This document shows positions 1-64,000 of a stretch of 64,000 nucleotides of DNA, piece after piece; position 1 is the first letter of the stretch; every line of letters starts with the position of its first letter. The notes beneath the pieces are model-generated. The model made no database searches and had not been told where the DNA came from. It was given only the letters and a program-made list of their open reading frames with translations. Where the stretch lies: NCBI GenBank assembly GCA_950097015.1, contig CATNEN010000031.1:2604001-2668000 (forward strand), given 5' to 3'. Source of the DNA: Macrostomum hystrix. Its lineage: Eukaryota; Animalia; Platyhelminthes. The position numbers were made by a program, and so were the translations under genes.

Positions 1-96
1 AACTGTCTCGCTCAGAGGCACATATAGTTGTCCTTGGGCTGAGATTCGAACTCCAGACCTTCGAACTCGAACTCAAATTTGTTGTCATAAATGGCC
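1..96 (-). mobile_element. Partial tRNA-derived SINE (head and start of body)
   Basis: Minus strand reads GAAGGTCTGGAGTTCGAATCTCAGCCCAAGGACAAC...GTGCCTCTGAGCGAGACAGTT. This is a B-box (GTTCGAATC) followed by a body like the copies at ~17390-17450, ~26170-26215 and 35470-35870. Confidence 0.55.
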
Positions 97-176
97 TAGA
101 GAGAAATTCAAAATGAGAGAAGAAAAATAGAGAGAGATGCGCCAAAGGCGTAGGCGCACAAAATTTACACACTTAC

Positions 177-1200
177 TCTCATTCCTAGTACCAGTCCGTC
201 TCCAATCGCAGTGAAGCCACCAGCCGACAGAGCCCTGACGGCCTTGGCGAAATCCTCCCTATCAGCCAGCGAGTTGAAGACGCTCAGTGGCTTAACAAGC
301 TGCGTTGTTTCGGAGAATACCAGAGCGCACTCGATGCCATCCTCCAGTAGATTGAGAACGAATCTTTCAACGTCAACCATGATTTTATTCAGCGGATTGC
401 CCTGAAGCAAACAGGATTTATCTTACAATTTTGTATTTTGAAATTCGAGCATGTTGTTGATGCCATCCCGTCTTGACTCTAATTATACGCGAGCCCTGAC
501 GATTTCCGAAACGGATGAAAAAACCTTTATGTGATTCTAAACTAAATTTAAGCCTCAGAAATTTCATTGCAATACGATAACCATGCTTACTCTCATGCTC
601 CCGCTAACGTCGATGATAAGAACAAGCCTGCGATACGGCAACGGTCGCACCACACTGACGTGCATCGGCGGAGGAACGCTCCCTTCGGGCGACGGGGCAG
701 CGCGGAAATCTCATAACTGTCTCATGATGTCGCGGGCGCTTTGATGTCTCATGATGTCACTCACCAATTACCTACCATCGCTCACCAATTACCTACCATC
801 ACTTACCAATTACCTACCATCACTCACCAATTACCTACCATCACTCACCAATTACCTACCATCACTTACCAATTACCTACCATCACTCACCAATTACCTA
901 CCATCACTCACCAATTACCTACCATCACTCACCAATTACCTACCAACACTCACCAATTACCTACCATCACTCACCAATTACCTACCATCACTCATTAATC
1001 GCCTACCATCTAGGATACTAGGTGAGTCGTGCGTATTTGTTTTTCGGTCATTCAATGGTATTTTAGAAAAAATGTCAGTTAATTATACCTTAATCTTGTT
1101 CACAAGCTGTGGATCCTCAGGTAAGCTCACTATCGATTGCAATCACCAGATTCCTGTAGCCGCCATCGCTGCCTAAGCTGAGACCGGCGATCGGTGCCAA
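177..1200 (-). pseudogene. CLCA-like (calcium-activated chloride channel regulator family) pseudogene
   Basis: Three minus-strand exon remnants. ~1200-1089 reads GGYRNLVIAIDSEL/PEDPQLVNKIK, like the CLCA N-terminus GYEGIVVAIDPNVPED..IK, with a 1-nt frameshift near 1119. ~745-591 reads SARDIMRQL*DF..PPPMHVSVVRPLPYRRLVLIIDVSGSMR (MIDAS DxSxS), with TGA at 713-711. 401-177 reads GNPLNKIM...GGFTAIGDGL (vWA). GT/AG sites are in phase 0 between the two vWA exons. Confidence 0.75.
757..994. repeat. 21-bp minisatellite (CTCACCAATTACCTACCATCA)n, ~11 units
   Basis: Direct reading; explains the THQLPTI / SLTNYLP repeat ORFs. Confidence 0.95.
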
Positions 1201-1719
1201 GACTTTTGAAATCTAGTTATTCATTTAGACCACAGATACTTTATATTACTACGAGCTAATATTAGTAATAAAGTATCAATTACTTATATAGACAGTCTAT
1301 AAAGCGGTAGCAATCCAAGGTAAGAGCTGGATTGGAGTGAAGTTTTTTTATTTAATGTGGCCAGTTACAAAGAAAATTGAAAATATGAATTTGTAACAAA
1401 TTCATTGATAAAAGACCGAATGATAGGAAAACTTGTCTACTTTGTACTTGCAAAGCTTGACGCACAGTCTGTTTTTATATTGTAAAAAATAGAGACTCCA
1501 GCCGAGTGGTCGCATGACGGGCTAGTATACATTTACGCTAATAAATTGTATTGATAGCCAGTCAAATTTTAGGCAAACTAAGAAATATATTTAGGTACTC
1601 GTAAGTGCAAATGCATATTAAGGATTGCGATAGCTCTAATTCAACTTCATGGAACATTATTTACGAATTTTTGCACCGGGATTCCGGGAACGACAATCAC
1701 CACAATGTTCATGACGTTA

Positions 1720-2385
1720 CTAAACTACGGTCTTTGCGGATTTCTCGCGCTTCAGCAGCCACAGTTTAGTGGCGTCCGCTTTGCCACCTGCGAAGTGGCC
1801 AGGCGAGCCGTCGGTGCGAACCACCCGATGGCAGGGCACCAGCAGTGGCACCGGATTCGCGCGCATAGCCGAGCCGACAGCTCTAGCTGCACCGGGATTT
1901 GCGCCAGCCAGCGAGGCCAACTGCTGGTAGCTGACGGTGACGCCTGGCGGCACAGAGGCGGCCAGGGCGCGCCAGACTCGATAACGAAAGCTACCCGGCG
2001 GAGCGGCCCGTGTGGCGCACAGGGTGGGCAGCGGAGGCAGATCACTGCCAGAGATGCTACCGGCTTGTGAAAAGTAGGCCTTCAGCCACGCCAGCGTCTG
2101 CTGCGCTGGACTGTCGGCTGGGCATGCAGCAGTTCCTGACTGATCTATGATGGAAACCAATTCTAGGGAAGCTTCTGATTGCCCGGACTTTAGCCGAATG
2201 CAGGGCCGTTCAGACTCCGCGTCGGCCATGGTGAGGCAGTGCAGGCCGGCTGGACAGGCTTCTAGTATTATGCGGCCAACTGGCGAGGCCAGGCACAGCC
2301 GAACATTTGGAGGCCGGCTGCACAGCTCATGCTGGCTGGCTGATTTGCGACTGTAGGTTGAGGAAATAGGATTTAATTGGGCCAC
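1720..2385 (-). CDS. MGMT: O6-methylguanine-DNA methyltransferase (single long coding exon; true start unresolved)
   Basis: Active-site PCHRV, HTH region GAARAVGSAMRANP and N-terminal LASPVGRIILEACPAGL (compare human LDSPLGKLELSGCEQGL). The ORF-track start at 2385 is GTG. Confidence 0.9.
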   Translation of the reverse strand: MAQLNPISSTYSRKSASQHELCSRPPNVRLCLASPVGRIILEACPAGLHCLTMADAESERPCIRLKSGQSEASLELVSIIDQSGTAACPADSPAQQTLAWLKAYFSQAGSISGSDLPPLPTLCATRAAPPGSFRYRVWRALAASVPPGVTVSYQQLASLAGANPGAARAVGSAMRANPVPLLVPCHRVVRTDGSPGHFAGGKADATKLWLLKREKSAKTVV

Positions 2386-3554
2386 GAGGTCTCATCAACT
2401 CGAGAATTCCCATCAAATTTTCAGTTTTCGACAGCTACATGAAATATAACTAGTCCAATCGCCCACTTCCAGTAAGGTACTTTGGATATTGAGGGAGCTT
2501 GTAGTCCAATGGCTATAGCTTTGGACTTCTGATGGAGAGGTCCCGACTTTGTGAGATAAAATTTTGCAATGGTGGCAATCAATACACGTAATTAAACAAG
2601 ACAATTGTTTCTTATTGTTTCAGTTCACCCAGAGCTGTGAACTTGTAAAGTAGGAAGAGCTTAGAGCTAAAATTGCAACAGAAAAAAATCTTACCTATTG
2701 CTCTTTTGTTTCCTGATAGCACCAGTTGTAATAGGCATGAGATTATTGGTCTCTCTAAAAGTAGAGGCTAAGCTGGTCTTCTTAAACTTTCCCATGTGCT
2801 GAAAAAGAAAAAAGAAACCTAAATTTTTACATTCATTTCACAGCTTCTTTGTCAAGTACTTTATAAAGTACTTTGTAAAGCTTGGGAAAATATTGAAATA
2901 TGGCAGACAGTCAACATGCTACCAGCCAGAGCCAATACAGCACAGCCACACCAAAACCCCTCAACCTCAGTCCAGTTGAGGTGGGGTTGGTGCCCCCAGC
3001 TGGTTTGCTAAGCCAAGGGGTTTGCAAAGTTGCACCACTTTTTTGCACCTCCCTGCATTATTTTGCTAAATATACATACAATGTGACAAAGTTTTGCTGC
3101 CATTTCATCTCTTAAATAAAAAGGCCTTCTGCCTTAGAAATGTAAATTTCTAAATAAATATGAATGTCAACAGAAGATGGTCTAATAAAAGCCACTTGAC
3201 TTAGGTATGAGATAGGGGCTTGGCTGTAGTCTTAGTATCAGTAAATGTCTAGAATTATATGTTTAGCAGGGCTTTCATGGCTAAATAACTAACTAAAACT
3301 AAAAGCCAAAAAAATTATAATTACTATAATAGTAGCAATTATATAGCTATAAGGTACAACAAAATTCAAAATGATTTAAATGCAACCAAGTAAGTTAATT
3401 TAAATTTTCATTATATATCTATCTACACTTTTAGAGCGCTCAAAGCCCTGCTAGTTAATCAATGCCCTAGCTACTAATAAAAATGATATTAGAGTTAGAG
3501 TTAGTTAGACAGGTCTTGGAGAGCTAAGTACTATTACTATATATATGAAAAATA

Positions 3555-4218
3555 GGCATAAGTATGGTTTCATTTGTTAAACTCAAATTTGCACAAAAAA
3601 CGATAACTGGCGTAACAAGGATAACGGGTAACATTGAGAAACGTCAGAATAATGTCTTTGAGTAGAAGCTACAGCAGAAGCTTTGCAGAAGCTACAGCGG
3701 GTACTGCTCCGTGATACTGCGCAGGAAGTGCCGGAAGTGGGGATGTGGGAACTTCTTGCGCCACAGAAATTCCTGCAGGTACGTTTCAAATAGCTGCGGC
3801 TGCATGCCGTACATGTTATGCAACTTGCGTTTCGCGTGGGCCCACGTACCCTCCACAAGATTCGTGTGGATGTTGGGATCCTGCGGGTCCACGAACGCCA
3901 GGTGGTGATTGACCACCGCGTGGTTGGGTAGGACGCTGTAGGCCTGCCAGCATGGCTGGGTTCTCCACCTCGTTGGCAGGGATGAGGACAATTGGTGCTG
4001 ATGGGCGTCTGCCAGCCATATCGATAAGTATCTGATTTGAATTTCAAATTGTGCTCCTCACCAGTGCAACTGCCACGTCAGCGCCACCGACCATGGGGTA
4101 TATTTTGGCCTTAGATACTGCCACATCAGTACTTAAATTTCAAATTGTGTATCATTATGGTCTTGGATTTTGATTTTCACGCGAATTTGAGTTTAACGAA
4201 CGAAACTATACTTATGCC
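3555..4218 (-). mobile_element. Non-autonomous, internally deleted Merlin (IS1595/ISXO2-like) DNA transposon, 664 bp
   Basis: ~38-bp imperfect TIRs beginning GGCATAAGTAT(G/A)GTTTC (3555 onward, and the reverse complement ending at 4218). ORF 3692..3991 holds the C-terminal transposase segment CWQAY..VNHHLAFVDP..HTNLVEGTWAHAKRKL..YLQEFLWR. Flanks TGAAAAATA / AAAAAAATA are a 7/9 match, a possible eroded TSD. Confidence 0.85.
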
Positions 4219-4240
4219 AAAAAAATATGCCTTAATGTTG

Positions 4241-4977
4241 TGTTGGAGGGCTGTTTCACTAATATTTTACAACTGTTACCAAGTTGTCGTAGGTCTCTTT
4301 TATTATTATTTTAAATCCTACTGACAACACTAATTATTACAACCAGTATAACACATATAATTCGTATATTAGAGTATTTGTTAACTCTATGGTAGCATGT
4401 AAGTGTCCGAGCGGTAAGACACCTTCTATCTTATTAATATGAATAACTCATATATGAATAACTTATTTCGCACTGGTTATATTAGTAACACAGTCTTATT
4501 AAATTTCCAGTCCCAACACAGGGCTTCCAATGGATCGGAGGGTATCAGTTACCCACGCACTTACTTATGGAAAATCACTATTTCTTCCTCACCCTTTACA
4601 GGCTTATTTATCAAATGCACTCCCTTTACAGGTAATTCCTTTATCACACCCTTTACAGGTTATTTCACACTTAATTCGGATCCAACCCTTCTTTTGTTTC
4701 ACTATTCAATACGAATTGCTCGTCTAAATTTATAGCTTTTCAGCTTCATAAAGAATTAAACAAGTTTTGGAAAACTTTGCCTCTTTTTCAGAACTTTGAG
4801 AACGACGTCTGCAAGTTAGTTTTCTCCTCCCAAAACTGCGCGTATATATACTAGATTGGAGGGGTGGTTCCCCGGTGCATTATAACAAGTTGGTGCATTT
4901 AAACAAAATATTAAATTTCTTTACTCGTTCGCGTAAATTCAAAAAGAAAAATACGGTAGGAATATTCAACTATTACA
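4241..4977 (-). repeat. 3' LTR (737 bp)
   Basis: No differences from 12271-13007 found by eye. On the minus strand it starts TGTAATA, ends CCAACA, and contains a TATATATA box (~4850) and AATAAA (~4300). Confidence 0.97.
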
Positions 4978-4982
4978 ATTGG

Positions 4983-4991
4983 CTTCCCTTA
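4983..4991 (-). other. Polypurine tract
   Basis: AAGGGGAAG a few nt upstream of the 3' LTR on the minus strand. Confidence 0.7.
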
Positions 4992-5036
4992 GCCTAATTT
5001 TTGAATGTGCAGTGATAAAATTTGGCCACACAAAGA

Positions 5037-5108
5037 AAGCATAACAAAAGCATAAACAAAAGCATAAACAAAAGCATAAACAAAAGCATAAAAGCATAAA
5101 CAAAAGCC
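5037..5108. repeat. Short (AAAAGCATAAAC)-type repeats in the element's 3' untranslated region
   Basis: About 6 imperfect 11-12-bp units. Confidence 0.85.
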
Positions 5109-5198
5109 GAAAGGGATTATGTAGTAAAATACAACACAAAGCCAAAATGTAGTATAATTCACAAGTAAAAGTTCATAAAGTCAAAGAGTAAATGTCCT

Positions 5199-6293
5199 TC
5201 AAAATTTACAATCTTCTGGGATTGGCAGCTCGCGAGGCCATCCAACAATGTTGGAGGACCAGCGTGTCTCGATATTCAACATGATACGATTGAATTCATA
5301 GGGACTCGTGGTGATCGAATGCTTGGCATACTGAACTGCCCGTCTCCAGGCTGCGATGGCACAGTCGGTGCTGAACTCGCTCACCAGGAGGCGAAGTACT
5401 GGGCGTATCTTTTCCCGCTGTGGAAATGGTCGATCTAGTCTGGCGTAGGCAATAGACATCAAGTAGCGCTTCACCAATTGAACTAGGCGCTTCAGGTGTT
5501 CCTGCCTCGGCTCGTTCAGACTGCTCATGACTTCCGGGTAGTTGCCGCCTGGTCCATCGTGTGGTGGCTGATTATCCCCTGGCTGCAGCGGTGCCTGTGG
5601 CTGTTGCGTCGGCTGCTGCTGCTGCGGCTGCTGTTGCTGCTGTTGCTGCTGCGGCTGCTGTTGCTGCTGCGGCTGCTGTTGCTGCTGCGGCTGCTGTTGC
5701 TGCTGCGGGGCCGGACACATTGATGGCTGGGTCCGCTGTGTCGTCCTGGCCATTGGTGGTCGCTGCATCAAGGGTGGCGGCTGCTGCTGTAGCTGCCTCT
5801 GCTGCAGTGGTGGCCTTGGTGCAATCGGTCGATAAGTGCTCTTTCGGTTCGTCCGAGCCTCCGGAACGGAAATGACGATGCTCGGCCTGTCGCTAACCGA
5901 ATAGCGGGCAAGAGTAGCAACTGGGACTGTCACTGCCGCATCCGCTTGCACTTGCAGGAGGCTCCCTCGTTTGGCCTGCTGCATTGGCACTGGCAGTCTG
6001 GACAACGTTTTGACGCCCTTCTTGGACGGCACGGGTCCAGGCATCTGAGGCGCGGGCCTCTTGGTCACAGTACGTGTAGTGCTGCTCTGGCCAACCAATT
6101 GCGGGTCAGTCCGCTGGCGTAGCGGTGCTTCGTACTGCGGTTCCGCGTTTTCTACCTCAGGCGAGTCAGTTCTAATTTCTCCGGATTCAGCCGAACTGGC
6201 ACTATCCGAGCTTACTGGTGGTAGATCCACAGTGATTGCTTCCAACATGCGATCAAACTCGCTCGCGTCAACAATTTCAAACTCACAATCCAT
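5199..6293 (-). CDS. Gypsy accessory ORF3, unknown function (acidic N-terminus, Pro/Gln-rich middle, ~110-aa helical C-terminal domain)
   Basis: Open frame of ~364 aa from ATG at 6293 (MDCEFEIV...) to TGA at 5199. It lies between pol and the PPT. No signal peptide or transmembrane segment is visible. Confidence 0.75.
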   Translation of the reverse strand: MDCEFEIVDASEFDRMLEAITVDLPPVSSDSASSAESGEIRTDSPEVENAEPQYEAPLRQRTDPQLVGQSSTTRTVTKRPAPQMPGPVPSKKGVKTLSRLPVPMQQAKRGSLLQVQADAAVTVPVATLARYSVSDRPSIVISVPEARTNRKSTYRPIAPRPPLQQRQLQQQPPPLMQRPPMARTTQRTQPSMCPAPQQQQQPQQQQQPQQQQQPQQQQQQQQPQQQQPTQQPQAPLQPGDNQPPHDGPGGNYPEVMSSLNEPRQEHLKRLVQLVKRYLMSIAYARLDRPFPQREKIRPVLRLLVSEFSTDCAIAAWRRAVQYAKHSITTSPYEFNRIMLNIETRWSSNIVGWPRELPIPEDCKF

Positions 6294-6369
6294 GTTACGG
6301 TTATTGCTCCAGTTCAAAACGAGTGAATTTGCTCCGAATCTCTGTCCCTCTTTGTTCCCAGGGCGCTCT

Positions 6370-6493
6370 TATTTATAGGTGACAAAACAAGGGTCAACTC
6401 TGATTTTATTGGCTGATTCCCTGTTCTCCAATAAGGTTCATTTATCCAATAACCTTTGACTTTCTGACCTCCCTTTAGACGATCTCCTATTGG
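6370..6493 (-). promoter_or_regulatory. Putative internal Pol II promoter of ORF3 (TATA plus four CCAAT boxes)
   Basis: TATAAATA at 6377-6370 (minus), TCAGCCAAT at ~6408-6416 and ~6489-6497 (minus), and CCAAT at 6428 and 6446 (plus). Confidence 0.55.
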
Positions 6494-6565
6494 CTGACCA
6501 AAATTCCCTTAGTTTATTGTTCGGAATACCCCCACACTCGATTACGTAATAACGTTTGCTTACTT

Positions 6566-9500
6566 TCAAAATTGCATGTTGCCAAACCACGAAATCACTG
6601 TGGTTAGCCTTTTCAAATAATCGTTGAATCTAATCGGGGGATTTACACGTTTTCTTGTGTTGTAGGGATGCGGAGCTCTCACTTCGTTCTCGCTTGCTGA
6701 GTCCAAGTCTTCCTCTGAGGTGTTAATGCTCTCGTGGCTATCGCTTTCGCTTTCGTTCGCGCCTTCCTCCTCTTCATTGTTTGTATTGTCAGACTGACTT
6801 GTTATGTCATCAATCTCAATTTCGGCTCCTAAATCTAACAAACTTCCTCTCATCTCACTTCCTTCGTTTCTATCTTGACATTGCCATGCAATTCTCTCAT
6901 CTTCCGATTCAGATTCTGAATGAATGACTTCTTCGATTTCCTTCCTCTCCCTCTGGCTTCCCTTAACTTTTCGTTCTGTCTTCTTTGGCTGACTTTTCTC
7001 CAGTTTGCTGGGCTGGCTTCCCTTAATTACTTCCTCCTTGGTTGAATTTGGCACAAGAGTTAGATTATCTCTATGAACCAGCAATATGTTGCCTACTGGC
7101 TTGCCATCTTCTTCCTTTTGCACTTTAAATACAACATCGGAGAATTGCTCAATTACTCGATAAGCGGATCGCTTTTTACGGTGAAATTTGTGCGATTCCT
7201 CGCTATCTAACTGAGGATTATTAATTAATGCTAAACATCCTATCGGCACTTCCTTTGGCAATTTATTTTTTTGCGCGAGTTCTTCTCTCTTGCTAGCTAC
7301 ATTCTCTAATTTCCTCTTGACTAATTCTCCTGCTATTCTGAGTCTCTCGGCATGATTGGCGACATAGGATGGATAATCGGCAAATGACTTAGATTCTTTG
7401 ATTTGATTGTCAATTGGCAATACAGCCTCTCTTCCAAACATCAGGAAATGGGGACTGTAACCAGTGGTCTTGTTTACACTTGTGCGCACGGCTACCAAAG
7501 CTGCTGGGATCATAAGGTCCCAATCTGCATGATCCTTTTCCACCAAGCAGGTAATGATGGATTTGATCTGCTTGTTGAATCTTTCAACCAGACCATTGCT
7601 TTGAGCGTGGTAAGGTGTTGTACACGTGTGTTTGACATTATACAGATCGCAGAACGCTTTAAATTGCTTACTGGTGAAAGTTTTTCCATTGTCTGTATGG
7701 ATCCAATGGCATTGGCCATACTCAGAAAACACTCTCTCCTGCAGTAGCTTTATGACAGTATCAGATTTTTGATTACGGACCGGGAAAGCGAAAGGGTATT
7801 TGGTAGTGCTGTCCACCACAGTTAACACGTACCGATGTCCTCGCCTACTTTCCTTAGATATAGGTCCAATTAAATCAATATGCAAACGATAAAATGGCTC
7901 ATTGACAGGGAATGATTGGATGGGTGCTTGCACATAGTGACCTTTCTTGCTCTCAAGACAAGGAATGCACTTGGCAATCAATTCTTCTATGGCTGTGACT
8001 AATCCTGGTCTCCAAAATCGTTTCCTCACTTTCTGGATGGTCTTATCTCTACCTAGATGTCCTGCTAGTGGGCTCTCGTGTAGATCGCTGAATGCTAGCG
8101 TGTCCATGGACTTGGGCAGAACGACCTTCCATTCTCCATCCTCCTTGATCATGAGTAATTCTTTCTCAATGCTCATGGCTTCAAATGCCTTGCTTAGCTG
8201 CTTTAACTCGGGGCTTACATTGCTCAACACTGGGGGTTTAGTTAGGCCTTCGCACTTCCATTCCATTAAGGTGTGAATCGCGGAGTCTGCACGTTGAGCC
8301 TCAATAATCTGCTCACGCTTCAGTGGGGTCGGTAAATAATCAGTCAGAAGCTTTTCACATTTACTTTCTACTGGCTCTGGCGTATCAATCTGTGGATTAG
8401 GATAGAATTCCTCAGCGCTCGGATTCAATTGCAAAATGCAGGAATCAGAATGAACACCTTGGGATTTTTCCTTCTCATTACCGGAAATCTGTGACTCGAT
8501 CCAACGATTGGGATCTAAGGTCGGAATTTCTCCTTCAATGGGAACAGTTGGCGACTGGGTCAGGCTCTCAGCACTGTCCTTAGTCATTGCCTGCTGATCA
8601 CTCTTTACGCATACGCGATCCTTCACTTCTGCGGGCTCTCTGCTTCTTTCCAATTCTTCGGCGGGTCTTCTGGATAGGCTATCAGCATTCTGATGAGAAC
8701 TGCCTTTCCTATGTTCGACATCAAATTGGAATTCATTCAATCGTTCTATCCATCTACCTAAAATGCCTTGTGCTTCGGTCTGACGTAATAACCAGATAAT
8801 CGCCTTATGATCGGTTCTAGCTAAAAATCGCTTACCTAACAAATAAAATCTGAAATGTTTCATCGCATCAACTAAAGCTAAAAGTTCTTTTCTAGTGATT
8901 GGATACCTTTTCTCGGACTCCTTCATTGCACGACTAAAATATGCGATTGGCCTCTCCACGCCATCAGATTGGATTTGGCCCAAGCAGGCGCCAATTCTAT
9001 TATCGCTGGCATCAGTATCGAGAACCATTCGCACATTCTCATCATCAACGAATTCTGGGTAAGCTAACACATCTGTGGACATCATCCGGGTTTTTAAAGC
9101 CTCGAATGCCTCATCGTGCATCACGCTCCATTTTCCTTGGAAATTCTGCACATTTTTCCGGGTGAGCTGGAATAATGGGTGAGCCACTTCGGCATAATTC
9201 TTCACAAAACGGCTATAATAATTACACAGACCGAGAAAACTTCTTAATTCCTTCACATCTTTCGGCTTCGGCCAAGTTCTGATAGCTTCGATCTTTGCAT
9301 CATCAGTACGAATGCCTTCAGTACTAATTACATGGCCTAGATACTTCAATTCTTGATGGAATAAATTACACTTCTTCGGTCTTAGCTTCAATCCTGCTGT
9401 AATTAGCCGTTGGAACACTTCCTTTAGATGTGCCAGATGATCGGCAAATGTTTTCGAATAGGTGACAATATCATCTATATAGGACATAGCAAACTGATGT

Positions 9501-11362
9501 TGTATTCCTAATAAAACTAAATTCATTAGGCGCTGAAATGTGCCTGGAGCATTAGATAAGCCCTGTGCCATTACCTCATACTCAAATTGGCCTCTAGTTA
9601 AAGTAGAAAACGCTGTCATAAACTTGTGCTCCTCCTTGATGGGCACTTGCCAATATCCGGAATTTAAGTCTAGACTGCTAAAATATTGGCTACCTGATAA
9701 ATAAGAAAAAGTCTGATGAATATTAGGCAACGGATACGGCACATAATTAACTCGCGAATTTAATACTCTGAAGTCGCTAACTATTCTAATTGTTCCATCC
9801 TTTTTCGGCACAATAACAAGTGGAGTAGAGTAAGTTGAATAACATGGGCGAATTAAATTTTTAGCTAACATATCGTCTAACTGCGCATCAACCTGCTTCT
9901 GAAGATGGGGTGGAATCCTTCTCGTGGGGATTCTAACAGGTGTTTCATCTTTCAGCGAGATTTCATGCGTGATCAGGTGAGTTAGACCCATGTCTAGTTC
10001 ATTCTGGGAGAATGCTTCGCGGTGTTCCTTCATCAAATCGATAACCGCTTTTCTCTGCTCTGTGGAGAGACCGGGTCCAATGCTGACCTCCTCAATCCAC
10101 GCATTCTCAACAGTTTGGGTCTGATTCACTTTAACAGCGGGTTCTGACTCTGTCTGCTCTTCAAAGTAATTCAGTTCTTTAGCCTTCATAGGTTTGGCTA
10201 AACCAATTAGGGCTGATTTCGGCAATTTGACATCGACAAGGTGTCGGTTTACAATTTCGACAATAGCGGAGCCTTCTCGCATAGTAACGAGGGTGGGGAT
10301 CATTTCTAATGTCCACTCTTTGGCTCTTACGCCTTCTCCGATAGCTTCAATGGTCATAGGTGTTCCATAGTTACACTCAGAATCCTTAGCCAAACGCACA
10401 GGAATCCTCAGTGCACTATTAGCTGGGATTACGACCTTCTCTTGGGTATAAACACGGCACACTTTAACTGGTAGGTGAGTGAATTGCATTGGAATGCATG
10501 ATCCTTCATGGAATACTAACATGCCCTTAGAAATGTTAATACTCTCACAATATCCAAGGAAGAACTCCATTCCAAGTATGTTGTCACACTCATGACTACA
10601 TAACAAGAAATCAATCTCAACCTGGATCTCGCCAAAGCGAACAAAAATGCAACTCTCTCCTTCCAATTGCACTCTAGTACCATCAAAGGTGGAAACTCTC
10701 TTATCCGTGTTCTTAATCCGATCAGGTTTAATCAACTTTGTCCAGACGGACTTACTCAGGAAGCTATTTCTGGCTCCCGTGTCCAGAATAAAGTTTACTT
10801 CAGTCTTCTTAATAGTTCCTACCACTACTGCTTCATAGCCTTCACGAACTAAATCTAATTTAGTATTAGAACAAGGTTTAAATGAGTTCTCACGTGTCCT
10901 TTGAGTCTTCTTGTTGCACTTTCCGACGAGAGTCCTTGGAACTGGCTCCGGCTCCTCGGGTGCTAGTTCTTCTTCCACTGACTCATCGAGTGTTGACACG
11001 ACTGCTGCTGACACAGACGAAACAGACGCTGACACAATGGGTGCTGATACGCGAGGTGCTGACGCAATGGGTGCTGATACACGAGGTGCTGACGCAATGG
11101 GTGCTGATACGCGAGGTGCTGACGCAATGGGTACTGATACACGAGGTGCTGACGCATAAAGTGCATGACGCTTCCCAGTCTGATAAAAGCATTGGGACTT
11201 CACAGGATAACAATTTGACTGGGAGGCCGGAAGTTCGAATCTGAGATTTCTGGAGGGGCGTGGCCTCGACTGGCGTCCCTCGACATTCAGTTTCCCCGAT
11301 TCTGATACTGATTCTGGGGCTGAAACTGTTTCTGAGGCGGATACTGCCTTGAGCTGTGGCAA
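6566..11362 (-). CDS. pol: Gypsy Pol (protease-RT-RNase H-integrase), expressed by -1 frameshift from gag
   Basis: Protease ILDTGA; RT YIDD; RNase H DTDAS..ELLA..TDH; integrase HHCC (LHES..GH..CIPC) and DDE (HIDLIGP, HTDNG, GLVERFN). Domain order is Ty3/Gypsy. Confidence 0.96.
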   Translation of the reverse strand: MPQLKAVSASETVSAPESVSESGKLNVEGRQSRPRPSRNLRFELPASQSNCYPVKSQCFYQTGKRHALYASAPRVSVPIASAPRVSAPIASAPRVSAPIASAPRVSAPIVSASVSSVSAAVVSTLDESVEEELAPEEPEPVPRTLVGKCNKKTQRTRENSFKPCSNTKLDLVREGYEAVVVGTIKKTEVNFILDTGARNSFLSKSVWTKLIKPDRIKNTDKRVSTFDGTRVQLEGESCIFVRFGEIQVEIDFLLCSHECDNILGMEFFLGYCESINISKGMLVFHEGSCIPMQFTHLPVKVCRVYTQEKVVIPANSALRIPVRLAKDSECNYGTPMTIEAIGEGVRAKEWTLEMIPTLVTMREGSAIVEIVNRHLVDVKLPKSALIGLAKPMKAKELNYFEEQTESEPAVKVNQTQTVENAWIEEVSIGPGLSTEQRKAVIDLMKEHREAFSQNELDMGLTHLITHEISLKDETPVRIPTRRIPPHLQKQVDAQLDDMLAKNLIRPCYSTYSTPLVIVPKKDGTIRIVSDFRVLNSRVNYVPYPLPNIHQTFSYLSGSQYFSSLDLNSGYWQVPIKEEHKFMTAFSTLTRGQFEYEVMAQGLSNAPGTFQRLMNLVLLGIQHQFAMSYIDDIVTYSKTFADHLAHLKEVFQRLITAGLKLRPKKCNLFHQELKYLGHVISTEGIRTDDAKIEAIRTWPKPKDVKELRSFLGLCNYYSRFVKNYAEVAHPLFQLTRKNVQNFQGKWSVMHDEAFEALKTRMMSTDVLAYPEFVDDENVRMVLDTDASDNRIGACLGQIQSDGVERPIAYFSRAMKESEKRYPITRKELLALVDAMKHFRFYLLGKRFLARTDHKAIIWLLRQTEAQGILGRWIERLNEFQFDVEHRKGSSHQNADSLSRRPAEELERSREPAEVKDRVCVKSDQQAMTKDSAESLTQSPTVPIEGEIPTLDPNRWIESQISGNEKEKSQGVHSDSCILQLNPSAEEFYPNPQIDTPEPVESKCEKLLTDYLPTPLKREQIIEAQRADSAIHTLMEWKCEGLTKPPVLSNVSPELKQLSKAFEAMSIEKELLMIKEDGEWKVVLPKSMDTLAFSDLHESPLAGHLGRDKTIQKVRKRFWRPGLVTAIEELIAKCIPCLESKKGHYVQAPIQSFPVNEPFYRLHIDLIGPISKESRRGHRYVLTVVDSTTKYPFAFPVRNQKSDTVIKLLQERVFSEYGQCHWIHTDNGKTFTSKQFKAFCDLYNVKHTCTTPYHAQSNGLVERFNKQIKSIITCLVEKDHADWDLMIPAALVAVRTSVNKTTGYSPHFLMFGREAVLPIDNQIKESKSFADYPSYVANHAERLRIAGELVKRKLENVASKREELAQKNKLPKEVPIGCLALINNPQLDSEESHKFHRKKRSAYRVIEQFSDVVFKVQKEEDGKPVGNILLVHRDNLTLVPNSTKEEVIKGSQPSKLEKSQPKKTERKVKGSQRERKEIEEVIHSESESEDERIAWQCQDRNEGSEMRGSLLDLGAEIEIDDITSQSDNTNNEEEEGANESESDSHESINTSEEDLDSASENEVRAPHPYNTRKRVNPPIRFNDYLKRLTTVISWFGNMQF

Positions 11363-12210
11363 TTTTTTGCAATGTGGCCTATCTTTCGGCAGTTATAGCA
11401 AGTCGGTGGAGGTTTTGACTGCTGATACGGCTGCTGAAACCTCACCTGCTGCTTCATGAGCGGCTGGGGTTGTGTCTCCCGGCTTTCTGCCTTCCTTTTC
11501 TCTTGGGTAAGAGTTTCAATCACTTTCCTTTGCTTGTTAATCTCCATCTTCTGCTTTTCGAACAGCTCTTCCAAATTAGTTGGATGATCATCACTCAGTT
11601 CGTCCTTCATCGCTCTCACTCCATTCTTATGCGACATATGCCAAGCTGCTTCAATTCTCCTTAGCATACGCCTTGCCTCTTGCAAATTAGCTGGTTGAGC
11701 GAAGATTAGCTTTTCTCTGGTGTCGGAGGGAATCCTCGCACCTCTAATAAATTGCTCGACAACCTCTTCTTCTCGTTGATCGGCATTCATGTTGGGAAAT
11801 GCTCGAGCTGCTAATTCGATTAGTGCATCGGCGAATGAATCAGTCTGTTCATTTCGACCTTGCATACGGCCACGGAATTCTTCTCTAAATTCAGATGAAC
11901 TCCCTAATCGGCCAAATCTTTCAACTAATCTCTCCTTAAATTCATCATAAGTTAATTCCTCTGGTAGATTTAAGCGTTGAACTGCTGCAAACGCAGTGGC
12001 TAGATCTAGATTTGCTAAAAGTTCGCTCTTCCGATGCTCTTCTTGCTCAATGCCTTCAGAGTCACACCTCTGGTCAAATGCGGTTAACCAGATTCTGATA
12101 TCTTGACTTGGGGTGTACTTCTGAATTTTAACATGCCTCATTGGGCCTAATTCCAAACGGTTTCTCAGCTCTTCAGCCAACAGTCCAATTGCATCATTAA
12201 TTCCTGCCAT
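11287..12210 (-). CDS. gag: Gypsy Gag with a single CCHC zinc knuckle
   Basis: Capsid-like region (WLTAFDQRC..RGRMQGRNEQTDSFADALIELA) and CYNCRKIGHIAKNC. ATG at 12210. Confidence 0.92.
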   Translation of the reverse strand: MAGINDAIGLLAEELRNRLELGPMRHVKIQKYTPSQDIRIWLTAFDQRCDSEGIEQEEHRKSELLANLDLATAFAAVQRLNLPEELTYDEFKERLVERFGRLGSSSEFREEFRGRMQGRNEQTDSFADALIELAARAFPNMNADQREEEVVEQFIRGARIPSDTREKLIFAQPANLQEARRMLRRIEAAWHMSHKNGVRAMKDELSDDHPTNLEELFEKQKMEINKQRKVIETLTQEKRKAESRETQPQPLMKQQVRFQQPYQQSKPPPTCYNCRKIGHIAKNCHSSRQYPPQKQFQPQNQYQNRGN

Positions 12211-12253
12211 CACGGTTTCTTAATTGTGCGTTTTAACTGAATTTCCGATCCTT

Positions 12254-12267
12254 CACCGCTGCTACCA
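12254..12267 (-). other. Primer binding site
   Basis: TGGTAGCAGCGGTG 3 nt inside the 5' LTR. It resembles the complement of a tRNA-Leu 3' end (..CACCGCUGCCACCA); the tRNA assignment is from memory. Confidence 0.7.
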
Positions 12268-12270
12268 AGT

Positions 12271-13007
12271 TGTTGGAGGGCTGTTTCACTAATATTTTAC
12301 AACTGTTACCAAGTTGTCGTAGGTCTCTTTTATTATTATTTTAAATCCTACTGACAACACTAATTATTACAACCAGTATAACACATATAATTCGTATATT
12401 AGAGTATTTGTTAACTCTATGGTAGCATGTAAGTGTCCGAGCGGTAAGACACCTTCTATCTTATTAATATGAATAACTCATATATGAATAACTTATTTCG
12501 CACTGGTTATATTAGTAACACAGTCTTATTAAATTTCCAGTCCCAACACAGGGCTTCCAATGGATCGGAGGGTATCAGTTACCCACGCACTTACTTATGG
12601 AAAATCACTATTTCTTCCTCACCCTTTACAGGCTTATTTATCAAATGCACTCCCTTTACAGGTAATTCCTTTATCACACCCTTTACAGGTTATTTCACAC
12701 TTAATTCGGATCCAACCCTTCTTTTGTTTCACTATTCAATACGAATTGCTCGTCTAAATTTATAGCTTTTCAGCTTCATAAAGAATTAAACAAGTTTTGG
12801 AAAACTTTGCCTCTTTTTCAGAACTTTGAGAACGACGTCTGCAAGTTAGTTTTCTCCTCCCAAAACTGCGCGTATATATACTAGATTGGAGGGGTGGTTC
12901 CCCGGTGCATTATAACAAGTTGGTGCATTTAAACAAAATATTAAATTTCTTTACTCGTTCGCGTAAATTCAAAAAGAAAAATACGGTAGGAATATTCAAC
13001 TATTACA
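12271..13007 (-). repeat. 5' LTR (737 bp)
   Basis: Copy of 4241-4977, offset by 8030 bp. Confidence 0.97.
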
Positions 13008-15104
13008 GTTGGGCATGCTGTACTAAGATAAACATATTTGTACTTGCACCAGATCAAAAGCATTAGTTGATTATGTGCTGAAAAAAAGACTTGTTCCTAT
13101 CTCCGCAGTGTATTTTTTTCTGGAAATTGCCCTTCAAAAAATTTACACGATCTCTGAGTTTCCATCCTATTACACTACAGTGGTCCTTGAATTATATACT
13201 ATAGACTTGTGGTTATCTCCTAGATACTAGATTACTAGGTTAGTGGTAAGGTCTGGCCTGGGCCTCACTGCAGCTAACAAATGGAAGGGGCAGAAAAAGG
13301 AATGGGGTTTGAGGCTCTGGTTGGTGCTAAGACAGAACGTGGTACCAATAGTGTGACAGTTCTAGTCCAAGGAGAGAGGGTATGGCATTTATTAGTCATA
13401 GTACACTGACAATGAGCACTGAAAATTATACAAGGGCCAAGGCCAAGAAGCTAAGATGTCAAATCTCACATTTGGGTAGCCTAGGCCTATAATATAATAT
13501 CTATATAACTTGTTCATTTGTTCTTACATAATATATTAATATAACATACATAACAATACATAACATAATATATATATATTTGTGAAGCAATTATTGAGAT
13601 GCACAAATCTTATTTTGTAGGGGGCCTACTAATGGTAATTGGTATGCGTATAATTCCATGTAGAACTTACTACACGGAAATTGTACCAACAAGTTATATA
13701 TGTCACCACGTGGATCAACATTCATAAGTAATAGAGTTCCATGTAATTTCAATTCGTACAAATTTGTACAAATTGTTACTTTTCTGAGCAGCAAACTTCT
13801 TAGTTGCGATAAAAATAAGAATATTTTCTGATTACTAGTACAAACTGACTAGTAGGCCAATAGCACTTCGTGTTTTGCCAAGATGCATTATCAAAGTCTT
13901 ATTTCCAAGAATTCGCTTCACAAACCGGCCCGACTTAAACGTATATTGTACGTTTGCCTAATCATTGTTACCATATTACCATATGATACGTTTGCGTACG
14001 TTTATATGACGTCATGTAGTCGGGTATGCTCTACTTATTTTCTAGAAAATGTATATATAAGCTGAATCTTTTATTTCTTTTAATGTTTATAACTGCTCGT
14101 TGTTTAAACTTTACATTTGGAAACAAATGCGACGATTTGCCAACCTAGCAAACTATTAAACTGGTTAGATTTTTTTATTGTTGCCAGTCACTTTACCAAT
14201 TAAACTTACCAGTCCCACAGTCAGGTGAGTCAGAAGGTTTGAGTGCAAAATGTTGGCAATGTGCTAGTTATAGGCCTTAATATTTACTAATAAATCCTGA
14301 AATTTAAGTAGGGGCCTACTTCTAGTAGGCTCACTGCTCCAGAAACTACTTGTGCAGGGTTTATGTCAAAGCAACCTAGGATAGACCTACTAAGCTTATA
14401 ACAGTATTATTGCAATAACAAGTTTTTATATTATTTCACAAGTTAGCTATTTTCTTTTGCCTCTGTCCACACTCAGCCCTAAGGTCAGGATCATTACATG
14501 TACAATAATTTTTTTGTGCATATCTAGGACAGCTTTGTAGGCTTGGCCTATTAAAATAAAGAAAAGAGGTGAGTGGCAGGGCATGCATGCCTCTCAAAAT
14601 GCATTGGCTCTATATGCATTTGCCTCTCAAACCAAGGTTTCTAAGTTCAATTCCATGAAGGCTACTTTAGTTTGGGTAGGTTGTCAGGTATTTTAGTGCT
14701 TGTGTTTTTCGGTACCATTTTGGTTCCCATATAAGACATTATAATACTTGATGCAAGGCCTTCCAAGGCTCTGTGTAAATAAATATATATAAACAAAAAG
14801 AAAATGAAGATCAATTATTTTTCATGAATCAAGCTTTTTATATCAAGCAACATGTTTTGCAAGTTATGTTAAAAGAACAGCATTGGATCCGCATTCAATA
14901 AAAGGTGATCAACATTTTAATGTAAAAAATGTGAATATACAAGTTTGTATCTTGCTGAGTGCATTTTTGTGAAAATCTGTGAGAAATGTTCTACCTTTCA
15001 TGTAGATATACATGCATGTAAATGCACATAACAACTATTCAAAGCATGCTGGTGTATTAGTAGTACAATTGGAATTACAACAGTTGCAAGCTAATGGTAT
15101 TTAC

Positions 15105-15270
15105 AACTAAAAAACAGTTTGATGCATTGAAAAAACAACAGGACACACTGCTAATAATGTGTTATAATGTTATACAATGTCTTATAAATCATGTATTTGT
15201 GAGAACCAGAATGCATTAATAATGTACAGAAAAGCAAGACTAGGCACCAAAATGCCCAGCAACCTTTGGG
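15105..15270. repeat. Old dispersed repeat; related copies at ~34055-34200 (+) and ~32803-33410 (-)
   Basis: Shared GGTTTGATGCATTGAAAAAA...CACTGCTAATAATG and AGGCACCAAAATGCCCAGCAACC (reverse complement at 32803-32825). Confidence 0.6.
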
Positions 15271-15755
15271 GACACCTACATGGCTCAGGTTAGGGGCTTG
15301 TCATGCACATTATGCCCTTTAGACCCAACTTAGGCACAGTGAATGTGTACACCACCTGACAATCCAAAAGTCAGGGCAGATCTACCATACCCACCTATGT
15401 AAGCATAGGCCTGAGTAAAGTGTACTTAGAACTATCCATTTATCTAAACTATAGTCAGAAAAAAGAATGAAAGACCAATGATCATGAGAAAGGACCTTCT
15501 AATTCCTGCCAAGCATTACATAAATCTCTAGTAGGTTTCTGTCATTTTGATATAACTATGTGAGCCTTGGCCAACTTTATTTAGCTATCCTAAGTCTTAT
15601 TACTCAATCTGGCTAGTTTCTTGTCCTTGGATCTAAAGCTTGTATTTAGATTTATAAGGTTTATTGCTTTACTTAAATTCTAAAATAGTTATAAAATGTT
15701 AAGGGTAATGTTGGAAAACTCACAAGCTTCACAATCCCATCCATTTTGCAGCATC

Positions 15756-16963
15756 ATGGAATTTCCTGAACTTGGCCAGCACTGCGCCGACCAGTCCTGC
15801 AAGCAGCTGGACTTTCTACCACTGCGCTGCGACCTCTGCCAGAACATCTATTGCAAGCTGCATTTCGCCTACGCCAGCCATTCTTGCCCACAGGCCTACA
15901 AGAAGCAGAATCAGGTGCCGGCCTGTCCACTGTGCTCCAGGCCAATCCCGGTGGCTCCTGGCGAGGATGCCAACGCTGTGGTTGGCCGGCACATGGACAC
16001 AGACTGCGGCTCGGAGCCTGCCCAGCGGCATCGTAAACGGGCCGGCCGCTGTTCAGCTACTGGCTGCAAGACTCGCGAACTGGTGCCCGTCACCTGTCCC
16101 ACCTGTAGGCAGAATTTCTGTGTGAAACACAGACTAGAGCAGGATCACAAGTGCGCTGGTTTTCAGGTGAGCAATTGGCTAATATTTTTCTGTCCTTTTT
16201 AATGGTCTAAGTGCACGGACTAGTGTAGTGGAGTGGCCACGAAAAGGAGATGGAGTTACTCGTATTTGGGGCGCAGCCGCGGAGAGAAGGCTTGTCGTGC
16301 AATTTACGCCCTTGGAGGCACAGTGAGAGTGTGCACTGCCTGACGATGATGCACACACCCCTGTGTGAGTGTGGGCCTGTGTGCGTGTGTACTCAGGAGT
16401 CCGCGAAATGGGCAGAATTGCCTCCTCGCTGGCTGCGGGTCTAGTGTCACCTAGTGATGTGCCATTGTCCGCAGCCCTCCTGCAATTATTATAATAATTT
16501 TATCTCCTAATGAGATGAGGTAATCTCTCCCTTATCTTCTGCGCCACCCACTATTATTGTCCCGTAGCTTAGGAGTTGACCTTTTCTTACCAAATTTCAC
16601 TTTCAGAATTCCGGTCGCGCAGTTACTAATGCCGCAGCTGCTGCTGTTGCTAGGCAAAAACAACAGCAGCAGCAGAGGCGCCAGTCGCCGCTGCCCAACC
16701 TTCGCGATGCTCAGGTCGGTCTGTCAGACCACGAGGCGCTGCAGATGGCGCTCCGGATGTCCGCTGCCGAGGCCGCCGCCAGTGGAGCTTCCACCGCCAC
16801 CGCAGCCGCGTCTGCCGATGCTGAACAGCGTCGGCGCCAGGAAGAGCTGGACAGGCAGCTGGCCGAGTCGCTGCAGGCTAGCGAGAGGCAACAGCGGCAG
16901 CAGCAGCAGCAGCAGCGGGGTCAGCAGTCAGGCAGCGATGCCAGCAGCTGCGCAATGTCCTGA
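15756..16963 (+). CDS. ZFAND2B: AN1-type zinc finger protein 2B / AIRAPL (exons 15756-16166 and 16607-16963; ~255 aa)
   Basis: Starts MEFPELGQHC, with two AN1 fingers and a C2H2-like CPLC..H..C. Exon 2 carries two UIM-like helices (SDHEALQMALRMS, QEELDRQLAESLQAS) and a terminal CaaX (CAMS*). GT/AG sites are in phase 0. Confidence 0.92.
16235..16499 (+). other. Dispersed structured element, copy 1 (SINE-like or ncRNA-like), in the ZFAND2B intron
   Basis: Block-wise similarity to 28860-29127; shared 5' GGCCACG and AT-rich 3' tail. Confidence 0.75.
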
Positions 16964-17344
16964 CTCTATAATAGTTAGAAATTACTTGATTTTTTCCTTT
17001 AATCTTTGATCAAAATCTTGTAACACAGGAGCATATATTTGTCGCTTTTAACTACCTGTTTTATGTTTGTAGTAATCGTAGAAATAATGCATATAGGTTC
17101 GACCTGCGTCTATCTTACTCTTGTTTTTCTGTCAGTCTTTAACTTCTTTTAATAACTGATTCTAAATTTAAATATGTGCCAGTCAATCTTTTTCTCGGCT
17201 TTGCAATTTTTTGGTCAATCGTCAGTTTTCAAATTATTATCTCGTGAATTGGTTTTCAGAATTTATTAAGTGTCGAAAGTTTATTCAGGATTTCATAAAA
17301 TAATGAATTAGTTACCGTGTTGTCTGGAGTGGGGGAGGCCCGCT

Positions 17345-17450
17345 AGACTCACCCATAATTTCTGCCTAATGCTAATGCTGTCACCCATTTTACAGCTGGG
17401 TGAACTGAAGCACTTGGGAATGAAGTGTCTTACTCAAAGGGCACAGCTTT
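17345..17450 (-). mobile_element. SINE body fragment
   Basis: Minus strand GCTGTGCCCTTTGAGTAAGACACTTCATTCCCAAGTGCTTCAGTTCACCCAGCTGTAAAATGGGTG, similar to 35810-35870. Confidence 0.5.
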
Positions 17451-17649
17451 AATAACGTAACATTGCTCTATTTGTTACTTTTTATGTGGTAAATAAACTG
17501 TGATATACACGGGATAATATTAATGATTCGATTTTTAGCTTCATTCTTGCTGTCTCAATTGGCTTTTTATTTAAGTGTGTAAAAGTTTCAGTTCAGGTGT
17601 TTCACGTACTGAGCCCCTGAGTTACTAATTAGGAATCCCTTTCAGTTCC

Positions 17650-19590
17650 GTTTGACTATTCATTCTGACATTTCTGATCCCTCTGACTATTCATTCTGAC
17701 ATTTCTGATCCCTCTGACTATTCCTTCTGACATTTCTGATCCCTCTGACTAGTCATTCTGACATTTCTGATCCCTCTGACTATTCTGACATTTCTGATCC
17801 CTATGACTATTCCTTATGACATTTCTGATCCCTCTGACTATTCATTCTGACATTTCTGATCCCTCTGACTATTCCTTATGACATTTCTGATCCCTCTGAC
17901 TATTCCTTATGACATTTCTAATCCCTCTGACTATTCCTTATGACATTTCTGATCCCTCTGACTATTCTATGACATTTCTGATCCCTCTGACTATTCTATG
18001 ACATTTCTGATCCCTCTGACTATTCTATGACATTTCTGATCCCTCTGACTATTCCTTATGACATTTCTGATCCCTCTGACTAGTCATTCTGACATTTCTG
18101 ATCCCTCTGACTATTCCTTATGACATTTCTGATCCCTCTGACTATTCATTCTGACATTTCTGATCCCTCTGACTATTCCTTATGACATTTCTGATCCCTC
18201 TGACTATTCCTTATGACATTTCTAATCCCTCTGACTATTCCTTATGACATTTCTGATCCCTCTGACTATTCTATGACATTTCTGATCCCTCTGACTATTC
18301 TATGACATTTCTGATCCCTCTGACTATTCTATGACATTTCTGATCCCTCTGACTATTCCTTATGACATTTCTGATCCCTCTGACTAGTCATTCTGACATT
18401 TCTGATCCCTCTGACTATTCTGACATTTCTGATCCCTCTGACTATTCCTTATGACATTTCTGATCCCTCTGACTATTCATTCTGACATTTCTGATCCCTC
18501 TGACTATTCATTCTGACATTTCTGATCCCTCTGACTATTCCTTATGACATTTCTGATCCCTCTGACTATTCCTTATGACATTTCTAATCCCTCTGACTAT
18601 TCCTTATGACATTTCTGATCCCTCTGACTATTCTATGACATTTCTGATCCCTCTGACTATTCTATGACATTTCTGATCCGTCTGACTATTCCTTATGACA
18701 TTTCTGATCCTTCTGACTATTCCTTATGACATTTCTAATCCCTCTGACTATTCCTTATCACATTTCTGATCCCTCTGACTATTCTATGACATTTCTGATC
18801 CCTCTGACTATTCCTTATGACATTTCTGATCCCTCTGACTATTCCTTATGACATTTCTAATCCCTCTGACTATTCCTTATCACATTTCTGATCCCTCTGA
18901 CTATTCTATGACATTTCTGATCCCTCTGACTATTCCTTATGACATTTCTGATCCTTCTGACTATTCCTTATGACATTTCTGATCCCTCTGACTATTCCTT
19001 ATGACATTTCTGATCCCTCTGACTATTCTATGACATTTCTAATCCCTCTGACTATTCTATGGCATTTCTAATCCCTCTGACTGTTCCTTATGACATTTCT
19101 AATCCCTCTGACTGTTCCTTATGCCATTTCTGATCCCTCTGAATATTCTATGACATTTCTAAACTCTCTGACTATTTTATGACATTTCTAATCCCTCTGA
19201 CTATTTTATGACATTTCTAATCCCTCTGACTATTTTATGACATTTCTAATCTCTCTGACTATTTTATGACATTTCTAATCTCTCTGACTATTTTATGACA
19301 TTTCTAATCCCTCTGACTATTCCTTATGACATTTCTGATCCCTCTGACTATTCCTTATGACATTTCTAAACTCAATGACTGTTCCTTATGACATTTCTAA
19401 TCCCTTTGACTATTCTATGACATTTCTAATCCCTCTGACTCTTCCTTATGACATTTCTAATCCCTCTGACTGTTCCTTATGACATTTCTAAACTCTATGA
19501 CTGTTCCTTATGACATTTCTAAACTATATGACTGTTCCTTATGTCATTCTAATCCCTATGCCTTTTCCCTCTGCCATTCTGATCCTATGA
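17650..19590. repeat. ~29-33-bp minisatellite (GACATTTCTGATCCCTCTGACTATTCCTTAT)n
   Basis: Direct reading; ~1.9 kb, degenerating at the 3' end. Confidence 0.95.
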
Positions 19591-19707
19591 CCTCTAATAA
19601 GGGCTCAAGAAGAATAACTTAGCACAATCCCCTATTTACAGTGTTAATAACATTCAAGGTTTTATATAAAATAGCAAATTATTGTGATCTTCAGAAAGCT
19701 CAGCTTC

Positions 19708-22700
19708 ATGTTCTCATCGATGGTCTCCGTTGCCAATGGCAACAGTGACAGCCATCGCGATGACAACAGCAACGGAAACAGCAGCAGCTGCGGTCGCCAG
19801 GATCAGAAGGCGCCAATTGCTGGCCACAGCCAGGAGCAGCAAGACGATGCAGCAGAAGAGAAGGACAAGCCGCCAGACCAGCAGCAGCAGGAGCAACTGC
19901 GAGAGACGCTTAACCAGCTGGCGGTGCAAATTCGCAGTCTCCAGGTGAGTGCTTTATCCTAAATATTATCTCCCCAGTCTCATCTCATCTCTCGCCTGTC
20001 CCATCTCTCTCCTGTCCCATTTCTCCCCTGTTTCATCTCTCTCCTGTCTCATCTCTTACCTGTCTCATCTCTTACCTGTCCCATCTCCCCTGTCTTATCT
20101 CATCTCTCCCTGTCCCATCTCTCTCCTGTCCCATTTCTCCCCTGACTCATCTCCCCTGTCTCATCTCTCCCCTGACTCATCTCCCCTGTCTCATCTCTCC
20201 CCTGACTCATCTCCCCTGTCCCATTTCTCCCCTGACTCATCTCCCCTGTCCCATTTCTCCCCTGACTCATCTCCCCTGTCCCATTTCTCCCCTTACTCAT
20301 CTCTCCTGTCCCATTTCTCCCCTGACTCATCTCCCCTGTCTTATCTCTCCCCTGACTCATCTCCCCTGTCTCATCTCTCCCCTGACTCATCTCCCCTGTC
20401 CCATTTCTCCCCTTACTCATCTCTCCTGTCCCATTTCTCCCCTGACTCATCTCCCCTGTCTTATCTCTCCCCTGACTCATCTCCCCTGTCTCATCTCTCC
20501 CCTGACTCATCTCCCCTGTCTCATCTCTCCCCTGACTCATCTCCCCTGTCCCATCTCTCCCCTGACTCATCTCCCCTGTCTCATCTCTCCCCTGACTCAT
20601 CTCCCCTGTCCCATCTCTCCCCTGACTCATCTCCCCTGTCCCATTTCTCCCCTGACTCATCTCCCCTGTCCCATCTCTCCCCTGACTCATCTCCCCTGTC
20701 CCATTTCTCCCCTTACTCATCTCTCCTGTCCCATTTCTCCCCTGACTCATCTCCCCTGTCTTATCTCTCCCCTGACTCATCTCCCCTGTCTCATCTCTCC
20801 CCTGACTCATCTCCCCTGACTCATCTCCCCTGTCCCATTTCTCCCCTTACTCATCTCTCCTGTCCCATTTCTCCCCTGACTCATCTCCCCTGTCTTATCT
20901 CTCCCCTGACTCATCTCCCCTGTCTCATCTCTCCCCTGACTCATCTCCCCTGTCTCATCTCTCCCCTGACTCATCTCCCCTGTCCCATCTCTCCCCTGAC
21001 TCATCTCCCCTGTCCCATCTCTCCCCTGACTCATCTCCCCTGTCCCATCTTTTACCTGTCCTATCTCTCCCGCCCGAGTTGAAGATATAGAGAAAAACCA
21101 GCAGAGGTTGACCCAAACCAAGGATCACAGGCCAGTTTCATATCTATGAATCGCATTCAGTTCGAATCATCATCGCGCCATTAAACTTCCAACCGTCGTT
21201 GCCAGTTAGCCGAGGCGGACAGTTTCGACGATGCCGCGCTAAAATTCGCCTTCGAGATCACCCGGATGAGCTTTCACAAGGGCGAAACTGCGGTCATCGG
21301 CCAGCTGGAGCAGGTGTTCATTCGGGAGGACTACCTCACAGTGTACACCCGCCTACTGCAGCAGTGCCAACGGCGCACCTGGCCAGGTGTAGCCACCGCT
21401 AGCCTGGTTCGCCTCAGCGACACTGTGTGGAACCTAACTCACCTGAGTGTGCGCATCTGCCAGGAGCTGGTTGGACTGGACCTCATTCGCCATGTGAGGC
21501 TAGTTTTCTAATCCGAATCTCGATTCCCAAATAAACTTCTTAATCCTTTCAACATAATTCTCTATCTTATTCCTCATCATTAATTCTTAATTCTCAATGG
21601 AATTTCTTACTCACATATTCATCCCCAAATCCCAAATCAATCCAAAATCCCTCTCCATCCCAGTTAAACCCCCTAATTCCATCTCCATCCAGTGGGATCT
21701 CCTAATCCCAACTCCACCCACTGGGATCTCCTAACCCCATCTCCACCCACTGGGATCTCCTAATCCCATCTCCACCCACTGGGATCTCCTAACCCCACCT
21801 CCACCCACTGGGATCTCCTAACCCCATCTCCACCCACTGGGATCTCCTAACCCCATCTCCACCCACTGGGATCTTCTAACCCCATCTCCACCCACTGGGA
21901 TCTCCTAATCCCATCTCCACCCACTGGGATCTCCTAATCCCATCTCCTTCCACTGGAACCTCCTAATCCCATCTCCACCCAGTGGGATCTCCTAATCCCA
22001 TCTCCTTCCACTGGAACCTCCTAATCCCATCTCCACCCACTGGAACCTCCTAATCCCATCTCCACCCACTGGAACCTCCTAATCCCATCTCCCCATTGGC
22101 GCGCAATCCAGGTACTGGGCGCCCTTAGCCACTGCGACCGGGACAGTCTGAAGGATGCCAGGGCGCGCCGGTTGTGCAACGGCCTGCTGAGCGTGCTGCA
22201 CAATGTGATCCGGGCTCTGCCTCACGCCAGGGCCTGCTACCGCATTCCCGGCTACAGTGTTGTTGACGTACTCAAACACTTCCTGTGCGACAGCCTAAAC
22301 GCCTACGTCTACACCAAGGTGCTGCTGGTGCTGAGCTTTGTAGTCACCGAGGAGGAGAACCGCTGGCTGAATGTCAGCGACGAGCACATCCGCCTGCTGA
22401 TGCGTGACCTGCGCCAGACACTGGAGGCCAGCAGCTCCGGGCCGCATTTCTGTCCCAAGCTGGGCTATCAGTGCGACGAACTATTGCAGGGCGTTGACAA
22501 CCTGTGCGGCTGCGACTTCAATAAGTCGCGCTTCGTTGCCAACGGCCTGCTGGAGCTAATTGAGGACCTGCTGGTGCGCGGCGCTCCGGACAACTCCGAG
22601 CTGCAGTTTGGCGTTGAGATTGTCTACCACCTGGCCTTCGATGACGTCTGTCGCGAGGGCATCTGCCAGAGGCGCAGCCTTGTTGATCACCTGACCAAAC

Positions 22701-25700
22701 TGGCCAACGATTGTCGGATCAAGGATGTGCGGCGCAGCGCCTGCGGCACCCTGTGGAAGCTGCACGGCCACGGACTGTGCGCTACGCCAACTAGCACCCG
22801 GGCCATGCCTCTGTTCTCATTGGCTGAGCGGAGCCCGAATCCGGTGGTGTCCGCCGGACACGTCATGCTGTCCTATCAGCACGCCAGCCAGGACACAGTC
22901 CTGCTGATTAGAAAGCGGTTGCAGATGGAGGGCTACGAGGTAGGTTGCTTCTCTGTCAGAGGAATCCGATCCCGCTCCGCCTGTCCTGTACAGTATTCTG
23001 ATCCCGCTCCGCCTGTCCTGTACAGTATTCTGATCCCGCTCCGCCTGTCCTGTACAGTATTCTGATCCCGCTCCGCCTGTCCTGTACAGTATTCTGATCC
23101 CGCTCCGCCTGTCCTGTACAGTATTCTGATCCCGCTCCGCCTGTCCTGTACAGTATTCTGATCCCGCTCCGCCTGTCCTGTACAGTATTCTGATCCCGCT
23201 CCGCCTGTCCTGTACAGTATTCTGATCCCGCTCCGCCTGTCCTGTACAGTATTCTGATCCCGCTCCGCCTGTCCTGTACAGTATTCTGATCCCGCTCCGC
23301 CTGTCCTGTACAGTATTCTGATCCCGCTCCGCCTGTCTTGTACAGTTTTCTGATCCCGCTCCGCCTGTCCTGCAGAGGATTCTGATCCCACCGAGGAGGA
23401 TTCTGATCCCACCGAAGAGGATTCTGATCCTACCGATAAGTTTTCCGATCCCACCGATGATGATTCTGATCCGACCGAGGAGGATTCCGATCCCACCGAT
23501 GATGATTCTGATCCGACCGAGGAGGATTCCGATCCCACCGATGAGGATTCTGATCCGACCGAGGAGGATTCTGATCCCGCCGAGGGGGATTCTGATCCCA
23601 TAATGGCCTTTCCTATAGAAAGGATTCTGATCCCACCTATCTACTCCTGCAAAATAATCTGATAGCGATAGCGCACTCAGTAATATCTGCACTTACTGTT
23701 CTTTGCCTCTCCCCAGGTGTGGCTAGACATTGAGAACATGAGCCAGAGTATTGTGTCCAAGATGGCCGAGGCTGTTGAGAACTCAGCCGTCATCCTGATG
23801 TGCATGAGCCAGAGCTACAAGAACAGTCCGCACTGCCGGCACGAGGCCGACTATGCCTACAAGCTGCAGAAGCCCATTGTGCCCCTGGTGATGGAGCCCA
23901 AGTACCAGCCAGACGGCTGGCTTGGCCTGCTCATGGGCTCCAAGATGTTCTACGACTTCTCAGACGAGGATCAATTTGAGCAGAGCTTCACTAATCTGCT
24001 CAAAGAGCTCGGCGGACGCGGCAAAGCGCGCCAGATTGACGCCTCCGGCTTGGCGATGAGCGGCGTCGGGGGCGTCGGCAACCTCCAGCCGTTGCAGCAC
24101 TCGATGCGTGTCCATGCCGAGGGCAGCCGCGAGGGCACGCCGTGTGGCTCAGAGGGTCGGCTCTATGCCAAGCATCGCAGCCAGCACACCGCCTCGTTCC
24201 TGGCCTGGACAGCGGCTGATGTGGCTAACTGGCTAGCTGAGAACCAGCTGTCCGAGTACTTTGCTCAGTAAGTCAATAATTCTGGTTAGCCCCATGAATA
24301 CAGTACCGTCACAAGCGGCGTTTTATACTCCTTTCAAACGCCTCATTTATGACTCATCTGACCGTCTAACGACTCAAACACAATTTTTAACGACTCAAAC
24401 GCCTCTATCAACTCAAACGCCTCTCTATCAACTCAAATGCTCCTCTATCAACTCAAACGCCTCTCTATCAACTCAAATGTCCTCTATCAACTCAAACGCC
24501 TCTCTATCAACTCAAACGCCTCTCTATCAACTCAAACGCTCCTTTATCAACTCAAATGCTCCTCTATCAACTCAAACGCCTCTCTATCAACTCAAACGCT
24601 CCTTTATCAACTCAAATGCTCCTCTATCAACTCAAACGCCTCTCTATCAACTCAAACGCCTCTCTATCAACTCAAACGCTCCTTTATCAACTCAAATGCT
24701 CCTCTATCAACTCAAACGCCTCTCTATCAACTCAAATGTCCTCTATCAACTCAAACGCCTCTCTATCAACTCAAACGCCTCTCTATCAACTCAAATGCTT
24801 CTCTATCAACTCAAATGCTCCTCTATCAACTCAAATGCTCCTCTATCAACTCAAACGCCTCTCTATCAACTCAAATGCTTCTCTATCAACTCAAATGCTT
24901 CTCTATCAACTCAAATGCTCCTCTATCAACTCAAATGCTCCTCTATCAACTCAAACGCCTCTCTATCAACTCAAATGCTTCTCTATCAACTCAAATGCTT
25001 CTCTATCAACTCAAACGCTCCTCTATCAACTCAAACGCCTCTCTATCAACTCAAATGCTCCTCTATCAACTCAAACGCTCCTCTATCAACTCAAATGCTC
25101 CTCTATCAACTCAAACGCTCCTCTATCAACTCAAACGCTCCTCTATCAACTCAAACGCTTCTCTATCAACTCAAACGCTCCTCTATCAACTCAAATGCCT
25201 CTCTATCAACTCAAACGCTCCTCTATCAACTCAAATGCTTCTCTATCAACTCAAACGCTCCTCTATCAACTCAAATGCTCCTCTATCAACTCAAATGCTC
25301 CTCTATCAACTCAAACGCCTCTCTATCAACTCAAATGCTTCTCTATCAACTCAAATGCTTCTCTATCAACTCAAATGCTCCTCTATCAACTCAAATGCTC
25401 CTCTATCAACTCAAACGCCTCTCTATCAACTCAAATGCTTCTCTATCAACTCAAATGCTTCTCTATCAACTCAAACGCTCCTCTATCAACTCAAACGCCT
25501 CTCTATCAACTCAAATGCTCCTCTATCAACTCAAACGCTCCTCTATCAACTCAAATGCTCCTCTATCAACTCAAACGCTCCTCTATCAACTCAAACGCTC
25601 CTCTATCAACTCAAACGCTTCTCTATCAACTCAAACGCTCCTCTATCAACTCAAATGCCTCTCTATCAACTCAAACGCTCCTCTATCAACTCAAATGCTT

Positions 25701-26493
25701 CTCTATCAACTCAAACGCTCCTCTATCAACTCAAATGCTCCTCTATCAACTCAAATGCTCCTCTATCAACTCAAACGCCTCTCTATCAACTCAAATGCTT
25801 CTCTATCAACTCAAATGCTTCTCTATCAACTCAAACGCTCCTCTATCAACTCAAACGCCTCTCTATCAACTCAAATGCTCCTCTATCAACTCAAACGCTC
25901 CTCTATCAACTCAAATGCTCCTCTATCAACTCAAACGCTCCTCTATCAACTCAAACGCTCCTCTATCAACTCAAACGCTTCTCTATCAACTCAAACGCTC
26001 CTCTATCAACTCAAATGCTTCTCTATCAACTCAAACGCTCCTCTATCAACTCAAACGCTCCTCTATCAACTCAAACGCTCCTCTATCAACTCAAACGCTC
26101 CTCTATCAACTCAAACGCTCCTCTATCAACTGAAACGCCTATCTGTCAATTCAAATGTCTCTCTATTAAGTCGAAGGCCTCTCAAACAGCTAACCGAGAG
26201 GTCTGGAGTTCGAATCCCACAGTTCGCTATATCCAATAGTACAATAGCCTATATGGAATAGCCATGCAGCAGTAAATCTTGCCCAACTAAGCTTAGGTGT
26301 ATAATTTATAATTCTCCTCTCCGTAACCCGCAGCTTCGCTGACGTCAGCGGCGAGCTGCTGTTCGAGCTGCACCACATGCAGGCGCACGCGCCCGAAGCT
26401 TTCTACGCCAGTCTGCGAAAACAGCTGGGCATGCGGCTGGCCGACATGCTGCGCATGAGTCGCGCCCTGCACCGGCTATCAGCGTCTACTTAG
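19708..26493 (+). CDS. ARM-like / TIR / SAM domain protein (~687 aa); exons 19708-19944, 21206-21493, 22112-22939, 23717-24267, 26334-26493
   Basis: All four introns are GT..AG with consistent phases (0,0,0,2). Helical ARM-like region (VWNLTHLS.., LLSVLHN.., SACGTLWKL). TIR_2-type domain HVMLSYQH..VWLDIENM..AVENSAVILMCMSQSYKNSPHCRHEADYA. C-terminal SAM-like WTAADVANWL..FADVSGELLFEL. Confidence 0.88.
19965..21062. repeat. ~20-bp pyrimidine-rich minisatellite (CCCTGACTCATCTCCCCTGT-type) in intron 1 of the TIR gene
   Basis: Direct reading. Confidence 0.93.
21680..22095. repeat. 29-bp minisatellite (GGGATCTCCTAACCCCATCTCCACCCACT)n in intron 2
   Basis: Direct reading. Confidence 0.93.
22965..23600. 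repeat. 32-bp (TCTGATCCCGCTCCGCCTGTCCTGTACAGTAT)n merging into a 21-bp (GATTCTGATCCCACCGAGGAG)n array, intron 3
   Basis: Direct reading; the switch is at ~23376. Confidence 0.93.
24385..26150. repeat. 20-bp minisatellite (CTCTATCAACTCAAACGCTC)n in intron 4
   Basis: Direct reading; explains three long repeat ORFs. Confidence 0.96.
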
Positions 26494-27019
26494 AGTAGTA
26501 GAGCACGACTTCGTGCGATATTGTGTAAAAATTAAAAGATGTGAAGATATTTTCGTAGGTCCATTCGAGCATAGAAGGGCTTTAGGCTTGATTTTGTAGC
26601 TTTGTAGTCTGGTTGTTCGTATTTTATGTAGATATTAAATCTCCATTTTTTGCTGCAGTTTATTGAATTAAAATCCCCGTGCTATTTTCGCATATTTTTT
26701 GGTTTTTACAAAGCTGTATTGCTGGTGCAATGCTAGAGCCACAGTCTCTTCTCCACACTAAACTTTATCACGTGATCTCCTTGCACAGCCTTCGGCATAG
26801 CGGTTTCGATTTCAATGTGCACTGTGCATGCCTTTTCCGGCCACTGCCTTTACTTTGCAATTCACCCTGGCCTGTTTCTAGCTTTCAAAATTCTATTTGA
26901 ATTTGCTTGTATTTGCTTTGCTTTAGCTGGCGGCTGCAACTGCATTGTGTGTGTGTGTGTGTGTGTGTGATTTGGAGCCGATCTGAACTCCCGGAAATGG
27001 GAAATCTGATACTAAAGGA

Positions 27020-27480
27020 AATCCCGTGAATAGTATATACAGTAGTTTAGGGAAATCCCGTGAATAGTATTTTTTAGTAGTTTAGGGGAATCCCATGAAT
27101 AGTCATTTTATTAGTTTAGGGGAATCCCGTGAATAGTCATTTTAGTAGTTTAGGGGAATCCCATGAATAGTCATTTTATTAGTTTAGGGGAATCCCGTGA
27201 ATAGTCATTTTAGTAGTTTAGGGGAATCCCGTGAATAGTCATTTTAGTAGTTTAGGGGAATCCCATGAATAGTCATTTTAGTAGTTTAGGGGAATCCCGT
27301 GAATAGTCTTTTTAGTAGTTTAGGGGAATCCCAGGAATAGTCTTTTTAGTAGTTTAGGGGAATCCCATGAATAGTCTTTTTAGTAGTTTAGGGGAATCCC
27401 ATGAATAGTCTTTTTAGTAGTTTAGGGGAATCCCGTGAATAGTATATCCAGTAGTTTAGGGGATACCTGTGAATAGTACA
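27020..27480. repeat. 34-bp minisatellite (GGGGAATCCCATGAATAGTCATTTTAGTAGTTTA)n
   Basis: Direct reading. Confidence 0.93.
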
Positions 27481-28314
27481 TCCAATAGTTTAGCGAAATG
27501 GCATGTCAAATATTTTCGGGAATCCCAGGAATCGGCAGTTCTTTTAGTTTTGGGGAATGTCGTAAATGTGATAGTTAATTGCAGACTCCATCCGATTTTT
27601 CGGCCGCTGCTGCTTTTTTTGTTAGACTTTTGTTTTTGCTGGCACAAAACCTTTTAGGCCATTTTGACACTATAATATAGGTGGTGTAGCTGCTTGCCTT
27701 GTAATTATGTGTAGCTTGTACACATTGCTGCCTAAATATTTGCTAAATATACAATCGCCGATGTTGGTATCGAATTGTCTTGATTAAGAATTTCTTGGTT
27801 AATAATTTAAGTGAAAATATTTCTTTCTTAACTTTATTTCCTGTTGGCGGTACATTGTGCTTATGCAGGATCAAGGTTCCATTGCTCATAAGGATGTTGT
27901 AGGGGATTTCGTTCGTAGTTTTCAGCTTCGCACGGGTCAACTTGAATTATCTAGATCAGGATCGTGATCCCTTAGGGTTAGAACTGGGATTGGAATCCCT
28001 TAGGGTAAGAATTGGGATTGGAATCCCATAGGATTAGAATGGGATTGAAGTTAGAATCTCGATGCCTATAAATTGATTTAGAATCATGTTGTCTACGGAT
28101 AGATTTAGGATTGGGATTTTTGGGAGCGAGCATGAAATGCCGATATTCGGGATAGTTTAAATGATAAAAAACTATTCTACTTTATACTGTAATCTTTGAG
28201 CACCTTTTCAAAGGTATTTCGTGACATGCCAGGGTAAGCAAATTTTGCTACGAGTATATTATCGCACGCGATGACCCCTTAGTGTAAAGCACCAGACGCA
28301 TGCGTAGACCATGA

Positions 28315-30898
28315 TCAGTCGGCCGATCGCCACAGGCGCCGCAAATCCCGCTTCAACAGTCGATAATCCGTGTCGCTGAGCAGCAGCAGTTCGCCCGTGT
28401 CCGGGCAGACCTCGTACTGGCCGATTGCCGCATCGCTTCCGCTGCTCCGCGCCTCGTCGACTCGAACCACGCGCGGCCTGGCGTAGCAGGGCAGTCTGGA
28501 CTCGAAGGCTTGGCGAATTCTTGCACCCAGCTGGCGCCGGCAGGACTCGTTGAGGAAGTCGGCGGCGCTGCTCCCGGAAGCTGCCTCTTCTGGGAAGCCG
28601 ATGGCGCCTCGGCTGCACACCGTGTAGGCGACCTCGCCGGCCGCCAGGTGGCCCTCGTCCTCGGGCTGGGCGGCGATGCAGGACAGCCGGCAGCGGGACT
28701 GGCACTCAGGCAACAGGCCGGACAGGATGGACCTCAGCTGCGATGTGGCAGATCGATGGGGCGGTGCTGGTGTGGGATGCGGTGTCTGGGGGTTCGACTG
28801 ACAGCGGTCTGACGCGTTTGCCTCTCGCGCCAAGGCGCCTGAGCTCGATTTCACGGCGAGGCCACGTTCACTTGGGTTGGGGCGCAGCCGCGAAGAGAAG
28901 GCTTGGGGGCTTCTCGTGCAATTGTCGGGCCAACCTCCAAGGCACCGTGAGAGTGCACACTGCCTGACGATGAGAAAGTCAGGGCAGATGTACACACCTG
29001 TGAACGGTATCTGTGTCGGGAGTCAGCGAAATGGGCAGAATTGCCTCCTCGCTGGCTGTAGGTGTAGTGTATCACCAAATGATAGGCCATTGCCGCAGCC
29101 CTCATGCAATTATTTTTATAATTATTACGGTATCTTAGGTTCCCTGTTGCCTAGGGATGGCAGGACCAAGGGGTGAACGGCAATGCCATCGAGGCTCATC
29201 CTTCTCACCTCTATATGAGCTGCGCTGTCTCCCGGCCTCCAATAGCTGCTCTGGTGTACTGGAGGCGCCATTAGCTCCGTGAGGCTGCCCTGCCGTCCCA
29301 CAATGAGCGGCGCCCCCAGCCAGTGCCTCCAGGCGTCACCTGGTTGAAACACGCCGGTCAGTCGGTTGGGCAGCTCAATCGCTGCGGCCTTGGCAGCCGG
29401 AGAGTCTTCGCTGGCAAACAGCGGCAAGGCGATGTCGCCGGGCCGAGCCTGGCGCCCCCAGACCGGCAGGCCGGTTTCCGCCGACACCCGCAGCAGCCGC
29501 AGCGGCGCCCAGCCGGGTAGCCACATCGGCTGGAAGCCGACTGACACCTGGCCGCCTTCGTCGCCTTCGCTAAGCAGATTGTCGCTGGCCATGAAACCCG
29601 GCGCGCCTGCGCAGGCTCCGCCGAGTTCAACCAGCTCTTCGAGGTTGAAGCGCTCGGCTGTCAGCAGCCGGCGGCAGTCGGCGGACAGGCCGCGGCCCAG
29701 CAGGCGAGTTGTCGAATGCAGACGATCGGTTGGCCGTTTCGGACGGCGGGTGAACTCGGCAGCGAGGAAGCCGTCGTAGAGACCCGCTGTGCAGCCGTAC
29801 CTGTCAACCGTGTTTGCGCGCAGCCTGCTCAGTTGATTCTGCTGCGAGTACTAATCGTAAGTTATCTGCGCCACTACTCTATCGAGTGTGGGTTGTGTCT
29901 GTGCATTTGTGCTCAAGCTTTTGGCAGTCTCACCTGGCGCAGTCTGTCCAGTAGCCAATCGGGGAGCAGTCGCTGCGCAGCACGCAGGTGGCGCCTTCGG
30001 TGATAGTGAGGCCGATGCCGGCAGCTGAGGCCAGAGCCGTGTGCATCGGCTGGCAGATGTACAGGACATCCTGCCGGCCCAGCTCCAGCAGCAGGCGCGG
30101 CAGGGCCGCCAGCTGCAGATAATCGGCGTGCGTCAACTGCAGCCGGCGGCCAGCCTCTGACACAGTCAGTAGCGGCGCGCCCAGAGGTTGTCGCGCGGTC
30201 AGCTGAGTCGGCGGTGTCGGCGTCTCGGTTTGTGCGGCGAGCAGCTCCGCTTCCAGTCGGAGGGCGCCGGGCAAGCGTGGCAGCTGGCCCGGCTCGCCGT
30301 GGCTGCTCAGCAGCAAACTGAGATGTCGCAGCAGCGGTAAAGCGGACAGAAGCGCGAGCTCCGCTTCAGCCTCGTAGACGAGAGCTGACAATCGACGCAG
30401 TCGTCGCCGGCGAAGACAGACATCGGCGTCCACGTCACCCGGATCTTCGGCATCGATCAGAACAGCGGAGCAGCCGGCCTTGGCGGCTGCGAGCCACAGG
30501 GCGGTGTGCAGAGGCGACGGTCGAATGGCCACGCCGACAGCCGCTCCGGCGGGCAGCCTGCTGGCAAAGAACTCGGCCAGCCGGGTCACCAGGTCAGCCA
30601 CCAGGCTGAAGGTCCAAACTTCGTCATCGGCCACAAAGCAGGCCTTCTCTGGCAGCGTTGCCACCGTTGACTCAAAAGTAGCCACAATGTCGACAGGCGG
30701 CTGGGTTCTTCTCGGCCTACTGAATCCGGCCAGGTAGTAGAACGCGTCTCGTTGGAAGGTTGCGCCCAGGTCCAACAGCCAGCGACGCCAGTGCACGATC
30801 AGCAGCAGAATAGGCGCGATTATCAGTGCCGGCAGTAGGACTGAGGACATGTGCGCGCCGAGGAGGCCATTGATAGCCTCCTCTGCCCAGGCCGACAT
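28315..30898 (-). CDS. Highly divergent FATP/SLC27 (very-long-chain acyl-CoA synthetase)-like protein, ~659 aa; exons 30898-29934, 29800-29209, 28737-28315
   Basis: N-terminal membrane anchor; PEKACFVADDEVWTF; LWLAAAKAGCSAVLI; DVLYICQPMH; YWTDCARYGCT; VFQPGDAW; LPCYARPRVVR. All are colinear with FATP. Splice phases (2,0) give an intact frame. Confidence 0.8.
28860..29127 (+). other. Dispersed structured element, copy 2, antisense within intron 2 of the FATP-like gene
   Basis: Matches 16235-16499 in conserved blocks. Confidence 0.75.
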
Positions 30899-32274
30899 GT
30901 CTATTCAGAAATCGCTTCTTGCCGGCTCTGAGACTGCCTCTACTGGACTGACTCGAGATGAGTCTGAACTGCTTTTCTGCTTCCTTTAAAAATGTTCAGG
31001 ATTATTAAGCATGCCTCTCAGAGAGGTTTTAGCTGACACATCTCTCTCCGCAGAAACTGTACGACCTCTCTCCTTTTCTCTCTCTCCCTCTCTTATGTTT
31101 AGGTGCTTCCATTGTACTCAGCCTACAGGTATGCGTGCGTACACACAATTGTTCATTTTTCTGTTTTTCTCGCTGTGTTTTAATGTATCGTACTCATCGT
31201 GCCCATTCAATTTAGTGTTCATGTGCATTGTGCAGTATGAAAGATGTGCATAATTTGACTTATAGTTTCAGGGCGGTCAGATGACGCCTGGGGGAATCGA
31301 ACTGCACCAATTCCACTAATCCCTAGTGGGTCTAGTGCCCCAGCAAGGTCTCGGTAGTCCAATAGAACTGTTCGATTCCCAGGAAGACGGCGTGACCCAG
31401 GAAACTAGGTGGATTTGCATAACACAATGAGAACACAGCTGTTTGGCATGGTAATTAGGAACTGAACTGAACTGCTATGTGTATGTCGTTTACACGTAAT
31501 TCTGAAAGCCCGTATGCGTAAGATAGTATTTTTTAGGAAATATATTTTTTCTCGAGAACATCGCATTGAATACAGGTTATCAAATCAAATTCTACTCTAT
31601 GCAATTGTCAAATTGCTATAGCATTTTCATCGTTGCCTATAGGCTATAATGCGTTCAAGGGATTCATATCTGATCTGTGAAGTTTAAGGTGTGTCTATTT
31701 TTATGATAAATGTAGTAATACAAAGTTATGCTTTTTTTCTACATTAATCATAAACATGATCCCACTTCAAATATAAAGCTAAAAGACAACGGCTATATAA
31801 AACTGAAGGATTGTATCCATGCGAATCGCCAAAATTAGTGCATCCCAGATTTCCTGTTCCTTTTTTTCAATTGCTGAAGCATTAAGATAAAAATAAACAA
31901 TTAGATTGCTCCCATAGCGCCAGGGTTTGAGGTTTTTCTTAAATATTTACACAGTTTTGTTTCTTCAGCTAAAAAACTAATTTCATATTTGTATTTGTTA
32001 ACTTGCTTATGCAACGCAAATTTGAAAGTCAAGTATGAATGTGTACTTTTCTTAGAAAACTTTAACTTTTGAAAGCTCAATCACGACCAATTGCTTGTAT
32101 TTATCACCAGTTAATCTCCTTTTCTAAAGTATACAGTAAGATAACTGTTCTCGCTCAAAGAGGAGGCATTTTTGGTGTGACAAGGAGATGAGTTGTTATT
32201 GCTTGTTGTAGCTTTCCAGCATTGGTGTTGTTGGCGTTAGTTAGGAAAGCTAGGCCTATAAATCAAGTAGTTAG

Positions 32275-35200
32275 ATGGCATCTGGGTCTTCTGATCGTCA
32301 TGACGGCGGACGGAAGCTCTCGTAAGAAAGTTTTACGCTAAAATAATGTATATATTTTCACACTTGTGAGCTGTCATTGCTAGGAAATGTTTACTTATAT
32401 TGTGCCAGCAAACAAATTTCGGAACTTTGTTCAGTAAATGTTTCAAAATTGAGATGGCTACTTCTGCAAAAAGTATGACATTGATTATGAAATAGGTTAG
32501 CTTATTCTTCTCAACGTGATTTGTAAACTCTAGCAAAACATTGTCTTTTGTCAAATATAGAGATTGTTTATTAGAATATGCTATTAAATTTGGTTGATTG
32601 CTTCATCTTGAACTAGGCCTATGAAATAGAATTTGACTGTTATAAGTTAAAAATATGTGCAATATATATTCTGTTAGAATAATAAAATTCTTTTATTTAA
32701 ATAGGGATATTTAAACTAATACAATAATCAATAATAGCAACACAGTTGTTAGCTATAGTATACTTTTGCTTTATCTATAGTATAGGGCCTATATTTATTT
32801 GGTTGCTGGGCATTTTGGTGCCTGTGGTTTTTTGGGGTACCTGGACACTTTGTCATCTTACAACTTCGTCATCCAGATGACAATCTGTCCAATATCTCAG
32901 AGGGTGGATGACGAAGAGACTTAGACTTGTGGATAGGGCCTACATTGTCATCTATAAAACAAAAGTTTTCAAAGTTAGAACAGAACCACCCCTCCCCACC
33001 CCTCCTCACATTGTGTTGGCACCTATCTTTCAACTCTTATAATGAAAGCAGTTTTGTCAACCTTTTTGACAATTTAAAGTGTGAGGTGTGCTCAAACCTC
33101 TGCCCCACCACCCCACCCTCACTTTATTGATGACAAACTTGATTGCTTGTTTGTAGTAGATGACGAACTGACCAAACTTTAAAGCATGCCCATTGGCTAG
33201 ATGACGAAGTGTCCTACCTTCCAAGTGGATGACGAAGTTGTAAGATGACAAAGTGTCTAGCATCCATTTTTAGGTACCTGATCTTGCTTTTTGGTACCTT
33301 TGATGCATATTTGTTCCAACAAATACATGAAGTATAAGATGTTATATAACATTACAATGCATTATTTGCAGTGTGTCTATCTTGTTTTGTTTTTTTCAAG
33401 GCATCAAACCCATTTTTGTATGTTATGTTTGTTATGTGCATGTAAATGCATGTATATATAAATGAAAGGTAGCATTGTAATTCCAATTGTACTACTAAGG
33501 CAGACATATATTCTTTTTATCACAATTTTTTGCCAGACACAAAAACGAAAAGTGAACAAATTAGCAAATAAAGCAAAGATTAAAAGCCATTGCATTAAAA
33601 CATGTTTAAACAAAGTGAATAAAAAAGAAAGTTATATATGACTAAATGTATAGCTAGAACCATAGGTCTAAAGCTTCTAATTGTTTAATAGCCAACAAAG
33701 TGGGTGCAAGTGAAAAGAAGCTAAGTTGCAGTCATCATACTCTCTGAAAACTGCCTCCAAGCTTTATGTATATTTGCCTGCATTGTCTGATAGGCGGTGC
33801 ACTGTCTGTGGCACAGAGCCTCTCGGGATATAAGCTACATGTTAATGGGGATCATGCCAGCCTCATCAAAGAGCAGGTGCAGTGGTATGTAAAATTGTAG
33901 CTTTCTGCTTCTAGCATTGCCATTCAACTGCCTGTGATACCCTTCAACATTGTTGTTTGATTTAATGCTAATGATTTAATTTAATGTTAAGCACACTGAT
34001 GTTTTGGGAGTCCACAGAATGTCAGACTGTCTAGAGACTGTCACAGACTGTTAAAAATGGTTTGATGCATTGAAAAAAACAAGACAGCCACTGCTAATAA
34101 TGCATTGTAATGCTATGCAATTTCCTATATGTCATATATTTGTGGGAACCAAAATTTGTGGGAATGAAATGCATCAAAAGGTGCCAAAAGCCTGGCAACC
34201 ATTTATTTATGGTCTTAGTCTTTCAAATAATTTTTTTAGCTAAAGCAATAAATAAAAATAGAAAACAGTAATACTTTTTGCATTTTTTTCACAATTCTAT
34301 AGATAGAATAGGACTATTGTATGAATAGTCCAATGTATAAATCTAGATATCATGTTTTTTTATTACCAGTTCCTTATATTCTTATTCCTAAAGCTAATTA
34401 TACATAGCTAGCGTATAAATCAAAAATATTATATAAAATGTAGCACATAGCACAAATACCTTTATTTCTTTTTTATAATAGCTTTATGTTACTTTAGCTA
34501 TCTATTGCTAATTGCTATTAAATATTATATGAAAGTACCCTATAGCTTAGTTGGAAGTTTATAATATGAAAAAGGCCTAATGCCATAGGAATAAATGTTC
34601 AAGCAATTGGATACATTTTATAACTGAGTCCAGACTATTTTAACACATCTTACTATGTACTTTTGTTTAAACCAAAAATGGTATATGCTTGCACATTTAG
34701 TCCAATAGTTGATGTGTTCCTTTTCTATATTTATGTACTTTTTAATTCTTAGTAAGACATGTTTATAGTATTTCATTTTTTGCAAAAATATTTTTTACTC
34801 CATACTACTTATTCTACATGTTTACTTCTATTCCTGTGCATCCTATTACTATCCTGAAACATTGTAGAACAACAGGTGAAAGCCTTTATCAGGTACTCGG
34901 CTTGCAGAAGGATGCAACACCTGAACAAATCAAGAAGGCTTATAGAAAGGTCTGTTTGTAAATCTATGTTGCTTTACTTCTTAACTCTCTTGAGAAAAAG
35001 AGTAAGTTTCGATCTCCAAACGCAACGCCCGATGTTTGACTGATCTATTTCAGCTGGCCTTGCAGTATCATCCGGATAAGAACCCAGACCCGGCGTCTGC
35101 TGAAAAGGTCAGTTGATTTTAGATATTTTTCAGCGCTTTTCTAGTAACTAACTAGGCAAATTTAATAGTACTCTTGAGTACGGCCTCCGCAGTTCAAAGA

Positions 35201-38200
35201 GATCAACCGGGCTAACCGAGTCCTCAGCGATGAGACCAAGAAGAGCATCTACGACAAGTACGGCTCCATGGGCCTGCACATCGCGTCCCAGTTCGGAGAG
35301 GACAATGTCAATGCCTACTTTGTGCTGAGCCATCCATGCTGCAAGGTCTGCGGCTGTGCTGTTCAATTAACGCGTTTGTTTAAGTCCACTGGATGGGATA
35401 TCTGGATGGCAATGGAGATTATTGACAGCCAAAAACAAACAATGAATATAAGTGCGGTTTAATTCTAAGTCAGTGAGCTTATAGTCCAGTGGTTGTAGCT
35501 ACGGACCTTGTGACCAAGAGGTCGGGAGTTCAAATCGCACCCCAATATTTCGGGAGTTCGAATCGCATCCCAAGAGAGGTCGGGAGTTCGAATCGCAGCC
35601 CAAGAGGTCGGGATTTCGAATCGCAGCCCAAGAGGTCGGGAGTTCGAATCGCACCCCAATATTTAGGGAGTTCGATTCGCATCCCAAGAGAGGTCGGGAG
35701 TTCGAATCGCAGCCATAGAGGTCGGGACTTCGAATCGCAGCCATAGAGGTCGGGAGTTCGAATCGCAGCCCAAGAGGTCGGGAGTTAGAATCGCAGCCCA
35801 AGAGAGACAACAGCTGTCTTCTTGAGCTAGTGACTTTATTTCCTAGTGCTTCGGCTTACCCAGCGGCAAAATGGGTACAAAAATCGGTCTGGGGGGAAAA
35901 GTTTCTATGGGTCTGGCGGCTTTCCCTGTCCATGGACTGAACAGCTGTACACAAGCTTTTTTGAAAGCGCCTTTGAATAGCCACTGGCTTTACATCTGGC
36001 CCAACTGCGCAAGCTGTCATTTATATCTATCCATACAGGGATTATTGACAGCAAATAGAGGATGTTGGTGGGGATTATTGACAGCCAAATAGAGGATATT
36101 CGAGGGGATTATTGACAGCAAATAGAGGATGTTGGTGGAGATTATTGACAGCCAAATAGAGGATGTTGGTGGGGATTATTGACAGCAAATAGAGGATGTT
36201 GGTGGGGATTATTGACAGCAAATAGAGGATGTTGGTGGGGATTATTGACAGCAAATAGAGGATGTTGGTGGGGATTATTGACAGCAAATAGAGGATGTTG
36301 GTGGGGATTATTGACAGCAAATAGAGGATGTTGGTGGGGATTATTGACAGCCAAATAGAGGATGTTGGTGGGGATTATTGACAGCAAATAGAGGATGAAA
36401 GTAGGGATTATTGACAGCAAATAGAGGATGAAAGTAGGGATTATTGACAGCAAATAGATGATGAAAGTAGGGATTATTGACAGCAAGTAGAGGATGAAAG
36501 TAGGGATTATTGACAGCCAAATAGAGGATGTTCGTGGGGATTATTGACAGCCAAATAGAGGATATTCGAGGGGATTATTGACAGCAAATAGAGGATGTTG
36601 GTGGAGATTATTGACAGCCAAATAGAGGATGTTGGTGGGGATTATTGACAGCCAAATAGAGGATGTTGGTGGGGATTATTAACAGCCAAATAGAGGATTT
36701 TGGTGGGGATTATTGACAGAAAAAAGAGGATGAAAGTAGGGATTATTGACAGCAAATAGAGGATGAAAGTAGGGATTATTGACAGAAAATAGATGATGAA
36801 AGTAGGGATTATTGACAGCAAGTAGAGGATGAAAGTAGGGATTATTGACAGCCAAATAGAGGATGTTCGTGGGGATTATTGACAGCCAAATAGAGGATAT
36901 TCGAGGGGATTATTGACAGCAAATAGAGGATGTTGGTGGGGATTATTGACAGCCAAATAGAGGATGTTGGTGGGGATTATTAACAGCCAAATAGAGGATT
37001 TTGGTGGGGATTATTGACAGAAAAAAAGAGGATGAAAGTAGGGATTATTGACAGCCAAATAGAGGATGAAAGTAGGGATTATTGACAGCAAATAGAGGAT
37101 GAAAGTAGGGATTATTGACAGCCAAATAGAGGATGAAAGTAGGGATTATTGACAGCAAATAGAGGATGAAAGTAGGGATTATTGACAGCAAATAGATGAT
37201 GAAAGTAGGGATTATTGACAGCAAATAGAGGATGAAAGTAGGGATTATTGACAGCAAATAGATGATGAAAGTAGGGATTATTGACAGCCAAATAGATGAT
37301 GAAAGTAGGGATTATTGACAGCCAAATAGAGGATGAAAGTAGGGATTATTGACAGCAAATAGAGGATGAAAGTAGGGATTATTGACAGCAAATAGAGGAT
37401 GAAAGTAGGGATTATTGACAGCAAATAGAGGATGAAAGTAGGGATTATTGACAGCAAATAGAGGATGAAAGTAGGGATTATTGACAGCCAAATAGAGGAT
37501 GAAAGTAGGGATTATTAACAGCCAAATAGAGGATGAAAGTAGGGATTATTAACAGCAAATAGAGGATGAAAGTAGGGATTATTGACAGCAAATAGAGGAT
37601 GAAAGTAGGGATTATTGACAGCCAAATAGAGGATGAAAGTAGGGATTATTAACAGCCAAATAGAGGATGAAAGTAGGGATTATTAACAGCCAAATAGAGG
37701 ATGTTGGTGTGTATTATTGACAGAAAAAAGAGGATGAAAGTATGGATTATTGACAGCCAATGGAAGATGAAAGTAGGGATTATTGACAGCCAAATAGAGG
37801 ATGAAAGTAGGGATTATTAACAGCAAATAGAGGATGAAAGTAGGGATTATTGACAGCAAATAGAGGATGAAAGTAGGGATTATTGACAGCCAAATAGAGG
37901 ATGAAAGTAGGGATTATTAACAGCCAAATAGAGGATGTTCGAGGGGATTATTGACAGCCAATGGAAGATGAAAGTAGGGATTATTGACAGCCAATGGAAG
38001 ATGAAAGTAGGGATTATTGACAGCCAAATAGAGGATGAAAGTAGGGATTATTAACAGCAAATAGAGGATGAAAGTAGGGATTATTGACAGCAAATAGAGG
38101 ATGAAAGTAGGGATTATTGACAGCCAAATAGAGGATGAAAGTAGGGATTATTAACAGCAAATAGAGGATGAAAGTAGGGATTATTGACAGCAAATAGAGG

Positions 38201-41200
38201 ATGAAAGTAGGGATTATTGACAGCCAAATAGAGGATGAAAGTAGGGATTATTAACAGCCAAATAGAGGATGTTCGAGGGGATTATTGACAGCCATTTAGA
38301 GGATGTTGGTGGAGATTATTGACAGCCAAATAGAGGATGTTGGTGGGGATTATTGACAGCAAATAGAGGATGTTGGTGGGGATTATTGACAGCCAAATAG
38401 AGGATGTTGGTGGGGATTATTAACAGCCAAATAGAGGATTTTGGTGGGGATTATTGACAGAAAAAAGAGGATGAAAGTAGGGATTATTGACAGCAAATAG
38501 ATGATGAAAGTAGGGATTATTAACAGCCAAATAGAGGATGTTGGTGTGTATTATTGACAGAAAAAAAGAGGATGAAAGTAGGGATTATTGACAGCCAATG
38601 GAAGATGAAAGTAGGGATTATTGACAGAAAAAAGAGGATGAAAGTAGGGATTATTGACAGCAAATAGATGATGAAAGTAGGGATTATTAACAGCCAAATA
38701 GAGGATGTTGGTGTGTATTATTGACAGAAAAAAAGAGGATGAAAGTAGGGATTATTGACAGCCAATGGAAGATGAAAGTAGGGATTATTGCCAGCCAAAT
38801 AGAGGATGAAAGTAGGGATTATTGACAGCAAATAGAGGATGAAAGTAGGGATTATTGACAGCAAATAGAGGATGAAAGTAGGGATTATTGACAGCCAAAT
38901 AGAGGATGAAAGTAGGGATTATTAACAGCCAAATAGAGGATGAAAGTAGGGATTATTAACAGCAAATAGAGGATGAAAGTAGGGATTATTGACAGCAAAT
39001 AGAGGATGAAAGTAGGGATTATTGACAGCCAAATAGAGGATGAAAGTAGGGATTATTAACAGCCAAATAGAGGATGTTCGAGGGGATTATTGACAGCAAA
39101 TAGAGGATGAAAGTAGGGATTATTGACAGCCAAATAGAGGATGAAAGTAGGGATTATTAACAGCCAAATAGAGGATGAAAGTAGGGATTATTAACAGCCA
39201 AATAGAGGATGTTGGTGTGTATTATTGACAGAAAAAAGAGGATGAAAGTATGGATTTTTGACAGCCAATGGAAGATGAAAGTAGGGATTATTGACAGCCA
39301 AATAGAGGATGAAAGTAGGGATTATTAACAGCAAATAGAGGATGAAAGTAGGGATTATTGACAGCAAATAGAGGATGAAAGTAGGGATTATTGACAGCCA
39401 ATGGAAGATGAAAGTAGGGATTATTGACAGCCAATGGAAGATGAAAGTAGGGATTATTGACAGCCAAATAGAGGATGAAAGTAGGGATTATTAACAGCAA
39501 ATAGAGGATGAAAGTAGGGATTATTGACAGCAAATAGAGGATGAAAGTAGGGATTATTGACAGCCAAATAGAGGATGAAAGTAGGGATTATTAACAGCCA
39601 AATAGAGGATGTTCGAGGGGATTATTGACAGCCAATGGAAGATGAAAGTAGGGATTATTGACAGCCAATGGAAGATGAAAGTAGGGATTATTGACAGCCA
39701 AATAGAGGATGAAAGTAGGGATTATTAACAGCAAATAGAGGATGAAAGTAGGGATTATTGACAGCAAATAGAGGATGAAAGTAGGGATTATTGACAGCCA
39801 AATAGAGGATGAAAGTAGGGATTATTAACAGCAAATAGAGGATGAAAGTAGGGATTATTGACAGCAAATAGAGGATGAAAGTAGGGATTATTGACAGCCA
39901 AATAGAGGATGAAAGTAGGGATTATTAACAGCCAAATAGAGGATGTTCGAGGGGATTATTGACAGCCATTTAGAGGATGTTGGTGGAGATTATTGACAGC
40001 CAAATAGAGGATGTTGGTGGGGATTATTGACAGCCAAATAGAGGATGTTGGTGGGGATTATTGACAGAAAAAAGAGGATGAAAGTAGGGATTATTGACAG
40101 CAAATAGATGATGAAAGTAGGGATTATTAACAGCCAAATAGAGGATGTTGGTGTGTATTATTGACAGAAAAAAAGAGGATGAAAGTAGGGATTATTGACA
40201 GCCAATGGAAGATGAAAGTAGGGATTATTGACAGCAAATAGAGGATGTTGGTGGGGATTATTGACAGCCAAATAGAGGATGTTGGTGGGGATTATTAACA
40301 GCCAAATAGAGGATTTTGGTGGGGATTATTGACAGAAAAAAGAGGATGAAAGTAGGGATTATTGACAGCAAATAGATGATGAAAGTAGGGATTATTAACA
40401 GCCAAATAGAGGATGTTGGTGTGTATTATTGACAGAAAAAAAGAGGATGAAAGTAGGGATTATTGACAGCCAATGGAAGATGAAAGTAGGGATTATTGAC
40501 AGCAAATAGAGGATGAAAGTAGGGATTATTGACAGCCAATGGAAGATGAAAGTAGGGATTATTGACAGCCAAATAGAGGATGAAAGTAGGGATTATTAAC
40601 AGCAAATAGAGGATGAAAGTAGGGATTATTGACAGCAAATAGAGGATGAAAGTAGGGATTATTGACAGCCAATGGAAGATGAAAGTAGGGATTATTGACA
40701 GCCAATGGAAGATGAAAGTAGGGATTATTGACAGCCAAATAGAGGATGAAAGTAGGGATTATTAACAGCAAATAGAGGATGAAAGTAGGGATTATTGACA
40801 GCAAATAGAGGATGAAAGTAGGGATTATTGACAGCCAAATAGAGGATGAAAGTAGGGATTATTAACAGCCAAATAGAGGATGTTCGAGGGGATTATTGAC
40901 AGCCAATGGAAGATGAAAGTAGGGATTATTGACAGCCAATGGAAGATGAAAGTAGGGATTATTGACAGCCAAATAGAGGATGAAAGTAGGGATTATTAAC
41001 AGCAAATAGAGGATGAAAGTAGGGATTATTGACAGCAAATAGAGGATGAAAGTAGGGATTATTGACAGCCAAATAGAGGATGAAAGTAGGGATTATTAAC
41101 AGCCAAATAGAGGATGTTCGAGGGGATTATTGACAGCCATTTAGAGGATGTTGGTGGAGATTATTGACAGCCAAATAGAGGATGTTGGTGGGGATTATTG

Positions 41201-44200
41201 ACAGCCAAATAGAGGATGTTGGTGGGGATTATTGACAGCCAAATAGAGGATTTTGGTGGGGATTATTGACAGCAAATAGATGATGAAAGTAGGGATTATT
41301 AACAGCCAAATAGAGGATGTTAGTGTGTATTATTGACAGAAAAAAAGAGGATGAAAGTAGGGATTATTGACAGCCAATGGAAGATGAAAGTAGGGATTAT
41401 TGACAGAAAAAAGAGGATGAAAGTAGGGATTATTGACAGCAAATAGATGATGAAAGTAGGGATTATTAACAGCCAAATAGAGGATGTTGGTGTGTATTAT
41501 TGACAGAAAAAAAGAGGATGAAAGTAGGGATTATTGACAGCCAATGGAAGATGAAAGTAGGGATTATTGCCAGCCAAATAGAGGATGAAAGTAGGGATTA
41601 TTGACAGCAAATAGAGGATGAAAGTAGGGATTATTGACAGCAAATAGAGGATGAAAGTAGGGATTATTGACAGCAAATAGAGGATGTTGGTGTGGATTAT
41701 TGACAGAAAAAAGAGGATGAAAGTAGGGATTATTGACAGCAAATAGAGGATGAAAGTAGGGATTATTGACAGCAAATAGAGGATTAAAATGTAGGGATTA
41801 TTAACAGCCAAATAGAGGATGAAAGTAGGGATTATTGACAGCAAATAGAGGATGCCAGTTGGAATTATCGAAACAATTAGTAGGGTATAGCCATTATAAA
41901 GCCATTAGGAGATATTTATAAAGTTGGTTTTATCGTTGCATAGCTTAAAAGTGCGAAAAATGAATAAGCGAGAATGTTAGCACCGAATTTTTGTTAACTA
42001 CGAGTATTTCGCATGTCAAGCACTCTTTTAAGGCAAGTGAATTTTACTTCTAAGCATAGCTGTTCATCGCTGTACACTCAAACTGTGCTGGGCTGTGTTG
42101 ACGCTATAGAGTGGTTTAGAATCCGCAATTTTGACTCAGCCAAAAAATTAAACTCCTGAGCACATTGCTCAGCCAAGAGACACGCATTTCCGTCACGCCC
42201 CCGCGACATCCTCCCTCCCTTCACCGCCCATTACCGCCCTCCTCCGTTGCCGCTCCGAGCTCTTCAAATAGAAAATCAATCGATAATTTCGTAGAGTGAA
42301 CTAGAGAGCATTGCGCGTTGTGTGGCAGTCATTGCAGTTTCAGACAAAATTTAACTTTTTCTCTCGGATAGCGTTTTAACTGAAGCAAATTTCTCTGTAT
42401 TTCTCTGTCTGCACAGTAAGCTAAAGATTCAGAAGTAAACGAAAGAGTCGGCAGGCCTATTACGGGGTTAATTAGGGCCTCATTACATAGTAGAGAAGTG
42501 GGTAATTAGAGCCTCATTAGATGGTAGAGGACCTAACAGTGGGTCATTAGGGCCTCATTACATAGTAGAGAAGTGGGTAATTAGAGCCTCATTAGATGGT
42601 AGAGGACCTAACAGTGGGTCATTAGGGCCTCATTAGATGGTAGAGGACCTAACAGTGGGTCATTAGGGCCTCATTACATAGTAGAGAAGTGGGTAATTAG
42701 AGCCTCATTAGATGGTAGAGGACCTAACAGTGGGTCATTAGGGCCTCATTAGATGGTAGAGGACCTAACAGTGGGTAATTAGAGCCTCATTAGATGGTAG
42801 AGGACCTAACAGTGGGTAATTAGGGCCTCATTACATAGTAGAGGAGTGGGTAATTAGGGCCTCATTAAATGGTAGAGGACCTAACAGTGGGTAATTAGAG
42901 CCTTATTACATAGTAGAGGAGTGGGTAATTAGGGCCTCATTAAATGGTAGAGGACCTAACAGTGGGTAATTAGGGCCTCATTAAATGGTAGAGGACCTAC
43001 CAGTGGGTAATTGGGGCCTCATTAAATGGTAGAGGACCTAACAGTGGGTAATTAGAGCCTCATTAAATGGTAGAGGACGTAACAGTGGGTAATTAGGGCC
43101 TCATTACATAGTAGAGGAGTGGGTAATTAGGGCCTCATTACATAATAGAGTTTTGGTAACAAGGCCTAGTTTTGTCCTACAGGAGTGGGTAATGCCTAAT
43201 GCATAGTAGAGCCTACTTACATGTAGTAAGTCATATCAAATTAATCGCCAGTAGGAATAAAACTTTATTATTGGAAAGCACTATCGAACTTATCAGAATC
43301 TTTCAAATTCTGCTAAATTCATGCCTTGCCTCTTTAAGCTAAAACGAAGTTTTTGACTATGTCTATTCAGTGAGCATATGGAACCTCTGCCTGCTCTAGC
43401 CATTGAGCATTTTCCAAAGCATTCGAGATTAATATCCGGCTTATAGACTTAGCAACAATAGCATTAAGCACTCCTTGCCAGGTAAACAACTAGCTAATCA
43501 GTGTGCGCTCTGAGTGAGCAGCAATACAAGTAATCTAACTGTGATCCCTAGTATTTTCAGGGGATTTCTGATTGGTCATATATATGTTGCTATGAGTTCT
43601 CGGTGATTTCTTCTGGTGTTAAAAATATTTATGACGCCATGTTTATTAGTTCCTGGCGCTAGAGTACTTAAGACCTAGTAAATAACGTGAACTGCGCTAG
43701 CTTTAGGTGCCTTCTAAGAGCCTACATTTTAATCCCAGAGTATGATACTTGAAGGCGTTAGACTTGTACTTTTACAAAAACATATTTTTGAGGATGCCAA
43801 TTTATACTAAAAGTTAGATAATAAATGAGGTGCTGCACACCGGTGAGAAAAGTGAAGAGGTGCTTGCTTTACATATATAAAGAAAGTGAGGTGGTGGGTG
43901 TTGCACAGTGGTAGAGAGAAAGTGAGGTGGTGTGTGTTGCACAGTGGTAGAGAGAAAGTGAGGTGGTGTGTGTTGCACAGTGGTAGAGAGAAAGTGAGGT
44001 GGTGTGTGTTGCACAGTGGTAGAGAGAAAGTGAGGTGGTGTGTGTTGCACAGTGGTAGAGAGAAAGTGAGGTGGTGTGTGTTGCACAGTGGTAGAGAGAA
44101 AGTGAGGTGGTGTGTGTTGCACAGTGGTAGAGAGAAAGTGAGGTGGTGGGTGTTGCACAGTGGTAGAGAGAAAGTGAGGTGGTGTGTGTTGCACAGTGGT

Positions 44201-45813
44201 AGAGAGAAAGTGAGTTGGTGGGTGTTGCACAGTGGTAGAGATAAAGTGAGGTGGTGGGTGTTGCACAGTGGTAGAGAGAAAGTGAGGTGGTGGGTGTTGC
44301 ACAGTGGTAGAGAGAAAGTGAGTTGGTGGGTGTTGCACAGTGGTAGAGAGAAAGTGAGGTGGTGGGTGTTGCACAGTGGTAGAGAGAAAGTGAGGTGGTG
44401 AGTGTTGCACAGTGGTAGAGAGAAAGTCAGGTGGTGGGTGTTGCACAGTGGTAGAGATAAAGTGAGGTGGTGGGTGTTGCACAGTGGTAGAGAGAAAGTC
44501 AGGTGGTGGGTGTTGCACAGTGGTAGAGATAAAGTGAGGTGGTGGGTGTTGCACAGTGGTAGAGATAAAGTGAGGTGGTGGGTGTTGCACAGTGGTAGAG
44601 ATAAAGTGAGGTGGTGGGTGTTGCACAGTGGTAGAGATAAAGTGAGGTGGTGGGTGTTGCACAGTGGTAGAGATAAAGTGAGGTGGTGGGTGTTGCACAG
44701 TGGTAGAGAGAAAGTCAGGTGGTGGGTGTTGCACAGTGGTAGAGATAAAGTGAGGTGGTGGGTGTTGCACAGTGGTAGAGAGAAAGTCAGGTGGTGGGTG
44801 TTGCACAGTGGTAGAGATAAAGTGAGGTGGTGGGTGTTGCACAGTGGTAGAGATAAAGTGAGGTGGTGGGTGTTGCACAGTGGTAGAGATAAAGTGAGGT
44901 GGTGTGTGTTGCACAGTGGTAGAGAGATAGTGAGGTGGTGGGTGTTGCACAGTGATAGAGAGAAAGTCAGGTGGTGGGTGTTGCACAGTGGTAGAAATAA
45001 AGTGAGGTGGTGGGTGTTGCACAGTGGTAGAGAAAATCTCGAAAATGAATCGGTAGCGATTAATGACTTATTCACAGCCTAAACGGTTTTAAAACATATA
45101 GTTGAGTAATACAGATCTCACATTGCTTTTTGCACTCAAGGCCTTGTTCGTCCTGTGCTGCCTCTTCACTGGCTGCTTCTGCTGTCTGTGCTGCTGCTGT
45201 TGCTGCAATTTCTGCTGCGGAAAATGCGCTCCAAAGGATGATGACGAGGAGCCCAGCGAATTTCCAGTGAGTTTTTTCAGCTGTCAGCTGCTACAAATGC
45301 CGTAGATAAAATGACTACAAAGACCTAACTGAACAGACAAGACCGTAGCTAAACAGACTACAGAGACCGTAGCTAAACATACTACAAAGACCGTAGCTAA
45401 AATGACAATGGCAGTAGCTTAACAGACTACAAAGACCATAGCTAAACAGACTACAAAGACCGTAGCTAAACAGACTACAAAAACCGTAGCTAAAAGGACA
45501 AAGGCCGTAGCTTAACAGACTACAAAGACCGTAGCTAGAAGGACTACAAAGATCGTAGCTAAAAGGACAATGGCCGTTGCTAAACAGACTACAAAAACGT
45601 TGCTAAACAGACAACAAAGACCGTCGCTACAAAGACTACTAAGGTTGCAGCGATTTGAATCGCAGAGATGATCCCATCCGCCTTACCATAATCCCACAGC
45701 AGCCGGACAGCCAAGATAGTGCGGTGACTTCACAGCCAAAATCTGCAACTGAGCAGACCTCCCTAAATCAGGATCAGAAACCACCAGACTACACCAGCAG
45801 CAATGGCAACTGA
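32275..45813 (+). CDS. DNAJC5: Cysteine string protein / DNAJC5; exons 32275-32321, 34868-34949, 35054-35107, 35193-35345, 45141-45266 and a last exon ~45651-45813
   Basis: Spliced product [33 protein letters not shown]|[11 protein letters not shown]..|[29 protein letters not shown]..|[29 protein letters not shown]. This gives a J domain with HPD and a cysteine string. The last exon resembles the CSP C-terminus ([14 protein letters not shown]); its junction phase is unresolved. Confidence 0.93.
32841..33260. mobile_element. MITE-like element (~420 bp) in DNAJC5 intron 1
   Basis: ~35-bp TIRs (GACACTTTGTCATCTTACAACTTCGTCATCCA and its reverse complement at 33226-33257) and multiple internal GATGAC(G/A)AA motifs. 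Confidence 0.8.
35470..35880 (+). mobile_element. tRNA-derived SINE with a tandemly amplified B-box segment
   Basis: A-box-like TAGTCCAGTGG, then ~10 units of ~28 bp (GAGGTCGGGAGTTCGAATCGCAGCCCAA), then SINE body (TCTTGAGCTAGTGACTTT..TACCCAGCGGCAAAATGGGTAC). Confidence 0.7.
36040..41850. repeat. 5.8-kb satellite of 33/34-bp units (GGGATTATTGACAGC[C]AAATAGAGGATG[AAAGTA/TTGGTG]) with higher-order structure
   Basis: Direct reading; rare variants recur in blocks. Confidence 0.97.
42465..43145. repeat. Mixed 34/41-bp minisatellite (GGGTAATTAGGGCCTCATTA...)
   Basis: Direct reading. Confidence 0.92.
43880..45035. repeat. 36-bp minisatellite (AGTGAGGTGGTGGGTGTTGCACAGTGGTAGAGAGAA)n
   Basis: Direct reading; explains the [12 protein letters not shown] repeat ORFs. 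Confidence 0.96.
45315..45640. repeat. Degenerate ~24-27-bp repeat (CAGACTACAAAGACCGTAGCTAAA)n
   Basis: Direct reading. Confidence 0.85.
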
Positions 45814-46514
45814 TCTTTCACCAACTCCCCCGGCAGCGTCCGTGTTTCTTCCGCTAAAAACGGTCTTCCACTTGTTTTTCCCCTGAGACTATTGTTTATT
45901 GTGCCTCCCCCAATTCTAACGGCGAGAAAAGTGAGCGGCACGATTTTGCGCATATTTTTTAGAGTGAAATTCTTTCGCGTGTCTACTTATAGCAGGTGAG
46001 TTAATAAATCAAAGATATTTTGTTCAGACGTATATCGGATTTTTTAATACACCCTGAAAGGTGTAAAATTAAAAGTACACAAGGACTATGGACATCGTGC
46101 CGTTCATTGCTGTTAAAATTCGTGACACCCCTTGGTCTTATGTGCCTGTTATAAATCCCAGAATAACAAGGAAGCTAGTTACCGCCCATTATGTTTGCTA
46201 TGTACACTTTTAGTAATCAAAGGATCGCTATTTTTCTATTTAATAATTCCAATTCAGTCTAATTTTGCCCTATCCAGTCTTCGTTTGTTGATTCCGTGCA
46301 ATAAGTAAAATAAAATTTCCGAATAAACTCTGGTTATTTTATTTATTTTTTATTTGTTTCCCCGTGCCCATATACTCCTGTGTCCTATGTGATTTTTTGT
46401 TGGTTTCGGATTGCCAAAATGTGTTTTTCTAATCGTATATTGACTGGACATCACACAATGACACAGTCAAATATCTGGCTTGATGGGGTCTGTCTGTCTT
46501 GATGACAGACAGTT

Positions 46515-47340
46515 AAGGGGTCAATGACTGACCCAGAGAACTAGAATTAGTGGGTCAATGACTGACCCAAAGAACCAGAATTAGTGTGTCAATGACTGAC
46601 CCAGAGAACCAGAATTAGTGGGTCAATGACTGACCCAGAGAACCAGAATTAGTGGGTCAATGACTGACCCAAAGAACCAGAATTAGTGGGTCAATGACTG
46701 ACCCAAAGACCAGAATTAGTGGGTCAATGACTGACCCAAAGAACCAGAATTAGTGTGTCAATGACTGACCCAGAGAACCAGAATTAGTGGGTCAATGACT
46801 GACCCAGAGAACCAGAATTAGTGGGTCAATGACTGACCCAAAGAACCAGAATTAGTGGGTCAATGACTGACCCAAAGAACCAGAATTAGTGGGTCAATGA
46901 CTGACCCAGAGAACCAGAATTAGTGGTTCAATGACTGACCCAGAGAACCAGAATTAGTGGGTCAATGACTGACCCAAAGAACCAGAATTAGTGGGTCAAT
47001 GACTGACCCAAAGAACCAGAATTAGTGGGTCAATGACTGACCCAAAGAACCAGAATTAGTGGGTCAATGACTGACCCAAAGAACCAGAATTAGTGGGTCA
47101 ATGACTGACCCAGAGAACCAGAATTAGTGGGTCAATGACTGACCCAGAGAACCAGAATTAGTGGGTCAATGACTGACCCAAAGAACCAGAATTAGTGGGT
47201 CAATGACTGACCCAAAGAACCAGAATTTGTGGGTCAATGACTGACCCAGAGAACCAGAATTTGTGGGTCAATGACTGACCCAGAGAACCAGAATTTGTGG
47301 GTCAATGACTGACCCAGAGAACCAGAATTAGTGGGTCAGA
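46515..47340. repeat. 34-bp minisatellite with an internal palindrome (GGGTCA-ATGAC-TGACCC-AAAGAACCAGAATTAGT)n
   Basis: Direct reading; ~24 units. Confidence 0.95.
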
Positions 47341-47879
47341 CGGTTGAGTTTAGCAGTTTTTGTTAGTCTGCTACACTTGTTCGGCGTGCCAAAACTTAGA
47401 TGTAAGATTCTGACATGTTTGCTGACAATAAATTTTCGGTTCGCAAATTGCCAGGTTGTTTCTTTCTGACAAGTGTCTGTCATGACAGCCTCCCAGCGGC
47501 CCCTTGGATGTGGGTTCTTATTTATATTTTTAACTAAGCTTCTGACCTTGCCTCATTGGTATTCCGGCCTTCTGTGCTTCAACCCGCTACCTGTTATAAT
47601 ATTTTTGTCGTCTCCAAAGTACTATTTTAATTTTCTTGCTCGCGAGTGGAGGGTACATGTGACTATTAAAGAAATAAAAGCTAGTGTCTTCACTCGCTCC
47701 CTCACACAGTCCAACTATGCGCAATAACACTGGTGTGGCAGTCGTTTTTTTAGTGCTAATTTAAAATTACTGGCTGGACTTTTCAATCTGAATTTTAACT
47801 TTTTTGAAACAACTACAAAATAGTCTATTTTTATAGGATATTTTATATTTATGAAATCTGATTTCTAGTGATCTATATG

Positions 47880-48660
47880 ATACCACTGTCTAACAGGCAG
47901 CACCACTGTCTAACAGGGAATATCACTGTCTAACAGGAAACACCACAGTCTAACAGGCAGCACCACTGTCTAACAAGGAATATCACTGTCTAACAGGAAA
48001 CACCACAGTCTAACAGGCAGCACCACTGTCTAACAGGAAACACCACAGTCTAACAGGCAGCACCACTGTCTAACAGGAAACACCACAGTCTAACAGGCAG
48101 CACCACTGTCTAACAGGGAATATCACTATCTAACAGGCAGCACCACTGTCTAACAAGGAATATCACTGTCTAACAGGAAACACCACAGTCTAACAGGCAG
48201 CACCACTGTCTAACAGGAAACACCACAGTCTAACAGGCAGCACCACTGTCTAACAGGGAATATCACTATCTAACAGGCAGCACCACTGTCTAACAGGGAA
48301 TGTCACTATCTAACAGGAAACACCACAGTCTAACAGGCAGCACCACTGTCTAACAGGAAACACCACAGTCTAACAGGCAGCACCACTGTCTAACAGGAAA
48401 CACCACAGTCTAACAGGCAGCACCACTGTCTAACAGGCAGCACCACTGTCTAACAGGCAGCACCACTGTCTAACAGGGAATATCACTATCTAACAGGCAG
48501 CACCACTGCCTAACAGGGAATATCACTGTCTAACAGGAAACACCACAGTCTAACAGGCAGCACCACTGTCTAACAGGCAGCACCACTGTCTAACTGGCAA
48601 CACCACTGTCTAACAGGAAACACCGCTGTCTAACAGGAAACACCACTGTCTTACGGGCAA
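47880..48660. repeat. 20-bp minisatellite (CACCACTGTCTAACAGGCAG)n
   Basis: Direct reading. Confidence 0.95.
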
Positions 48661-48985
48661 CACCAACATAGTTGTCAAAAAGTTCAGCTATATGAACACC
48701 TATATGATGCAGAGAAATTAAAAAGTTGTTGTAAGCGGTTATTCGGTGGAACTCCCTTTACGTGGCGATGTTTGTTGAGTGACTAGTTAGTTTACTTAAA
48801 ATTGAAATGTTTTTATTAGCTACGAGTACTTTAACAGCACGTGCACTTCTATTTTATAATCAATGAAATTGAATGTTAATTTCTGCCAATTTCCATATTA
48901 AATGACGGAATTGTGTGAGAAAAATGCACTGTACACATGCATTCTTAGAATACCAGGTTTAGGATGTAACTAGTCTAAAAATAAT

Positions 48986-49262
48986 TCAGATTTTGCGAGA
49001 GCACAAAAAACACGATTCAATGGCGCCCGACTCCAATGGAGAATAACGACTTTCGTCGTCTAGTTCTGCCGCCGCCGACTCCGCCGACGCCTTCGGCGCC
49101 GCCACGACAACCGGCTCCGACAGCAGCCGCGCCAGTCGGCCTGGGCAGCGCGAAGCTCCAGTGCCGGCCAATGGCGGTTCCGGATGATTGGCCGGCCGTG
49201 GCCCAAATGACAGCGTCTGCATTGGTCGAAATAAATATTCATCGAGTCGCTGATTGATTGCT
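48986..49262 (-). CDS. Candidate terminal coding exon (possibly the distal Kv3 tail or a separate small gene)
   Basis: GC-rich island open to a stop at 48986. It has a TTTCACAG acceptor in phase 1, matching the phase-1 donor of a candidate exon at ~50025-49960. No recognisable domain. Confidence 0.3.
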
Positions 49263-50559
49263 GTGAAATTCACAGCTTAAAAATCTCTATGCCTTCAGTA
49301 GAGCTGATTGGTGGCTGTGAACCTTTTGATAAAAATCTCTATCCCCTTTCTTAGCACTGATTGGCTGCTGTGGGCTGGATTGGATAAAAATCGATAACCG
49401 TTCTACTTGGCTGATTGACTAGTTGCTTTATTGGGTTTCATTTTTTAGCTTTAAACTTCTTACCCCTGCCCTGCGCTGATTGGTTGTCTTGTTAATTAGA
49501 CTGCGCACTTCAGCGCCGAATTAAAGAACTATCCTTGATGCTGATTGGTTCGTATTCGTAGAGAGAGGGTCACTTTAGTAAAGCTATTTAACTTTTCATG
49601 AAAATGGCTTCTTGTGCTTTTTTCGTGCTATACATACTTGTAATTCAACAGAGAAACACATTTTCACGAAGCAGTGAAAATTACAATTACGAGTATAAAA
49701 CATTTCACAACATCGGCTGAGTTTATAAACATAAGCAAACACATTATTAGCTGCTTTATGAAGCACAAATACGAATGATTTAAAGCAAATCACATAGCAA
49801 ATCATTTTTTTTTCTTTGTAACGGAAACAGATTCGATCTTCCTATGCGTTTTCACAACTTGCTACTCACACCCGACTATTAGTAGTATTCCACGGACATG
49901 AGACGGCAAGCAACATGCGAGCGGCATTCATTTAGATTAGAAGGGTATGCTTTACCAGTACTTCGACCCGGCCCCGAGCTGCGCCCTACACGGCAGCAGC
50001 AGCAGCTCCGTTGCTGTCAGCTCTGCAAACGGCGGTTGCGATAGAAACGCACCTATATAGCGATGTCGAATAGCTTTTCAGCCCAACTCTATATAAGTAG
50101 TCAACTTTTTTGTTCCTGCGATAAAAATTCACCACCAATCATTTATGCGCAGCAGCAGCAAGCAATGTTTATGCCGCTTTCAATTTCGCAGGTGTTCAAA
50201 ACATTCCCTCTTTATAGAATTTATCTTCGCTTAGAAAAACGCAAAAGAGGCAAATTAAAAAATGAACAGGCAAGCAAACAATTAAATATGTGGGATGCAT
50301 CCGTGACGTTTAAAAAAATTAAAATTAACCCATTAACAAACCCGGTTAGCGATTTGGTGAAGGATTTGGACAAAAAGTGTTTGTAAAATTTCCCCCGAGT
50401 GCAAGGATTGTGGTGAAGCACCGAACTTCCTAGTGAATCATTTTTCATTCGAACAAATTAATATTTATTTCTCAGCCCGAATGAAAACTTTCTAAATTCA
50501 AGAACAACCTAATTAAAAAAGTCCCATACCTAAATTATCGATATCAAAATCCCATATTC

Positions 50560-51860
50560 CAAAATCTCAGTGCTTCCATAAAATCCCATTGATCTAAAAC
50601 CCATCGATCCTAAAATCCCATTGATATCAAGATCCTAGTGATTCCAAAATCTCATTGATCCTAAAATCCAATTGATCCCAAACCCATTGATCTCAAAACA
50701 CGTTAATCCCGAAATCCCAGTAATCCCATTAATCCCAGTAATCCCAAAATCCCAGTAATCCCAAAATCCCAGTAATTCCAAAATCCCAGTAATCCCATAA
50801 TCCCAGTAATCGCAAAGTCCCAGTAATCCCTAAATCATGGTGATTCTAAAATCCCATCAAATCCAAAATGTCAGTGATATTAGAATGCCAGTGGTCCTAA
50901 AATCCAAAAATCCTGGTCTTAAAATTCTCAGCAATCTGACATATCGGTGCAGCAACTAAAAGAGAACAGAAAGAGACGCAAAAGATGCGGCATAAGACGC
51001 TGGTGCCCTTGCGCGCAACAGAGGAGGCAGCGTAGCTGGTGCTGGTGGCGCAGAGCCCGCAAAATTTACCTCGCACGGCGCGGACACCAAATCGCGGCTA
51101 ATTAGCACCTGGGGGGAGAAGGCTGATAAAGACGTGGCGAGGCTAGAGGCAACTTCGCGCGCGCTCGACTCAAAACTCGATGTCGTCGGCTGCGGCTAGG
51201 GGAGCCGTCAGGCTGCCATCGGAGGAGCCGCGGCCCAGGCTGCCGGCTTCGATGTCAGAGGGCGACGTCAATGTCAGGGCTGTGCGCTGCTCGGAGGTAT
51301 TCGCCAACTCCTCATCAGCCGGTGAAAGCTTTGAGCGATGAGCGACGGAGGTGGGCATGTGTTGTTATACTTCTTAAAGTCATCCAATCCAGATCCAAGT
51401 CATTCGCCATCAAAACACGTTAATCCCGAAATCCCAGAAATCCCGAAATCCCGAAATCCCAAAATCCCAGTAATCCCAAAAATCCCAGTAATCCCAAAAT
51501 CCCAGTAATCCCAAAATCCCAGTAATCCCAAAATCCCAGTAATCCCAAAATCCCAGTAATCCCAAAATCCCAGTAATCCCAAAATCCCAGTAATCCCAAA
51601 ATCCCAGTAATCCCAAAATCCCAGTAATCCCAAAATCCCAGTAATCCCAAAATCCCATTAATCCCAAAATCCCAGTAATCCCAAATCCCAGTAATTCCAA
51701 AATCCCAGTAATCCCAAAATCCCAGTAATCCCAAAATCCCAGTAATCCCAAAATCCCAGTAATCCCAAAATCCCATTAATCCCAAAATCCCAGTAATCTC
51801 TTAATCCCAGTAATCCCAAAATCCCAGTAATCCCAAAATCCCAGTAATCCAGATAATGCA
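50560..51860. repeat. Two 17-bp arrays (CCCAGTAATCCCAAAAT)n at ~50560-50900 (degenerate) and 51420-51855
   Basis: Direct reading. Confidence 0.93.
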
Positions 51861-52232
51861 TGTTCTGATAATCTCGAAGTCCTGATTTTTTCGGGACCAG
51901 CAAATCATGGTAACATTCTAGATAAGATTTATTCAAAATACAGCAAATCCGAAGTAGAACTAGACTGAAATAAAATTATTGATAATTTCTAGTCAAATTA
52001 AACTGTGCAAAGCAGAGGTGTCGGGATACGGAAGGGGTCAATACACACAGGATAGGTCTGATTATAAGATCTCACCCTATGAATCTATATATTGAACATG
52101 GTTTCATACATACGTGTATATACTTGAGTAGACAAGCACAATCATTTATGTCATCTGAGACTGTTTACTCACAATTCTCATTATTGAATTAGATTTTAAC
52201 CCCGTAAATAATTAGCCAGTCTTAGGCCGCAC

Positions 52233-55200
52233 CTGGCTGTGCAGCGGTGAGCACTCCGGTATTGTTGCTATGGCCCTCCTGCCGAACAGCCCGATGCCGC
52301 CGCCGCCGCCGCTGCCCATGCCGATGCCACCAGCGCTGCCACTGCGACCGCGAATGCCAAGCTCTGGTACTGGAATATTTTACAAGCCATTGTGCCTATA
52401 TTATCACACACAGGGCTAGTACACACACACAGGGCTAGTACACACACACAGGGCTAGTACACACACACAGGGCTAGTACACACACACAGGGCTGTGCCTA
52501 TTACACAGGGCTAGTACACACACAGGGCTAGTACATACACACAGGGCTAGTACACACACACAGGGCTAGTACACACACACAGGGCTAGTACACACACACA
52601 GGGCTAGTACACACACAGGGCTAGTACACACACACAGGGCTAGTACACACACACAGGGCTGTGCCTATTACACAGGGCTAGTACACACACAGGGCTAGTA
52701 CATACACACAGGGCTAGTACACACACACAGGGCTAGTACACACACACAGGGCTAGTACACACACACAGGGCTAGTACACACACACAGGGCTAGTACACAC
52801 ACAGGGCTAGTACACACACAGGGCTAGTACACACACACAGGGCTAGTACACACACACAGGGCTAGTACACACAGGGCTAGTACACACACACAGGGCTAGT
52901 ACACACAGGGCTAGTACACACACACAGGGCTAGTACACACACACAGGGCTAGTACACACACACAGGGCTAGTACACACACACAGGGCTAGTACACACACA
53001 GGGCTAGTACACACACAGGGCTAGTACACACACACAGGGCTAGTACACACACACAGGGCTAGTACACACACACAGGGCTAGTACACACACACAGGGCTAG
53101 TACACACACAGGGCTAGTACACACACAGGGCTGTGCCTATTACACAGGGCTAGTACACACACATAGGGCTAGTACACACAGGGCTAGTACACACACACAG
53201 GGCTAGTACACACAGGGCTAGTACACACACACAGGGCTAGAACACACAGGGCTGTGCCTATTGTTTACTGTATCAGTGTTTCACAATAATTAGCTTAGAA
53301 ATGTAGACTACAAGCTAGAAGCTGAGATGTGCTCAGCTGACCTCATCGCACGGGCCGCCCTGAGCTGAGAAGACGAATGTCCGACAGGCCCTGAGCCTAG
53401 ATAAGCCAGTTGATGCCATTTATTATTCAAAGGCCACTGTCTAGTAGTTTATGCAGAGCCGGCGCATAAAACATTCTGACTGTGCTCGGCTTCAATTATT
53501 AACTAAGCGCGTGCTTTGCCTTATCAAGGTCATGCCCGCGTGCGAAAAATAGCACAGAAACAGAATTAAAGCAATCAAAATAAACTGGCTTGCACAACTA
53601 TGGGACAAACTTTTCTAACTAATTTGGCATGGAGACCACCGGCTAGCTGATTATATAGAAGCTTCAACTGGATTTCATTTGACACTCGCAGACACACGTC
53701 AGCTGTCAAACAGTCTGCCTAAACCTATAAACCTACTTGTGTCAGTTAAATGAGATTAAACCATTTAATAATGTTTTTGGGATAATTATTCATTTCAGTG
53801 ATCCCAATCTGGTGTCTAATTTTCCCTTTAGCTCTAAGTTTTTCTGAGGAATTAAATAGGAGCTTTTATTTTATTGTCATTTTAGTATCAGTACCAAAAA
53901 TTTATTTACCAGTGCTAGTGCACTATTGTACCAGTGCTAGTGCACTCTTGTACCAGTGATAATGCACTCTTCTACCAGTGCTAGTGCACTATTGTACCAG
54001 TGCTAGTGCACTCTTGTACTAGTGATAATGCACTCTTGTACCAGTGCTAGTGCACTATTGTACCAGTGCTAGTGCACTCTTGTACTAGTGATAATGCACT
54101 CTTGTACCAGTGCTAGTGCACTATTGTACCAGTGCTAGTGCACTCTTGTACCAGTGATAATGCACTCTTGTAGCGGTGATAATTCAATATTGTACCAGTG
54201 ATAATGCACTATTGTACCAGTGATAATGCACTATTGTACCAGTGATAATGCACTGTTTTACCAGTGATAATGCACTATTGTACCAGTGATAATGCACTGT
54301 TGTACCAGTGATAATGCACTATTGTACCAGTGATAATGCACTGTTGTACCAGTGATAATGCACTATTGTACCAGTGATAATGCACTGTTGTACCAGTGAT
54401 AATGCACTATTGTACCAGTGATAATGCACTGTTGTACCAGTGATAATGCACTATTGTACCAGTGATAATGCACTATTGTACCAGTGATAATGCACTGTTG
54501 TACCAGTCATAATGCACTATTGTACCAGTGATAATGCACTGTTGTACCAGTGATAATGCACTATTGTACCAGTGATAATGCACTGTTGTACCAGTGATAA
54601 TGCACTATTGTACCAGTGATAATGCACTGTTGTACCAGTGATAATGCACTATTGTACCAGTGATAATGCACTATTGTACCAGTGATAATGCACTGTTGTA
54701 CCAGTCATAATGCACTGTTGTACCAGTGATAATGCACTATTGTACCAGTGATAATGCACTGTTGTACCAGTGATAATGCACTATTGTACCAGTGATAATG
54801 CACTGTTGTACCAGTGATAATGCACTATTGTACCAGTGATAATGCACTGTTGTACCAGTGATAATGCACTATTGTACCAGTGATAATGCACTGTTGTACC
54901 AGTCATAATTCACTGTTGTACCAGTGATAATGCACTGTTGTACCAGTCATAATGCACTGTTGTACCAGTACTAGTGCACTCTTGTACCAGTGATAATGCA
55001 CTCTTGTACCAATGCTAGTGCGCTACTGTACCAGTGATAATGCACTCTTGTTGCAGTGATAATTCAATATTGTACCAGTGATTATGCACTCTTGCAACAG
55101 TGCTAGTGCACTATCGTTCCAGTGCCAGTGCACTATTGTTCCAGTGCCAGTGCACTATTGTTCCAGTGCCAGTGCACTATTGTTCCAGTGCCAGTGAACT

Positions 55201-55794
55201 ATTGTTCCAGTGCCAGTGCACTATTGTTCCAGTGCCAGTGCACTATTGGACCAGTGAAAATGCACTATTATAGCAGTGATAATTCAAATTGTAGTGGAAT
55301 GTGAAGGTAGTATACACTAGCACTAACACTAGCATATTACTAGTGCGGAATACGGAGACGAGTGCTCACCTGGCCAGGACTCGCTGAGCAGCAGGTCGCT
55401 GCGATCGTCACTTTTCGCGCGTCTAAACGCTGTTAAAATCGGCGTTCTCATTGTTTCAATAATGCGCAAATAAAAAAAGTTTAAATATAGTCAAATAACA
55501 GCGCATTGGCAGCTGCGAAAGTAAAACAGTTCGCTCACGCAGAATATTGATCCCCTAAACGGATGCATCCCATAAAATGAACTGATAAAGAAGAAGCAAT
55601 ATTACAAATAGCAAAATAACTTGCAAATCTAACTACTAGAGGGCAGCAGAACATAAATTTGCCAATTTACCTCGCCTGGCTGAGGAGATGTTTTGATCGT
55701 CCGGTGGCAGGTGGCCATTTGGTCTCAGACTGGCCCTCCGCTGGATTCTGGAGCCCCTGGTCACTACGGACGGCCCTGCAGACTCTACAGGCGA

Positions 55795-55834
<40 letters not shown>

Positions 55835-58741
55835 CACTGATGATGATGCTGTGGCGATCGTCTGTCCGCTAAAAGCAAAACGAATAGAGCAAAAATCATT
55901 ACTCAATTCGCACCTTCACCTTCCTCCTTTCCTCCCTTCCACCGTCTTACCTTCCTACCTTCCTCCCTTCCTCCCTTCCTACCTTCCTACCTTCCTCCCT
56001 TCCTACCTGCCTCCCTTCCTCCCTTCCTACCTGCCTCCCTTCCTACCTTCCTCACTTCCTCACTTCCTCCCTTCCTCCCTTCCTCCCTTCCTCCCTTCCT
56101 CCCTTCCTCCCTCCCTACCTTCCTCCCTTCCTCCCTCCCTACCTTCCTCCCTTCCTACCTTCCTCCCTTCCTCCCTTCCTACCTTCCTACCTTCTTCCCT
56201 TCCTACCTGCCTCCCTTCCTACCTTCCTCACTTCCTCACTTCCTACCTTCCTCCCTTCCTCCCTTCCTCCCTTCCTCCCTCCCTACCTTCCTCCCTTCCT
56301 ACCTGCCTCCCTTCCTACCTTCCTTCCTACCTTCCTTCCTACCTTCCTCCCTTCCTACCTGCCTCCCTTCCTACCTTCCTCACTTCCTCACTTCCTACCT
56401 TCCTCCCTTCCTCCCTTCCTCCCTTCCTCCCTTCCTCCCTTCCTCCCTTCCTCCCTTCCTCCCTCCCTACCTTCCTACCTTCCTCCCTTCCTCCCCTCCT
56501 CCCTTCAGCCCTTTCTACCTTCCTCCCTTCCTCCCCTCCTCCCTTCAGCCCTTCCCCCCTTCCTCCCTTCCTTCCTTCCTCCCTTCCCACCTTTCTCGCT
56601 TCCTACCTTCCTCCCTTCCTACCTTTCTCCCTTCCTACCTTCCTCCCTTCCCACCTTTCTCCCTTCCTCCCTTCCTCCCTCCCTACCTTCCTCCCTTCCT
56701 ACCTGCCTCCCTTCCTACCTTTCTCCCTTCCTACCTTCCTCCCTTCCCACCTTTCTCCCTTCCTCCCTTCCTCCCTCCCTACCTTCCTCCCTTCCTACCT
56801 GCCTCCCTTTCTCCCTTCCTACCTTTCTCCCTTCCTCCCTTTCTCCCTTCCTCCCTTCCTCCCTTCCTCCCTTCCTCCCTTCCTACTACATATAATGGTA
56901 AGTGTATTATATCAAAGGTAAATAACAATGAAAATTGCAGCTCACTTAGCGTCCCCGGGATCTCCAGCGCGTCAGGCTTCCTGACCGCCGCAGCCTCATC
57001 CGACAGTTCTATGGTGATGTCTGGCGGGCAGCCTGAGGTAGTAATAGTACATGCAGTAAAGGATATGCTTATTGAGTAGCAGTTAAAGTACTTTCTTTAG
57101 TAAGTCCTACCTGGAAACGCCGCCTCACCGACTGTCGCAGCCTCGGGCGACAGGTCCAGCTCTTCGCTGACCGACGGCGTCTGGGCCCCGGAGTCCGAGC
57201 AACTCAACTGCTGCCCGTTCTCCTCGCCGTAGCAGCGGCTGCAGCCGCCTTCGCCGGCGCCGCCGCCAGCGCCGCCTCCCCCCGCGCCAGTCTGTTTGAG
57301 CGCATCGTGGGCTCCCACCAGGACGCGCTTCTTTCTCTTTGGCAGCTTCAGTCGGGCCTGGGCGTGCGTGTAGTACAGCGCGAAATTGTTGACAATGATT
57401 GGCACGGGCAGCGCAATCACCAGCACTCCGCTGATGGCACAGACGCCGCCCACAATATAGCCTTCGATGAGTTGGAGGGAGGTTGGGAAGCGGTTGAGTG
57501 GGACTCATTTTCTCTTGCAATTCCCGGGGGCAGCAGAGCTTTCAGCTGGAGGTTAAGGCTCTGTTAAATGTTCCGCTTGGCAATCAGTTTCTGTTAACTC
57601 AGGTGGCGCCTGAAGTGGCCAAAAAATCGGAACTGCAATTTCTTTTTTAATTCCCGATCGAAAATTGAAAGGAAAGAAAAATTGACAAGTTGCGATTGTT
57701 TGATGTTATTTGAGTTTTCAGTTTGAGTTTGCTTATTTTACAGAAAAATTGCTGCCGTCATCAAGCACAAAAGAACACTTCGAACTGAAAACCAGGCATT
57801 TTAAATGGTCTGAGAAGCTAATCAAAAAGGGATTTAATCCAGACAGATCTTTTTTATTACTTCAGTATTTTGTTCACTTCCAAATTGTACATCCACCACC
57901 CCATTTTCATTCTAATGCTGCTGCACCCACCACCTCATTTTCATTCTAATGATGCTGCACCCACCACCTCATTTTCATTCTAATGCTGCTGCACCAACCA
58001 CCTCATTTTCATTCTAATGATTCTGCACCAACCACCTCATTTTCATTCTAATGCTGCTGCACCCACCTTATTTTCACGCCACTCCTGCCAACAAAATGGA
58101 AACCATGTCTCACCTGGCAGCGTCCTCGGAACCATATCACCGTATCCTAGCGTTGTCATGGTAACCAGTGCCCACCAGAAGCCGATAGGTATGGTGCGAA
58201 ACTCGTTGACGGGCGACTCGACAAATTGCTCGCAGATGAAGATGGCAGTGCCGCAGAGGACGACAAAGATGGCAAACACCGTGGCTAGCAGAGTCAGCTC
58301 TCTGGAGGATGCCTTCATGGTATGCACGAGGATCTTCAGTCCGGAGAAGTGGCGCGTCAGTTTGAAGATGCGCAGAATGCGTGGCACCTTGAGAATCTGG
58401 TGCAGGATGACGGCAGACTCGGCGGGCACAGCGAACGAGACGCAGGCCGTTGCCACGGCGACTATGTCAATCCAATTCAGGGCCGATTTAAAAAATTCGC
58501 TCTTTGACGGGCAAAACACGAGCCGAGCGGCCAGCTCAATGGCAAAGTACACAGTCACCGTGATGTCTATGGCGTGAACCGCCGGTCGCGGCTGCGTGAA
58601 GCGAAGACAATCGGACACAAGCAGGCGGCTGCAGTTCCTGCCCGCCGCGCCGGGGCGCATTGTGCGAGCTTCCGGCAGCGTCTCAACCACCAGGGCAATG
58701 ATTGAGGCCAGGATAAACAGCACCGATACGGTTGCCAGCAC
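52233..58741 (-). CDS. Kv3/Shaw voltage-gated potassium channel, S1-S6 plus C-terminal exons: 58741-58114, 57461-57111, 57032-56946, 55868-55671, 55429-55370, 52369-52233 (T1 exon(s) outside the window)
   Basis: S4-S5 [27 protein letters not shown]; pore [17 protein letters not shown]; S6 [16 protein letters not shown]. All five junctions are GT/AG in phase 1 and keep an open frame. The terminal exon is unresolved (candidates at ~51370-51170 and ~51109-50930). Confidence 0.85.
52410..53250. repeat. (AGGGCTAGT(AC)n) minisatellite
   Basis: Direct reading; variable AC runs. Confidence 0.93.
53905..55275. repeat. 22-bp minisatellite (GTACCAGTGATAATGCACTATT)n
   Basis: Direct reading. Confidence 0.95.
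55915..56885. repeat. ~970-bp homopyrimidine/homopurine low-complexity tract (CTTC/CTCC/CTAC)
   Basis: Almost exclusively C/T on the plus strand. Confidence 0.95.
57890..58068. repeat. 34-bp minisatellite, ~5 units
   Basis: CCACCACCTCATTTTCATTCTAATGCTGCTGCAC repeats. Confidence 0.9.
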
Positions 58742-58779
58742 CTGCGGTAACGTGAGCATGAGTTCTTGGTTGTGCTTGT

Positions 58780-59953
58780 TGTGGACTAGTTGGCTGTAGA
58801 CTGGTTGACTGGGGACTGGTTGACTGTGAACAGGTTAGGTGTGGACTGGTTGATTGTGGACTGGTTAGGTGTGGACTGGTTAGGTGTGGACTGGTTAGGT
58901 GTGGACTGGTTGATTGTGGACTGGTTAGGTGTGGACTGGTTGATTGTGGACTGGTTAGGTGTGGACTGGTTAGGTGTGGACTGGTTGATTGTGGACTGGT
59001 TAGGTGTGACTGGTTAGGTGTGACTGGTTAGGTGTGACTGGTTAGTTGTTGACTGTTTGACTGTGGACTGGTTGGTTGTGGACTGGTTGACTGTGGACTG
59101 GTTGGTTGTGGACTGGTTGGCTGTGGACTGGTTGTCTGTGGACTGGTTGGTTGTTGACTTTTTGACTGTGGACTGGTTGGCTGTGGACTGGTTGGCTGTG
59201 GACTGGTTGACTGTGGACTGGTTGGTTGTGGACTGGTTGGCTGTGGACTGGTTGTCTGTGGACTGGTTGGTTGTTGACTTTTTGACTGTGGACTGGTTGG
59301 TTGTGGACTGGTTGGCTGTGGACTGGTTGGTTGTTGACTGTTTGACTGTTGACTGGTTGGTTTGGGACTGGTTGGCTGTGGACTGGTTGGCTGTGGACTG
59401 GTTGGTTTTGGACTGGTTGGCTGTGGACTGGTTGGCTGTGGACTGGTTGGCTGTGGACTGGTTAGGTGTGGACTGGTTGGTTGTGGACTGGTTGGCTGTG
59501 GACTGGTTGGTTGTTGACTGTTTGACTGTGGACTGGTTGGTTTGGGACTGGTTGGTTGTGGACTGGTTGGCTGTGGACTGGTTGGTTTTGGACTGGTTGG
59601 TTGTGGACTGGTTGGTTGTGGACTGGTTGGCTGTGCACTGGTTGGTTTGGGACTGGTTGGTTGTGGACTGGTTGGTTGTGGACTGGTTGGCTGTGGACTG
59701 GTTGGTTGTTGACTGTTTGACTGTTGACTGGTTGGTTTGGGACTGGTTGGCTGTGGACTGGTTGGCTGTGGACTGGTTGGTTTTGGACTGGTTGGCTGTG
59801 GACTGGTTGGCTGTGGACTGGTTGGTTTGGGACTGGTTGGTTGTGGACTGGTTGGCTGTGGACTGGTTGGTTTGGGACTGGTTGGCTGTGGACTGGTTGG
59901 CTGTGCACTGGTTGGTTGTTGACTCTTTGACTGTGGACTGGTTGGTTTTGGAC
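58780..59953. repeat. 12/15-bp minisatellite (GTGGACTGGTTG / GTGGACTGGTTAGGT)n
   Basis: Direct reading; explains the VDWL repeat ORFs. Confidence 0.95.
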
Positions 59954-60164
59954 TGTGTAGAGTCTATGATTTGTGGTCGAAAATATGCTCAACTGAGCGC
60001 TGCCCCGCGGGCGACAATATATATTTAATGGATCGATAATTGGGGTGGGGGTACGACAGGTGAGAGTTGAAAGTGCTGAGTGCGCGCACAAGACGTAAGA
60101 GGTATTGATTGGCTGGAGCAAGCTGACGCAATGCGGGGCGAAGTACAAGTACGCAAGTCTTACA
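59954..60164 (-). repeat. Probable 3' LTR (~210 bp) of the second Gypsy element
   Basis: Minus strand: PPT-like GGGAAGGA then TGTAAG... ending ...CTACACA at the satellite edge. Contains AGCCAATC and ATTAAA. The partner LTR is outside the window, so the boundaries are unverified. Confidence 0.55.
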
Positions 60165-60388
60165 TCCTTCCCAAAATGAAATTAAAATAGGAGATTAACA
60201 CGAGCAGGGTGGCCACAAAGACGAAACTTGAATAAGGTAAAACAGGCGCTCCCACCCCTTAACAAGGAATAAAAGTGAGTATTAAATTGTTGGCATGGCA
60301 AATGAATGACAAGTATTGTTCACGATGATGCGAAAGTAGTGATTAGAACGGCATATTGAGTACCGTTCTTTTGAGTACCGCAAAAGAG

Positions 60389-63300
60389 TCACAGTCGACT
60401 GATTTTACACGCGCGCGGCAGTGGGCACCTCGAGACGTTCGGCGGCGATGCACGGCCTCCCGCTGTCCGTGGCTGCGCCAGGGGTGGCGCCGGTAGCAGC
60501 GCTGTAGGCGCCTCTGGTGGCGCTGCTGGCGCCGCTGCCGCTGGTGGCTCCATTGGTGGCGCTGACCCGCCTGGTGGCGGTGGCGTCGGTGGCTGGTCGA
60601 TTGTGGGCAGGTGTTTGAGGTCCGTGATGTGACGCATGCAGGTCTGGCGCCCTCTGCTCAGCACCAGGGAGTCGCCCTTTACATCGTCGATGGTCCAGGG
60701 CTCCGGCTCGAACGGTGTCTTTGTCTTGGCCGCTGGTCTCCGCCTGCGTAGCACCGAGTCGCCAGATCTAATGTCGTGGCTTGCGGCCCTTCGGCGGTCG
60801 TCGGCGTACCGGGCCATCCGCTGCTTGGCCTCGTTGTCGCGGGCCCTGATGGACGCCAGGTTGCGCGGCTGCTGGCGTCGCTGTTGCACGCTGGGGATGA
60901 CGTCCTGGACCTGCCGCTGGAACATGAGCTCGGCTGGCGTCGACCCCGTGCTCGAATGCGGGGTGTTGCGGTAGGCTTCTAGCCAGTCCTCCAGAGCCTC
61001 CCGCCAGTCTGTTGACTCGATGTTGGCGATCCTGACGGTCTTGTTGATTGATCGGTTGACGCGTTCCGTGACGCCGTTCGCCGCCGGGTGGTACGGTGTG
61101 ACGAGACGCTGCTGGATGCCGTTGCTGCCGAGGTAGTCGCGGAACGCTTGCGAACTGAACGGCGGCCCGTTGTCGGACACGAGCTGGGTCGGCCTGCCGA
61201 ACGTGGCGAAAAGTTTTCGCAGCTGCTTGGTGACGGCCTCAGCAGTCATGGACGACATGCTGATGACGATTGGATACCGGGAGAAGTGGTCCACAATGAC
61301 CAGCAGGTGCCGGTTTTGCACCGGTCCGGTGAAGTCGATGCCCAGAGTGTGCCAGGCATACGGCGGCAGCGGCGTGGCCTGCAGCGGAGCCGCCGGGACT
61401 GCCGCTCGATGGCTCGCTGCTTGGCACGGCAGACAGGTGTCGCACATGCGCCGCGCTTCTCCAACGATGCCTGGCCACCAGACCTTCGCGGACAGTCTGG
61501 CCTGTGTCTTCTTGTCTCCCTGGTGTCCTTGGTGCGCTAGGCGCAGCACTGCCTGTCGTAGAGCCTCGGGGACGACAATCCGGTGTCCTCGTAGCAAGAC
61601 CCCGTCGGTTACGGACAGCTCCTGCTTCAGCGCATGCAGGGACCGCAGCGTTGCGTCTCGAAGGTCCCAGTCGCCATCGCGGAGGGCCGCGATGGCTGCC
61701 CGCAGCGCTTCGTCTCTTGACGTCGCCTCCTTGATCTGCTGCAGCGAGAGTCCCTTCGGGGTGGCGGCTTCGGCGATGCTGTTAATGAAGTTAGTGTCCC
61801 TGGACTCACCGACTGCAGCGACTGCTGAGGGCCCGCTTGGTTGCCGGCTCAGGACATCGCTGGGGTTGGACGGGCCTGGCCTGTATGTTGTCTCGAACAC
61901 CAGGTCCTGGATGCTCAGTGCCATTCTTTCGATCCTCGGAGGCGGCCGGGAATTTGGCTTGAAGAGGTGCACCAGCGGCTTGTGATCGGTGACGACTCGG
62001 AAGCCGGGTGAGCCGCTGAGGTAGTGGCGGAAGCGGAGGCAGCCGAATTTAACCGCGAGGGCCTCCCGCTCAGTCTGCGAGTAGCGCGCCTCTACGGCCG
62101 TCAGGGCGCGGCTGGCGTAGGCGATTGGTCTCAGGCTGCCGTCTGGTTGTTGCTGGCTAAGGATTGCCCCGAGGCCGGTCGGGCTGGCGTCCACGATCAC
62201 TTCTGTCGGCTTCTGCTTGTCGAAGAACGCTAAAGTGCTGCTGGCAGCGATGGAGCTCTTGACGGCGTTGAAGGCAGCGTCTTCCGCCGCTCCCCAGGTC
62301 CAGGCGGCCTCCCTTCTGGTCAGGTTTCTGAGAGGCTTGGCAATGTCTGCGAGTGCTGGGATAAAGCGGCTGACAAAGGCAACGAGGCCTAGGAATGATC
62401 TCACCTCGGACGCGTTCTTCGGTGCCCTAAACGACTGGACCGCGCTCACCTTGTCCTCAGTTGGCTGGATGCCCTTCTCAGAGAGGCGCATGGCGAGAAA
62501 AGTCGCCTCCCTGACCGCGAATCTGCACTTCGCCGGGTTGAGGGTGACGTTGTAGGACTCCAGCCGCTGCAGAGTTGCCGCCAGTTGCTGGTTGTGGTCC
62601 TTGATGTTTCTGGCGTAGATGATGATGTCATCGTGCACCCAGCGGACGCCGGACAGGCCGCCGAGCACGGTGGTCATGACCCTCTGCAGGATCTCCGACG
62701 CTGACGTGAAGCCCATGCACAGGCGCGTCAGTCGCATGAGGCCCTTTGGCGTGGAGAACGTCAGCAAGTGGCGCGATTCCTCCCGGACACGGATCTGATG
62801 GAAGGCCTTGTTGATGTCGAGCTCCGAGAAGTAGCGAGCGCCTGCCATTTCGTCTGTGACCTCCTCGAATGTCGGGATGGGCTGCTTCTCGGGCACCACG
62901 AACTTGTTGACATCTCGCAGGTCCTGGGTGATGCGCACTTGGCCCGGCTGCGACTTCGGGACTACCACCATGCGGGCCACCCAGTCGGACGGTCCCTTCA
63001 CTCGCTCGATGATGCCGGCCGCAAGCTGTTCGTCCAGCTCGCGCTGCGCTGCCTCCCGCAGGTGCACCGGGACTCGGCTGGGTGGGTGGCAGACAGGCAC
63101 GGCTTCTTCGCGTAGGTGGATGCTGACCTCGACGTCCTTGACACAGCCGATGCCCTCGAAACGTTGGCGGTGTGCCCGGAGGATGTTGGCTAGGCGCTCC
63201 TGTTCTGGTAGCGTCCGGTCGTTCGCCTCGGCTGCTGCTGCCTCCAGGGCTGTGTTGAGAGACTTCGGCAGCTTGTTGGCTTCCGTCAGCTGGCAGACCG

Positions 63301-64000
63301 TCGGTTGGCTTGGCCCGATGCGCAGAATGCCGAGTCCCTCGCTGGTCTGGCGGCCGATGATCGTGGTGCCGCTTTCCTTCACGATGATGTAGCTGATGCG
63401 GGCGCTGGCGTCGTAGACGGTCGTTTGCAAGGTGGCCTTGCCCAATGTCGTCAGCGGCTTGCTGGAGCCGAACGGGAATACTTTTTTTTGGGACTCAACA
63501 AGCTGGGCCGCGCTGCCCTCGACGGCCTTGAAGGTCCTGACGTCCATGAGGTTGCAGGTCGCGCCGCTGTCAATAAGCAGGTCTGTGGCACGACCGTTGA
63601 TGTCGGCTTTCACGAGCGGCAGCCTCTTTCTCAGAGGGGAGAGGCTGAAGACCTCGCAGCTACTGTCACTGTCATCGGGTCCCTGCTGTTCGGGCTGCTG
63701 CTCCTCGGTGATGGTGTGCACCCTCCTCGAGCCGGACGGTTTGGACAGACAGGCCTTCGCTAGGTGCCCAACTTTGTTGCAGCTCCGGCAAGTCTTTCCG
63801 CGGGCCGCCTCGCAAGTTCTGTGGCCCGGCTCGCCACAGCGGATGCATTTGCTGTTTCTGGGCTGCTCCAATCTCGCTGGCCTCTCGATTCGCCGAACCG
63901 CATTCACAGAGTCGGACTTGCGGGCTTCGATAGCCGCTGACTGGAGGTCCGCCGATTCGAAGGCTCTGGCCTGCTGCAGGGCGTCCTGGAGGCCGATGTT
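60389..64000 (-). CDS. pol: Second Ty3/Gypsy (Mag-like) gag-pol polyprotein, 5'-truncated by the window edge
   Basis: Double Cys-His gag end (CIRCGEPGH..C..GKTCRSCNKVGHLAKAC) in frame with protease LIDSGA, RT VHDD, RNase H VDAS..E..TDH, and integrase HQGH..CLPC / IDFTGP / SDNG / GVTERVN. Confidence 0.93.
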   Translation of the reverse strand, partial: NIGLQDALQQARAFESADLQSAAIEARKSDSVNAVRRIERPARLEQPRNSKCIRCGEPGHRTCEAARGKTCRSCNKVGHLAKACLSKPSGSRRVHTITEEQQPEQQGPDDSDSSCEVFSLSPLRKRLPLVKADINGRATDLLIDSGATCNLMDVRTFKAVEGSAAQLVESQKKVFPFGSSKPLTTLGKATLQTTVYDASARISYIIVKESGTTIIGRQTSEGLGILRIGPSQPTVCQLTEANKLPKSLNTALEAAAAEANDRTLPEQERLANILRAHRQRFEGIGCVKDVEVSIHLREEAVPVCHPPSRVPVHLREAAQRELDEQLAAGIIERVKGPSDWVARMVVVPKSQPGQVRITQDLRDVNKFVVPEKQPIPTFEEVTDEMAGARYFSELDINKAFHQIRVREESRHLLTFSTPKGLMRLTRLCMGFTSASEILQRVMTTVLGGLSGVRWVHDDIIIYARNIKDHNQQLAATLQRLESYNVTLNPAKCRFAVREATFLAMRLSEKGIQPTEDKVSAVQSFRAPKNASEVRSFLGLVAFVSRFIPALADIAKPLRNLTRREAAWTWGAAEDAAFNAVKSSIAASSTLAFFDKQKPTEVIVDASPTGLGAILSQQQPDGSLRPIAYASRALTAVEARYSQTEREALAVKFGCLRFRHYLSGSPGFRVVTDHKPLVHLFKPNSRPPPRIERMALSIQDLVFETTYRPGPSNPSDVLSRQPSGPSAVAAVGESRDTNFINSIAEAATPKGLSLQQIKEATSRDEALRAAIAALRDGDWDLRDATLRSLHALKQELSVTDGVLLRGHRIVVPEALRQAVLRLAHQGHQGDKKTQARLSAKVWWPGIVGEARRMCDTCLPCQAASHRAAVPAAPLQATPLPPYAWHTLGIDFTGPVQNRHLLVIVDHFSRYPIVISMSSMTAEAVTKQLRKLFATFGRPTQLVSDNGPPFSSQAFRDYLGSNGIQQRLVTPYHPAANGVTERVNRSINKTVRIANIESTDWREALEDWLEAYRNTPHSSTGSTPAELMFQRQVQDVIPSVQQRRQQPRNLASIRARDNEAKQRMARYADDRRRAASHDIRSGDSVLRRRRPAAKTKTPFEPEPWTIDDVKGDSLVLSRGRQTCMRHITDLKHLPTIDQPPTPPPPGGSAPPMEPPAAAAPAAPPEAPTALLPAPPLAQPRTAGGRASPPNVSRCPLPRACKISRL

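What the first reader, a model, noticed from the sequence alone, without database searches (positions are those of the whole stretch)
19708..26493. SARM1-like parts in a permuted order: ARM-TIR-SAM with an intact catalytic glutamate
SARM1/TIR-1 is ARM-SAM-SAM-TIR, a NAD+ hydrolase autoinhibited by its ARM domain. This intact five-exon gene has an ARM-like helical region, then a bacterial-like TIR_2 domain (SY..., WLD, CxxE in CRHEA, the position of the NADase Glu), then one C-terminal SAM-like domain. It has no transmembrane segment, LRR or death domain, so it is neither a TLR nor MyD88. It may be a cytosolic sensor-NADase in which SAM polymerisation clusters the TIR from the other side: an under-characterised invertebrate immune or cell-death module (inference).
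Basis: partly seen in the sequence, partly recalled or inferred. Interest (0 to 1): 0.7.

Follow-up and report, generated by a model that had tools for sequence, protein, structure and literature searches.

The report
Flatworm ARM-TIR-SAM gene, conserved family
This is a real, transcribed five-exon flatworm (Macrostomum) gene for a cytosolic armadillo-TIR-SAM protein; it belongs to an old animal family that immune-gene surveys list as "ARM-TIR" but nobody has characterised, and it keeps the glutamate that SARM1-type NAD-cleaving TIR domains need, so it is a reasonable but untested candidate for a second animal TIR enzyme.

Summary
Observation confirmed. The gene has five GT-AG exons on the + strand (19708-19944, 21206-21493, 22112-22939, 23717-24267, 26334-26493), about 687 codons. 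Spliced transcript contigs from four public runs of one study confirm all four introns.

Pfam finds TIR_2. Profiles of 55-63 homologues match armadillo-repeat proteins (Vac8 2e-30, beta-catenin 1e-18) and SAM domains, with SARM1 SAM1 the best single SAM. AlphaFold on the 90%-identical M. lignano orthologue gives ARM 59-392, TIR 421-550 and SAM 603-680, joined by disordered linkers. There is no membrane segment, LRR or death domain.

The glutamate in CRHEA (codon 23843-23845) aligns with the catalytic Glu of TIR-1/SARM1. It is Glu in 58 of 59 family members.

The gene is not an oddity. It is the syntenic orthologue of an annotated M. lignano gene, under strong purifying selection (dN/dS 0.05-0.18). 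Relatives occur in corals, lophotrochozoans, echinoderms, hemichordates and amphioxus. The Aplysia member is already catalogued as "ARM-TIR".

It is not a SARM1 orthologue. The domain order differs, there is one SAM rather than two, and the ARM region is a generic armadillo repeat.

NADase activity, autoinhibition and an immune role remain inference. The scan noted a second ARM-TIR-SAM gene elsewhere in this genome (s1-382020).

Verdict: new member of a known but uncharacterised kind.

The parts
19708..19944 (+). Exon 1: start codon and 79 codons of low-complexity, Q/D/E-rich N-terminus. Its last ~20 codons form the first helix.
   Evidence: The ATG at 19708 and the GT donor at 19945 are read. 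The exon is only 44% identical to M. lignano. The matching part of the model is disordered, pLDDT under 50 for residues 1-49. Transcript contigs carry the end of exon 1 directly before exon 2 (table 7).
21206..21493 (+). Exon 2: 96 codons, the first armadillo-like helices.
   Evidence: The joint 21493>22112 (GT..AG) is seen in spliced contigs of three runs; in the fourth run (X5) the same 618-base skip is placed four bases upstream, 21489>22108. dN/dS is 0.18 against M. lignano. Helices 87-180 of the model cover this part.
22112..22765 (+). Exon 3, first 218 codons: the main armadillo-repeat region.
   Evidence: The family profile hits Vac8 at 1.9e-30, ODAD2/ARMC4 at 1.8e-23 and beta-catenin at about 1e-18 over profile positions 140-380. 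Pfam Arm is found in 32 of 63 homologues. Foldseek matches designed ARM proteins and APC. dN/dS is 0.05.
22856..22939 (+). Exon 3, last 28 codons: start of the TIR domain (strand A with the invariant S-Y, helix A).
   Evidence: Family-invariant H, M, S, Y, L and G are present at exon 3 residues 250-274. TIR_2 profile positions 1-27 lie here in the orthologue.
23717..24010 (+). Exon 4, first ~98 codons: the rest of the TIR domain (strand B to helix E).
   Evidence: Pfam TIR_2 scores E 6.7e-15 over residues 2-94. The TIR-only model has pLDDT 88, with Z 17.6 to SPARTA TIR-APAZ and Z 16.0 to SARM1 TIR. The joint 22939>23717 is seen in all four runs.
23843..23845 (+). GAG codon for the Glu at the position of the catalytic glutamate of TIR NADases (motif C-R-H-E-A).
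   Evidence: It aligns with the Glu of TIR-1 'HKE', Cat1 'WDE' and plant TIR 'CLDE'. It is Glu in 58 of 59 family members and Gln in one.
24011..24205 (+). Exon 4, middle: a disordered linker between TIR and SAM.
   Evidence: pLDDT is under 50 for orthologue residues 558-603. Family members show no conservation here.
24206..24267 (+). Exon 4, end: first helices of the SAM domain (both conserved Trp). The exon ends in phase 2.
   Evidence: Both SAM-profile Trp residues are present in the exon 4 translation. The GT donor lies at 24268. The loose end after 24267 equals the start of exon 5.
26334..26493 (+). Exon 5: the remainder of the SAM domain and the TAG stop.
   Evidence: The SAM-only family profile hits liprin-beta at 1.5e-14, SARM1 SAM1 at 5e-8, and SMS1, Shank and TEL. 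Model helices 603-680 have pLDDT above 90. dN/dS is 0.11.
19984..21037 (.). Intron 1 minisatellite: 30-bp unit, 35 copies.
   Evidence: Tandem Repeats Finder. No transcript contig covers it. Similar arrays fill the other three introns: 21672-22092, 22968-23600 and 24393-26138.

Best explanation
What is shown. The stretch is an active, spliced, protein-coding gene of a Macrostomum flatworm. It encodes a soluble protein of about 687 residues. The parts in order are a disordered acidic/Gln-rich head, about eight armadillo repeats, a 25-residue flexible linker, a TIR_2-type TIR domain, a roughly 45-residue flexible linker and one C-terminal SAM domain. It is the flatworm orthologue of an ARM-TIR-SAM family that goes back at least to the cnidarian-bilaterian ancestor.

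What is inferred about mechanism.
- The SAM domain self-associates and raises the local concentration of the TIR domains.
- TIR-TIR contacts through the BB-loop then build a composite active site around the conserved Glu.
- That site cleaves NAD+ to nicotinamide plus ADPR or a cyclic ADPR. The effect would be NAD+ depletion or production of a nucleotide signal.
- The armadillo domain keeps the Asn/Lys ladder typical of peptide-binding ARM grooves. It acts as the regulatory or ligand-binding part, holding the TIR off in cis or recruiting a partner.

I put gene, architecture and family membership at about 0.95. I put the NAD+-cleaving mechanism at about 0.5. The confidence score below refers to the mechanism.
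For: Gene and expression: spliced contigs in four runs confirm all introns, and the exons are collinear with M. lignano proteins.

Orthology:
- The neighbours are the same in M. lignano: a zf-AN1 gene upstream and an AMP-binding gene downstream on the other strand.
- dN/dS is 0.05-0.18 at dS of about 0.9.
- A quick ML tree places Macrostomum with trematode and monogenean members inside a lophotrochozoan clade. That clade is sister to a deuterostome clade, with corals outside.

Architecture.

Enzyme reading:
- Glu is present at the catalytic position in 58 of 59 members.
- The BB-loop region reads Y-x-V-W-x-D-V-D-x-M-x-G, against Y-R-V-F-I-D-V-D-K-L-x-x-G in TIR-1. It includes the Asp that matches SARM1 D594 and lacks the Pro of scaffold TIR BB-loops (D594/G601 roles from PMC8635717).
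- The significant sequence matches in the PDB are mainly enzymatic TIRs (Cat1, SARM1/TIR-1, RPS4, RPPT, Roq1). No TLR, MyD88 or IL-1R chain reaches E 0.01.
- The best structural matches are SPARTA TIR-APAZ NADases at Z 17.6.
- Flatworms are reported to lack TLRs (PMC7958881), so a TLR-adaptor role has no receptor in this lineage.
- A SAM domain next to a TIR is the arrangement SARM1 uses for oligomerisation (PMC8635717).
Against: - No biochemical data exist for any member of the family (literature searches).
- A Glu at this helix-C position also occurs in TIRs without reported NADase activity, such as the W-C-x-x-E motif of TLR TIR domains. This rests on my own knowledge and was not tested here. 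The Glu is therefore necessary but not sufficient.
- The BB-loop Gly is Gly in 51 of 59 members and corresponds to SARM1 G601, whose G601P mutation abolishes activity. It is Gln in this gene and in M. lignano.
- Structural similarity to scaffold TIRs is nearly as high as to the enzymes: Hydra TRR-2 Z 16.9, MyD88 15.1, IL-1RAcPb 15.6.
- The ARM domain shows no specific likeness to SARM1's allosteric ARM, so NMN/NAD+ sensing cannot be assumed.
- SAM self-association and ARM-TIR contact were not modelled.
Confidence: 0.5

Rival explanations
1. Non-enzymatic scaffold or adaptor. The TIR only nucleates TIR-TIR assemblies, as in MyD88/MAL. The SAM and ARM domains recruit kinases or ubiquitin ligases. 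The conserved Glu is structural.
For: The immune-gene catalogues place ARM-TIR proteins under 'TLR adaptor molecules'. The TIR model is nearly as similar to the scaffold TIRs TRR-2, MyD88 and IL-1RAcPb as to the enzymes. The BB-loop Gly is replaced in this species. Canonical ARM repeats are protein-binding modules.
Against: The Glu is near-invariant across more than 600 My of divergence, together with a SARM1-like and Pro-less BB-loop. No scaffold TIR of vertebrates reaches significance against the family profile. Flatworms are reported to lack TLRs and IL-1R, so no upstream receptor is known.
Confidence: 0.35
2. A divergent SARM1 orthologue. The gene would be the flatworm's SARM1 with shuffled domains, doing SARM1's job (axon degeneration, p38 signalling).
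For: SARM1 is the top Foldseek hit for the whole model at 1.7e-6. SARM1 SAM1 is the best single-domain SAM match. One amphioxus member is auto-named 'NAD(+) hydrolase SARM1' in UniRef.
Against: The domain order is different, there is a single SAM, and the ARM is not SARM1-like. The same ARM-TIR-SAM family exists in Aplysia, for which SARM genes are listed separately from the ARM-TIR-only members. The whole-model TM-score to SARM1 is only 0.19-0.26.
Confidence: 0.05
3. Mis-assembled or non-functional locus: a pseudogene, or a chance ORF chain among repeats.
For: The introns are packed with minisatellites, and long spurious ORFs run through them.
Against: Spliced transcripts exist. All exons are intact with GT-AG borders. 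dN/dS is 0.05-0.18. Synteny is conserved.
Confidence: 0.01

Closest known systems
Invertebrate 'ARM-TIR' TIR-domain-containing proteins (oyster, Zhang et al. 2015, PMC4346834; Aplysia immunome 2022, PMC9334734). Probably also one of the 'ecTIR-DC' families of Gerdol et al. 2017, a paper not held in the library, so that link is unchecked.
   Same: The family is the same. The Aplysia homologue found here (LOC101851026, P0019/P0170) is on that paper's ARM-TIR list. Shared features are an N-terminal armadillo region, a TIR_2 domain, a cytosolic location and an unknown function.
   Different: In the passages I read, those catalogues define the class by ARM plus TIR and do not mention a SAM domain or the Glu. 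Here the SAM region aligns in 55 of 63 members, and the Glu is present in 58 of 59. The phyletic range, corals to amphioxus, was worked out here.
SARM1 / dSarm / TIR-1 (ARM-SAM-SAM-TIR NAD+ hydrolase)
   Same: It has the same three domain classes. The Glu lies at the aligned catalytic position. The BB-loop is similar: D-V-D/E-K, a hydrophobic residue, x-x-G, and no Pro. Its SAM is most like SARM1 SAM1 among single solved SAM domains.
   Different: The order is ARM-TIR-SAM, there is one SAM instead of a ring-forming tandem, and the ARM is of the generic beta-catenin/Vac8 type with no detectable match to SARM1's ARM. TIR identity is 15-20%. It is not an orthologue.
Prokaryotic TIR NADases (SPARTA TIR-APAZ, CRISPR-associated Cat1, AbTir)
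   Same: Cat1 is the best sequence match at 5e-9, and SPARTA TIR-APAZ is the best structural match at Z 17.6. All belong to the Pfam TIR_2 class.
   Different: The partner domains are entirely different, and identity is about 19-20%. The margins over animal TIRs are small: Z 17.6 against 16-17.
M. lignano proteins A0A1I8IB28, PAA70194.1 and PAA63082.1 ('TIR domain-containing protein' / hypothetical)
   Same: They are syntenic orthologues or homeologues with the same five exons. Identity is 86-92% in exons 3-5.
   Different: dS is about 0.9 and exon 1 is only 44% identical, so the window comes from another Macrostomum species or an old duplicate and not from the deposited M. lignano assembly.

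Membership tests
ARM-TIR(-SAM) family of invertebrate TIR-domain proteins | Armadillo repeats N-terminal to the TIR | tested here: met
   The family profile hits Vac8 at 1.9e-30 and beta-catenin at 1e-18. The model shows a helical repeat at 59-392. Foldseek finds ARM matches. Exon 3 itself finds the family at E down to 3e-20.
ARM-TIR(-SAM) family of invertebrate TIR-domain proteins | TIR_2 domain with the family motifs (H-V-M-I-S-Y, V-W-x-D, C-R-x-E-A-x-Y-A, D-G-W-L-G) | tested here: met
   The window matches the commonest family residue at 31 of the 34 columns that are at least 80% conserved. The exceptions are Trp>His, BB-loop Gly>Gln and Leu>Val. TIR_2 scores E 6.7e-15.
ARM-TIR(-SAM) family of invertebrate TIR-domain proteins | C-terminal SAM domain | tested here: met
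   The SAM-only profile hits solved SAM domains at 1.5e-14 to 1e-6. The window keeps both Trp residues, the Gly and the Pro of the profile. The region aligns in 55 of 63 members.
ARM-TIR(-SAM) family of invertebrate TIR-domain proteins | Orthology: synteny and tree position | tested here: met
   The flanking genes are the same as in M. lignano. The gene groups with trematode and monogenean members at SH-aLRT 92 in a quick tree.
SARM1 / TIR-1 orthologues | Domain order ARM-SAM-SAM-TIR with a C-terminal TIR | tested here: not met
   The order is ARM, TIR, SAM in the model and in Pfam coordinates.
SARM1 / TIR-1 orthologues | Tandem SAM domains forming the octameric ring | tested here: not met
   There is one SAM of about 78 residues and no second one. 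The oligomeric state is not testable here.
SARM1 / TIR-1 orthologues | SARM1-type ARM domain with an NMN/NAD+ allosteric pocket | tested here: inconclusive
   The family profile matches SARM1 chains only through the SAM. No ARM stretch passes E 0.01, while generic ARM proteins score 1e-18 to 1e-30. The pocket residues were not compared.
Enzymatic (NAD+-cleaving) TIR domains | Glutamate at the catalytic position in helix C | tested here: met
   Codon 23843-23845 aligns with the TIR-1, Cat1 and plant TIR Glu. It is Glu in 58 of 59 members.
Enzymatic (NAD+-cleaving) TIR domains | BB-loop able to form the BE interface (SARM1 D594, G601 equivalents) | tested here: inconclusive
   The Asp equivalent is present (57 of 59 members and the window). 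The Gly equivalent is Gln in the window and in M. lignano, and Gly in 51 of 59 members.
Enzymatic (NAD+-cleaving) TIR domains | Measured NAD+ cleavage that depends on self-association | not testable with these tools
   This needs a recombinant protein assay. No published assay was found for this family.
Toll-like receptors / IL-1R / MyD88 | Transmembrane segment with LRR or Ig ectodomain, or a death domain | tested here: not met
   The highest 19-residue hydropathy is 1.46. Pfam gives no LRR, Ig or Death hits at E up to 1 (exons) or 0.01 (orthologue).

The most novel reading that the evidence does not exclude
ARM-TIR-SAM proteins are a second, ancient family of animal TIR enzymes. They would date to the cnidarian-bilaterian ancestor, and no vertebrate or ecdysozoan member was seen among the roughly 30 homologues whose source organism I looked up. 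They would be independent of SARM1. A peptide-binding armadillo sensor would release a SAM-clustered TIR, which consumes NAD+ or makes a cyclic-ADPR-type signal. This would give TLR-less animals such as flatworms a plant- or bacteria-like TIR immune or cell-death switch.
Probability: 0.35. Interest if true: 0.75.

Novelty: new member of a known kind. Interest (0 to 1): 0.45.

Why it matters

This family keeps the catalytic-position Glu in 58 of 59 members, from corals to amphioxus. It pairs the TIR with an oligomerisation domain and a ligand-binding repeat. That is the same logic as in SARM1, plant TNLs and bacterial TIR systems, built from different pieces.

Macrostomum lignano is a laboratory flatworm, and flatworms are reported to lack TLRs. 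A Glu-dependent NADase assay plus a knock-down there would show whether animals have a second TIR enzyme pathway.

If the protein turns out to be a plain scaffold, the result is an ordinary annotation of a catalogued gene family.

Tried and rejected
- Pfam and PDB sequence searches with single window exons. The ARM and SAM parts stay under threshold (HEAT_EZ 0.059, SAM_3 0.12). The PDB search gave only chance-level DARPin/ankyrin hits for exon 3. Family profiles were needed.
- Word search with exon 3 found nothing. Its length filter of 152-483 aa excludes the full-length relatives, so this is not evidence of absence.
- Word search with the 63-sequence profile returned only P0001. Only the 8000 candidates sharing most words were scored, and I suspect low-complexity words filled that cap. 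It gives no information on taxon range, so absence from vertebrates and ecdysozoans rests only on the roughly 30 named hits I looked up and is weak.
- The whole-model Foldseek alignment to SARM1 has an E-value of 1.7e-6 but a TM-score of only 0.19-0.26. It reflects shared domain classes, not a shared arrangement.
- Ranking TIR structures to decide enzyme against scaffold: the margins are too small to decide (Z 17.6 SPARTA, 16.9 TRR-2, 16.0 SARM1, about 15 MyD88).
- Literature: no functional study of an ARM-TIR-SAM protein was found. Gerdol et al. 2017, which defines the ecTIR-DC families, is not in the library, so the family number could not be checked.
- A TIR tree with SARM1, TLR and bacterial outgroups was not built, because no referenced outgroup sequences were at hand.
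- The stored M. lignano orthologue P0001 served as stand-in for folding.
Full report
**1. The gene is real**

Reading the sequence gives five exons on the + strand:

| Exon | Coordinates | Content |
|---|---|---|
| 1 | 19708-19944 | 79 codons |
| 2 | 21206-21493 | 96 codons |
| 3 | 22112-22939 | 276 codons |
| 4 | 23717-24267 | 183 codons plus 2 bases |
| 5 | 26334-26493 | 1 base, 52 codons, TAG |

All four introns begin with GT and end with AG. No exon piece holds a stop. The split codon across intron 4 reads CAC.

The introns are largely minisatellite arrays with units of 20-32 bp. These arrays produce the long spurious ORFs seen.

Macrostomum lignano proteins of 677-684 aa align to the window in five collinear blocks at exactly these exons.

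Contigs from four public runs of one study are 99+% identical to the window.
- They skip 21494-22111 and 22940-23716. In one run the first skip is drawn four bases upstream.
- They continue upstream into the last bases of exon 1 and downstream into the first bases of exon 5.
- The runs are therefore transcript data, all four introns are confirmed, and the gene is expressed.
- Two synonymous variants, at 21391 and 26349, travel together in two of the runs.

**2. Organism and orthology**

An exhaustive HMMER search with exon 3 found one cluster at 92% identity. That cluster holds four M. lignano proteins named 'TIR domain-containing protein' or 'hypothetical'.

The M. lignano locus (L001, NIVC01001259.1) has the same neighbours as the window:
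- a ZFAND2-like zf-AN1 gene upstream (window 15696-16202);
- an AMP-binding enzyme gene on the opposite strand downstream (window about 28315-30898).

Exon-by-exon codon comparison with L001:

| Exon | dN/dS |
|---|---|
| 2 | 0.18 |
| 3 | 0.05 |
| 4 | 0.09 |
| 5 | 0.11 |

dS is about 0.9. Exon 1 is too diverged and gapped to score. The window therefore comes from a Macrostomum that is not the deposited M. lignano assembly, either another species or an old duplicate. ARM, TIR and SAM are all under strong purifying selection.

**3. Domains**

*TIR.* On the window's own exons, Pfam sees TIR_2 in exon 4 (E 6.7e-15, profile positions 28-121). The first 27 profile positions lie at the end of exon 3, so the TIR is split by intron 3.

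*ARM and SAM on single exons.* These are under threshold (HEAT_EZ 0.059, SAM_3 0.12).

*Family level.* I aligned 63 full-length homologues (A1).
- All 63 carry TIR_2 and 32 carry Pfam Arm. SAM_1, SAM_2 and SAM_3 are found in 12, 9 and 16.
- The A1 profile hits armadillo proteins in the PDB very strongly: designed ARM 3e-35, Vac8 1.9e-30, ODAD2 1.8e-23, beta-catenin about 1e-18.
- It hits SARM1/TIR-1 only through the SAM region.
- A SAM-only profile (A3) hits liprin-beta (three SAMs, 1.5e-14), SARM1 SAM1 (5e-8, the best single domain), SMS1, Shank and TEL.

I therefore did not join the window's exons, and folded the stored M. lignano orthologue P0001 with A1 as its alignment.
- The model has pLDDT 81 and pTM 0.68.
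- Residues 1-49 are disordered.
- A helical repeat spans 59-392, a TIR 421-550 and a five-helix SAM 603-680.
- Disordered linkers lie at 395-417 and 558-603.
- Foldseek returns SARM1 and designed or natural armadillo proteins.

*What is absent.* There is no membrane-spanning stretch and no LRR, Ig or death domain.

**4. The TIR and its glutamate**

A TIR-only profile (A2, 59 sequences) gives these PDB matches:

| Match | E-value |
|---|---|
| CRISPR-associated NADase Cat1 | 5e-9 |
| Bacterial SEFIR protein | 5e-5 |
| TIR-1 / SARM1 | 5e-5 to 1e-4 |
| RPS4 | 2e-4 |
| Plant RPPT TIR | 1e-3 |
| Hydra TRR-2 | 2e-3 |

No TLR, MyD88 or IL-1R chain reaches 0.01.

In these alignments the family's C-R-x-E Glu sits on the Glu of TIR-1 'HKE' and of Cat1 'WDE'. 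In one search the window's own exon 4 puts it on the 'CLDE' Glu of a plant TIR.

The Glu is present in 58 of 59 members (one Gln). In the window it is codon 23843-23845.

The stretch after strand B reads like TIR-1's BB-loop: Y-x-V-aromatic-x-D-V-D-x-hydrophobic-x-x-G, with no Pro.
- The Asp that matches SARM1 D594 is kept.
- The Gly that matches G601 is Gln in Macrostomum, and Gly in 51 of 59 members.
- The roles of D594 and G601 are taken from PMC8635717.

The TIR-only model has pLDDT 88. Its structural matches are close together:

| Match | Z |
|---|---|
| SPARTA TIR-APAZ | 17.6 |
| Hydra TRR-2 | 16.9 |
| SARM1 TIR | 16.0 |
| IL-1RAcPb | 15.6 |
| MyD88 | 15.1 |
| Plant TIRs | about 14.5 |

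The fold is a standard TIR, and structure alone does not separate enzyme from scaffold.

**5. The family**

Named homologues come from many phyla:
- Flatworms: Macrostomum, Opisthorchis, Clonorchis, Paragonimus, Protopolystoma
- Molluscs: Sinanodonta, Dreissena, Aplysia, Patella, Nucella
- An annelid: Owenia
- A brachiopod: Lingula
- A bryozoan: Watersipora
- Echinoderms: five classes
- Hemichordates: Ptychodera, Saccoglossus
- Amphioxus
- Pocillopora corals

A quick ML tree (midpoint-rooted, SH-aLRT only, careful search not finished) roughly follows the animal phylogeny.
- Macrostomum groups with the trematode and monogenean members.
- That group sits inside a lophotrochozoan clade.
- The lophotrochozoan clade is next to a deuterostome clade, and the corals lie outside.

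This points to vertical descent from at least the cnidarian-bilaterian ancestor.

I saw no vertebrate, arthropod or nematode member among the roughly 30 named hits. That is weak evidence, because my attempt at a broader named list failed.

**6. What is already known**

- The Aplysia member found here (LOC101851026) is on the 'ARM-TIR' list of the Aplysia immunome paper (PMC9334734 supplement). That paper takes the class from the oyster genome paper (PMC4346834).
- An amphioxus TIR-SAM combination with cDNA support was reported in 2008 (PMC2575513).
- 'Evolutionarily conserved TIR-DC' families that are absent from vertebrates are attributed to Gerdol et al. 2017. I could not read that paper.
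- Flatworms are reported to lack TLRs but to keep TIR-domain proteins (PMC7958881).
[quoted passage not shown] That is a label, not a test.
- I found no functional or biochemical study of the family.
- The scan has noted another ARM-TIR-SAM gene and a tandem TIR pair elsewhere in this genome.

**7. How it probably works**

Shown:
- an expressed, constrained, soluble ARM-TIR-SAM protein;
- flexible tethers on both sides of the TIR;
- a conserved Glu at the catalytic position;
- a SARM1-like BB-loop;
- canonical armadillo repeats with the conserved Asn/Lys positions of peptide-binding grooves (N205, N311 and K312 near-invariant).

Inferred:
- SAM self-association concentrates the TIRs.
- TIR-TIR contacts form the active site and NAD+ is cleaved.
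- The ARM domain gates this by binding the TIR in cis or by binding a ligand.

I give the enzyme reading about 0.5 and a non-catalytic scaffold about 0.35.

Against the enzyme reading:
- A Glu at this position is also found in TIRs with no reported NADase activity (my own knowledge, not tested).
- The BB-loop Gly is replaced in this species.

**8. Relation to SARM1**

It works with the same kinds of parts but is not a member. The order differs, there is one SAM, and the ARM is a generic armadillo domain with no detectable match to SARM1's. The TIR is as close to bacterial TIRs as to SARM1. 'SARM1 permuted' is a fair description of the look, not of the descent.

**9. Verdict**

The gene is a new member of a catalogued but uncharacterised family. 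Interest is moderate: it is a well-defined, testable candidate for a second animal TIR enzyme, in an organism where the test is feasible.

Noticed in passing
window 19984-21037, 21672-22092, 22968-23600, 24393-26138 (also 19000-19568 and 27020-27478): Every intron of the gene, and both flanks, are filled with minisatellite arrays with units of 20-34 bp and 11-88 copies. They are strongly C/T-rich on the + strand (GC skew down to -0.59). Arrays with the opposite skew lie at about 36-42 kb. They create long false ORFs of up to 666 aa.
   Followed up: partly
window 15696-16202 (+) and about 28315-30898 (-): The neighbours are a ZFAND2-like gene with two AN1 zinc fingers and an AMP-binding (acyl-CoA synthetase-like) gene. 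The same two genes flank the orthologue in M. lignano contig NIVC01001259.1, so the block is syntenic.
   Followed up: yes
window 60389-63907 (-): An intact 1172-aa Ty3/Gypsy-type pol ORF with zf-CCHC, RT, RNase H and integrase. A second long ORF at 6566-11362 (-) was not analysed here; the scan's notes mention a Gypsy element there.
   Followed up: partly
window 21391 and 26349: Two synonymous differences (A>G in exon 2, C>T in exon 5) occur together in the transcript contigs of runs X2 and X3 but not X4 and X5. They point to two alleles or near-identical copies in the sampled animals.
   Followed up: no
proteins P0012, P0018, P0021, P0023 (630-716 aa, from ENA/Logan assemblies): In a subgroup of hits the region similar to this gene's armadillo part lies at the C-terminus. 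For P0012 and P0018, the two scanned, no TIR or any Pfam domain is detected. It may be a different architecture sharing the ARM module.
   Followed up: partly
same genome, other pieces (scan notes s1-382020, s1-402543): The scan lists a second ARM-TIR-SAM gene (3447 letters, so more compact) and a tandem TIR pair elsewhere in this genome. This flatworm therefore has several non-TLR TIR genes.
   Followed up: no
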